A DNA stretch of 63,055 nt, counting the filler, from Kipferlia bialata (taxonomy: Eukaryota), in NCBI GenBank assembly GCA_003568945.1. It is 7 parts of 7 records of this genome, joined end to end, with 100 filler letters (N's around TTAATTAATTAA, not from the genome) between each part and the next. Parts side by side here need not be neighbours in the genome. Positions count along the whole stretch, not along the records: positions 51,267 to 61,401 come from BDIP01001490.1; 6 more parts are not named here. The stretch is one strand, 5' to 3'. How positions within the stretch are numbered: the stretch's first letter is position 1; every line of letters begins with the position of its first letter. The position numbers and the translations under genes are program-made. Under the pieces are notes generated by a model. The model did no database searches and was not told where the DNA came from. It saw nothing but the letters and a program-made list of their open reading frames with translations. Below are positions 1 to 63,055 of the stretch, one piece after another.

Positions 1-123
1 CGGCCCTGTTGGGGCCCGGGCCCCCCCCCCCCCCCCGGCTCTCTCTATACATACACACCCACATATATGTATGCCCTTATATCAGCCTTATATATATATA
101 TATACCCTTATATCAGGCACCGT

Positions 124-9955
<9,832 letters not shown>

Positions 9956-10159
9956 TTGCATTAGGGGGCTAGAGGGAGGGAGGCTCACATACGCGGGTGT
10001 AGTGTAGTACTAGCACCTCAAGAGCATTCCCCAGGTCTCCAGGCGGTGTGGATGTGTATGTATGGGGTATTACATGCATCCAATCACTCGTGATAGCAGA
10101 GCTCCAATATGGGAGTCGGTCACAGAGAAAAACCAAGTACAATTATAGTATTATCTTGA

Positions 10160-10259
10160 NNNNNNNNNNNNNNNNNNNNNNNNNNNNNNNNNNNNNNNNN
10201 NNNTTAATTAATTAANNNNNNNNNNNNNNNNNNNNNNNNNNNNNNNNNNNNNNNNNNNN
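10160..10259. other. artificial contig spacer N44-TTAATTAATTAA-N44 (also at 20418-20517, 30676-30775, 40928-41027, 51167-51266, 61402-61501)
   Basis: Identical 100-bp linker with stops in all frames. Complete contig lengths between spacers fall monotonically: 10158, 10158, 10152, 10139, 10135. Confidence 0.99.
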
Positions 10260-10577
10260 AATTACCGGGTGGTGGGTCGTGTTTTAGATATTTAGGAAAA
10301 ACTTAACAGCCCTGGTCAGTGGTACCAGGTTCAAACAACTCAGACCCTTTCGAAAACTGAAAATCCGACCCAGCCTCGGCTCAGTGAGTCTCACTCTCTC
10401 TAGCATCAGTACACTGTGTGAGTGTATTGCTCTGTGGTGGTGACTGAGCGGTGGCTGTGTCGTGACTTCATTAAAGAGCGGCACACCCATAGGTTACAGC
10501 AAGTACCTCTAGACCAGAGCCTTGCTAGGTCCATCCGACCTCCATTCCATAGGGAGAGAGAGAGAGAGAGATCTCAG

Positions 10578-12486
10578 ATGAGTGACTCCAAGTACCAGAG
10601 GAGTCTGGCCCAGAGGCGAAATGAGACATCCAGACTCTCCCAGGAGACGCAGGTAGGGCTTGTCCCCCAAGGGGCAGCGACAGGGTGACCCACGTCCTCT
10701 CTCTCTCCCCCCCCCCCAACCTCTTTTCTCAATCCTTGATATATGTGCCCACCCCAGGAGCTAGAGATGCGCATGATGCTGTTGAAGAAGGCCGTGGCCA
10801 GGGAGTCAGGGAGGGAGGAGTCATCGGGGCCAAGGTGAGGGTCTGAAGGGAGCATTGGATATGGTACATCTGAGTGAGCTGTCGTACTCAATGTAGATAG
10901 TAGCAGTGCTTGGTTGTATCCAGAATACTCACTATGGTGGTGTGTATCCCCCCCCCCCTCCCCCTACCCCTAGCGACCCATTATCCCATCTTCCCCAACT
11001 GTCAAATGACTTTATATGGTTACTCTCTCTCATCTCTTCTTTCTTAACTCCCTTCCCCCCCGGTGGAAGTCCAGCTCACCCCCCTCATCTCTTCTAATGA
11101 CTATATATACGCCCTCCTCTCTCCCTTACTATATCTCTAACCCCCCAGGTGGAAGTCCAGCTCCAAGCCCGTCTCCCTGACCCAGACCCGCAGACACCTC
11201 AGCAGACGGTCCACAGACCCAGAGCGGGAGAGGGCTGGTGTGGGCAGTAGGGAGGGAGGGCGTGGTGGCAGGGCTGTCTCTGGCGACACCAGACGTAGCA
11301 GAGAGGCCTCCTCCCACCGGCCCTTCCCCCAGAGGAAGACAGTACCCAGGGTGCCAGGCTCAAGGGGTGGGGCCCGCCCCTCCTCCCGCCCCTCCTCCTC
11401 CACGCAGCTGAACCCGATGAGGGGGAGACCCGGCACGGGGGAGAGGGGGAGCAGCTCGACAGGGAGGCGGAGGGAGGCAGCCCCCGAGCCGATCCCCTCG
11501 TCCATCTTCACGAGTGACTGGCGCCCCCCTGTGCCCCTGCCCAATATAGGCAGGGCCATGGGGGGTGTGACGGCTGGGTCGGGGGTGGGGGCAGGGGGTA
11601 TGGGGCACAGCAGGGTGCAGAGCCCAGGCCGCACCCTCGGCATACCATCACACACAGCCACAGCCCTGTCGCCAAGGCCTAGCAGGCTGCCACGGTCAAG
11701 GTATGACATATATTGATACTATTGTGTGTATTATTATATCATATCTGTGTTGCTGATGCCAGGTCTGATACTGAGTGGGGCCACTCGCACTCAGGTGCCG
11801 GCCCAGCTGTCTCTAGGGGCAGTGCCGCCCTGGGTGACACTGTGGTGCCCATATCCAACTACCAGTACGAGCCACTCCCTGCCGCTGACCCCTATGCCAC
11901 ACACTCACAAGGAGTGGGTGTGGGGGTGGGCGGGTCTCCCCCCCAGTCTGCCTCTGTGTCTACTGCATACACTGGGTTCTTCACTGGGCCAGATACCTCT
12001 GCCACCTCTGGGAGTGTGTCCTGTGCGTGTGGGCCTGACTCCCCAGGGAGGGGTCCCTTCATGGGGGATACAGGGCAGGACGGGGGGATGGGTGTTGGCA
12101 CAGGCACAGGTACAGGGGTGGAGACAGGGGGAGGAAGAGCAGGTGTTGGTGTCAGCTGTGGGTGCAGCCCCATCCGGTCACCCCGCCCCCCCTCCCTCAC
12201 CCGTGCCTCTCACTCTGTGTCTATGGGGTGTGGCCCAGATGAGCCAGAGGGGGTGCTGGCCTATATCGACAAGGCACCTGGGGTGGAGACCAGCACTGCC
12301 CCTCCCCCTGCCATAGCACCCCCTGTGCTAGGGTCATACTACACCAGACTACTGGCATCGGTCATGTTCCCAGGGGGTGATTCAGACAGAGAGACAGAGA
12401 CAGCAGAGGAGAGACAGGCCAGACTAGAGGCAGAGGCAGAGAGGCTGGACATGGAGGAGGGGCTGCTGGACAAGGAGGAGATGTGA
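10578..12486 (+). CDS. hypothetical low-complexity protein, 4 exons (10578-10652, 10758-10834, 11149-11700, 11763-12486)
   Basis: GC-rich segments with canonical GT-AG junctions join in frame from MSDSKYQRSLAQRR to ...GLLDKEEM*. No recognisable domain. Confidence 0.7.
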
Positions 12487-13026
12487 TATATAGGTCTGAC
12501 CTTTGATAGATATAGTGGGAGTGGGATATAGTAGTACTCCTACTACCCGCACGGATTAGGTGTCTATATACATTAGATATGACCAGACACATCAATAAAC
12601 ATCTTCTGTACACTGGTCGTCAAGTGGGGCACTGACTAAGCATTGGTTGTTGACTACATATTCACGATTGCCTTCTTGTCATCAGAGACATATGGTCATT
12701 CTACGATTATCACTACTTCAAGCGTCATTTAACCAGGACTCATCGATCGTTCAAGATGCACCGATATTGAGATTTCACTATATACAGAGAATGGGCTGCC
12801 TATTTGAAGTGAGTGATGGTAATTTAGTAGCCAGAGCCCGTGCCTTTACAAGGAGTACTCTATGATTCCGTGATCTCCATCAGTGTGGCATATCTGTGTC
12901 ATTTTGAGAGGGACGAAATAGATATATCTCACGACCCCATTCCACCCCTTCAACGAACTTTTTTTGACCTCTGCCAGCAAGTCACCTCGGGCCTGTTCAA
13001 GCACTTCTGGATCCCCTTGTACCTAT

Positions 13027-15988
13027 ATGGATGGGTCTAGTGCTCTGCCAAGCAATAGGTCTAAACATGGTACGCCACCGTTCCCGTTGAGGCCATTTCC
13101 TACTGTGCCTTCCGCTGGAGATGGTCTTCCCCTCGGTTTCGTCTCCCCAGAGTCCAAGCTACCCCGGATGTCAACGCTAGACAAGATGTTGAGTCCAGTT
13201 ACAGAGATGTCCTTGAGCCCATCGGGTCTGCACAACTATGAGCCGAAGTGTGTGTTCAAGCCACTTCTTCCTGGGGTTCCAATCCCACCCATGCAGCTAC
13301 AGGTCCGCAAGACACACAGGCCCGGCAAGTTTGAGTATGCTGGAGAGACCTTTCGCACCGTGGGGGGAAGGTAGGGCTCTGTTGGCAACATACATATCTT
13401 TCAGTCTTGGATCTGACCCCAATGGTATATATATCCCCCATTTGCTAGGCAATCAATTAGCTTAGCGCACCTCTGACTCACCCCAGTGGAGACTTCCACT
13501 TCCCGCTGTCTTTCTACCTTCCACAGGTCCGCCGGCCCAAGAAATCCAGGAGTCAGCTGGTGTCTCCGGTTGTCCTTCCATCAGTGCAACCCCCACTGGA
13601 GCCAGGTAGGCGCATATGTACACATATACACACCCAATTTCCCCAAAATTGACAGTTTGTAGTGCATATCTCTGTGCGTGCCCCCCCCCCCCCTCTAAGC
13701 CTCTGATCACTAGGCATCCTGACCTGTGCCCCCCCCATGCGCTCCATGTCCCCAGCTGTCAATCCCATACCCGGGGCCAAGTACCTCCACTCCCCAGCCA
13801 CATGCCCTGACCCGGCGGACACGCGGCCCAGGGTGCAGGCTCAGATAGGTATGACTCTCTGTGTGTGAATATGGTCTCATCAGTGTGTTGTTGTTGGGGG
13901 TCAGTTCAATGCCTGTTTATGTCTCTCACCCCCCAGGTGAATATCCGGTCAAGGCCAGGATACTACTGCTGCGTGACTACTATGAGAGGAGGGGACACTG
14001 TGTGTGGGATGGGATGGAGGCTCCTAAGGGGTCAAACTCCGCCAGGTACTGCGCAATCACATACCTAGGATAGATCTCTCTTCTATATGTCTAGTGCTAC
14101 CGCTCTCTTTAGACAGTCTCTCTATTTCGGTGCTCGGACCCCCCCCCCCTCTCTCTCCTGCCTCTCACCCCCAGGAAACCCCGAAGCAAGACCTCCACCC
14201 ATGCCGGAGACACCCCCAGTATCAGCGAGGCCACGCCCTCCCAGCCCCGCCGCCTCACCTACTCTGGGGTTGCCCAGTCCCCTCTAGTGGGTGCCTCCAT
14301 AGCATCACCCAGTGTACCCAAGGCAGGGGGGGCATACACCAGTCAGAGTCAGAGCCAGAGCCAGTGTAGCTCCCTCCCCTCCCCCTCCCTCCCCCGTGTC
14401 GAGGCACCCATTCCCCCTGCCCTCCCCGGCAGTGTGTGGGCCCACCCCTACCAGCACTCCCTGGACAGGTCAGAGGCAGAGGATGGGTTGGAGAGGGTAT
14501 CTGCAGCAGGGGTGGATGAGTTCATGGCGGGGTACATCGGGGACCCTCTCCCCACCCCACAGTCACTGAAACAGGTACAGGCACCCAGTAAGAGGGGATC
14601 TGCTATGTTCGAGCGTGTGCCCTCCAAGCCTCCCAGCTTTGGGTCCATCCCTGAGGGCCAGGCTGCCCCCGACACCCCTCTCCCCCTGCCCCTATCCGCT
14701 GTGTCCATAGGTGATGCAGCGGTGCTGGAGAGCCCCAGGAGGGCCAGACGGATGAGCCGGGACAGCACCAACAGCGCCTCCTCCTACGAGGCCCCCTCTC
14801 TCCCCGGCCCCCCCTTCGATATGGGCTGGGTGCAGGGGGTAGGGACGGGGGGGTTCGTACCGGGGCCCTTCATGCCAGACTTTGTCCCGGGCCCAGTACC
14901 CGACCCCCCTCTGTCCCACCCACAGCCATTACCTGAGGCCAGGGCCAAGGTGGAGCCTGGGTGCGGGATAGGCATCAACATCTTCCCGACCCCCGAGAAG
15001 ATTGAGAGGGAGAGGGAGAGGGATGTGGCGAGTGTGCGGCCTATGGATGAGAGACAGGAGGAGAGGGCCAGAGCCAGACTAGCAGGGCACAGGGCCAAGG
15101 ACAAGGCCCGGGCCAGGGAGAGAGAGAGAGAGGGCAGGGGGGCAGAGGCAGAGAGGGAGAGAGAGGAGGGGGGGAGGGGCACCATGGTCAGGGCAGGGTC
15201 CAGTGTAGGTGGCAACTTCTACCTGGGCAGGAAGGGACACAGGGCCAGCTACATCAACAAGGTCGGCGTGCCGCAGCAGCGGAGACCAGGTGCTGTGTTT
15301 GGGGAGGGCACTGAGAACCCGTTCTTCTTTGACAGGAGGGACAGGGAGGAGAAGAGACTGGACGCCATCAGAGAGGGGGCAGGGGGTGATGTGGATATGG
15401 ACGAAATGCTGGGTGCAGGGAGGAAGTACAGGGAGGTTGCCCTGTCCCAGGCAGGTGATGACAACATGTCGCAGCTGGGCGAGGTGTCCGAGGAGGTATC
15501 GTGGAGTGGCAGTGAGGCGATGGGCTCTGAGTATGGCCTCAACACCTATGACGATGAGAGGATGGCCAAGACATTGAGTGAGCTGGAGATATCCAAGACC
15601 AGCCACCTCACCTCCCATGCTGAGCCCCCCATCAGTCCTTTGGACACTGTGCTGGAGAGGAAGCCATCTAGGCTCTCCTTTGAGAACCTGCAGGACTTCT
15701 GCCGCATGTCGTCCCCCCAGGCCACTCTCTCTCCCCTGCAGGTGTACACTGGCCCCCCCGAGGTTGACCCAGCCGTCAGGGAGGAGATGAGTCCCTCAGA
15801 GTTCCAGCTGGAGTGGAAGAAGCGGATGAAGTCCCTCTCTGTCTCTGCCGTGAGTGAGCACAGCGACCTCGAGAGTGACAGGCGCTCAGAGTACTCGCAG
15901 CTGAGTGAGAGGGCAGGGCCCAAGTACCAGCAGGGCCTGGGCAGCCTCGGGTTCACCCCCATGGACACCATCACAGAGGGGCCAGAGT

Positions 15989-15990
<2 letters not shown>
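13027..15990 (+). CDS. hypothetical Pro/Ser-rich protein, 5 exons with a long terminal exon
   Basis: MDGSSALP... exon splices in frame through three internal exons into the 567-aa ORF ending TGA at 15990. No recognisable domain. Confidence 0.7.
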
Positions 15991-16038
<48 letters not shown>

Positions 16039-16438
16039 TCCCCCCCTTCGCATCCTCTTAGGCCGTTCCTTTGTATAGCTTGTGGTCTCTGTACACTATA
16101 GTAGTGTGCGTGGGAGTGCTTGGCCCGGGTCAGTTTGACCTGGTCCCCACTCCTATGCACGTGTGCAGGGCCCGTTTTCGTACCGATTTCTTTTGTGTAT
16201 TACGTACTATGTGTGTGCTTCCTGCTGATCTACCTGTGTTTGCACCGATAGCACATCGTTCTGAGTCTACCGTTGGTCTCAATGTATCCATTGTATTATA
16301 GTAAATGAAGCGTGAACAACACAGTGCACTTACTCATCCATCTATTCTGCATGAGTCCATATTCAAGCATCAAAGTAACAGGTAAACACTCAACGACAAC
16401 AACACAACAACACATCCAATTAGCAAAGGGTGCCCTCT

Positions 16439-19371
16439 CTATATCCTGAGCCTGGCTGCCATCCCCTCCCTGCCTATACCCGGTGATGTCTGGGTGGTGC
16501 TGAGGGGGTGGGTGGGGGTGGCCTTGGGGGAGAGGTGGGGGGTCCCTACTGGAGAGGGGCCATTGGCAGCCTCCAGAGAGGCAGAGAGGGGGGCGGGGGA
16601 GGGAGCCATGGAAGCCCTGGGGGTGAGTGGGATTGAGAGAGTTACATATACTGATATGTATATATATACCTTCGACTTTCGTCGTACTGTAGTGCATCGG
16701 ATACACTGTGTCTGCTAGTTGGGACGCCAAGGTGGGAGGCGATTGCCTTCTGGCACCTAGGCGGTCAGAGGACGTACTTGTGTATAGTACACACATACAT
16801 ACATATATATATATATATACCTGAATGCAAATGCAGCTGGTGCCTCCTCTGGCAGGGGTGACATGACAGGGAGGAAGGAGACCTGCACACGGTTGTACAC
16901 CTGGGTCATCATCTGGGGGTGAGAGGGAGGTATAGAGGGAGAGGTAGATTAGCATTCACACATACATACACAAATTAAGACACTGTTATGATTATGCTCC
17001 ATGCACACCTTGAACAGGTAGCACATATATATATATATTATAGAATGTACATATTATGATCCTTATCGGTACCTTGAACAGGTAGAATGTGACGTTCTGG
17101 GATGTCTGGCTGGCATTGTAGAACCGGTGGGGGTAGGAGATGGCCACGGGCTGGGGGTGAGACAAATAGACACCATTGATAGATACTCTTTAGAGTATTA
17201 TTAGAATATATATGTGTACATATATGTGGGGGGGGGTAGGAGATGGTCACGGGCTGGGGATCAATCTTGTATAATACTTGATTGGTACAGAGAATTTAGT
17301 ACATCTATATAGAGAGAGAGTACATATATATGTGTGGGGGTAGGAGATGGTCACGGGCTGGGGTGAGACATGGTACACGTTGAGATAGATACTTTAGTAT
17401 ACATTCAATACATATACGCAAATACTGTGGGGGTAGGAGATGACCACGGGCTGGGGATCAGTTGGATATATCAACCAATGTATATACATATACATACCTG
17501 GACTGGTCCGTTTCTGAATGCCCCGCTCTTGAACCTGGCTATGCAGCTGCCATTAGTGGCATGGCCCTGGGGTGAGGCACGTGGTATATATATGTATGTA
17601 TATACACATATACATAAACATATGTATATACAAACTATGCATACCTCTGGGAAGACTGAGACTGGGCATGCAGGCAGCCTCCCGTACCCCGACCCGTCCT
17701 TGACACAGTTCCTGGCCTCAAGGAGCTGGGCAGCCGCAATGCAACTGCCCCTGGGGTGAGAGAGTGAGGTAGAGAGCAAGTATGTACCTCTATTCACGAA
17801 TAAATATATGCACACATACTTAAAGAGAGAGAGACAGAGAGGAAGTAGCACCTGTCGTCTCTGTGGACTGTGATGCAGTTGTTGGAGCCGCATATCCCCC
17901 CTATGAGGGGTGAGTTTCTGACCGTGTCTGCCACCACAAAGGAGTGGATGGACAGGGCATTGCACACCTGGGATTATGGATGTGCACATATACGTGCATA
18001 TTCATATATATATACACATACCACCAGGTCCAGCCATGAGACATGGTTCATGACACAGGGGATGACGGCATCGGCAGAGGGCAGGGGGGTGGTCACCCTA
18101 ACAGTTAGCTACCTATGTGCACATATATAGATGTAGAAGGCAATGTATATATACATAAATATAGTGGCATTGACTGAGGAGAGGGGGGTCGTCACTCTGA
18201 GTGTGAGATGAATTAGTAAACATGATATGAGTATATAGATGCTATATATACATATATAGGGTAGGTATCGGCAGAGGGCAGGGGGGTCGTCACCCTGAGG
18301 GTTAGTACAGTAGAGAGAAAGAGAGAGAGAGAGAGAATGGGTGGGGGAGGGGCCATAAGGGGAAGCGGTGATCACCCTAATATATGGATAGCAGAGAGAG
18401 AGAGTTCCTCACCTGAGTCTCATGAACCCGAGGCAGTAGAGCAGGATCCTGGCACATCTCTTGGACGTGGCGTTGAGGGCAGCTCTTCTCCTGGGGTCCA
18501 TGGGGTCAGCGACCTACGGGATGAGGCTAAGGACTTACGCATTGTATATTAACATGCGAACAGTGGTATATATATGATACTTGTATCCTGGGGTCAGCGA
18601 TCTACAGGGTGAGGGGAGTGATATCAGAGAGAGTGGTAATCACATCATATACGAACATATATATGGAAACTCATGTATGACCTGGGGACCATCAAAGATG
18701 CGTGTAAATGACTGGGTACATTATAAGGTACAGTATAGAGAATGAGGCACAACATGTACCTGGGGTGCAGTGGAGAGGCCTCTGTTGTAGAAGACACCAG
18801 CCAGGCGCCAGTATATTAGGGTGAACCACAGGACGAGCATGCGGACAGGCCCTGTGGGAAGAGTATGGGGAATTGAGATAACACCATGACAGCAGTGTAG
18901 TGAAGAGAGAGAGAGAGTGACAGGGAAGCGTTTGGACCAGATCTAAACGTCACTCGGTGAAAGATGTGAGTACCAATCAATCAATCACGTACATAGCAGG
19001 GACCAGAACCCAACCTTGACCATCTCCCCTGGGTGTTAGAGGGAGTGTAGAGCATGAGGATGGAGACAATACAGGAAGTGATGGGTTTAAGGATTGACTA
19101 ACCGTATAAGACAGATACTTGATGGAGAAGATATAAAAATAGGTTATGGGGATCCCTATGCTCTCAACACATACAGGTCTTCTAATGGTGAATATAGAAT
19201 TCACGTACATGGGTGTGCAAAGGAGTGAGGGTGCTTCTTGCCTAGAAAGGCGTGTAGTTGGTCCTGCTTGGGGTCGATATCGAAGCCTATCCCCTCAAGA
19301 TCCTCGGAGAGCGACAGCCTCTCTGCTCGAGCAAGCGGGTGCGCATTATCTGTTGCTTGGGGGTTACTCAT
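16439..19371 (-). CDS. lysophospholipid acyltransferase (LPCAT/LPEAT-like, PlsC domain), multi-exon
   Basis: Minus-strand exons give PWEMVKVGFWSLLWPVRMLVLW (TM), VMNHVSWLDLV (HxxxxD motif), VSVFPEGHATNGSCIARFKSGAF..PVQPVAISYP and VSFLPVMSP. Stop TAG at 16439-16441. Confidence 0.85.
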
Positions 19372-19596
19372 CTCTTGGTATCGATGGCAACTGATTGTGG
19401 AAAGGAGCGAGACACTCCTGCGAACCTGGAAATCGATACCCTGCAAACTCGAATGACGTGACAGCAAAAACAGCAAAGGGTGCAGTTAGACTGAACCCTT
19501 TTACGTTTTTTGTAGAATTGATCGACCAAGCGAACTGATGGACAACAAAGTCAATGCATGTGATCGTCCACACTCCCTCTCTTAACACCCACTAAG
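19372..19596. promoter_or_regulatory. short divergent intergenic region between the acyltransferase and iscU genes (candidate bidirectional promoter)
   Basis: The inferred start codons of two head-to-head genes are only 225 bp apart, and the region has no microsatellites. Confidence 0.5.
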
Positions 19597-20055
19597 ATGC
19601 TGTCTCTCATATCCACCATCCGCGGTGCTGTTAGCACGTCTCTGACTGGCTCTGCCTTCTCTGGCGCCGCCCGTGCCTTCTCGCTTGTCCCTGACGAGCC
19701 GACCTCCTACTCTGGGTATGCCGACATCGTGGATGAGCACTACTCCAACCCCCGCAATGTGGGAACCCTCGACGCCGAGGACGACGACGTGGGCACTGGC
19801 CTTGTCGGCGCCCCTGCCTGCGGAGACGTGATGCGCCTGCAGATCAGGGTGGACGACGATGGCAACATCAGCGACGTCAAGTTCAAGACCTTTGGGTGCG
19901 GTGCTGCCGTTGCCTCGTCCTCCTATGCCACGGAGCTGATCTCTGGGGGCAGTCTGGAGGACGCCATGGCTGTTAAGAACACCGACATTGCCGAGCAGCT
20001 GGCCCTGCCGCCTGTCAAGATGCACTGCTCCATGCTGGCCGAGGAGGCCATTCAG
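19597..20055 (+). CDS. iscU: Fe-S cluster scaffold IscU/Isu with an N-terminal organellar presequence; last exon not seen before the contig end
   Basis: HYSNPRNVG, GAPACGDVMRLQI, FKTFGCG and LPPVKMHCSMLAEEAI: all three Cys and the LPPVK motif are present. Donor GT at 20056. Confidence 0.96.
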
Positions 20056-20368
20056 GTACCATATATATATGTGTGTGTATGTGTATATGCAGGGTATATG
20101 TTATTTATACACTGATCCATGCTGGCCGAGGAGGCTATTCAGGTACGGTGATATGCATGTGTATTGGTGTATATATGTGTATAGTCTGTCGCTATTGTAT
20201 GGTAATGACATATGCTATTAGACTTCTGGAACCCTGCTCCACATTGTTATTATGTAATGTACAACATTGTCTCTTCTTCCCTGGCGCTGGGTTCCTCTGT
20301 CCTCCCCTATATATTCTCTTCCTGTCCCACCCCCAATACATATATTTGTGTGTGTTTGTGCATGGATA

Positions 20369-20417
<49 letters not shown>

Positions 20418-20605
20418 NNNNNNNNNNNNNNNNNNNNNNNNNNNNNNNNNNNNNNNNNNNNTTAATTAATTAANNNNNNNNNNNNNNNNNNNNNNNNNNN
20501 NNNNNNNNNNNNNNNNNTCCCCCATAAAAGTTTGTATAACCCCCCCCCCCCCCCAATCTCCTCTCTCTATGTATATACATGTATATGCATGTATATCTAA
20601 CCCAG

Positions 20606-20809
20606 CTCCAGCCTGATGGTTCTGTACGTGCACCCCTGGCATTGAGGAGTGACCACTGTGTAGTCAAGATTAGGTATATACACAGTCAGAATCTCTCTCA
20701 CTCTCTCTCCATCGATATCTTCTTACTGTAGGGCGCATACCCACTATGGGTCAAGAGTGTGTACTCTTTATGGCGCACCTGTCATATTCTCTATCCCTCC
20801 CTCTATTTA

Positions 20810-20842
<33 letters not shown>

Positions 20843-23800
20843 CCTTATCTATAGATCCCCTACCCATAGGGGACTAGAGTGCACTCTCTATGCTGCCCCT
20901 CACATCTTCTCTCACTCTCTCTCTCTTCCTATATGTCTTCTGAATGCAGGGCCCACACCCATAGAGGCCTAGAATGCACTCTCTATGCTGCCCCTGTCAA
21001 TGACAATGGTACCCTTATACCAAGAGAGGGAGATGAGATAGGTTAGTACTATAGAGAGACATATATGTTTGCACTTATCTTACTCTCAGGCAGGCTCATA
21101 TCACACTACCAGCAGCTGAACCCTGATCTCACGGAGTGCCAGGTATATTTACCTGTATTATACACTAATCGTTACCAACACATACATGAAGTCACTGAAC
21201 TATTGAAAGGTAGTGTATACATCTAGATCTATATATCCCTGATCTCACGGAGTATCAGGTACTTATTTCCATATTGAATTACATATGTTCTTTCTCACAC
21301 CAAGATGTCAGTGTAATTTGCAACTCTCCCACGCTGCCCTGACATGCAGTCTGATATAGATATCGTATAGATAGACATGTATATTGGATTGAATATGTAC
21401 TGTTTTGTTGACGTCAGATGTCAATATATAGGTGCCACCCCCTAGACTGCCCCGACATGCTGCCTGATACTATATACATATAAACATATATACTATACTA
21501 TATATACCATATACATATTTTATTGAATGTGTAGTTCTCGATTAACGTCAGATGTCTATAGAAGGTGCCACCCTCCTAGACTGCCCCGACATGCTGCCTG
21601 ATACTATATACATATAAACATATTTACTATACTATATATATCCTTATTTATATGTATCAATGTATTGCCTACTCATACCAGATGTGCATTGAGGGTGCCA
21701 CCCTCCTAGACTGCCCCGATATGCTGCCTGATACATCTCTCTCTCTCTCTCCATACTTATATATAAATAGGTGTCACTACATTTCAGAAACTCATACCAG
21801 ATGTCTATAGAAGGTGCCACCCTACTGGACTGTCCCGATATGCTGTCTGGGTACCTACTCTCTGTCATCACACTGGCAGAGGGGGGGAGACCTATACCAG
21901 TATTAAACCCACATGCACTGGTATGTCTATACTATTAGTGCAATACCATATTCTCTATCCACTCTCTGTCATCACACTGACCGAGGGGGGGAGACCAATA
22001 CCCATATTGAGTCCACATACACTGGTACCATATGTGTTCATATATATACTGCTTTCTCTCATTGGATCAAGGCATTTGACACTTGTCTCACTCCTTGGTT
22101 CATTTATAGACTAGCTGTTATAGGATCAAATACACTTGTCTGACTCCTAGGTCAATGTATCCACACTCTCAGGGTGTGTCTATTGCCCAATGAAGAACGC
22201 GCTAGGTACGTTGGATGTTCATATATATATGTTGAGAGTGGTATGTATATATAGGTGTTACTCTCTGACCCCCAGACACCTATGTGTGTTCATATATATA
22301 TATATACATTTCAATGTCTGACCCCTCAGACAATAACTGTTCTTATGTATTGCTATTAGGTGTATATGTTCATTTTCTGACCCCCAGACACCTATGTGTG
22401 TGAGCCAGAGGGCATGAACTCACTGATGGACAAGGTATGTTGTATTTATCTTTGAGCACTCCTTTATACGGGACTGGTGTAGATGCTTACACTCTTATCA
22501 TAAGGGCACTATTCTTCACGGCGCCATCCAGGAGATTCCTAGCATTCAGTGCATATCAGTTACACACATACATATACAATAGTATTCAGATAGTATTTAG
22601 TTGTATTCTTACAATAGGGCACTATACTGCATGGTGCCATCCAGGAGATACTGGCCAAGAGACCAGAACACACAGGGGCAGCACTAGCCATGTACAGACA
22701 GGTACTGATAACACATCGACATTGACATGTATATGTATACTCAGATGTGATCACTTTAACATCGTCTGAATATATCACGCGTGGGCAGTACTAGCAGTGT
22801 ACATACAGGTAAGAGTTCTTTACATCCCCATAATGTCAGTCGTAACTCTTCCAATTATTTGTATATTATTGTGTCTAACCCCTCAGAACATCCTTCGTGA
22901 GGTGACTGCCAGACTGGACAGCATGGCATACAGCCTGGACCTGGCAGGTAACGATATTGTATATGTATATATATATTAGAGTATTACTATATATCAACAT
23001 TATTGGTCCTATGAGCTGACTATTCAGGACATCATGGCATACAGCCTTGACTTAGCAGGCACGTGATATATATCGTACATAGAGTAATCGTATACTCATC
23101 ATACAATGATCCAAAGTCTAGTGTCTACGACATACTGGACAGCATGGCATACAGCCTGGAGATGGTAGTTAATTATACAGTATGGAGACAATATATCACA
23201 TATAGATACCTCTTTTGAATTATAGTGTGAGTGTATGTCCACAGCCTATCCTTGTACATAGTGTTATGCTGTATTATACATGCAATTTTATATTATATAT
23301 GTTATACTATATTAGACTGACTCATCAGGTGACACCCCCCACCCCAACATTGTATTTATCCAATTATCCACCTCTCATATATCTTGTACTGACTGATCAG
23401 GTGACACCCCCCACCCCAAGCCAGACAGTGCCCTGGCCATGCACAAGTCACTCATGAAGGTATATATACATATATATATATATATACCCAACACACATAC
23501 ACACACATGTATATATACATATATATATTCCATGTATATATATACATGTATATATTCCATGTATATATATACATATATATATTCCATGTAAATATATTGC
23601 CCTGGCCAGGCACAAGTCACTCATGAAGGTATGGGGGATATGCGTGTGTACTCAATATATCACTATTCCATCGCAGTTAGTTGGATATACCACATGGTAT
23701 AGAACACTGTGTTCTCACCTGTAGGACATGGGCAACGTGGTCTCTCTCTCTGCCTCTCTCCTCGGTACATCCTCCCCTATTGTAGCACCTGTACCCGTGT

Positions 23801-26800
23801 GGCATAGTCCTAACACTACTACACACCCTGCAGTGAATGGTGCTACAATTCGTAGTGTCCACCCTAGCATGGGTACCTCTGCATCTAGTGGTATGCAACC
23901 TACAGTGGAGTTGGTAGGGTGTGAGACCCCTATGGTTGGACTAGGGTGCAAGGGTAGACTGGACGTAGTACTCAAGGACAAGGAGAGGGAGAGAGAGAGT
24001 ACCAGGGTGGTGGAGATCAAGACCACTCTTAAGGACCCGGTGTCAATGGGATATAGGGCGCAGGTATGGGTATCATGTAGATTCATATATTCATGATGTA
24101 TTGTACATCGTGTATTGTTGTTGTGACCACTCTGAAGGACCCAGTGTCAATTGGTTATAGGGCGCAGGTACGTACTTATATCATGTATGTTTCTCTGAGT
24201 ATTAGGTATTGCCTTCCATTGACCGCAGGCTCTCCTGTATATGAGCATGATCAGGTCTCGCAGAGCGTCGTCGCTAGGATCGAGGTATGAGATAATGATA
24301 CATAAACAGAATACCCAATAGTCCTATGAATATGCGTCCAAGCATCTATGAGTCTAAGTGTAGGCAGAGAAGTGCCCCCTACACAACCGATACTCAGTCT
24401 GACAATGACGACGTTGTTAGTGAACTAGCCGGAGTGAGATTCGTAGACATGAGGAAGGTAATCACGATTTCTACAACATCTTATATATCTTTTGTTACTC
24501 AGAGCTATGTTTGTGATGTGAAGAAGAGGGACTGCCGTCTCCATACACCCCAAGTATATGTAGATGTATTTGTATATAGATTCACCTAAGATATTAGTTA
24601 TATGTTACTCTCAATACCGATAGAGACAGTGTCGAAAGTCTAATTCGTAGAACAATGACTCTGGTCCACGTCCACCCCAACGCCCTACCCGGGTACCTGT
24701 CAAGAGTATGGGGGAGGAGGAGGACTTGATGGACCTACGAAACAGGTATGATGTCATTCAGTATATATGTATGTATATATAGAGATACGCATCATATTGT
24801 GTTTCTGTCAAGAGCATGGGGGAAGAGGAAGATCTTATGGATCTCAGGAATAGGCGAGTCATACTTGCACACCTAAGTCTCCTATGATACACATGGCATA
24901 CATCTTCTGGCACTCACATCCTCTTGCAATGTATAGAGAATTGTTTTCTATTGTATCGTGTCCAATACCCAGGTACATCCTGTGCCACTCCACCCTGCTT
25001 ATACTCCATATGGAAGCTTCATATGTATTATCAGTTCTAAATATCTCACCTTAGGTACATCCTGTGCCACACCACCCTGCATAAAGGGTCCAAGAGAGTC
25101 ACAGAGGTTGTAGATCTAACAGAGCCAACCATTGACACACCTATACCTGAACCAAGAGCTGAGCCAGCTCCCCCTACTGATATTGAGTCCCTTTGTAGTG
25201 TTATCCACTGTCCAAAGAGACAGGGCCAGTACTGTGGGTGCTGTCCATTGCACTCGAACGCGCCTAACGGAGAGGGAGAGGGAATGTGCAGTAACAATCT
25301 AGGTACGTGCAGTATTTTGGGGTGTCTTTGTTTCGATTTGTCTGGGTAATATTGGCACATTGGTATTATATTGTATTCCGTATATTGATCATATGCCCTC
25401 ACGCCTAGTATCCAAGTGGCTAGATATGATCAATTCAGAGGACGCTGCCATCAGCAAGGGCAGGGACAGCGTCATATTCTTCCACTCAAGGTATTGTTTG
25501 TGTATATATACCACACTATATGTCATGTATCAGATGTTGTTGTGAAATTGTGATTGTTTGGAGTAGTCTCTAACACCCTAGAAGGGGCACTGTATACACC
25601 CTCGACCCCGCCTCCAACACTGACTGGACATCTCCAGTTGTCCAGAGTGTGACTGGGGTGACAAGTATAGACGAGGACGACACCATCGAGTTGACATTCC
25701 GCTGCGAGTCACTCCCTTCTGTCGTCTACAGTGACTATGTATCCATCTCTCTCCTTGACAGAGAGACTCTCTCTCCTGCCTTACCCTCTCTGTGCACCGG
25801 GAGAGTGACAGCAGTGGACAGTCACTCTGTTACAGTATCTGTCTCCCTCTCTCTCTGGAGGGGGTCACTCAACCTGTCCAGAGTGTCAGCAGAGGACGTT
25901 AGAAGAGGGTGCTTCGCTATTTCAAATGTGAGTTATTCCCCCTCTATCCCCCTTCCCCTCTTACGTTGGTGAGACCTTCCCCCCATATTATATATTTGAA
26001 TACCCAGCGTCTCTCTCTCTCTCTCTCTTTATCCTGCCACTCAGTATTAGCACGCAGACGGTGCTCGTTCCTTAGTTACTCTTAGATCCACCTCAATATT
26101 TATGCTAGCCTCTCTCTTCTAACTGTTAGCACGCAGACGGTACTCGTTCCTTGGTCACTCTTAGATCCACCCTGATGTCTGACACTGTCCTTGTGCCCAG
26201 AGCCCTGTGTGTGTTAGGAACAGTTAGTAGAAGTAATAGGTATATATATACAACAATATATATGTATATGTATACAGGTATATGTCTGCCGGGGCAATAG
26301 GTCAACATATATTCATATATATATATACATATATGAGTACTTACTATATATAGTATATGTATGTGTGTATGTTGGGAACAGTCATCCGGAGCAAGAGCTA
26401 CCACACTATATATACAACATACGTACAATTGTACTATTATATGACTGTGTTAGGAAGAGTGAACAGTCTAGTTAGTATATCTGCATTGTTGTACTTACAC
26501 AGTGATGGATACCCTCCCATCCACCATGTCTCCCCCGATTCCATATATATAGTATCATGTGCACATTTCGAAGTATGTATGTATATTCACAAGTGCTGTC
26601 CCTCTCTCAACTGACCTCAGCGGTGGATACCCTCCCATCCCCCCTGTCTCCCCCCTTGCCACCTATGAGAGAGACTACCCAAGACTGGCCAAGTGCATAC
26701 CATTCAATGAGGGGCAGGCGGAGTCACTTATGGCACTGAGAGATACCCCACTGGTACTGACTCAGGTATATACGTTGTCCTCTATATATATACCTGTACT

Positions 26801-27167
26801 ATGACAGATTACATGGAACGATATGCCCCAAGGGCTATTGCCACAGAATACCTAGTAATCGTTAGTATAATGTTCTGGTGTTCTTGTGTTCTCTCATGTA
26901 TGTCTGTTTGACCTTCAGGGTATGCCAGGCTGTGGAAAGACTTCCTTAGCTGCAGCTGCGGCTATCGTCAAGTAAGTCACTCTTAATATTTCCCACAATG
27001 TCTTAGATGTCCTCTTCTCGTTTGGGTATGCAGTTACTGGCCCTGTTTTCAGTTCTCTATATTCTTTTGTTCAGCTTCTTATCCTAGACTACGTGACCCG
27101 ACGTCTGGTGTCCTTCTGATAGGGGCCACCAATGCAGCTGTGGACAACATACTACTAAGGTACATAT

Positions 27168-27198
<31 letters not shown>

Positions 27199-28738
27199 GT
27201 ATATACGTGTATTCACAATATACATTTATGCTCCTGATCGGTGCCACCAATGCAGCTGTGGACAACATACTGCTAAGGTACATATTCATATGTCCATATA
27301 CTGTATGTCCCAATATCTAGGATTGCAGAACAGAGCGTACAGTATGAAATGAGACTTGTATCTTCTACTGTCTATTATGGGTATGCACTGACTGAGTAGG
27401 ATGCTGGATGCCGTCCCGCTTGGCCCCCAGAGAGACAGGTTCACAAAGGGCACAATTAGAGTCGGGTCAAAGCACTGGTATGGATATAAGAAGCATATAT
27501 ATATATGTGTGTGTGTGTGTGTGTATGTGTGTGTGTATAAGTGAACGGAATGACACACTCGTAGTGGAAGTGACACATTGGTACAACACTTGTTTGGCGT
27601 ATGCATTATTCAATGATTGCCATACATTAGCGCCACAAACCTTATGGGCGCTCACTCTTAGTGTGAATCCCCTGCTCCACTCCGTTCTTCTAGAGAATAG
27701 GATACCAGAGCAGACATCCACCGACACTGAGGTGAGTATGTGTGAGTTTGTATAGATGCCCAAGACGTATATATTATCTACCATAGACTGCCCATGAGAC
27801 TTCAGTCTCTTCCGGACGTCCATTATAGGTTGGTTGTTCACAATATGTGATATATTTCAATCATATAGTCTTACTCTAGACTATCCTCCTGCAGGGTATC
27901 CTATCTAGCTGAAGGGCCATGGCAAGTACCAGATATATACATATGTGTATATGAATATATTTATACAAATATCAGACTATCCTCCGTCAGGGTATCCTCT
28001 CCAGGTGGAGGACTATGGCCACCTCCAGAGTGATGGCTGTGACATATATACATACATACATAAACCATGTTAATACTAACTCTAGACAATACTGCGCCAG
28101 GGTATTCTCTCCCGTTGGCGTACCATGGCCACTACTAGAGTGATGGCCGTCACTGCTCACTCATGCCACTCCAACGACGCAGTCAGGTTCTGGGCAAAGA
28201 GGTTTTCTAGCAGGTATTACACTATTAGTATTCAGACTATGGAGAAATACCCTGTGTTTGTATATGATGTTTGTATATGAAAGAGGTGGATGCAGTCAAA
28301 ATCTGGGCAAAGAGGTATTCTAGCAGGTTTGTATTATACCCCTAGCATATACACTACATTGTAGGAGTAACCTATTTATAACTATATATAGTCGGATTCT
28401 GGGCAATTGGGTATTCTAGTGGGTGCGATGTGTAAGATAGACGGAAGAATTACCCCATCTCTCTGAATACAAACTTAGATGCACTTCTCACATATAAGTG
28501 TACTATATATTATTGCACACTCACGTCAGACCTGTGCTTGTCATAATCGATGAGGCTGCCCAGCTCTCTGCCCCCTGGGGTGCACTGCCATTGGCATGGG
28601 CCACATCGGCACTGGTACTAGGTATATATATGTATGTTGTATATGTAGTATGTAATATATATATATTCATATGTATTAGTGTACGATTATTGTATGCACT
28701 TCCCCTGGCATGGGCCACATCGGCACTGGTGCTAGGTA

Positions 28739-28792
<54 letters not shown>

Positions 28793-30466
28793 TGTAGGAT
28801 AGAGTGTATTATTTCTCTGTATTGGCATCACATATTGTAAGCTTATATTCTTTCTCTCACCACTCCAGGTGACCCCAAGCAGATGTCACCCCTGTCCATG
28901 TGTGAGAGGTGAGTGGTTCATATATATGTTTACTATAAAGACCGTATTTACCATTGGTTTGAGTAAGTTACAGTATCTCATTCTTATTCCAGCTCAAATG
29001 ACGGAATGGGCGCCTCTCTCTATGCCTCCCTCGATGCCATTCAGTCCCACTCCATAGCACGCACTGTCCTATCCACACAGTACAGAATGAGCCAGGTATA
29101 CCAATATATATTTCTATATACATGTATACATGTAGTATATGTGTATAATCTTCTACTGTACATAATTAGCATTTCTATAGCACGCACAGTGCTGTCCACA
29201 CAGTACAGAATGAGTCAGTTAACGCCAACACTACACCTGTAGCGCCTTCCATTATGTCCAGATTCATCCTTGTATTTTGAATCCAATATGTTCTGTAATA
29301 TTTCATTATATCCCATATGTGACATTATATCCACGGAGGCCTGTTTGCTATTTAATGTATATGTCTAGTGTGTGTTACGGGATAATTCCCACCTCAGCCC
29401 CTCCTGTCCCTGTGGAATGACACATTCAGAGAGGTGTACGGCAAGGGGATGGTGTCAGGTATGGGTGTATGATTCAGTGGTACTCTGATACTCAAATATA
29501 TATGTTGGTATTAAACGTGGTATTTACCCCCAGGCCTCTCCTCTGAGCCTGACATGTCAATTAGAGTGTGAATATATTGATCCATACATGTATCTGTACA
29601 TCATGATGTTTAACCCAGGCCTCTCCTCTGAGCCTGACCTGTCCCCCAGGAACAGCCAGGTCCCATACCCACCAGACATGCCTAGGCTGAGGTATATATG
29701 CCAGATGCAACTGTGTTTGAATCACTACATCTATACCAATACATTGTATAACTACATATGTTTGTAACACATTCACTCTTAACCCCAGTCCCGGTCTGGC
29801 CGGCTGTCTAGCCTCTCCCCTCCCCTCCCTAGTAAGGGTGAGTGATGACCCAGTGGCAGTGGCGGTGGGCCTGGCAGTGCAGTGTATATGCAGGTACATA
29901 TAATCATACATGTGAAAATGAATATATATATGAATATATAGGTGTGTGTATGTGTGTGTGTAGCATGACCCAGTGACAGTGGCTGTGGGTCTGGCAGTAC
30001 AATGCATATGTAGTATCATATGTCACATATATGGATATACATGTATATACTGCAGTATTAGTCTATATACACTCACCCCCAGCTACAAGGTGACCCCCGA
30101 CCAAGTGAGTGTCATGTGTGGGTTCAGAAGGGACGCAGCCAGTGTCAGTGCGGCACTAGAGTCTATGGCCGTAAGAGGAGTTGAGGTGAATTGTTATATT
30201 ACTACAGTATGTCTGTGGGTGAACATATATATATATATATATATATTAGATGCAGCCAGTGTCAATGCAGCACTGGAAGGGATAGGAGTGAGAGGAGTGA
30301 AGGTATGACGACACAGTATATTGGATTGTATTTTTCTATATTACTATTGTGTAGTGTACACTATATCTTTCTTTAACCCCTAGGTCTCCACCATCGATGC
30401 CTTCCAAGGACGGTCCAAGAGGGTGGCCATACTGCTAGTTAGGGCTAGTCCAGCTGGGAGATACAG
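20606..30466 (+). CDS. DNA2: DNA2-like nuclease/SF1 helicase, multi-exon, partial at both contig ends
   Basis: Nuclease region: LNPHALVNVSTLSGCVYCP, GTILH, GCKGRLDVVL...VVEIKT...YRAQALLY (RecB-type PD-(D/E)xK), then a Cys cluster. Helicase region: QGMPGCGKT, GATNAAVDNILL, VIIDEAAQ, VLGDPKQMSP, LSTQYRM, VSTIDAFQG. The domain order matches Dna2. Confidence 0.85.
21300..21850 (+). repeat. exon-echo array: four acceptor-side copies of the DNA2 exon starting at 21801
   Basis: AG|ATGTC...GGTGCCACCC..C.AGACTGCCCCGA.ATGCTG variants at ~21305, 21417, 21552 and 21682. Confidence 0.88.
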
Positions 30467-30861
30467 GTATTACGTATACAAAATCATGCTATGATCAGTA
30501 TTATCAATACTGATTTGAACTAACTAGCGCGGCGTGACCCTCCGGGTCACCAGTGTGGCATACACTAATACATATTCCCCTGGACAGTACCTATACATTG
30601 ATTTATAGGAATACCGTCGGCATCTTATCAAGTGTTATGTGTGGTAGAATGCCAATACCGTCCATGGACAGTCTCNNNNNNNNNNNNNNNNNNNNNNNNN
30701 NNNNNNNNNNNNNNNNNNNTTAATTAATTAANNNNNNNNNNNNNNNNNNNNNNNNNNNNNNNNNNNNNNNNNNNNGAGATTTTTTACTTCCCCTTATACC
30801 CCCCCCCCCCCCCCTTCCTCCTCGGCCGTAGAACTCTTTCATGATATTCCCTATTGTGTCA

Positions 30862-33800
30862 GTGATCGATGCTCTACCCTTTCTCAGCCACATCCTCTCT
30901 CTCACCGCAAGGGGACCGCCGGTCTTCTGCCACCAGCCGTGTGTATCTGTTTGTGTCCAACTCCTATGCCTTCATCATCAGTGCAGGGGCCACCAGGTAG
31001 GCTAGGAGAGGGGGGGGGGTACAGGACTGTTCTGTGTTGTCACACAGTGATACATGCGATGTGGGTATGTGACTCACCCCAGGGACAGGGTCCAGCTGAT
31101 ATCCATCGACAGACACAGTGGGGCCCTGGTGCACAGGGGGGAGCCAGGTGGGGGCAGATTGTATGTCGTGCATTATTGGATGTCTGGGGGGCATGACTGG
31201 GTATATATATATGTATATTTCATATATACCCAGTATTCCTGCGAGTGTCTGGTTAGTACTGTGGGGGCTGATATCCCATTGTCCTATTACTACTCACTTC
31301 CTCCACACATCCAGCCGCATCTTAGACAATAATTGTGATCAGTGAATAGCGTTTGGCGTATGGCCCCACTTCCCCCTCCCTTTGTATATAGACACCTAGA
31401 ACTGAGACTTATACTGATACCTCTCAAGTACTCATCTCAGGTGTTGACCTGTTTGTGGATGTTGACGAGTGCTTCCTCTACCTGGTGGACAGACACCCCC
31501 AGATACAGAGGTGGGCAGGGCCGGTATATACATGCTGATGTGTGTCTGAGTGACGTTACTGTTCCATGAAGTGATATTTACTCTCACACATATATGTATT
31601 CTGTAAGAATTGGGTAAGAGTCGCAACCTACTGAGCCTTCCACTCTCTTCTGATGTATTCTTTCTGTCTTGCTTTGTCTTACCCCAGCAAGGGATACTGG
31701 GAGGGCGTGTGTCTGGCTGGCTACATCCCCTTTGCCTCCAAGGCAGTGCTTCTATTGGTCAAGGGGGCCCACGTCGTGGGGGTCTTAGGTATCACTCCAT
31801 AGTACTCTGTTGGTTACAAGTATAGGTTCAATGTATGGATTGTGAGACTATTCTTCTCTGATACGTCCAATGTATGTGTAGAATAGTCTGTAGAAATTGG
31901 ATCCTGTCTCTAATAGACTGTATCTATATGCCCAAGTATATATTGTAGGAAGCATTACAGATATACATGTATACATCGGTCAGGATACCCCTCTACCCCT
32001 CCAATCTCAGGTGGACAACACGAGGTCATGCAGTGTGAGCACATCGACACAGTGGTCATTCCCCTCCTCACCCCCTTCCACACCCTGGCAGCACCTGGAC
32101 CTGTACATGAGGTGGAGGTGAGGGCATCCCATGTGCAGTGGGATAACGGGAGGGGATCCCTATTGGCGTTATATGTAGCAATTCGTATCCTTCCACGGCC
32201 ACTGTCATAAACCTTTCATATGTATACATATCCTTTCTGGTTATCTTTCACCAAGTATTCTCAACTTCAGCAATCCAGTGAAAAGGAGAGGGAGAGGGAG
32301 GTGTTTAACGAAGAGAGTCAGGTGAGTCCATTTCATAATGATCGTGTGGGAACAGGTTTTAGTTGTCTCTGATCTCTTGCCAGTTCTATTAGTTGTGGTT
32401 GTGGCTATGTTATTGTCTCTTCCAGTCAGTCATCATATAACCATCTATGGATCCACCTCCCTTACCCTGCAGTTTGGGGCCCAACCGCGGCAGACGGAGA
32501 GAGAGAGAGATAGGGCGGATACAGCCAGAGACAGGGTCCCCTCAGAGAGAGAGCACCACACGACAGGAGACGAGCAGAGGGAGAGAGAGAAGGAGAGGGA
32601 GGCTCAGGTAAGGGTGTGGCTCAGTTGTATATCGGCGTTCCTTGGCTCTCATCCGCAGGACCAGTACCTGTGCCACCTCAAGATATTCCTGGAGTCCTAT
32701 GCACACTCCCTCTACTTCTGTGAGACGCTGGATCTGACGCGGCAGTTCCCATCAATGAGGTGAGTGATTTGTATGCAATATATTCAGAGATGACCGTAGT
32801 GATATATGTGTGAATGTTTGTATCGACACTCTCCTCAAACGGACATGGATATCTATATCGTGGATATCGCCGAGGGTTTATCATCTCATACTGTTCTTTC
32901 CACATATTAGTCCCCACCTCCCTTCTCACCCAGTGCTGTCGACAACCCAGCAGCAGCCTTCTGCTGGAACCACTCCCTTACAGTGGCCCTCAGACGCTGT
33001 GGGCTGCCTCACCTGGCCCCCCCTCTGCTACTAGGGTATATGTATATGTATATTTGTGGATTGTGTTCCATAGGTTATGATACTCTCTTCGTGCTGTGGC
33101 GGCAATGCATTCTGTTCATATCAATATTATTATGCCTGTAATTGTTTGTGTGTACGCTACAGTGTTTCATTCTGGACGTGTCTTTGAAATGATATGTTTA
33201 TGCACATTGGCCCTGACTTCTGATTCTAATGTCTACTCCGCCATTAGTGTGTCTGACCACAGGTCTGTGTCTGTGTCTGTTGCACAGTGTCCAGGCTCGG
33301 AGAGAGACAGGGAGAGAGAGAGACTGGAAGTGGAGGGAGGGAATGATTCAGGTGCGAGACGTGTATGTATACTGTTGCTTCTCCCTCTCTCCTTCTCTTC
33401 CTCTCCCCCCAGCCCCTTCTGTGGTGTGGATGTTCTCTCGCCTGGCCGTGACCCACCCGTACCTGTCAGACAGGGAGGGCATCGACCCAGTCAGCGGGGG
33501 GTGCACCATGGAGACAGAGATAGGTAGGCAGATAGGGGGGGGGGGTATACACTGAGGGTAGTGTCGAGTCCTCGGATAGTTCCCCTGGCTTCTGAAGGAT
33601 TGACATTTTGATATATAGCTGATGGATGGATTGACTGATCCCAGAGGTTGTGATGGAGCAGCGGCTCTCTGTGCCCCTCACTCCACCGTCTGTTGAGAGC
33701 GAGCGAGAGACATGCCCTGAGGACGAGATAGAGACTAGGGGAGACGGAGATGGTCCTCTCGAGTGTTCCAACCTCAGAGAAGGTACTCTCTCTCCCTAAT

Positions 33801-36800
33801 TTTGTATACAATGGAGCATTGGTTATTTGTGTATAGTATACACATATGTATATATGTATATATATATATATATGAGTATGTTTAGGTACTCGTTGTGTAT
33901 AGCCTCACCCCAGTGGACGAGGCATGTACTCCCAGCAGACCCACAGTCTCCACACCCAGAGGAGACAGAGACAGTGGGGAGGGGGCTGACATCGACGCTG
34001 CCTTCTCGTCTCCCTCTCCCTGCAGCGAGAGTGACAGAGACACCGTGGTGGCCACCCCCATAGCACCCCTGTCCCAGAAGGCCAGGTGCGAGTGCTATAT
34101 ATATTTAGTGGGGCATACACAGTGCGAGAATGACTGTAGGATATTTCTTGTGTCTCTACATGATATTCACCAACACCAGAGAGGAGAGGGACAAGCAGCG
34201 AGAGAGAGAGAGAGACGGAGACTACCGGTTTGGTCGCAATCCTCCAACTGAAGTACGTATTGGATGTGTAGAATGTTGGATCTACCTCAGTAGTCATGTA
34301 CTCTCATGGCATGCTTTTGACTCACCTGCAGGACACCAGTATGGACCAGTACTGGTTTGCCAGTCACATAGTGAGGACTGGGGGAAATCCAGTGGTGAGT
34401 GATTGTGCAGTACCCACTCTGAGTGACCGTGTGCTGTTATCCACATACCACCCTTGACCTCACTTCAGGTGCACTCCTCTCCGTCTCAGACAGAGGCCGA
34501 TGACGCCTTATACAGGTATGTTCCTTTGTGCTCTTCAGTGTTCTCTCCATTCTGTTTTGGACTCTCCCTCTCCCTCCCCCCCCCTCCCCACCCCCAGGTA
34601 CTGGTCGTCATACTCAGATCGTTATACAAAGGGGGTATACACCCCACGGCCTGGGACCAGTCCCCTGTCTCCCTGTGTCTGTGCTCCGTCAGTACACTGC
34701 ATCAACCTGTTGAGTCACAGGTACGTAGATGTGCAGTAAGGCAGTCTCATATCTTATGAGACACTCACGAATATATAGTGCTTTGTCGTTTGCGTACTCT
34801 GTGTCGTGTCAGGATGGTGTACTGACTTTCCAGGGGTACCTCTGTCCACTGTCAGTCCAACACACAGGTCCTGGAGACCATCGGTAGAGGTGCGGTATCA
34901 TGGAGTGTCTTTGTCCTTGTACTGTGAGTGTGTATATATAGTCTCGGATGTTCTTCTTCGCTGTCCTACCCTCCCCCCTCCCCTAACCCTCAGGTCTCCT
35001 GGACATGTCTGTGCGCCTTGGCCTGCCTGTGTCTGTGTCAGATGCCTCCATAGACACCCCAGACGTGGAGGACCATCTATCAGAGGTGGGTCCTTGGCAG
35101 CTCCTTGTGTTGTCTATTCTGATATGTGTTTCATCTGTACTTATATCAAATCATCATTGTCTGACCCAGGCCATCCAGCGTCTGTGGACCTGTCTCCAAG
35201 GGGTGGTCCAGAGTACACCAGGTACCTATACACTGCCTCACCACTTCCAGTATATATGTTGTGCGGCAGATCTAGTGTTGAGTCCTGTTTTGAAAGCCGA
35301 TGGTAAAGACACCAACATCAGATCTCTCTGTCCCGATTCCCTGTTCTGAGCCAAGTAACAGTAGAGGCGGCAACGTAGACTCCGGAGTATACACCTGCGG
35401 GGTCATGACTATATCCAGACGACACTCGCCCCTCCCGGAAGGAGAGAGAGAGAGGGATTTTGATGCATATGAAGACTCTATGGGAGGTTCTGTGTCTCTA
35501 TCTGTCAGTGGGGAAGGAGAGAGAGAGACTATAGTGACCAAAGTGCAGTTGAGTAAGAGGCAGACTAAGGTGAGATACCCAGTTCTGTTATCGCTTGAAA
35601 TTGCCATACCATTTCAGATCACAATTAGTACCACCCATGGTCTCTTTAACACCCCAGGTTATAAGGTTCCTGGCAGACGACTCTGGACACCTGGACGTGT
35701 CTCTGTTCCTTCTAGGTGATAAGTGATAACAAGTGTTCTATACCCTGTTGTGTATGTCTTGTACATGTGCTCAATGACTCTCTAACCGTAGGGACCCAGG
35801 TGCTGTCCGACATGCACGACTGTCTCAGCAGGCATGTGAGGGGAGGCACGCAGGGGGAGAGAGGAAGAGAAGGAGAGGGGGTGGCTAACACTCCCTGGAG
35901 ACTCCTGCCAAAGGTGACATCAGCCACGTTAATACTCATGTCATATCTATATTCTATGTATTGGTGAATGCCAGGGCCCGTCTTATCCCAGGTGGCCAAG
36001 CTCTCTGCGTCTCATGGCAATGACGCCGGTAACCAGTCTGGCGTGTCTATTCTGGATGGACAGCAGGAGGTATGGGTCTGTGACAAATGGCATTCTCCCC
36101 CCCCCCCTCCTTCATGTCTTGTGTTGTATCGCCCTGACCCCAGGTGTATACGGTGTGTGGCCAGGATGGGACACCGACATGCCTGTCAGACTACGACGAT
36201 GTGCTGAAGCAAGTCAGGCATGCTAGTGCTATCCACAATCGAGTCAATGCGACTGTCTAATGTAGAGCATTCCTCTTTGTCCCTCTCTGACTGCCAGGTA
36301 CAGCATGCCGTGTCCCCTCGTGCATGCTCTGGCCTCTGCCTACCAGCAGCACATGGACGCGTGTAGTGTGTTCAGGGGCGACCCTGACCCCTGGTGCAAC
36401 AGGGTCATAGAGGGGTACACACCCAGTGAGAAGGTACATGCATTCTCATCCGTTGAGATATACTCTCATATATCCCATATTTGTGTTCTGGGTCAAGGTT
36501 TACTGGAGTCTTGGGTCGTTTCCTCCTGACTCCAGCTCCCCCCCACCCGTCACAGGCAGAGACACCGCAGGATGGTGGCATCTTTCCACCACTCTCTGAA
36601 TGAGGTATGGTTGGTCTCACATCATTCCCAGTATGTGCTTTATCCCCCCCCCCCCCCTTATGGTCAGGATGTCTTTGGGGCCATGTCCGGCAGACACTTG
36701 ATAGCCAATCCCTACCTCAGTACTCTGTTCTCAGGGCCCAGTGAGAGAGGAAGAGTGGGGCGAGTAAGAGGCGCGGACAAGAAGAGGGAGAGAAAGGCCT

Positions 36801-39800
36801 CGTCCGTGTCAGGTATCTACCCTTGTCGCTCATCTGTCTGCTACGTTGTGGAAGAAGAAGTCCGACACCTTATCACTCAAAGTGTTTCCACATTTCTTTT
36901 CTCTGTATGTCCATTACTTACCCCTAGCTATTCAGCCCCGTGGCCACTCTGCCCCCTCAGAGTCTCTGGTGCAGGTGGGTCTGTTGTTGCTGGTGCTGTT
37001 CTTCTCTGTTATAAGTGTCAACCGTTCTCCATATATACCATTTGGCACACCATATATCATAGTTGTTCACCGCTTATGCCCAGCTCTGTACCTGCTCCCA
37101 GACAGTCTCTCTGACTCAGTCCGAGATGGACAGGGAGAGCCCTGCTGAGCGGCAGAGGCGGGAGGAGAGAGAAGTGGAGAGGGAGAGGGAGAAGCGTCAG
37201 CAGCGGAACAACACCGTAGAGCTGGCTGCATCTCGACGCCCTGTGCCCCTACCCAGTGTACAGGTGTGTACAGTGTATGTAGGTTCAGTCTAAGAGGAGT
37301 TTCTGAAACTGTATCTATTGTTCAGGGCCATATCCACCCTCTTAATCTCAGCTCTCCTGCCACGTGCGTGGAAGTGCCTCAGAGACCTGTGCCACGGATG
37401 TACCAACCGTCAGGGGGAGGACGGATATCCCTGGAAGGTGGGTAGAGTGTATGTATACAGTACGGAGTAAGCGTGTGAGTTTCATGAGTTGGTGATCTAC
37501 TCTACGTGTATATACTGATATTACCTCACCCTTGCACATTTCTGTGTTGGGCCCCCTCTCACCCTGCAGCACAGACGCTCTCGATTCCATCGACTCCATC
37601 CATGTGCGTGCCACACGGAATGGGACTGAGGAGGAGCAGAGTGCGAGTGAGGGTGAGGGTGAGGGTGAGGGAGTGGAGTCACGCCCCCCAGTATGTGAGG
37701 GAGACTCTGACACCTATATGGAGGAGACGGTCCTCGCCCTGCCGTCCCCTTCGTCGCTGGCCTACCTGTCTCTGTCCCTCCCTGTGTGCCCTTCCCTATC
37801 AGGATCTCTGCCTGTACCCCTACCCCTCAGCGTGGCGGTGGAGACAGGTGCGACCCAAGACTTACGGCATACTTACCCCTCCATCACCCTGCCCCTTTCA
37901 CCCTCCAGGTCCCTCCCTTGAGTCTCTGTCTTCAGTTCTACTGGCCACGCCTCTCCCAGCATTGGCCCCAGGTATGCGGTGTGTCTTCACTTTCCTTCCA
38001 GCACTCTGTCAGTAACAAGTGTCAGAAGTAACGCCGTACGTGGTGTCTCGAGCGATTAGACCTGTGTCTCACCTGCAGGGGATGCCCCCCTTGTGTCAGA
38101 CGCAGAGATGGAGAGAGAGCGACTCAGAGTGGAGAGGAGGGAGAGAGATAACCTTCAACGTGGTGGTGTGAGCGGGTGAGTGTTTCTCTCTGTATATTGG
38201 TTCTATTTCCTATTAGGATCCTACTTCCAATGAGTCTCTCATGCTAATGGGCAGGTTTGTCCTGAACGAGTCATTGACTGATATGAGTTCCCTCCTACCC
38301 GTGGGCAGGGAGAGAGAGAGAGAGAGAGACATAGTCATGCCTGTGAATGCTCTTGGGGCAGGGCACTCAGTTCGACAGGAGAGAGAGGACCGTGGGGAGT
38401 ACGGTTTGTCTCGTCCTTCCATGCCGATGTCCGCCCAGAACAGCCCAGGGGTGTCATTTAGACAGGTACGTGTTTACTGCATGAGTGGCATTTTAGTGGA
38501 GATAGAATTCACCTGTGTCTTTGTGATATCACTTTGTATATTCATATTGTCTTGAGAGTGAGTGCCCGTCACTGACCCAGCCGATGTCGCTGGGGGACTC
38601 GATGCTGGACGAGGGTAGGGACAGAGAGAGGGACACAACCTCATTCTACGGATCTAGAGAGAGGGAGAGAGAGAGAGACAGGCAGTCTACGGACAGCATG
38701 AGGGTACGGTGATATATATATTGTTGATGGACACGGCAGTCTCTGCATCTAGCATGTGAGGTGTTATCCTCTACTATTCACCCCAGGTTAGTGTTTGCAT
38801 CCCATTGAGTGCCAGCTATGACAGGAGTGTTACATTCAGGGGCACCCGTACGGTACCAGAGGAAGTCGTATCCGTAAGGTGTGATATCTCTTTTGGTGTC
38901 TCTTCCCCCCTTTCCTCACCCAGGGGTGCTGTCTCAGGCACATCCTCCCTCGGCAGACACAGACACAGTATAGAGGGGTCAGCCGACATAGAGAAGGTGG
39001 GGGTCAGGAACTGGGCATACGTACATATAACGAGTGATCTCTACCCAATTATGATACGTGTTCAACCATTGGTACAACTGTAAGTGGTCATTCAGTCTCG
39101 AGCCATTGCTCTCGAGTTGCATAGTCTCTATATATATATGTGTACTATCTGCAGGACTCTCACCTACAGGTCCAGCGTCTGGAGTCCGAGGTGGAGGCCC
39201 TCTGTGCATTCACTACCGAGCAGGTGGGTGTGTCGTCTGTCACGCTATAGGCTGGTGTCAAGGTGTCAGTGGAGTAGGGTGTTGTGTCAAGTGTGACCAT
39301 TATCGTGTACCTCTGTGTTTCCCGATATTTTCAATCATTATATGCTCGTCACTTCATAATAGTTGTATAGTCAACAGGTCTGACTGCAGGTGCAACGTCA
39401 GAGACAGTCCCCCAGGGAGAGGCAGGTAAGATGATTCACTACATCAGTGTATTTATCAATAATCTACATGTCTGCACTTTCAGCCTTGCCACTATTACAG
39501 ATTCCTCCCAGGTTTCCTTCGGCCATACTGTTCTGATGTTGATGTCTGTTCTACTCTTCTTATGTGCCAGGAAGAGGATACCAGGGGTTCTGTAGTGTAT
39601 CTGCAGGAAGACCCGCTGGTGTCTGTGGTCAAGGTGAGTACTTGTGGGTGTTTGTACAAGGAGATAGGCGTAGCCAGTATCATCAGACTCTGATACAATG
39701 GACGGGACTGTTAGCAAGCTGGTAGTTGCAGGGACGCCGTGGTTGGTATTATAGAGATATAATCCCCTCACCTCCAGGTTACCATCAAGTACCAGGCCTC

Positions 39801-40751
39801 TGCCTGTCCTGAGGCACACCCAGGCACAGATCATCACCCAGGACTCAAGGTGGGTATGAGGATACAGCCAGCCATGGTGTAGATAGACTATGCCACCCTT
39901 GCTGATGCCTTGTCTCATTGCCAGGCTACGCTGTATGGCTATCCCCTCTCCCACATGCACATTGTGACCGCCTCAGACGTTCTAGCCACTGAGGGAACCA
40001 AGCATGGGCTCTATCTGCCAGGTGGGCTTTGCCTTTGTATCACTTCCAGTCATTGCTATCATTGTCGTTGCTTGCGTCGGTGTCCGTGGCAATCGATGCG
40101 TATTCTACTATAGTCCACTCTACTCTCCCTCTGACTCCCAGCCAGAGTCTCAGTTGGTACTGGGTCATATGCGGATGGAGGTACATACGAAATGTAATAA
40201 GCGTTAATATGTCTGAGTATGACTTGGTACTCGTAACTTGACGGTTTCATGTTCACTATATGTCTATATTCACTATCAATATGGAGAGTTGAATATTAAT
40301 TACAATTTGTGGTCTTTCATGTTTCCGTGTCATACCAACCATCTCTCACTGTAGGTATAGACCGTGACGCTGACATGACATCCCTGTACCTGAGTGCCAT
40401 TCTGTCCAGACAGAGGAAGCAGAGAGAGAGAGAGGCAGAGGGAGAGGCGACCGACAGAGACCTCCACTCTACCAGACTCAGCGGGAGGGGGGGGAGGGCC
40501 AAGTACCCTTCTACACCAGGTAGTAGTGTCGTACACTGTGTGCTAGATGTAGTTGTATGTGTGGTTGTGTATATGTCTCCTCGCACCTGCCTCTGACCCC
40601 AGGTGGGGAGTCCGGTGTGTCTACCCTCCCCCCCAGGTCATCACGGCACAAGGCCCAGCCCCATACACATACACCCCATACACATACACCCCACACCAAC
40701 AGGAGGGGGATGCCGGTGTCTCTGCCCGTGTCATCACCCTCGCCAGCACAG
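30862..40751 (+). CDS. large multi-exon hypothetical protein (possibly more than one gene); boundaries approximate
   Basis: Alternating GC-rich exon-like blocks and GT-AG introns on + across the whole contig (e.g. QYLCHLKIFLESYAHSLYFCETLDL; DMTSLYLSAILSRQRKQRE). No family recognised. Confidence 0.45.
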
Positions 40752-40876
40752 GTATGTATATATGAGTATATGTATGCATGTATGCGTATGAGTATGTGGA
40801 AGCAATGGGACGTGGTATGCAAGGGACAATCATGTACCATTGAATCCAGCTCTGCTGTATCTCTTTAGCTTCACCG

Positions 40877-40927
<51 letters not shown>

Positions 40928-41027
40928 NNNNNNNNNNNNNNNNNNNNNNNNNNNNNNNNNNNNNNNNNNNNTTAATTAATTAANNNNNNNNNNNNNNNNN
41001 NNNNNNNNNNNNNNNNNNNNNNNNNNN

Positions 41028-41078
<51 letters not shown>

Positions 41079-41099
41079 ACAGGGCACGGGGGAGGGCAT

Positions 41100-41500
41100 C
41101 GATTCTCCCTGTCAAAGTGCTTGATACAGACAATGGCAAGGTCAGATACTATATATATTAACAACAATATATATATATATACTATATAAGTATATACTAT
41201 ATATATATATACATATATACCTTGTACATCTCCCTGTCAAAGTGCTTGATACAGACAATGGCAAGGTCAGATAGTATATATACTACACATACTACATATA
41301 TATATATACATATATATATATACCTTGTACTGCTCCCTGTCAAAGTGCTTGATACAGACAATGGCAAGGTCAGATACCATATATACTACATATGTACTAC
41401 ACATACTATATATATATATATATACTATATGTATATATATATACCTTGTACATCTCCCTGTCAAAGTGCTTGATACACACAATGGCAAGGTCGGTGTGGG
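41100..41500 (-). repeat. exon-echo array: three donor-side copies of the pflA exon end (GACCTTGCCATTGT.TGTATCAAGCACTTTGACAGGGAG..GTACAAG|GT)
   Basis: Copies at ~41323-41375, 41219-41272 and 41104-41148, downstream of the true exon on the minus strand. Confidence 0.9.
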
Positions 41501-43003
41501 GCAGGATGACACGCTCGGCACGCTTCGGTCCTACTGTCAGACACAATATAATATACATATACATACATACACAAGGGGTCCTGGCATAATAGTGCATCAC
41601 ATTATGTAGATTATACTATAGTAACTGTATCTGCAATACTACATATATACATATCATACATGCATATATCACGTACCGATACCAGAGGAGCAGAGGCATG
41701 TGGTGAGGCCAAGGTCGTGGGTGCGCTAGGGTGAGAGAGAGGTAAAGCGACACTGACACAATACTACCCATGTATATATACATTCATATACATACCTGGA
41801 ATATGTTTGCCACAAACACTGACTGCACAGATGGGTCACAAGATACGTATACAATAATGATATCTACCTATATATACTAGAGATTTTTGTGTATATATAC
41901 TGTCTATATACATATGCTATGTACTGGTATAAGTGTACCTGGAATATGTTTGCCACAAACTCTGGCTGCACAGATGGGTCACCACCGGAGATGGAGACAC
42001 CGCCGCCCCTGATATAAGGATATCAAAATGGTAATTGAATATATATATAGAGAGCATACCTAGACTTTCGCCAGGCCTTCTTACTGAATGAATGGCAATA
42101 ATAATAAAGATATATACATTGTATATGTACACACATACCTGGGCTTGAGCCAGGCCTTCTTGCGGGAGATCTTGGACATCAGGGAGTCGACTGGGGTGAG
42201 GACGGTCACAATATAGAGTGTATACATACATATACATGCACAAACACACACATATATATAGTTGGGAGACCTTGGACATCAGGGAGTCGACTGGGGGTGA
42301 GTGCCAATACAATGAACTTAGAATATGACACGTTGGACTTCGAGATCTCTCTGTCTCTCTGTCTCCCTCTCTATATATATACATCATCTATATATATACA
42401 TCATCTATTCATATATCCCAACCTATTATGGATGACCCCACATTGCTCTGCCATCTCTCTCTCTATATATATAAGAATACATTATATATACACTTTATAA
42501 CTTAACAAATATGTGTATATGTATATACCTGTCATGGATGGCCCCACATTGCACTTCCAGGTGTCTGGGTTGGAGCAGAACATGCACTTGAGGTTGCATC
42601 CCTTATGGTTAGATACTATATGAATTATAAATAACAATAGTGTAACATTATAGTGTATATATACACTTCTCCTAGAATATATATGTGTCTGGGTTGGAGC
42701 AGAACATGCACTTGAGGTTGCAGCCCTAGGAATTAGATAATACTATTGACACATACATAGAGTGTATATACATTGATGGGTCAGTTAGTATATGTATATA
42801 GAGTATATACATATATATATTATATTATACCTGCAAGAAGATCTGACAGTTTGGTCTGGTGTCTTCCAGGTCTATCTATATTCAAGTATTTAATGTATAC
42901 ATATAGTATATACCTGCAGGAATATGAGGTATCTCATGCCGGGTCCGTCCAGCATGGTCATGGACTCCTCAGAGTGCACAAAGCCCCTGGCGCCAACCTT
43001 AAC
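41445..43003 (-). CDS. pflA: pyruvate formate-lyase activating enzyme (radical SAM), multi-exon, partial
   Basis: Exons give GFVHSEESMTMLDGPGMRYLIFLQ|GCNLKCMFCSNPDTW (CxxxCxxC)...GGVSISGGDP..QPEFV...GLTTCLCSSG...LPHTDLAIVCIKHFD. DGPG.R...F.QGC is the PflA signature. Confidence 0.9.
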
Positions 43004-43232
43004 CTAGATATTAGACATATCATATTTGATATATAGTATGGGGAGAGAAAGAGAGAGATGAAATAGGTGACAAAGCCTCTGGCCAGTCTTGACCTAGGCA
43101 TAAGAAGGGGAGAGAGAGAGATAAAGAGAGAGATACTGAGTTGGATCTGCTCAAAGGAAATAGAGGTAAGTCTGTAGGGAACTGGGGAAGGCGGGGGGGG
43201 GGGGGGGGGGAGAGGGGGGGGGGGGGGGGGGT

Positions 43233-43264
<32 letters not shown>

Positions 43265-43383
43265 CTGGGGGAGAGGAAAGGTCCTTCCGAAGGAGCACGG
43301 AACGGTGCATATATTCACCGAACTTTACGCAGGAATATGCTCCATGTATAATAACACAATGCGTGTAGGACATGCATTCATAC

Positions 43384-43677
43384 CTTCATTTCCTCCCCAT
43401 CCACGCCCTCCTGACACAGACAGCTGAACATAGCAAGGGAGGGCGACGCTAGTGCCTCCTCTGCACTGTGAATCTTATGCAGCGTACCCCCGGGCTTCTC
43501 TAGGAAGGGGGAGGTACCTGTCGTATTCCAGTATGCCGCAACCACATGTGCCGCAAACTCCCCCAACACATCCATCATACACTGCGTGTAGTCAGTTCCT
43601 GACTTGACTTGAGAGCGGGGTAGGGGAGAAGTGCGGCTAAGTGTTTCAGCCGGGGGCTCATATGGCTGAGTGCTCAT
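43384..43677 (-). CDS. probable first exon of an unidentified gene (MSTQPYEPP...GEEMK|GT), separated from the pflA exons by a poly-G tract
   Basis: ATG-initiated open frame ending at a GTATGA donor. No similarity to PflA recognised. Confidence 0.4.
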
Positions 43678-44022
43678 CCCCAAGATTCTGAGTAGAAAGG
43701 TGGCCTCTGTATATATACATATGGCCCATCGAGTCAAACCTTTAGGTCGAATAGTATCGTTGGGTGTCAAAATTGGTCAACAACACCCATACCACTCTCT
43801 ACAACACAGTCTCAGTTGACCGAACCAGTGAGGCTTGTGGTGTGCATGTCGTCAGAGACAGACACCTCATATATATACACAAGAGGTCAACAAGATACAT
43901 AGCTGGGTTATATATTTGTTGATTGCGAGCCAGTGAATGGATGAGTCTGTATATTATGCATTTCGTATGCCTCTATTGGGTTGGACGCGTTCAATCTCAT
44001 TCAGTAGTCCATTCATTAGAGT

Positions 44023-45093
44023 CTAACTCAGTAAATAACTGTCGAAGCCTTCGACGAAGGTTGGCTCAATATCGACTAGGAAGAAGTGTGACAGCCCGAA
44101 CCTTATGAGAGTGTACTCAGCACTGAGCCGACATGCTCCCCCCCAATTAGATACACAACCTGGGTCAACATCGCCCCACGTCTGCCACTCGCCAGATATA
44201 GTGTCAAGAGCTCTGACAGCTTTTAGTTGTTCCCGTGCTATAGGAATCAGGGTAACCAGATAGTAGTCTAGCGCGAATGCAATACAGGTGCTTTCAGACG
44301 GTGCTTCCATCTCCCAATAAGCATGCAGTAGGGATTGATAAGGGGTGTGTGTGTTGGAGGCTGATGCTCTGTGGAGAGCCAGGTGAACGAGACCGACCCC
44401 GTCTTCTGGTGGTGACAAGGAAGAGCTAGAGCTGGCGTCACCCTGTATATGTGGCACACCGGCCACGGTTATGTGATAGTAAGGCTCATAGAACGCCACC
44501 GGAACTGCCTGAGGAAGGCCTTGGAGCCGGTACCACACCCCCAGGTCTGGGTCATATGCCCACACAGATGAGAGGTCTTTCCCTGAGCTGTCGCACCCTC
44601 CAGCTACCACCAGCTGGCCCTCTACCTCGAATGCCGTGTGCATCCACCTGCCCTCTGGCCACTCCTGAGCATCAGCAGCAGGCACCACACGCCACTCCCT
44701 GGTGGCTATGTCAAAGATGCACAGCTCTGCCATTTGCGAGTCTAGCTGACCTTCCGGCTCCCTCTCCCTATCTCTGCTGGGTACAACACCCTTCCCACCA
44801 AACATGAAGACCTCTCCCCCAATCTTTGTCACTGTTGGGTATGTCTTTCGTACCTGACTCTCCAAAACGTTGTAGCGAAGTATTCGGTCACTGGTATCTA
44901 CAGTGATTATCATGGAAGGTGACTCGGGGTAACCAAGGTAAGACCGTCCCCTGGGTGCTATGTACAGCACTTCATTGTGGCCAATGCATACCATGGCGCC
45001 ACTGAAGCCCACAGGTCGACGTCCATATGGGCTGGGACCATCCATAGGGTCCGACGACAGAGGCTGACAGCGAAGGTGAGGTGGGGAATTCAT
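44023..45093 (-). CDS. intronless Kelch-repeat (beta-propeller) protein
   Basis: Uninterrupted ORF with Kelch motifs VTKIGGEVFMFGG, IFDIATREW, WPEGRWMHTAFEVEGQLVVAGG and VWAYDPDLGVW. Start codon uncertain. Confidence 0.8.
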   Translation of the reverse strand: MNSPPHLRCQPLSSDPMDGPSPYGRRPVGFSGAMVCIGHNEVLYIAPRGRSYLGYPESPSMIITVDTSDRILRYNVLESQVRKTYPTVTKIGGEVFMFGGKGVVPSRDREREPEGQLDSQMAELCIFDIATREWRVVPAADAQEWPEGRWMHTAFEVEGQLVVAGGCDSSGKDLSSVWAYDPDLGVWYRLQGLPQAVPVAFYEPYYHITVAGVPHIQGDASSSSSLSPPEDGVGLVHLALHRASASNTHTPYQSLLHAYWEMEAPSESTCIAFALDYYLVTLIPIAREQLKAVRALDTISGEWQTWGDVDPGCVSNWGGACRLSAEYTLIRFGLSHFFLVDIEPTFVEGFDSYLLS

Positions 45094-45487
45094 TGGTAGA
45101 GAGAAGAGTAACATCAGGGCAAAGGCGTGATAGAGAGGAAAGACACCATCTCTCTGTAACACAGTTACTAAGTTAGTAATACCAGAAGAGTAGTCTGTTC
45201 GTGGCGAGGTCTTCTCTTGTCAGAGGAACCATATCTCGGCATTGGAAGGAAGATCCAATGACCCTTTGGCAAGGACCCACAAAGGTTTGAAGAAGGACAA
45301 TGAATACTTCTATAACCCGCTTGATGGAGGTAACCGATCCAACTATAATGTCGAACAATGAAAATGAATAGGCTGACTTTACAGTGAAGTTCATACACGG
45401 TCTATTGTGCTTCTGTGGCACTAACACAAACTATTCACCTATCGCTACACGTACTCTCCCTGGGATATATCCACACAACCCAACACC

Positions 45488-48400
45488 TCACTCTGTCTTT
45501 GGCGTCTCCTCTGCCTTCCCCTCCGTGACTGCCGCCACTGCCTCCTCCAGCACCCTCTCTATGGCGGCCTCCTCAGGGGTGGGGGGACTCAGGGTGGGGG
45601 TGACGGGGCTGGCACCAGCTGCTACAGTGGCGGTGGCCTCCTTAGAGGGTGTGGTCACCCTCCCAGACTGCACCGCACTGGGAACGGCCTTGCCAGTCGG
45701 GGAGTTGGGGGCAGACAGACGGGATGCAATCATCTCGTTCAGCTCCTCAAGACCAAGCCTGACAGTGAGACACACTATGTAAAGAGTAATAATATACCAT
45801 ATATTCAATGTACGTACCTAGCAGCAATGGCGGATGGCCTAGGTGACTTGAGCCCGTCCATCCTCTGGGTAGAGGCAGAGGGGGCCAGACCACCACCCCC
45901 GCTGTTCCTGCTCCTCTGCTGTGCCCTGGAGTGCAGTCTGCTCTGCCTCAGGGACTCGCGGCACTCCTTGTACTTGACTAGAAGCTCCTCGTAGTCCTAA
46001 AGTCAGAGGAGGATGACAGTATAGTAATATATATAAACATATATATGTGTATATGTATACATACCTTGGTGATCCTGTTTGCCTGTGCCTCCAGCCTGTC
46101 GTATCTCTCTCTCTCGATGGCCTTGGCCTGGGGGGTCAGAGGGATATATATCCAATACATAATTACTATTAGATTAATACTTAGCGATTGTTGTCATAGA
46201 AATGGCTATACTATCCAGCCCCTCCCACCTTGTTGATGCTGATCTTTGCCTTGTACTGCAGTCTGTTCCTCAGCTCTGCATTGGCGTTGGGGTCAGAGGC
46301 CTTGGCAGCAGCGTGGTTCTCGACAACACGCACCCTGGAGTGAGTACTAGCAAAAATCCACTGACTCAAACACCCACAAACAAAGAGAGAGAGAGAGAGA
46401 GAAGATAGCACGAACGTACCTATCCTTGAGCTGTCTGATCTCAGTTGTATATAGGTAGAGTATATACAATATAGTATTCACAGCTCTGTCTGCCTGTACC
46501 TATCCTTGAGCTGTCTGATCTCGGCTGTGAGGGATGCGTTCCTCTTCCCAAGTGACACAATGTCCCTCTCCCTCTGCCCCAGGGTGTCCTTGACATTGCC
46601 CAGCTCAGCCCTGGCAGTCTTCAGGGCAGACGCCATCCTGGGGTTAAGTAGGATAAGACACCATATACATGTGTGTATATATATGAGTAGTAATAACATG
46701 TGTATATATATATTAGTACTCGGCTATAACCCACTGGCAGAAACCACTTTGGGGGTCAGCCAGAAATAGTTCGCACAACACAACGACTCCCACCTGTCTG
46801 TGTGTGCCTGCCTGGCCTCTGTCTGCTTGGTCAGACGCATGGCCTGGGCCTGGGGGTGAGGGGATGTAAACATATAGACATGTAATATATAGAGAACACA
46901 TCATTATCGCCATACACCGACAGTAAAAATAGTGGTCATATATTATAGGGCCTAATGGGAAAGAGACTCATAGTGGAGAGAAGTTATGAGGATCATTCGG
47001 TACCTTAGCGTGTGCCGAGTCCTCCCTGGCCTTCTTGCAGGCTGCCTTGAGGTCTGAGTTGTCAGACACCAGCTTGTCCCCCCTTCTCTCCAGGTCGGCC
47101 AGTCTCTGCCGGCACTCCCTCAGGGAGACGTGCATCGACTGGGGTCAGGGTATATACACAGTGAGAATACGAGTGTAATCCATTCTCATCACTATACCTG
47201 AGCCTTTGCCCTGCCCTCTGCCAGTGCTGCCTTGAGAGTGGATGTCTCAGAGGCATTGAGGGTCAGCCTCTTCTCGGCGTCCTGGGAGTGGGACGGTGAA
47301 CATGACACACACGATGTCTTCACATTACTACAACTGAATGTGTCTTGGCATGTATATCATCTGCGTGTGTGTAATACTACATATTGGCTGTATCCTACCT
47401 GTAGCTGTGTCTGTGCGTGTGTCACCAATATATAGGTATCTATCAGTGTGGTATCTATCTATCTATACACAAATATACACCATTCTGTACCTGCAGCTGT
47501 GTCTGTGCGTGTGCCATCTGGATACGGGTGTTGTCCTCTCTCCTCTTGGCCTCCACAAGCTGAGGGTGAGATATCCATAAATGCAAATATATATATATGT
47601 GTATTTATACATACACACATGCATCCCCCCACCTGCTGCCTGAGTGCTGCTGTCTCCCCCACCAGCTGGTCCTTGACCCTCTCCTTCTGCTGCCTGGTGC
47701 CAGATGCACTCTGGATCCTGGGGTGAGGGGTGATATAATACACTCATATACAAACACATATATATATATATATATATACATGAGGCACTCTGGATCCTGG
47801 GGTGAGGGGTATGGATGTATATGCACTTCATGTCAATACTATGTGGTACATCTGATATGTCAATACCTAGCCTCTGCCTTCCTCTATATCAACAAGTAGG
47901 TATATGTATATATATGCATGTAATACATGTATATATACATTGTCTCACATACCTAGCCTCTGCCTTCCTCCTCTCGCTGGCTGTGCCTGCCAGGTCAGAT
48001 GTGGCATGGCGCAGGTTGGCCTGCAGACTCCTGTTCTGCTGCCTGGGGGGTTAGATACACATACACATACAGAGACTATATGTATTATTTATATCTATAA
48101 TTGTTAAATAACTCACCTGAGCCCTGTGATCTCCCTGGCATGCTTCTCCTTGAGAGAGGCCACGGCCTCGGCCAGGGCCTTCATCTCTACCTCAGCCTCC
48201 TGGGGGTTGGGGTATATATATATATATATATATACATATATATAATCACATGTACATAGTACTATATATTGAATACACCCCATACCTGCTGCCCCCTCTC
48301 TGACCCTGCCTTGAGTCTGTTGCACTCGGCCACAGCAGCATTCATCTGGGGGTTAAGTAGGGATAGGGACACATTCATGGGATAATGTACATATACTAAT

Positions 48401-51076
48401 ACATAGCAGCATTCATCATGGGATTAATATTTGGAATACACTACCATACATCAATAACAAGTATATGAATTGCTGTGTCCCTCATACCTGCTGCCTCAGC
48501 TTGACCTCTGTGGTCTCGGCCACCTCTAGCTTGCGTCTGGGGTCAGAATGGCATCAATCAGCATTGGAGTACATTATACATGTATACATACATACACACA
48601 CCCACTAAATCACATATATATATACACTACACACATACCTGAGTGCCATGTTGGAGAGCTCCTCACTCTGTGTGGCCTCCTTGGCAGTCAGGGTGTGTCT
48701 GTACCTGGGTGAGGAGGGTCAATATATACCAACACACATGAAACTCATATATATACCAACATATACCTCACAATCAGTACCCCCGCCGCACTGAACCTGT
48801 CCTTGATGTATCTTTCTCTCTCTCTAGGTATACCTATAGGCTTACTAATGAAATAACATATCTATCTACATACCTCACAATCAAGACTCCCGCCGCACTG
48901 AACCTGTCCTTGATATCTGTGTTGGGGTTGGCTATGTAGGCCTCGAGGTCCTCAGAGCCCATCCCACGGTACTTGGTGTCACCTGGGGGGTGAGGGGATA
49001 TATATATGTGTAGTCATTACATCACACTGTGTGTGTCGAAGGAGGGGGGGGGGGGTACATCCCTCCAATATATATATATATATATCCATACGCCCTGTAC
49101 CTGGCACCCTCTCTGGCAGTGCCCTCCTGTCCAGCATGGCCTTCAGGGCATTCTGCTCCTGACAGTTGGGGTATCTTAGGCTGACATACAAATGGAGTAT
49201 ATTCACAAGAATACATATTATGAATTTGTACCTCCTCTCTCTTCTTGAGCACTGCCTTCTCCTCGTCTCTGATGCGCTGTGCCTCAGCCTCTGCCTTCCT
49301 CTCCTTGGCACGGAGCCGGGCCTTCTTCTCCTCGGACTGATGGTAAGACAGTATATGCAAATATACACATAGGACATGTAATACTGATGTTTGCATGTGA
49401 AGGGAGTACAGTACCTTGCGCTCTGCCTCTCTCTCTGCCTCTCTCTTCTTGCCCTGCTCTATCAGGTTGCGAAGAGTGGCCTTGAGACCCTCAACCTCCT
49501 CAGACGACCTGGGGGGAAAGGAGCATCTATATATACATATAATGGAAACAAACCAACACTGTAGAAGGTGTATCAGGGGGCCGATGCCGGTGTACCTAGC
49601 AATCTCGCCTGCCCTCTTCTCCAGCCACCTGTCGTCCTTCTCCTTCTGGGCCTTGGCCCTGGGGGTCAGAGATAGACAGTGAAATATAGGGGAATGGATG
49701 TATGTATATTGACACAGAAATCATTACTCCTTCTGGGCCTTGGCCCTGGGGGGTGAGGGGGGCATAGTGAAATATGTATAGGGATGAGGGGGTCAATGAC
49801 CACATATACTAATGTACATACATGCATCTCCAGTGATATCCATCCATATATATATCTGGGTCTTATCTTATACCTAGCCTCGTCCTTCTCCTTCTGCTGT
49901 GCCATCCACTCCTGCTCCTTGGCCTCCCACTCCAGCTGGCAGTTCTGGAGGATAAGAATGTATGCATATGCCCATTGATACAATGTACTCTATATCCATA
50001 CACATACACTCCAGCTGGCAGTTCTGGGGTAAGGTTATCCACACATACATGTACATACATATATATGATATAGTAGAATGCTACATATTTCTACTCCAGC
50101 AGGTAGTTCTAGAGGGTGAGGCAGTATACATGTATATACATCTTGACACCATGTACTATATACACACCTTCTGAGCCTGGACTGCTGCCTCAGTCTCTAG
50201 AAGGGCAGTGTTGCGCTGGGAGATGACAACCTCTGGCAGTGAGAGGGAGTAACACGATATATAGGACAAACTCAACCAGGGTATGTAGGGCCTTTGCCAC
50301 TCGACTCCATATTGGTGTACAATATGAATACACATAAACCACCTATTAACTAAATTATAACATATGTATACAACTATACACCCACCCAGTGACTGCAGGG
50401 CCTCTGCCAGGTCAGCGTCCTTGATGCCCATCCTGGGGGTGGGGGTTGTATACATACTGAAGAGTAACTAAGGAAGTACACATGTAGGGTCTGACGACAA
50501 CACCATTTTGACGTTATTGTTAGAGAGAGTAGCACACACATATGTACATGATAATACAACAACATACTCACTTGAGGGATGAGTCCTGGGCCTCTCTGGT
50601 GGCATTCTTGGTGGCGCTCTCTCTCTCTGCCTCCCACGCTGCTATCCTCTCCTGCTCTGCCTTCTCTCTCTCTGCCTCTCTGGTCTCATGGGCCGCAGCC
50701 TCTCTCTCCCTCTCGGCCTGCCACTCCGCCCTCTCTCTCTCTCTCTCTGCCTCCACAGCAGCCATCTCCTCCTGTCTCTGCTTCTGTCTGGCAGCCTCTG
50801 CCTCAGCCTCCACCCTCTCTCTCTCCTCAGCGGCCACTCTCTCTCTCTCAGCCTCCTCGGCGTCCCTCTCCCTCTCCCTCTCCTCGCGGGCCTCTCTCTC
50901 CCTCTCGGCCTGGGCCTCTCTCTCTGCCTCTGCCTCCTCCCTCACCCTCTCAGTCTCTGCACGGGCCTCTGCCAGACGTGTGGATGCGGCCTCTCTCTCT
51001 GTCTCCAGGGTGGCGATCAGCTCCTCCTCCCTGCTCTCACTCTGCGTCTTGATGGTCTCCAGCACCAGCTGCAGGG
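45488..51076 (-). CDS. long coiled-coil (E/R/A/K-rich) protein, multi-exon, 5' partial
   Basis: Many minus-strand GT-AG exons encode heptad-like helical sequence (e.g. RMASALKTARAELGNVKDTLGQRERDIVSLGKRNASLTAEIRQLK). Terminal exon ends ...TPKTE* at 45488. Confidence 0.75.
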
Positions 51077-51468
51077 CTGGGGGTCAGTCGAAGAAGAATA
51101 TGACGGCTGACAAAGGGTGGGTGGAGGAAGGGGGGGGGGGGGGGGGTGTTAGGGGTGTGATAAAAANNNNNNNNNNNNNNNNNNNNNNNNNNNNNNNNNN
51201 NNNNNNNNNNTTAATTAATTAANNNNNNNNNNNNNNNNNNNNNNNNNNNNNNNNNNNNNNNNNNNNCTCCCCCCAACTCCATCCTCCCCCTCCTCCCCCC
51301 TTCTTCCCTTCCCTCTCTTGTCCTTTAGTATTGCCATTCTCTCTCTCTCTCTGGTGATGTATCGAACTGCTCACCCCATTCCTTGGCACTCCAGTCTCTT
51401 CCTCTCTCCCTCTCTCTCCCTCTCTCTCCATCTCCATACATCCACCTGTACATCTCTCTTACACTCAG

Positions 51469-53182
51469 CCCCTGGTGTCCCGTTTCTTGGTACCCCTGTC
51501 CTCACTGGAACCAGATCCATAGGAGGGGAGGGCGAGACAGAGGGGGAGCGGGGGCGTGACAGGGTGTGTCAGTACGAGTACACCTGGGTGGATGCACAGT
51601 ATGTCACAGAGGTAACGTGGTGTATATACCCCTATACCATGTTGTTACGTCTATATGAGTATATGAATATGGTTTCTAAGTCATAGACACCTGGGTGGAT
51701 GCACAGTATGTCACAGAGGTAAAGTGATAGTATACGATATACTCTCTTATGTTACATGTCCCTCTACCATTATCAGTTACCATGCTAACTAATGCCTCTC
51801 TCCTACTCCAGCGAGTGTCTATTCTTCGTCATCCTATCTCTCTCTCTCTCTCTTCCTCTAATATCGGAGAGTGTCTATCCTCCGTCACACCCTATTAAAT
51901 ATATCGTGCGTATGTATACCAGTCTCTCACTGCAGAGAGTGTATATCCTCCGTCACACCCTCTCTGACTCTGACCTGCTGTGTGACGCATGTGGCCTCAT
52001 ACCCTGTGATAGTGATAGTGACAGTGATAGTGATAGTCTGGTGTTGGATCCAAAGCTATTAGTAGGAGAGGGAGAGGGAAGTGATACCGAAGCCAGTTCC
52101 CCAGGCTCCCCCGTTTCCCCCAGTCCCCTCCCTTCTCTCTCTCCCTCTCTGAGCCCTGCTGTACCTTCAGTGCTACCCTCCCCTGCACCCCTACAGCCAT
52201 CTCTGACTGATGTGGTGCCAATCATATGCAGCACAACTAGACTAGGTATTCGAGATTGTATATATGTATATGTATGTATATATACTCTTATGTGTACAGT
52301 GTATGACCATCTGTGACTGATGTGGTGCCAGTGATATGCAGCACAACTAGACTAGGTAATTGTAATTACGTATATGTATATATATATTCTCTATGTATAT
52401 AGTATATATGTTCCCAGCCATCTGTGACTGATGTGGTGCCAATCATATGCAGTACCATACGGTTAGGTATTCTATATTGTATATATGTATATGTATGTAT
52501 ATATACTCTCTCTGTACAGTGTATGACAATCTGTGACTGATGTGGTGCCAGTCATATGCAGCACTACACGGCTAGGTATGATTGGATATGTGCTTTCTAT
52601 GTACACAGTGTATATGTATTGTATGCGCTGTGTTTCTATTTTATCTTACCCCCCAGAATCCATCATCCTGCCCCTTGCCCTCACCTCCATATAATACAAA
52701 CATTAATATATATTTCATACATATATATATATGAGTGTGTGTTCTTCTATCTGACTCCCAGACTCTCTGATTCTGTCCCTTGCCCTCACCTCCCTCGGTG
52801 CGACACCCGTCTCTCTCTCTCCCTGCCTGCCCCAGCAGTTCTTTCCACACAGTGACAGTAAGGGTGTAGAGAGGAAGAGAGAGACTGAGAGGGAGAGAGA
52901 TGCAGAGTCTGAGAGTGAGGGTGGCCATGGGAGGAGACTATCTATCAGCTCAGCGAGGAAGGAGAGAGAGCGGGAGAGAGAGAAGGGTATTGCACCCCCT
53001 GATATGGTGAGAGTGAGGGGGGTGGACATGGGGCACAGACAGGCTATCCGCAGTGTTAGGTATTCATATTGTATATATGTATGTATGTATATACTTATAT
53101 ATATGGTCAGAGTGAGGGGGGTTGACCTGGGGCACAGACAGGCTATCCGGAGTGTGAGGTAGTAGCATGGTAGTATATATTC

Positions 53183-53214
<32 letters not shown>

Positions 53215-54234
53215 GGTGAGAGTGAGGGGGGTTGACCTGGGGCACAGACAGGCTATCCGGAGTGTTAGGTATGTCTTGAGTTCAGTACCTACATATCAAT
53301 AGTCATCATGGTATTGGGTAGAACTGGGTCTTAGACCTGCTATCCGTATTGGAAGTATTGGCTTATAATAGTACATGCGTATATATATATATATGAATTC
53401 ACATTTCTAGTGAGAACAGTGTGCAGTGTGCAGTAGTATAGATGAGGTAGGATTATGATAAGTCATCTGCATTACAAGTAAGTATGTCTTTACCCCCAGG
53501 CACCAGATTGATGCCTGTGGGTCTGATGTCACCTGTGTGGTCACAGACTGGACACACCTGCAGGTATAGCTAGTCTATATGTCATTGTATATATATATAA
53601 TGTAATATTCTAATATGTATTGTGATGATGTATATATATATATATATTATGTTTGTGGTCACAGACTGGGCACACCTGCAGGTATATATCTATTAGTATA
53701 TATATTGATAGTGTGGATATTATGGCGCTGTACGTTTCTACTATACTCGCAGTGTGTGGTCACAGACTGGGCACACCTGCAGGTGTGTATAACTGGATGT
53801 ACTCATATGTATATGTGTTTTCATACACTGATATTTGTATATTGGATGATACTACTATACTATCAATGCTTCATAGACTGGGTACACCTGCATGTATGGA
53901 TTGGAGCCCACATATATAAGTATACGTGAACATAATCGGTCTATAGGTGTATATATCTAACCCCCAGATCTGCCTGGGTGTGGTTGCATCTGGCAGAAGC
54001 ACAGTCAGGGACATCATACTGCTGGGTATGTACCTCTTAGAGTTCATGAATACATAATGTATGCTATAAGTATGTATAGTATATTCGTGTCTCTATATAT
54101 ATAGTGTGAATCTGGCAGAAGCACGGTCAGGGACATCATACTGCTGGGTGGGTGTATACATATCAATCCACGTATACATCGATCTGTTGCATCTCTCTGT
54201 AACCCCAGACTCTGATGCCCACTCCTGGTCATCA

Positions 54235-54265
<31 letters not shown>

Positions 54266-57200
54266 CCCTGATTCTCCAGACTCTGATGCCCACTCCTGGC
54301 CATATCCATAGTATGTGTCTCTTCATACTGATATTCATATGTACATGTATATATGTATACTTCCCTCTCACAGTAACCCCAGACTCCGATGCCCACTCCT
54401 GGCCATCCACCGTATGTCTCCTCGTATTAACATACATACACACATATTCACATGAATATATGCATGGCTCTCTAACTCCAGACTCTGATGCCCACTCCTG
54501 GCCATCCATTGTGTCACACCTCAGCGGCAGACAGGAAGTGAGGTATACACATATATACATATATTAGTATATTAATACAATTCATATATATATACATATA
54601 TATAGTTTCTCAGACAGGAAGTGAGGTAGGGGGATGTATATATACATACATATATGTATTACCGTTGTATACCTCTAGTTCTGAGATAACATCCAGGTGT
54701 CTCTCCTCCCTGTGTAACTCAGACGTGTGCCCCTCTATTTCACACACTTCACCTAGTGTCCACATCCCTACATCCAACAAGGGTAGAGAGAGAGGTAGAG
54801 GGAGAGACTCCCCTGCCCTTGGCCTTGTCACACCCAGTACATGTTCCACACCTGAGATGCACACGGTGTCACATGCTGATATCATACAGGTGTGTGTTAT
54901 AGAGTACAACTCAACACATTTTCATGTATTATTCACACATAGTTCACAAACTTGCTTCAACTATCATAATGTACTTTACTTCTAACTGTTTACTTTAGGC
55001 CTCCAAGGCGCTGGATGTCAGGCTCAACCTCAAGTACGGGGGTGACAGCGTTAGAGAGGGAGAGGGAGAGAGAGAGAGAGAGGTAGCAAGCGAGGGCACT
55101 GGTGCCATTCCCATGCCCCTGTCCCCTCTACTCAGGAAGAAAGGGGACCACAGGGAGGCACAGGCTGCTAGGTATAATCTCCTTATAATAGTATGCCAGA
55201 CCTAACATATTGTGCCAAGTTACTCTACATTCAAGTCCCAACACTGCCGACACCATCCTCCTCTCTCTCTTTCTCTCTCTCTCTCTCTTACCCAGAACTA
55301 AATCCCTTCTGCACTCCAGCCCCTACACTGCCGACACCCTCCTGCTGTCCATGTCCCTGAGTCCATCCCCGTCCAGTATGACATGGCCCAGTGTACTGTA
55401 TGCTGCCTCCCAAAGAACAACAAGGTCTGTTTATTATAGCATATAGATATGTAGTCTGGCATATATATATATATACCCGTCCAGTATGACATGGCCCAGT
55501 GTACTGTATGCTGCATCACAGAGGACTACTTGGTGAAATAAAATATATATAATATACTCTTATGTATGTATACCATATCCACATTGGTGACTCTTTCTTA
55601 ATACCAGGGTAGCACTGCCGGACCCCTGCCATTCAGATGCCCTAGGCTCTCTCCTGCTCTCTGTCCCTGCATCTGCACCATACCCCCTTTACCCCCGTAA
55701 CACCACTATAGAGAGAGATAGAGAAGGGGAGAGAGAGAGAGAGGCGGAGGCAACATCCCCACGTGAGAGGGAGAGAGAGAGGGAACCGTGTATGTCTTCA
55801 GTTTCTGCGCCACTGAGCACTATCAGTGAGAGTATGGAGGGAGACAGAGAGGGAGACAGAGAGAGAACTGTCGCTGTACACTCCACTCCCTCCATCAGAG
55901 GTGGGGGTGAGAGAGAGGGCAGGAGTGTGTTCCAACCCACACCACTCAAGGAGAGAAGGGGCTCCTTTGGGGGTAGGAGACTGAGTGTGGGGTGGTTGGA
56001 TGGAGGGAGGGAGAGGGGGAGGGAGAGAGGGAGAGACTCGGATGCCGACAGAGACAGAGCATACCTACACGTTGCAAGGTAACTACTCATTGATCGACAT
56101 GTGTTTTTCTATATTCACTATATGCTAATTCGAATACATGTATATATGTATATTCACTTCAGGTACCTTCGTGTGTCTATTCATGATAACCATTTGTATA
56201 CATATTACAATATGTTCATTATAATACTCCAATACTTGTATTCTTATTTACTCCAGGTCCCCCCGTGCCTCTATCCTTGACAGACAGAGCCAGGCCTATG
56301 GGGCATCTGGGGTGTCACTGTCTGTGACATCACCACCACCCAGGGCGGAGGGGGCTGTGGAGGTATAGTATGTATGGTGTATATATATGCAGTATGTATA
56401 TATATATATATATGTAGTGGTGTATGTATCTGGGGTATCCCTGTCTGTGACATCCCCACCACCCAGGGCAGAGTGGGCAATGGAGGTATTAATAGTATTC
56501 TAGTGTATATAGTGTATATATTACATTAGTTACTGTCTGTGACATCCCCACCACCCAGGGCAGAGGGCGCAGTGGAGGTATAGTGTATACATAGTGTACT
56601 CTTAGTGTTGGAGTATATTCGTACTATATTCTAACCTCTAGGTCCTTACCTCCCCCGCTGTGTGTATGTCTATCCACTCCCCACTTGCACCCCTGGCACT
56701 GTGCCATGCAGCCAGGGCATCAGTGGTAGTTGTAGGTGAGTATGTATATATATATATATNNNNNNNNNNNNNNNNNNNNNNNNNNNNNNNNNNNNNNNNN
56801 NNNNNNNNNNNNNNNTATACAGTGGCTGTTGAGTGTACCCCTTGGCTCTCTGTCATGCAGCCAGGGCATCGGTTGTTATAGTAGGTATATGTATATGTAT
56901 TCACATAACTGGGGGCATTTATGCATATACACTTGTATGTACCATACAGTACCATAGTCTAACTTCCAGGCGAGGCCGCGCTGCTTGGCATCCACAGACT
57001 CAAGACTCAGACCATACAGTCAGGTAGATATATACATATGTGTGATGTATGTGCGACTACGACACACAACTTGTGAATGGATATGTAGTTGTGCAGGTGT
57101 ATGCATGTATCTCCACCTTTCCCATCAATTTCTATACACACTTGACTAATGGGTATCAATGTGTGGTTGTATGCATCTAATACAGGCCTTCTCCGTGGCT

Positions 57201-59941
57201 ACTCTGCCTCCCCTGACTCTTCTGTCATGCGTATACATATATATATATATATATACATATACATTGCTACGCATATAGATTCGTGTATATGTAACTTATG
57301 CTAGGTCTCCTCCGAGGGTACTCTGCCTCCCCTGACTCCTCCCCCATGGGTGCCACCCCCAGTGCATGCTTCAAGCCATTGTATGCAGTACTCAGGCGAT
57401 GCAGGTATACACTCAAGACTCTGTATATTTTGTGTATACTATAATGTATACACTATGTTTGTGTTACTATGAGTGCCACACCCAGTGCATGCTTCAAGCC
57501 ACTCTACGCGGTGTTGAGACGATGTAGGTACATATGGTACTATATATACAAAGTGTATGTACCCTATTAATATATATACATCAATATTGATGCCACACCC
57601 AGTGCATGCTTCAAGCCACTCTACGCGGTGTTGAGACGCTGCAGGTATACACTGTTAATGTTTCAGTTGTATTCATACATCACCTATCCCTGGTGACTCT
57701 TGTGTGCTTACACCCCAGATACCGAGGTGTGGCAGTGGACAAGGCCAGTCACATACACACATGAGTATACACTATTTTCATATGGAGACATGTCTTGTGG
57801 CATCTCTACTTAACTATGTATTGACACCCCAGATACCGAGGTGCAGCAGTGGACAAGGCCAGGCAGTACATGCTGAAGGGCTCGGATACATCTAGTGACA
57901 AGGGACCTGCATCTCTGGCAGACTGTGTAAGGTGTGTTACATACTATATATCATATAGTTCAGTAGTGGGATACTATGTATATGCGTGATTGAATACATG
58001 CTGAAGGGCTCGGATGGGAGTGGAGAGAAGGGTCCCGCTTCTCTGGCAGACTGTGTGAGGTATGTTATAGTGAAGTAACGTACAATAGTAAACATCCATT
58101 CACCTAACCCCCCAGGTGTCCCTATGTGATTATGGTGATATACTTGTACCCATCCATACCCCTAACCCCCCAGATGTCTCTTGGTTGAGCACTCTGCAGA
58201 CACAATGGGACTGGGGGCTATTTGCACTAGGTATTACCATCCTATGGTATTAATCATGTGTATATGTATGTATATATAGTCAACCATTTATAATTCAGAA
58301 TGTCAATGTGTGTGAATATATCGATATACTGTGCAGACACAATGGGACTCCATATGAACCAGGTACTTTCCCCTAGTAGAGTTTGGATTTATAGTACTTA
58401 TAAGGTGATGCCAGTCACAAGACCCTTTACAGCTCTTGGGGTGTGCGTATATGTGTATGTACCACTATAATCGAGAGTGCATGATGTAAACCCTTGGAAG
58501 TATAATGATGTATACACTTACCCCCAGGGATGCCAAGTACAAGACACCCCTTCATAGGGCACTCCGGTTTGCAGCTGGGATGGTGGCGAGGTGGGTGTTA
58601 GATATGACATATATATACATTAACATATATGTATATAGTGTATGGGTGTGGTGTCTGAGTCATACTATCTGCATTGCCTTCTCTCGGTGTAGCTAGGTAT
58701 GTGCATATAGTACGTGCTCTCTATCTCTCTGCTCTCTCTCTGCTCTCTCTTAGTCGGCTGACCCCCAGTGATGTAGTATCCCTCCTACCCATCCTTGGAC
58801 AGATAAAGGGAGAGGCACGTGGAGAGAGAGAGAGAGAGAGGCGGACTACCCCAAGAGTGCAGGGCAAGACCAGTGTTGCCTCACCCCTCCCTCCCCCCAC
58901 CCTATCCTGCCTGTTCAGCGGGTTCAGACCTCAGCACTGGAACTCGATTGGCAACACCTTTGTGACAGGGACCCCTGCCTCTCTCTCCCTGCTACCGAGA
59001 GAGGGAGCCCCACATGGGGTGTACTCTCTCTCCCTCTCGTCCTCCGCTTCTGCCGGACACTGTAGCCCTGTTGTCGCTAATGCTGAGCCTTCAACAGCCA
59101 GAAGTCAAGAGAAGTCAACGGATGGAGGTGACATCGTTGACAAGCAACGACTGCGATACTTGGGCAGAGGTGGTGTTGTGTATGTTCCTGATAAGAAGGG
59201 GGCAGTGTTCTCTTTACCCGTTGACGGTAAGAGACAGGGTGTGATACCTGTGTCACTCCCTAGTCTGGCTGGGCTGATACACTCTCTCTCCCTCTCTCCC
59301 ATTGAGGAGGAGAGAGAGAAGGGGGAGGAGGAGGAGGAGAGGGTTGAGGTGCCTCAATACCCTGTTCTCGATGCATGGTTTGAGAGACCACCACCATCCA
59401 ACAAGGAAGGGAGAGAGAGAGAAGAGGAGGAGGAAGGAGAGGAGGATGTTCCTGTACCCTTCCTTGACCCCCTGACCCCTATGGCCAAGAGGACTAGTAA
59501 TAGGAGCAGGAGGGAGAGGGGGAGAGAGAGAGAGACTGCTGTTGCAGAGGAAAGTGTGTTGGGAGAGATACCCACTCTACATATTGTACTTGCCAGGGAC
59601 TCTGAGACACAGGGTGGAGAGGGGGAGAGAGAGGTCCAGGAGTACATATCCAGACTGAGGGATACCCTGCTCAAGGGGTTCAAGAGGTATTAACATATGT
59701 ATATATAGATATATGAATATTCTAGATTCACTTAGTCCTTACCCTTACACTCCTTAACCATAGGCACCGCATCCCCAAGGCCCTCCTGCCCTCTGGCATA
59801 GTGAATATATACAATAGATACTATATACATATATATATATTAGTATATATTCCCTTAATACTCCTTATCTTCAGGTATCGTATCCCGAAGGCCCTCCTGC
59901 CCTCTGGCATTGTGGTGGACAGGGACATCAGGGGGTATTGA
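51469..59941 (+). CDS. large multi-exon protein, possibly a highly divergent AMP-binding/acyl-CoA-synthetase-like protein with low-complexity inserts
   Basis: Exon structure is clear and ends ...KGFKRYRIPKALLPSGIVVDRDIRGY* (59939-59941). Weak ANL-like motifs: VPIICSTTRLDSLILSLALTSLGATPVSLSP, VTCVVTD and YRIPK. No clear P-loop (YTSGTTG) was found, so the product call is tentative. Confidence 0.4.
52197..52580 (+). repeat. exon-echo array: three donor-side copies of CCATCT.TGACTGATGTGGTGCCA.TCATATGCAG.AC.A..CG/AGA.TAG|GT
   Basis: True exon ends at 52245; copies end at ~52355, 52466 and 52575. Confidence 0.88.
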
Positions 59942-60356
59942 GGGAGATCAATTCTGCCTCTCGTTGGCCCTACAAACTATCTATGTGTGAATAGAAGCGT
60001 AATGGGTGAGCGTAGTTGTTACTTCCTTCCCTGCCCTCTGACATTGAGGGGGACAGGGACAGGAGGGGGTATTGATGATACTATGGTTGTCATTGCAATT
60101 GTGCTAACCGTTGGCCTGGATGGTCTAGTTACCTTACTTACCACTATCATGTATTGTATGAATAGAAGCGTTGGAGCTTTCCGTCTTTAACAGTATTGTA
60201 TGCAACAACCACCAGCGCATATACAACTACCCACACATGACTTCAAGCAGCTACTCACGAGTTAGTATCTATTATCTGGTATTCAATCACACCCCACAAT
60301 GGAATGGATGCATATCTAATATGCATATACATCAATGTCTTAAACTATTCATCTAG

Positions 60357-61204
60357 TCACACCCCACAATGGCTGCATCCCCACCCAGGGACATGTCATG
60401 GATACCAGAGGGGGTCAGGGGTGATCCATCACCTATTGTGAGAATATACTAATACAAATATTGTTATATCCAGATATATATAGATATATAAAGATATATA
60501 CCAGAGGGGGTCAGGGCAGGTCTGAGACTTCCATCTGAAGTGAGCATATACACATGGATATTCCTGATTACAAATATACTATTAGGTATATATGTGTATA
60601 CCCTGTGTGTTTGCCAGTCTGTCCTGCAGGGACAGGGCATCCCATATGTACATGAACCAGTGGGACAGAGCGCCCTGCTGCCTGAGGGTTAGATATATAT
60701 ATGTATTCTACCTATAGTCTAGTGGAACAGAGGTTGATTCGGGTCATGATATACATATGATACATATGATATATATGATGTCACTCCTATCTACCTGAGT
60801 TCCGCAACGTCATCTACAGACGCCCAGGTGGTGTGGCTGACCTAAGAGTGAGTAATCATCAGACAAACATATGAGCAGTACACATTGACTACTATATTAA
60901 TGCTAGGCATTGTATACCTCCTCTTCGTTGAGGTGCATGGCTGCCTCCACACATCCATATACAATTACCTCATCACTCATATATTAGTATATATGGTATA
61001 TACATAATGTGATATACCTCCTCCTTGTTGAGGTGCATGGCTGCCTCCACCTATAAATATACATCAAAGAATACACAACAACCATGTACAACCATATAGT
61101 GACTATTTCTATACATACTATATACAACGTACCTCCTCCTTGTTGAGGTGCATGGCTGCATCCACCTGGTCTGCATCGACCAGGCAGAACAGAACATGGT
61201 CAAC
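60357..61204 (-). CDS. probable type-1 isopentenyl-diphosphate isomerase (Nudix fold), 3' exons only
   Basis: VDHVLFCLVDADQVDAAMHLNKEE|VSHTTWASVDDVAELR|QQGALSHWFMYIWD resembles the IDI-1 C-terminus (E-V/I-D-H/Y-V-L-F...N..EV....W.....L......S/TPWF). Confidence 0.55.
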
Positions 61205-61345
61205 CTGAGGGTGAGGGTATATGTATACTTACATATGTATATATATTAACCACTTATGTACAATACATATATGTATATAGCATCAACTAGACAGAAGAGT
61301 ACATGGTCCACCAGGGGGTGAGTATATATATAGATTGATACTATA

Positions 61346-61401
<56 letters not shown>

Positions 61402-61554
61402 NNNNNNNNNNNNNNNNNNNNNNNNNNNNNNNNNNNNNNNNNNNNTTAATTAATTAANNNNNNNNNNNNNNNNNNNNNNNNNNNNNNNNNNNNNNNNNNN
61501 NCCTTTTGTGTTTTGTTTTCCCCCCCCCCCCCCCCCCCCCCTTTCTTACCCTAG

Positions 61555-62538
61555 GCCAGTATGTTGCCAACAGGGTGTCCAAGAAGATCAGCAAGATCAC
61601 AGACACCATATTCATCTGCCGCAGTGGTAGTGCCGCAGACACACAGGTGCAGACACCCTCTCACACTTTGTATTCAACACACCTCTCCCTTATACTCCGT
61701 GTATATAGTCATCTCTTCACATCACTACATGCACCCTCACCCTCACCCTCTCACCATAGGCCCTTGCCGACCTGGTCAAGAGGTATCTGCAGGACCACAT
61801 GCTCGAGACAAACGAGCCAGCTAGGTGGGGTCCCATTAGTCATATATATATATACATATACCCCTATCTGTCCTTTGTGTGGGTGTGCTATATTTTTCCT
61901 GCCCTTGTGTAGTACCAGTCCCCCCTCCCTCACCCCAGGGTGAAGACCGCTGCCCGTCTCCTCCAGCTTGTGGCCTACAACAACAGGGGGTACCTCTCTG
62001 CCGGCATGATCATTGGGGGGGTGGACGACCTGGGTGGGTGGTCTATGTGCATAGTGCCTTCCTCCTGTCTCACACCTCTCTCACCTCAGGCCCACACGTG
62101 TTTGTCATCCCCCTGGGAGGCAGTCTGTACGAGCAGCCATACGCCCTTGGCGGCAGTGGCTCCAGCTATGTCCTGGGCATGGCCAGGGCCACCCACCAGG
62201 TGACTGCCTCTACTGCCTCTCCCCCATGCACTTCTATGTCCCATGTCACATTAACCCCAGGAGACCTTCACCCACGAGCAGTGCGAGCAGTGGCTCATCA
62301 CCCTGGTGTCCAGGGCCATGGAGTCTGACGGGTCATCAGGCGGTGTCATCAGGTACGCACTTTATGTTTAGAATAATTGATATGCATCTATATAGTCTGT
62401 GAGTGTATACGATGCAGTCCTCTCTCTCTGAATGCAATCCTCTCTCTCTGAATGCCGTCCATGTCTCACCCTAGGCTGGTCACTATCCCCACTGACGGCC
62501 CTGTGACAGCTAGGTACCTCGAGTCTCCCATTGAGTGA
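61555..62538 (+). CDS. PSMB6: 20S proteasome beta-1 subunit (PSMB6/Pre3-like), 5' partial
   Basis: [31 protein letters not shown]...VKTAARLL...LSAGMIIGG...[12 protein letters not shown]...[17 protein letters not shown]. Stop at 62536-62538. Confidence 0.92.
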
Positions 62539-63055
62539 TATGATTGAGGGAGGCAGACGGGAGGGGAGCTGAGAATAGATATTCATTAGAAGCTGACATG
62601 GTATTGTCTGTTAGAAAGTGCTCCACACAAACATGTGGACACTGATATTGTTTGATGAGTCAGAAGTTGCCAGTTGAACTGATGAAGACTCTGGCGCGGG
62701 TTCAATTCCCAGTGCCAACCCTTACATTACCGTCTCTGCGGCACCGACATGACTGTTTAAGTCAGCCACTGTTTGTATCCCTATTTCCTCTTTGCGGGAT
62801 CGGTATGTCCGCTGAGGATGCGCCGAGAGAAGAGGACCCGCCTGAGGTCCTGTTCTTTGGACCCCGACAGGCCGGAAAGACTGGAATCATTACCAGAATC
62901 AGACGTGAGTACCATTTCCAGAAGTCAAATGCTGTAGCATGTGTCATAGGCCGCCACTGTGTCAGAATATATATGTACATACTGTGGCCATGTTACTATA
63001 TTTCTTCTACCCCCCCCCCCCCCCCCCCCCCCCACACACCTCTGTTTCGTGCTGG

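Follow-up and report, generated by a model that had tools for sequence, protein, structure and literature searches.

Introns of Kipferlia bialata hold apparently silent, synonymously diverged copies of adjacent exon ends that likely derive from diverged alleles

How can an intron hold a copy of the preceding exon end that differs from it in most codons and still encodes the same peptide? The question is raised by the DNA2 helicase/nuclease gene of Kipferlia bialata, a free-living protist, in which such a copy lies a short distance behind a used donor site. The window analysed here is a stretch of 63,055 nucleotides composed of intron-rich eukaryotic contigs of assembly GCA_003568945.1 joined by N spacers; all counts refer to this one window and not to the whole genome. 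A 12-nt TA-rich spacer between N runs (10204-10215 and similar), with six occurrences, reflects contig joins and not biology. We call a copied piece of an exon edge inside the adjoining intron an echo. The DNA2 locus comprises the following elements.

20606..30466, plus strand: DNA2 helicase/nuclease gene, partial, 31 exons; echoes in 20 of 30 introns, 29 anchored echoes
24125..24167, plus strand: neighbouring donor echo with intact GT; 3 synonymous and 1 nonsynonymous differences; skipped in RNA
24651..24745, plus strand: functional exon, last 49 nt (24697-24745) echoed; covered by an RNA contig with 0 other letters and joined to 24457 and 25055
24746..24804, plus strand: spacer of used GT donor (score 7.3) and AT-rich truncated intron with no good acceptor
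24805..24853, plus strand: donor echo, a copy of the exon end, then GC; 11 differences, same peptide; donor score -0.4
24854..24972, plus strand: core intron of 119 nt, from the last donor-like to the first acceptor-like site; presumably the other allele's intron
24973..25001, plus strand: acceptor echo preceded by an intact AG, a copy of the next exon's start; differs by 2 nonsynonymous changes and is skipped in RNA
25002..25054, plus strand: second spacer, ending with the used branch point and AG (RNA contig, site scores)
25055..25302, plus strand: next functional exon (RNA contig)

The gene is identified as DNA2 by annotated K. bialata protein records identical to the window exons. Its 31-exon model is stop-free and all of its residues (1060/1060) are identical in the annotated DNA2 protein P0121, and hence the reading frame is independent of the echo. 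P0121 adds 11 and 9 residues at two places relative to the model and contains the focal peptide once. Pfam searches with window exons gave weak matches to single short exons only. Altogether, 13 partial gene models were curated by hand in the window, all of them stop-free.

At the focal site, the order of elements is exon end, GT, spacer, echo, GC and a full-length intron. The 47-nt stretches 24699-24745 (exon end) and 24807-24853 (intronic copy) differ at 11 nucleotides in 9 of 15 codons without any amino-acid change. Both translate in the same frame into the peptide VKSMGEEEDLMDLRN; in every one of the five remaining frames the proteins differ. TTG/CTT and CGA/AGG are two-nucleotide switches, the exon runs into GT and the copy into GC, and the likeness reaches 2 nt further 5' (24697/24805). 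The counting method assigns one nonsynonymous step to this pair, solely from path averaging at TTG/CTT, where an all-synonymous path exists. An earlier note on this DNA had described the exclusively synonymous differences, the two-step switches and the GC donor of the copy, all of which direct comparison bears out. It had also judged a neutrally decaying duplicate implausible for this pair. Simulation agrees: with the exon restricted to synonymous changes and the copy neutral, at least nine changed codons without amino-acid change arose in 0 of 48,000 simulated pairs (8 settings).

Echoes are not confined to this site. Alignment of exon ends to neighbouring introns, with frame ignored, gave 121 matches, as compared to 2 among 1317 unrelated exon-intron pairs. 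We kept the 115 anchored at a splice site and dropped six, namely five apparent pieces of gapped echoes and one CT-repeat match. These 115 echoes, 13-69 nt long, occupy 66 of the 154 introns examined and 10 of the 13 gene models. Of these, 65 are downstream copies of an exon 3' end and its donor and 50 are upstream copies of an exon 5' start and its acceptor, whereas wrong-way copies (0/252 tests) and copies in the next intron (0/113 tests) were not found. Echoes are adjacent direct copies straddling one splice site, and donor echoes precede acceptor echoes in 12/12 mixed introns. Spacing between donors has a median of 110 nt (n = 58, quartiles 102-118) and between acceptors of 98 (82-112), compared to 96 (75-128) for plain introns and 68 for spacers, and the core left between echoes has normal intron length. 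Echo and spacer length are anticorrelated for donor echoes (rho -0.36, p = 0.004) and not for acceptor echoes. Simple repeats are enriched at the junctions of acceptor echoes (p = 1e-4) and not of donor echoes (p = 0.16), so that repeat-rich junctions were rejected as a general rule; microhomology could be told apart only by comparison with the parental intron. Three further loci illustrate the range of divergence.

3173..3429, plus strand: one RNA polymerase largest-subunit exon with three donor echoes; codons for one serine are TCT, TCC, AGC and TCT over the four copies
27880..28043, plus strand: two acceptor echoes of exon 28086; 27976-28043 with 12 synonymous and 3 nonsynonymous differences; 27880-27933, more decayed, with 11 synonymous, 6 nonsynonymous and one stop
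61280..61311, minus strand: acceptor echo in another gene, 32 nt; 6 synonymous and 0 nonsynonymous differences; AG changed to TG

Several observations concern individual loci. The RNA polymerase largest-subunit gene (3017-9926) encodes a C-terminus without heptad repeats that is rich in G, S and A. The intron-rich gene at 41445-43003 (minus strand) has a translation that we take, by its motifs, to be like pyruvate formate-lyase (PFL) activating enzyme; Pfam gave no match for one of its short exons. An acceptor echo of exon 20950 at 20732-20784 shows numerous synonymous changes plus a net insertion of 3 nt and was left out of the counts as gapped. At 21305-21849, four acceptor echoes all end at one exon position with a donor-like GT, where a donor echo of the same exon starts; this might mark a lost intron, for which a window-wide test was negative. 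Contig 30776-40927 (10 kb) has echoes in 0/15 curated introns, and its introns are less TA-rich. An annotation-free scan for local direct repeats found none there, as compared to 11-43 in the other five contigs scanned. In the window it stands beside contigs with 33-43 repeats, an arrangement of echo-free and echo-rich compartments.

Are the copies expressed? RNA evidence consists of assembled contigs over 23640-25960. One contig of 3663 nt without other letters, from run X2, which we presume to be RNA and whose contig is spliced at GT-AG, joins 24745 to 25055 and 24063 to 24229. All three echoes in this stretch are left uncovered, with no cover at 24810-25043, and the intact GT at 24168 and AG at 24972 are both skipped. 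The same contig rejected 23765-23833 as an intron. It also skips 24503-24553, rejected as an exon, an open exon-like stretch with AG and GT that weakly resembles the start of exon 24651 and is possibly an old echo. The suggestion in the earlier note that the copy is still used is not supported, as the contig takes the first copy only. In addition, the focal echo ends in a GC donor and by site scoring has neither its own acceptor nor a good donor of its own (the best AG inside the spacer 24746-24804 scores 2.2 vs. 12.6 for the used acceptor), and other echoes contain stops, frameshifts and broken splice sites. Echoes could still be in use as rare alternative exon ends or as repair templates that replace exon ends, hence with persisting protein-level selection. 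GT or AG is intact in 101/115 echoes, sites score as high as true ones in 26/65 donor and 25/50 acceptor echoes, and contigs by nature drop rare forms, which leaves room for rare use. Against this, 3/3 echoes are skipped in the stretch covered, a good acceptor lies ahead of only 2/65 donor echoes and a good donor behind 3/50 acceptor echoes, and echoes with broken sites show an equal synonymous excess (0.19 vs. 0.25). We consider use of this kind quite improbable. Lacking the partner site in nearly all cases and absent from RNA contigs (3/3), echoes do not behave as alternative or mutually exclusive exons. Moreover, the RNA junctions are the outer sites of one enlarged intron, which differs from intron gain by proto-splice-site duplication. 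The annotated protein agrees with outermost-site use in all 20 echo-bearing DNA2 introns, although this annotation was RNA-guided and is not independent. Where RNA could be checked, unpaired decoys are ignored and the outermost donor and acceptor are used.

Over all exon-echo pairs, pooled pS is 0.28 and pN 0.066. The whole-codon pooled pN/pS is 0.22 (95% 0.175-0.283, cluster bootstrap over 82 exon sides; 99% upper bound 0.31) and 0.23 with any of the three echo-richest genes left out. Simulated simple tandem duplicates with a neutral copy and a constrained exon gave 0.41-0.50 (lowest 0.34 in 100 replicates). This comparison, which the earlier note had proposed, rejects the neutral duplicate in the window. 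The value of dN/dS near 1 at which the note would have given up its claim was too lax, since even the neutral copy in these simulations yields 0.41-0.50; the data reject that value as well. Its claim that protein-level selection shaped both versions is thus supported at the focal pair and, by the synonymous excess, window-wide. At least four synonymous and at most one nonsynonymous difference were found in 13 lopsided pairs and the reverse in three. Amino-acid differences are conservative (BLOSUM 0.21 vs. -0.47), multi-nucleotide synonymous switches number 15 among 1195 codons, and changes private to one echo are synonymous in 44/95 cases (p = 1e-4 vs. 0.28). Third-position changes are symmetric (118 to 108); at non-third positions the echo leans from GC to AT (86 to 60, p = 0.04). 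Gene E (0.63) and the presumed PFL-activating enzyme gene (0.71) lack a synonymous excess, which we count against an origin from alleles. The same holds for the echo-echo pN/pS of 0.43, which is not decisive alone and could also result from successive duplications of the exon, each of a different age.

The distribution of changes within arrays suggests when the synonymous differences arose. By rank from the exon, pS is flat (0.30, 0.28, 0.32; p = 0.89) and pN rises (0.05, 0.07, 0.13; p = 3e-5), and the distal echo is more decayed than the proximal one in 11/21 arrays and less in 6. Echoes contain four stops, with 4.0 expected under neutrality, as well as deletions of 13 nt and 5 nt, frameshifts and broken splice sites. 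Since pN rises with distance while pS does not and damage accrues at the neutral rate, synonymous divergence would have been mostly present at birth. Splice dinucleotides of echoes changed at 18/230 nt (0.078), which is close to the pN of 0.066, and hence decay since arrival can explain most amino-acid differences.

The flanking introns bear on the same point. Even where the coding part is nearly identical, an echo usually adjoins intron sequence that does not resemble that next to the exon. Among near-identical echoes, the flank exceeds the 95% null in 1/12 donor and 4/12 acceptor cases, the residual likeness being weak and near the splice site. Clearly homologous flanks (above the 99% null), as in ordinary tandem copies, occur in 5/63 donor and 9/48 acceptor echoes, which counts against an origin from alleles. 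For a same-allele duplicate at pN 0.07, flanks should be about 87% alike if substitutions dominate. At the focal site, the spacer 24746-24804 is unlike the core intron (p = 0.18), which gives no sign of a duplicated intron part; together with a pN/pS of 0.22, below 0.4-0.5, this does not correspond to simple same-allele tandem duplication.

A more elaborate version posits old tandem duplicates on the same chromosome in which the rate of change in the echo is about one third of that at synonymous sites and in introns, owing to constraint at the nucleotide level or to gene-conversion refresh, such that most differences are synonymous drift of the exon. It does not require extreme diversity, and it would account for the echo-echo ratio of 0.43 and for differences common to several echoes (27 synonymous to 7 nonsynonymous), as expected on an exon branch. 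The four-copy array at 52194-52575 has near-identical spacers 1 and 3 and mosaic exon-like ends, suggesting gene conversion among copies, which fits this version. However, pS is flat by rank while pN rises, stops appear at the neutral rate alongside frameshifts and broken splice sites, and unrelated flanks already stand beside near-identical echoes. By algebra, simple two-way conversion would hold pN/pS near or above 0.5, and by arithmetic a same-allele rescue requires exon synonymous sites to evolve about three times faster than the echo, which the flat pS disfavors. We regard this explanation as unlikely.

Duplication of whole exons, both long in use, with one copy later losing half its length, would need no diverse alleles to explain the synonymous divergence and the unrelated introns. 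It predicts wrong-way remnants as frequent as right-way ones, and their absence (0/252) largely refutes it in the window. In addition, acceptor echoes have no leftover donor signal behind them (p = 0.91), on which ground a lost-intron or whole-exon origin of acceptor echoes was rejected; whole-exon duplication is hardly credible. A paralog as source was likewise rejected: a search returned one DNA2 match among 631 candidates (a weak negative), and echoes occur in 10/13 gene models.

Could the tandem layout stem from assembly, if the culture was mixed or heterozygous and two of its haplotypes were stitched together? The assembly is a short-read assembly of a diploid, and no single molecule with both copies was observed directly. 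Yet exact repeats in 24651-24972 reach 10 nt at most and every 21-mer of 24690-24870 is unique in the window, which leaves no repeat to mis-join on. DNA run X1, which may be the assembly source, contains 0.99 of 645 sampled 31-mers of 22500-28500. Strict polarity, rank-dependent decay, stops and frameshifts are, moreover, marks of evolution. An artefact of this kind appears very improbable.

The echo phenomenon is real and general within the window, apparently silent and likely allele-derived. We hold it probable, though well short of certain, that the intronic copy is an apparently silent exon-end piece of a diverged, functional DNA2 allele, brought in by an out-of-register junction between homologs. 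Copies that differ as alleles do, with a synonymous excess, conservative amino-acid changes and symmetric third positions, are consistent with such a junction. Of the two origins named in the earlier note, the diverged functional allele fits best, with its donor allele not found, and a single homeolog is the poorer fit, given three synonymous states in four of 218 codon columns. The latter could take the form of a single second subgenome from one hybridization, after which heterozygosity was lost across the genome with imprecise junctions. In keeping with this, a single alternative version is often common to sister echoes (those at 57469 and 57586 each show 8 synonymous differences from the exon), and echo density is patchy, with one 10-kb contig echo-free. 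Besides the three-state columns, overdispersed synonymous divergence in DNA2 (p = 2e-6) and gene J (p = 0.002), although not in the polymerase gene (p = 0.92), argues against it, and we judge it improbable.

For an origin from a diverged allele, two routes can be envisaged. A break inside an AT-rich intron would be repaired off a homolog whose introns are no longer alignable; copying would cross the homolog's intron and end about 30-60 nt inside the next exon, after which the copied end would be rejoined to the broken intron stump by aborted strand annealing and alternative end joining. Alternatively, two offset breaks on homologs would be joined. By either route, the left copy would come from allele A and the right copy from allele B, giving, in order, exon A with its donor, the intron stump, the end of exon B with its donor and the whole intron B; for acceptors the order is mirrored. 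The polarity would be explained if the reading frame survives only in products straddling one splice site, and mRNA would stay correct because splicing uses the first donor and the last acceptor. Newer copies would displace older ones outward from the exon, and neutral decay would follow. Aborted copying with alternative end joining and offset-break joining are indistinguishable in the present data, and the tight unit of about 110 nt, which the allele-junction model leaves unexplained, counts against it, as does the enrichment of simple repeats at acceptor-echo junctions only.

The search for a second allele gave no candidate. No second version was found at 80% likeness among RNA contigs, protein clusters of window genes have one member each with no second allele or isolate, and of two metagenome scans one gave no match for the DNA2 exon and the other nothing beyond 34-residue chance matches (L001-L003). 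The implied synonymous diversity corresponds to a pooled pS of 0.28, with 0.40 in DNA2 and saturation at the focal pair. It meets or exceeds 0.20, the highest value that we found in print (PMC4576712), and we count this against an origin from alleles. Given the missing donor allele and the extreme diversity required, this origin is what we infer rather than observe. According to the available text of the genome paper, K. bialata is inferred to be diploid (PMC5874029). Sections of a comparative study report that metamonads lack classical end joining and that Rad51A is missing from fornicates, which retain meiotic genes; sex has not been observed (PMC8516963).

Parts of the proposed mechanism are known from other systems, described here from the accessible portions of the sources. 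In the Drosophila P{wa} assay, aborted synthesis-dependent strand annealing (SDSA) with alternative end joining, i.e., halted templated copying and then end joining, would yield the echo layout; there it is an experimental repair class at one induced gap, described in those portions neither as a standing intron feature nor as a record of diverged alleles (PMC8951532). Out-of-register chromatid joins after offset meiotic breaks in mouse duplicate the interval, and inter-homolog joins and aborted gap repair are seen as well (bioRxiv 10.1101/2020.06.23.168138). These events differ in being rare, at hotspots, mostly in ATM mutants and kb-scale, with deletions as the inter-homolog products presented, and in contrast to mouse end joining, Kipferlia is reported to lack the classical pathway. 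Heterogeneous duplications by unequal crossing-over likewise place two different alleles in tandem on one chromosome (PMC6121789), yet they comprise whole functional genes under selection, unlike the 13-69 nt apparently silent fragments of Kipferlia. Proto-splice-site duplication also leaves a short tandem coding copy inside an intron. There an exonic AG/GT copy makes a new intron, whereas in Kipferlia an existing splice site is doubled with no intron gain and the copy arrives synonymously diverged. In the hyperdiverse Schizophyllum commune, very diverged alleles recombine mainly in conserved exons; duplicated exon edges go unmentioned in the portions at hand, and the diversity implied for Kipferlia is equal or higher (PMC4209137, PMC4576712). 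No description of such echoes was found in searches of openly available full texts, and a prior mention elsewhere is possible. The strings "duplicat", "heterozyg" and "alternative splic" are absent from the main text of the K. bialata genome paper (PMC5874029), and passages of PMC6679479 mention the species for spliceosome content only. Each part of the mechanism is known already; what we did not find in print is allele-like fossils accumulating in about 40% of introns.

Whatever their origin, echoes bear on splicing, as the spliceosome disregards up to four decoy sites in introns of a few hundred nt. Site choice likely follows pairing across exons (exon definition), with recognition by base composition as the alternative; available passages of PMC2397502 state that intron definition predominates in protists. 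In most introns of all models, a branch point CTCAC/CTAAC/CTGAC lies 4-6 nt before the exon, nearly fused to the 3' splice site. Gene finders are misled by echoes, many of which the automatic model called as exons. Tens of thousands of natural decoys would render splice-site choice directly testable. If the origin from alleles holds, echoes would be dated traces of homolog exchange in a metamonad without observed sexual processes, diversity and recombination would be readable from a single genome, and repair outcomes would become visible in a lineage from which classical end joining and Rad51A are reportedly absent. More tentatively, and with somewhat less than even confidence, we propose that Kipferlia routinely recombines alleles with unalignable introns and that junctions at a fixed offset of about 110 nt wrote many fragments of past alleles into about 40% of introns. 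If true, cryptic sex and a record level of diversity would be archived in one genome, from a group in which sex has never been observed, and an exon-pairing spliceosome would make the fragments tolerable in a protist with short introns.

Follow-up and report, generated by a model that had tools for sequence, protein, structure and literature searches.

Splice-site-anchored partial copies of exon ends in introns of Kipferlia bialata and their apparent coding-like divergence from the live exon

The window, that is, the whole 63-kb stretch of Kipferlia bialata DNA analysed here, is a chain of contigs with N spacers between them, and the locus described below lies in the contig at 20518-30675. A one-long-exon search returned a sole protein, P0001, with the source name 'DNA2, partial [Kipferlia bialata]', and the Pfam domains found on the gene (Dna2, PDDEXK_1, AAA_11 and AAA_12) agree with this name. 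P0001 maps to 31 exons with GT-AG introns. Its annotated C-terminus, RYYVYKIML (30467-30491, + strand), seems to run into an intron, and the gene probably continues past the contig end. The locus itself comprises intron 22 and the start of exon 23 (Table 1). The intron contains two partial copies, A and B, of the start of the live exon, C; such intronic copies of exon ends are referred to here as echoes. An AG is present at 27878-9, 27974-5 and 28084-5, and the acceptor score is 7.6 for the decoy site of B and 10.4 for the live site. TACTAAC at 28074-28080 is presumably a branch-point-like motif.

Table 1. Features of the DNA2 gene and of the intron 22/exon 23 locus, in window coordinates
Feature	Position	Strand	Evidence
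Partial DNA2 helicase/nuclease gene; 31 exons annotated, its 30 introns containing 30 anchored echoes	20606..30491	+	P0001, Pfam, exon map, echo search
Exon 22, donor joined to 28086	27662..27731	+	RNA contig joint, GT..AG, 354 nt skipped
Echo A: decoy AG and 18 codons of exon start, 4 missense, TGA at 27910-27912	27878..27933	+	Alignment, in which A sides with B and not with C
AT-rich flank separating A from B, with (TA)n tract at its start and decoy AG of B (27974-5) at its end	27934..27975	+	Sequence
Echo B: 23 codons, 12 synonymous and 1 T>S against live exon; intronic, own end without donor	27976..28044	+	Alignment, RNA contig, path enumeration
AT-rich flank with live 3' splice signal, AG at 28084-5	28045..28085	+	Sequence, RNA joint
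Live exon 23, first 69 nt being copy C	28086..28213	+	RNA contig covers exon and joins exons 22 and 24
Donor-side echo of exon 23: decay-like, 1 synonymous/3 missense, GT intact, RNA-skipped	28289..28326	+	Echo search, RNA contig
Second donor-side echo of exon 23: decay-like, 1 synonymous/4 missense, RNA-skipped	28390..28422	+	Echo search, RNA contig

An earlier sequence-only reading of this DNA had reported 12 synonymous changes and one T>S between B and the exon start over 23 codons, and alignment of the three copies gave the same counts for B (27976-28044) and C (28086-28154), with mismatches at codon positions 1/2/3 of 3/0/13. The missense changes and in-frame TGA that it had reported for A were also recovered: over 18 codons, A (27880-27933) differs from C by nine synonymous codons, four missense codons (R>L, R>S, T>A and T>S) and a W>TGA change, with mismatches by codon position of 3/2/12, so that a third-position bias is seen here too. 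Nucleotide differences were counted along the most synonymous path. The B-C comparison yielded 15 synonymous and 1 non-synonymous differences (p about 3e-5, against a synonymous share of 0.43-0.44 expected for a dead B and a C changing only silently), the A-C comparison 12:5 (p 0.02), and the A-B comparison 6:6 (p 0.35-0.4), the last resembling plain decay. At eight synonymous sites A and B are identical and C is different; thus A clusters with B to the exclusion of C, which is likely the newcomer among the three copies. On the same alignment, A resembles a B-type exon that was copied long ago and has since decayed. The description of A as an aged pseudo-copy needs one correction, its comparison with C being third-position biased and only that with B resembling plain decay. 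The longest exact run common to copies is 12 nt, and B and C share at most 11 nt. The B-C comparison has a pS of 0.8, and the closest homolog conserves the B segment only loosely.

Contigs from sequencing runs were compared with the locus only over 27560-28730, and two runs match, both represented by contigs of one sample. The DNA run, X1, is possibly the source of this DNA and hence not an independent sample, and X2 was classed as RNA by inference, the run record itself being silent and the contig splicing at GT..AG. A single X1 contig of 1258 nt was found to span 27560-28730, including A, B and C, with 0 differences; its depth is 425.6, the other contigs listed having 333-498, so it is not at half depth. 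No DNA joint between copies occurs among the joints listed for contigs over 27560-28730, and no second DNA contig covering the exons at 85% or more was found. The head-to-tail duplication is therefore present in genomic DNA, as judged from one spanning contig. The X2 contig splices from 27731 to 28086 and then from 28213 to the next exon, skipping A, B and the two donor-side echoes. As the RNA goes straight into 28086, the mRNA is not a mosaic of two copies, although RNA contigs lose rare isoforms and minor use of echoes could be hidden. When every GT/GC-AG path running through A or B was enumerated, none preserved protein length, and no usable donor was found at the end of A or B. Because the RNA contig skips B and no path through it preserves length, B is real but appears dead, and no longer constrained; the coding constraint seen in it appears to be historical. 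Thus, the view of the sequence-only reading that the echoes are genomic relics and not misassembled alleles agrees with one ordinary-depth contig spanning all three copies and an RNA contig skipping two of them, and its proposed splice check came out, at the contig level, with entry at the 28086 AG and with the AGs at 27878-27879 and 27974-27975 unused. The case that it had named against itself, complete alternative exons with their own donors, was not encountered, A and B being partial copies. Its further claim that B is a fresh, coding-constrained copy was not supported, B having neither a length-preserving splice route nor an RNA contig, and decoy sites being lost neutrally, as described next.

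The echo feature is common to the window and is not peculiar to intron 22. All statistics come from the 63-kb window, in which seven further genes, these without RNA, were modelled by a small predictor trained on DNA2 and then curated by hand; by motif, we take modelled genes to be RPB1, DYRK, IscU, LPCAT and pyruvate formate-lyase (PFL)-activating enzyme. The predictor recovered 26 of the 31 DNA2 exons exactly, and it called several echoes exons, so echoes are a likely trap for gene prediction. Two modelled chains kept stops when joined, and phases were therefore assigned per exon. The 120 introns yielded 104 echoes in an anchored search, of which the 89 measuring at least 20 nt (20-69 nt; 54 and 68-69 nt at the locus) were kept. 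In a control, the same search matched 1 of 2943 non-adjacent exon/intron pairs at a length of at least 20 nt, and echoes of at least 20 nt occurred in 62 of 240 adjacent exon-side slots versus 0 of 238 wrong-end slots. No echo is a complete exon: each includes one splice site as its anchor and covers at most 71% of the exon. Median intron length is 99, 189, 312 and 440 nt for introns with 0, 1, 2 and at least 3 echoes (n=58, 35, 14 and 11), a growth of about 100 nt per echo, and the 62 nearest echoes are spaced by 59-169 nt, in most cases 95-125 nt. The GT or AG is retained in 78 of 89 echoes and lost in 11, compared with 11.2 losses expected if neutral; the decoy splice site scores at least as high as the live site in 39 of 89. 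GT directly follows 1 of 32 acceptor-side echoes. As raw counts without a background, ATA follows 9 of 32 acceptor-side echoes and TAT precedes 10 of 57 donor-side echoes, junctions often abutting (TA)n; the 'ATA' is partly one family. The idea that the ends of A and B are G>A-inactivated or AT-AC donors was dropped, given this family effect and the lack of a length-preserving GT/GC-AG path.

Several other regions of the window were noted in passing. Almost no echo pairs were seen, in the visible output, at 9000-17000 and 30776-40927, which are long-exon or intron-poor sequence. At 8320-8790 (+ strand), after the body of the RPB1-like gene and with an N gap inside, there are five near-identical copies of an acceptor and short exon start (SYEMPMFSP), which were left out of the statistics. 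A single-exon gene at 44023-45219 (- strand), a gene with one donor echo at 19600-20146 (+ strand) and a third gene at 61458-62400 (+ strand) are, by motif, presumably kelch-like, IscU-like and proteasome-beta-like, respectively.

How do the echoes differ from their exons? Pooled over the 89 echoes, 247 synonymous and 149 non-synonymous nucleotide differences were counted, against a synonymous share of 0.40-0.46 expected of dead copies across the range of transition biases (p<=4e-11), and the nearest echoes alone show a synonymous excess with p 8e-13. Among the 36 nearest echoes with at least 3 differences the pattern is heterogeneous (p 1e-4), extending from purely or nearly silent echoes (11:0, 13:1 and 10:1) to plain-decay ones (1:6 and 1:7). 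Silent changes are clustered, with 49 adjacent pairs versus 36 expected (p 4e-4), identical blocks of about 20-40 nt adjoining fully changed patches, and they are concentrated towards the splice site, affecting 85 of 306 splice-proximal versus 42 of 306 junction-proximal codons, whereas missense changes are flat (p 3e-4). The clearest splice-anchored patches in the window are those at 57305-57644 and 55296-55532 (+ strand), in each of which six consecutive codons beside the donor are silently changed after long identical blocks; the patches (57305-57404 and 55296-55424) include Leu family switches both ways. In 18 families, sites at which the echoes agree against the exon number 28 synonymous to 5 non-synonymous, compared with 33:45 at echo-private sites. 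At sites private to the nearer echo the ratio is 16:13, versus a neutral expectation of 25-29% (p 4e-4 to 3e-3), a test that presumes the nearer echo to be the younger. Missense differences drift towards AT (70 versus 43), and silent ones are balanced (75 versus 77). Given the neutral loss of decoy sites and the AT-drifting missense changes, the echoes, on sequence evidence, now behave as dead DNA, yet many of them differ from the exon like two coding sequences. A RIP-like process was ruled out as a source of the changes by fourfold sites, with 76 transversions versus 48 transitions, and a one-step mutation burst was ruled out by reasoning, the chance of 15 silent changes among 16 being negligible. 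Echo-exon pS varies by gene (0.42 in DNA2, 0.33 in the gene G51, 0.17 in RPB1 and 0.05 in DYRK), which suggests silent-site constraint or lower diversity in conserved genes.

The intron flank of an echo is usually unrelated to the exon's own flank. For 28 near-identical echoes the exactly shared flank has a median length of 3-4 nt including the GT or AG, and unrelated flanks also occur beside several echoes that show no more than one difference across 31-41 nt. Relative to a background of similarity between flanks of different loci, acceptor flanks retain a certain excess (0.48 versus 0.35) and donor flanks only a small one (0.40 versus 0.36). Individual families vary. In that of the RPB1-like exon 5404 (5404-5718, + strand), the flank scores 20 with the second echo and 3 with the first, 19 nt of intron start being common to the exon and second echo but different in the first echo; one Thr codon has three states, and missense changes are absent. 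In the acyltransferase-like LPCAT exon (17073-17450, - strand), the 3' splice signals of exon and three acceptor echoes alternate X-Y-X-Y; overall, an X-Y-X alternation is not enriched (7 of 28 skip-one versus 19 of 97 adjacent pairs, p 0.6). Exon 4 of DNA2 (21305-21920, + strand) has four acceptor-side echoes, all ending at exon position 49; in the nearest of them, three codons at the splice site form a private patch, where the second echo is identical to the exon. An intron-rich gene with a CxxxCxxC motif (41040-43003, - strand), which we take to resemble a PFL-activating enzyme, has mostly decay-like echoes, and one of its echo families shares 15-20 nt of intron flank, as expected of same-chromatid duplication. 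Hairpins in the two flanks of the intron 22 locus were not significant (z -1.37 and 0.78).

Simple custom likelihood models were fitted to the 62 nearest echoes (720 codons). The best fit was a splice-anchored, age-independent patch (lnL -549 to -551, share 0.5-0.7, T about 0.6), followed by an age-proportional acceleration of the patch, with a 22-29-fold rate (lnL -554), extra divergence of the whole echo (-555), a junction-anchored patch (-560), a uniform 5.4-fold speed-up of the exon (-570) and a dead-echo model (-602). The age-independent patch beats the age-proportional acceleration by only about 5 lnL. The dN/dS of the extra divergence is near 0, with a profile bound of about 0.04 and about 3 lnL lost at 0.05.

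In the best reading of these patterns, to which we give an even chance, the echoes are partial copies of exon ends that are removed by splicing and that would persist after a break in a short exon had been mended from a highly diverged homolog, with the ends rejoined out of register. A break inside a short exon would start repair from the homolog, an allele or homeolog. The exon-body end would invade the homolog within the exon, the only alignable DNA, and synthesis would run past the splice site for about 40-70 nt into the homolog's intron, often halting at a (TA)n tract. The copied patch may be too diverged to anneal with the other end, leading to end-joining instead. The new exon end and its flank would then go live, and the resident end would become an echo and decay neutrally. 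Since both versions would have been coding until the event, their differences would be almost all silent. Applied to the locus, this would make A an old relic of an exon of the B type; C would have arrived recently and displaced B, which thereby became an echo. Sister or near-identical templates would account for the echoes lacking a synonymous excess (30-50% in the fits). Such a mechanism would predict partial, splice-anchored echoes, unrelated flanks, silent patches on the splice side, enrichment of the most diverged donors and later neutral decay. Tandem genomic copies, use of C only in RNA, partial splice-anchored geometry and about 100 nt per echo are counted in its support, and the synonymous patches with unrelated flanks would point to one copy having been templated from a homolog. 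The splice-side gradient of silent changes, the better fit of an age-independent patch, the synonymous-rich changes private to nearer echoes and the out-of-order flanks of some families also speak for it. Metamonads are reported, in the accessible part of the source, to be without Ku and DNA-PKcs and to rely on homologous recombination and alternative end-joining (PMC8516963); K. bialata has been suggested from k-mers to be diploid (PMC5874029, in part), and crossovers in a hypervariable fungus are described as falling in exons (PMC4209137, in part).

The donor sequence was sought, and none was found. No second matching protein for a donor allele was found, including none among 7997 candidates; the next representative protein is only 33% identical, in a listing in which copies more than 50% alike are hidden. 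One metagenome scan matched 47 stretches, none confirmed as conspecific, and a second gave 80 loci with a best identity of 71%, no conspecific and no echo in the six best inspected; all of these blanks are weak evidence. Against repair from a homolog also stands the near-zero dN/dS of the extra divergence, even in a loosely conserved segment: in Schizophyllum commune, the accessible part of one study gives a dN/dS of 0.12 for allelic polymorphism and calls a synonymous diversity of 0.20 the highest reported (PMC4576712), and 0.20 is greatly exceeded by the patch divergence here (a pS of 0.8 between B and C and a fitted T of about 0.6). The low dN/dS might reflect the purging of those donor patches that alter amino acids. 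A more sweeping version holds that exon ends turn over genome-wide. Each end would be swapped together with the splice site and a new flank, and its recoding would be almost exclusively silent (dN/dS below about 0.04) and would extend up to saturation, so that nearly every intron stacks dated former versions. The exchange would draw on alleles whose divergence exceeds that measured in any eukaryote, or on an undescribed codon-preserving process. We regard this version as doubtful.

The main rival to repair from a homolog is fast synonymous change of live exon ends: a same-chromatid tandem duplication with new AT-rich filler, followed by rapid local change of the live end driven either by a mutational hot zone around the splice boundaries in use or by selection favouring the live site over the decoy (positive selection). 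It makes a donor allele unnecessary and a dN/dS near 0 natural, and both the 28:5 agreement of echoes against the exon in 18 families and the splice-proximal gradient suit it. However, it fits worse (-554 versus -549) with a 20-30-fold rate, and the 3' end of exon 23 is not accelerated relative to its own echoes (1:3 and 1:4). Loss of decoy GT or AG is not above neutral (11 versus 11.2), third-base changes have no GC direction (77 versus 75), nearer echoes have a synonymous excess of their own, and random filler would have to provide new splice signals. On balance, fast change of this kind seems unlikely.

We consider it improbable that the echoes are present or recent alternatively spliced coding segments, with both copies under protein-level selection on one chromosome. 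Such selection would account for the 22 of 23 residues kept in B, the GT or AG kept in 78 of 89 echoes and the 39 of 89 decoys scoring at least as high as the live site, and minor isoforms can escape contigs; but the RNA contig skips A and B, no GT/GC-AG path through them holds protein length, echoes are never complete exons and are followed by GT in only 1 of 32 acceptor-side cases, and splice-site loss proceeds at the neutral rate. Slimmer still is the chance of second-order selection, in which in-register pop-out or conversion would put the echo into the protein, so that echo missense changes are purged and silent ones, which lower recombination, accumulate. Synonymous-only change on both copies and a dN/dS near 0 would follow, but so would an even spread of changes breaking long identical runs, whereas the changes are clustered and 20-40 nt identical blocks persist; in addition, the 11 nt or less shared by B and C would probably be too little for frequent recombination, and DNA joints between copies are absent among those listed. 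Tandem stitching of diverged haplotypes during assembly is scarcely credible: diploidy has been suggested, the published draft is fragmented and short-read (PMC5874029, in part) and X1 may be this DNA's source and hence not independent, but a separately assembled contig spans the stretch with 0 differences at a depth of 425.6 (333-498 elsewhere) in place of separate half-depth contigs, copies share at most 12 nt, A has a stop, and RNA splices across both echoes.

If repair from a diverged homolog is the correct reading, one genome would be a readable record of lost alleles, and would give indirect evidence of recombination between hyper-diverged homologs, by cryptic sex or hybridisation, in a free-living fornicate. 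The echoes also offer many natural decoy splice sites in near-identical exon context and could serve to probe how exons are defined by a reduced spliceosome; snRNA candidates for it were not found, according to the accessible part of one report (PMC6679479). The same reading would also provide a way for introns to lengthen, in countable steps of about 100 nt, in a lineage without canonical NHEJ.

How do the echoes compare with known systems? Internal, or tandem, genomic duplication was reportedly treated by Gao and Lynch in 2009. No published account of such echoes in Kipferlia was found among top-ranked results of the open literature; 'duplicat' and 'heterozyg' are absent from the text of the Kipferlia genome paper, and the accessible text of the Introner survey contains 0 mentions of Kipferlia (PMC9860276). 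Duplications within genes that cross splice sites are already known, as is the gain of introns through a duplicated AGGT (PMC3443670, in part), and the echoes are similar in being short intragenic tandem copies with a splice signal hidden in an intron. Unlike in those cases, the echoes create no new intron and only one copy appears in the transcript, a donor in copy 1 with an in-register acceptor in copy 2 and a mosaic mRNA being absent at the locus; echoes are nearly as numerous as introns, their flanks are mostly unduplicated and the differences are mainly silent. Mutually exclusive tandem exon duplicates likewise consist of adjacent homologous copies with protein-preserving divergence, but there every copy is an entire exon, acceptor and donor included, whereas echoes cover at most 71% of an exon and carry one splice site, and those at the locus have no in-frame route and are skipped by the RNA contig. 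Introners and transposon-derived introns, in the part of the survey accessible, are similarly genome-scale intron-like insertions flanked by a direct duplication (PMC9860276), but the duplications are target sites of 3-9 bp and not exon ends of 20-69 nt (54 and 68-69 nt at the locus; 20-69 nt among the 89), and the echoes lie in existing introns, with no new position. Aborted allelic break-induced replication with microhomology-mediated rejoining resembles the proposed mechanism in that homology-primed synthesis stops early, rejoins out of register and duplicates; as far as the accessible text goes, the templates there are sister chromatids, the scale is in kilobases and the setting is Brca1-deficient mouse cells (PMC12309385), unlike an echo unit of about 100 nt and a template that would be a diverged homolog. 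Finally, as in Schizophyllum commune, recombination between diverged genotypes would be confined to exons or locally similar DNA; duplication scars go unmentioned in the accessible parts of those studies (PMC4209137, PMC4576712), and in K. bialata the divergence would be several-fold higher and the dN/dS lower.

Follow-up and report, generated by a model that had tools for sequence, protein, structure and literature searches.

Why should introns carry, shortly behind their donor sites, altered copies of the exon ends that precede them, and why should the alterations so largely spare the encoded protein? The question was raised by two consecutive exons of Kipferlia bialata. The window, i.e. the whole stretch of 63,055 nucleotides analysed here, consists of seven pieces, each up to about 10 kb long, with N-linkers between them; the copies at issue, which we term echoes, lie in the piece 51267-61401. 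One exon of their host gene retrieved a single protein, K. bialata KIPB_006011, for which no match to a Pfam family was found; an exon from another window piece retrieved K. bialata DNA2. Nine gene models were curated and one of them was dropped, a minus-strand gene at 60.3-61.2 kb with misplaced exon ends (3 of 111 rows). Compared with the annotated proteins, 1143 of 1148 residues are identical for KIPB_006011 and 1021 of 1067 for DNA2, where the differences are confined to echo-free exons. The labels kinase, RPB1 domain 5, NifU_N, and DNA2 were taken from a Pfam search; DYRK, SAC-like, PFL-activating, and proteasome beta were assigned presumptively on the basis of motifs.

Table 1. Features around exons 14 and 15 of the host gene, and further echoes of the window. 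Positions count along the whole window.
Position	Strand	Feature	Basis
51469..59941	+	Host gene KIPB_006011, K. bialata hypothetical protein, 19 exons, 5'-partial; 30 echoes in or beside it	Open frame, protein match, RNA joins and bin depths
57186..57232	+	Exon-start echo of exon 14 (AG plus copy); 6 silent, 2 amino-acid changes	Alignment
57305..57404	+	Working exon 14; echoed part is the end, 57346-57404	RNA bin depth implies 99 nt vs 100 modelled
57405..57468	+	Donor GT in use, with stub 1 (64 nt, rich in AT, stop codon in frame); unalignable to flank of echo 1	z 0.9
57469..57529	+	Echo 1, exon 14 end with GT; 8 silent codon differences in 57475-57527	Alignment; DNA contig across left junction
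57530..57585	+	Stub 2, separating echo 1 from echo 2	Sequence
57586..57646	+	Echo 2 with GT; 7/8 silent variants of echo 1; mosaic	Alignment
57717..57751	+	Echo of the exon 15 start (AG, then 33 nt, 57719-57751); 2 amino-acid changes	Alignment
57833..57931	+	Working exon 15; echoed part is the end, 57867-57931	RNA bin depth implies 100 nt vs 99 modelled
57932..57994	+	Donor GT in use, with a stub of 63 nt	z -0.9
57995..58061	+	Exon 15 end, echoed together with its GT; 3 changes alter amino acids, 5 are silent	Alignment
117..51076	both	78 further echoes in seven other genes (kinase, RPB1-like, DNA2, IscU, radical-SAM-like, coiled-coil, one unknown)	Echo scan

At exon 14, the original prediction of an exon end and two variant echoes stood up to re-checking of the alignment. 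The exon end 57352-57404 and echo 1 (57475-57527) both encode ATPSACFKPLYAVLRRC and differ in eight codons, all synonymous, which amounts to 10 nt over 17 codons and includes the double-hit codons TTG/CTC and CTC/TTG. Echo 2 (57592-57644) has seven of these eight variants in common with echo 1, from which it differs by 2 nt; it is a mosaic, whose first 9 intron bases match the working copy and whose silent variants match echo 1. All three copies terminate in AG|GT, and reading through from exon 14 into the first stub, as we call the intron segment in front of an echo, leads to a TAA near 57442. If echo 1 had been born identical, its silent-only pattern would arise by chance at most twice in 200,000: in a simulation that allowed only silent changes in the exon and any change in the echo, 10 nt of difference left the amino acids unaltered in 0-2 of 200,000 runs. 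At exon 15, the predicted copy of 57867-57931 at 57995-58059 exists, with five synonymous and three amino-acid changes (T>G, S>G, D>E). The attribute "in-frame" holds in the sense that the echo reads openly and means nothing beyond this, the offset being 128 nt. The tct/agt serine switch claimed for this echo is present, but lies within a run of four altered codons and could represent a shifted alignment; a cleaner switch (TCT/AGC) is found in the RPB1-like echo 3275-3322. Thus both exon ends are copied, GT included, inside the next intron, and the same stretch also carries echoes of exon starts, upstream of exons 14 and 15.

Which copies are in use was deduced from sequencing run X2, which is presumably RNA, as its contigs are spliced at GT-AG, and which stems from the same sample as the DNA run X1. 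RNA record 9, which corresponds to the host gene, is spliced at 51611, 51936-52245, 52762-53059, and 54697, and a gap of 183 nt in it equals exons 4-6 of the gene model. In addition, 14 RNA depth bins agree with the modelled exon bases to within 2 nt; for example, the depth of bin 56883-57194, which covers part of the exon 14-start echo, is that of exon 13 alone. Bins without cover (53139-53450, 54075-54386, 57507-57818) were not taken alone as evidence; the joins of record 9 and the covered lengths were used. Joins and depths together indicate that in the host gene the first donor and the last acceptor, i.e. the outermost splice sites, are in use. The RNA contigs fit the working copies only, with echoes removed within single joins, and the conclusion that the echoes are intronic now is supported. 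A new spliced intron arising from a duplicated AG|GT was not seen in record 9; two-step splicing is invisible in contigs. Recursive splicing via the AG|GT of echoes appears improbable: by eye, exon-start echoes are not enriched for GT starts.

Across the window, 108 echoes in 78 clusters were found in eight genes, where 63 of 124 introns carry them; 63 are exon-end copies downstream of a donor and 45 are exon-start copies upstream of an acceptor. These counts are lower bounds because the echo finder is ungapped and misses echoes with indels (e.g. 58328-58349). In a control, the comparison of exon ends with foreign introns gave no false match in 690 tests. Echoes are 13-69 nt long and spaced by a median of 107 nt (range 56-169), with stubs of a median of 68 nt, rarely below 40 nt (4/108). 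Once the echo units are taken out, introns are back at normal length (85 nt, compared with 90 nt in echo-free introns). Not one of the 78 nearest echoes comprises a whole exon or has both ends of one. Echo density is strongly locus-dependent: in three further genes, as predicted without curation, echoes occur in none of 46, in one (doubtful) of 10, and in none of 5 introns, and these introns are more GC-rich. A long gene at 30912-40751, presumably SAC-phosphatase-like by its motifs, has 46 predicted introns, no echo, an intron GC content of 0.46 versus 0.33-0.39, and few TA repeats.

Several observations accompany the scan. Gene ends including the stop codon are also echoed downstream (59896-59941 at 60030-60075; 60295-60312 at 60358-60375), so that splice sites as such are not a requirement of the process. 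The region 41104-41492 consists of four near-identical exon-end copies with similar TA-rich spacers and is nearer to an ordinary minisatellite; this array suggests that duplication of echoes from echoes occurs, too. Two echo-like segments with an acceptor-like AG and a GT, 60502-60534 (minus strand) and 52418-52466 (plus strand), lie outside the RNA contig coverage and are candidates for skipped pseudo-exons. In the echo of an IscU exon end at 20107-20142, a conserved Cys codon is altered to a stop; the next IscU exon was not located in this piece. At 2790-2823, a poly-C run fuses a kinase gene that is truncated at its 3' end with the RPB1-like gene, of which the C-terminal half follows, and this junction is probably a misjoin; several pieces start or finish in poly-C, and a further run is located at 43190-43265. 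The tail of the RPB1-like protein (8145-9922) is rich in Gly, Ser, and Ala and lacks canonical heptad repeats. Acceptors throughout the window have a branch-like CTNAC within about 12 nt of the AG, and the identity of acceptor-side echoes reaches that far.

The silent bias of exon 14 recurs in the window as a whole. For the 78 nearest echoes, 183 synonymous and 120 non-synonymous changes were counted, a silent fraction of 0.60 (bootstrap 0.53-0.67), whereas 0.42-0.46 is expected if echoes were born identical (p 4e-11 to 2e-7). A strong transition and GC>AT mutation bias lifts this expectation to at most 0.50, and omitting the five most silent echoes leaves a fraction of 0.56 (p 7e-4). In 35 of the 43 echoes having at least three differences, pN is below half of pS; the excess is present in both echo types and outside the host gene. 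It is not significant in the four conserved genes alone (25 echoes; silent fraction 0.49, p 0.09-0.26; third positions p 0.02-0.04), and the third-position share between echoes, 0.51, is not above 0.46 (p 0.15). Silent changes are symmetric in direction (65 GC>AT versus 65 AT>GC), whereas amino-acid changes lean to AT (64 versus 39). Multi-hit codons are silent in 10 of 57 cases versus 1.5 expected. CpG hypermutation was rejected as the source of the excess, as CpG accounts for just 17 of 166 changes.

The same comparison separates two phases of divergence. With dS at 0.35 and dN at 0.062, the 78 nearest echoes changed at amino-acid sites as much as at splice dinucleotides (13 of 214 altered, 0.061); therefore, the neutral phase of the echoes spans about 0.06 changes per site, and they are decaying neutrally now. 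Since dS exceeds this neutral decay, a silent divergence of about 0.22 (dS-2dN; 0.14-0.32) was gained under coding constraint. Silent counts are overdispersed, with 26 zeros versus 12 in a Poisson and 26 in a geometric model; non-synonymous counts are overdispersed as well, so a spread of ages accounts for part of this. Along the echoes and towards the splice site, no clear gradient of differences was seen. These numbers reject a birth as identical copies without later allelic exchange, and echo and exon very probably diverged while both were coding, as alleles.

How did a diverged exon end come to lie in an intron? According to the original prediction, a break in the exon could have been repaired one-sidedly from a diverged homolog. 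The diverged coding state of both copies, the geometry straddling the splice site, and the non-matching stubs agree with this claim. An age order of stacked echoes, which we expected in addition, is not supported: the outermost echoes are not more decayed (9 versus 7 cases, 4 ties). The junctions have one end in exon register, the other being an abrupt non-homologous join. On the intron side, identity stops at the splice signal, with medians of 3 nt at donors and 7 nt at acceptors (39 and 29 nt on the exon side), and only 7 of 75 stubs resemble the flank of their echo at p<0.05. This speaks against exact tandem copies and is consistent with a template whose intron was different. No correlation was seen between stub and exon similarity (rho -0.15, p 0.2). 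The 10 nt at the junctions are not TA-richer than the remaining stub (0.38 versus 0.42).

We propose that echoes are likely to be displaced alleles, left behind when exon breaks were repaired off a strongly diverged homologous allele. A break would fall 15-70 nt inside an exon, and one end would invade the other allele via exon homology and copy about 110 nt past the splice site, into an unrelated intron. The extended end would then fail to anneal back, and Pol-theta-type end joining would connect it to the other side of the break. The imported edge, as the newcomer, would take over the working role, and its predecessor would be stranded in the intron together with the GT or AG that it carries. 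The protein stays intact only if an event crosses the splice site or stop codon and ends before the next splice signal, so that selection keeps just this geometry. The published repair inventory would fit such a route. Metamonads lack c-NHEJ and fornicates lack Rad51A according to the passages covered of PMC8516963, whose Supplementary Data 2 lists Dmc1, Rad52, PolQ, Spo11, Hap2, Msh2, Mlh1, XPF, Rad10, and BRCA2 for K. bialata and does not list BRCA1; Dmc1 has been linked to stabilising mismatched joints (PMC6719624, passages covered).

Several points speak against one-sided repair. XPF, Rad10, and Msh2 are among the proteins listed as present. Donor-side stubs are richer in AT and TATA than is usual where introns begin in these genes (GC 0.25 versus 0.32, p 2e-4), which is unexpected of the intron of a random allele. 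Echoes with near-identical exon parts and unalignable stubs demand an intron divergence far above the silent one, and the rarity of stubs below 40 nt is left unexplained by the model. Further counterpoints are that no donor was seen, that the silent fraction of the conserved genes is not significant, that echoes compared with each other have no raised third-position share, that differences form no clear gradient along echoes, and that no age order is seen in stacks. Support for the allelic signal is good, and the birth route is less settled: we give an even chance to one-sided repair in which a diverged allele serves as template and end joining closes the break.

The strongest competitor, which we regard as a minority possibility to be taken seriously, holds that echoes were born as identical local duplications, by slippage or end joining and perhaps with TA-rich filler, and that conversion or crossing-over with a diverged allele later replaced the working copy. 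It needs a very diverse recombining population, but no diverged template at birth. The TA-rich, low-complexity donor-side stubs and the lack of age order are in line with it, as is the finding that all echoes of a stack share 27 silent and 8 amino-acid variants versus the working copy. So are the mosaic patterns at 52197-52575 and in the exon 14 echoes, which count equally for one-sided repair, a weak overall likeness of stubs and flanks (KS p 0.002), and units that share intron flanks (identity of at least 20 nt in 7 of 78). At 52194/52415, 43 nt of intron are in common and, as in the array 41104-41492, a plain local duplication is resembled; however, this pair also shows that TA-rich flanks can remain aligned. 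Yet among the echoes with a 97-100% identical exon part only 1 of 10 has an alignable stub; therefore, these near-identical echoes are not recent exact tandem copies. Moreover, identity stops at the splice signal and not at random points, and it can be argued that echo-exon conversion alone would not bring pN/pS below 0.5. One-sided repair is indistinguishable from local duplication plus ordinary allelic recombination; both need diverged, recombining alleles.

Alternatively, the donor could be a paralog that has since been lost, or a likewise lost homeolog if the genome is of old hybrid or polyploid origin; this would explain silent-biased differences without present-day polymorphism. We consider this improbable. 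Protein searches gave a single match each for KIPB_006011 and DNA2, the next relative of DNA2 being 33% identical, in a search of representative sequences, which does not show relatives above 50% identity. Echoes affect every one of the eight genes, and X1 is without variant letters and even in depth, though contigs drop variants. A single fixed divergence (Poisson) fits the silent counts worse than a spread of divergences (lnL -147.6 versus -140.3), which makes a polymorphic population more plausible than a single hybrid event, with the spread of ages as a contributing factor. Of the two sources named in the original prediction, cryptic sex and hybridity, the latter thus fits less well in the form of one fixed divergence. 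Other blanks of the donor search are weak evidence: a look for other strains yielded two listed sequencing runs, both from one sample; two metagenome scans contained no relatives; and a short-protein search gave no match. The published K. bialata draft genome, whose isolate is possibly not the one used here, has one host coverage peak (PMC5874029, passages covered).

Slightly less probable still is that echoes remain under selection at the protein level, as minor alternative exons or conversion donors. Their splice signals would allow it, as GT is retained in 54 of 63 exon-end and AG in 43 of 45 exon-start echoes, splice scores frequently equal those of working sites, and minor isoforms are invisible in contigs. 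However, splice dinucleotides decay at the rate of amino-acid sites, both exon ends never occur together in an echo, stop codons occur in 3 of 108 echoes (the IscU stop included), and RNA contig joins skip the echoes.

DNA run X1 bears on the integrity of the assembly. One contig equals 57271-57503 with 0 differences at a single-copy depth of 403 (410-463 for the other seven listed contigs) and crosses stub 1 into echo 1, 35 nt past the first junction; none of the X1 contigs listed spans the junction at 57995. Together with the contigs over 53236-54225 and 55485-56470, three echo clusters are covered without differences at depths of 403-429, like their neighbours. Since X1 possibly represents the reads behind the window itself and contigs drop variants, these contigs exclude tandem misassembly but not heterozygosity. 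Two haplotypes or strains written in tandem are thus a very improbable source of the echoes, although the assembly is fragmented, stems from short reads, and contains N gaps and a probable misjoin at poly-C, and although X1 perhaps consists of the same reads: separate contigs cross the clusters and RNA record 9 is spliced exactly around echoes.

Known systems resemble the displaced-allele reading in part. One-sided invasion at double-strand breaks, which Belmaaza and Chartrand are said to have described in 1994 from engineered substrates, likewise yields one homologous and one non-homologous junction; in K. bialata the donor is only deduced. Mutually exclusive duplicated exons differ, as echoes never contain a whole exon with both splice sites. 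In C. elegans helq-1 and brc-1 mutants, tandem duplications arise from aborted SDSA joined by polymerase theta (PMC8654963, passages covered). There, too, a direct tandem copy results from one extended end failing to anneal, as proposed for K. bialata; the size range starts near 100 bp, comparable with the direct, adjacent echoes and their median spacing, and the listing of K. bialata with PolQ and without BRCA1 (PMC8516963) is in line with that setting. In contrast, the C. elegans copies are identical, of a median of about 1 kb, and observed in mutants, whereas echo units of about 107 nt differ like coding alleles and are fixed in about half of the introns of eight genes; identity at birth, as from a sister template, is rejected for echoes unless allelic exchange followed. 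Intron 7 of human F7 contains a 37-bp minisatellite whose first unit lies over the exon-intron border (PMC1557585, passages covered). As in the host gene, the copied donor sites are silent and the most upstream one is used; in contrast to its near-identical whole units, echo units have unrelated intron parts, mirror copies at acceptors are equally frequent, and the differences favour silent sites. The gain of introns through tandem duplication of AG|GT (PMC3265369) likewise duplicates over splice-like sequence, but in K. bialata existing introns lengthen and no new position arises. The K. bialata spliceosome is reduced, and copies of junctions are unmentioned in the passages covered of PMC6679479. 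The main text of the species' genome paper does not contain "duplicat", and literature searches, with subscription journals outside their coverage, gave no description of the echo pattern in Kipferlia. Echoes are real and dense, and they make up an apparently undescribed variant of a known duplication type.

If echoes are displaced alleles, one genome yields both the silent divergence of alleles (about 0.14-0.32) and evidence of their exchange. To our knowledge, such a divergence is near the highest values for eukaryotes, and we know of no description of sex and population diversity for most free-living metamonads; hidden sex and extreme diversity would be recorded in a single genome. We deem it conceivable, if somewhat short of probable, that K. 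bialata, without c-NHEJ and Rad51, routinely repairs exon breaks one-sidedly from alleles that are silently diverged by about 20%, thereby renewing its splice junctions, extending introns in steps of about 110 nt, and archiving displaced alleles next to the gene. Introns would grow and splice junctions turn over by such a route, and nature would provide an example of repair without Ku and Rad51. The strong splice signals kept in echoes offer natural tests of how a reduced spliceosome chooses the outermost site; echoes also mislead gene finders, as the predictor used here called many of them as exons. If the window is typical, one genome would contain tens of thousands of fossil alleles, and diversity and sex might be read without population sampling.
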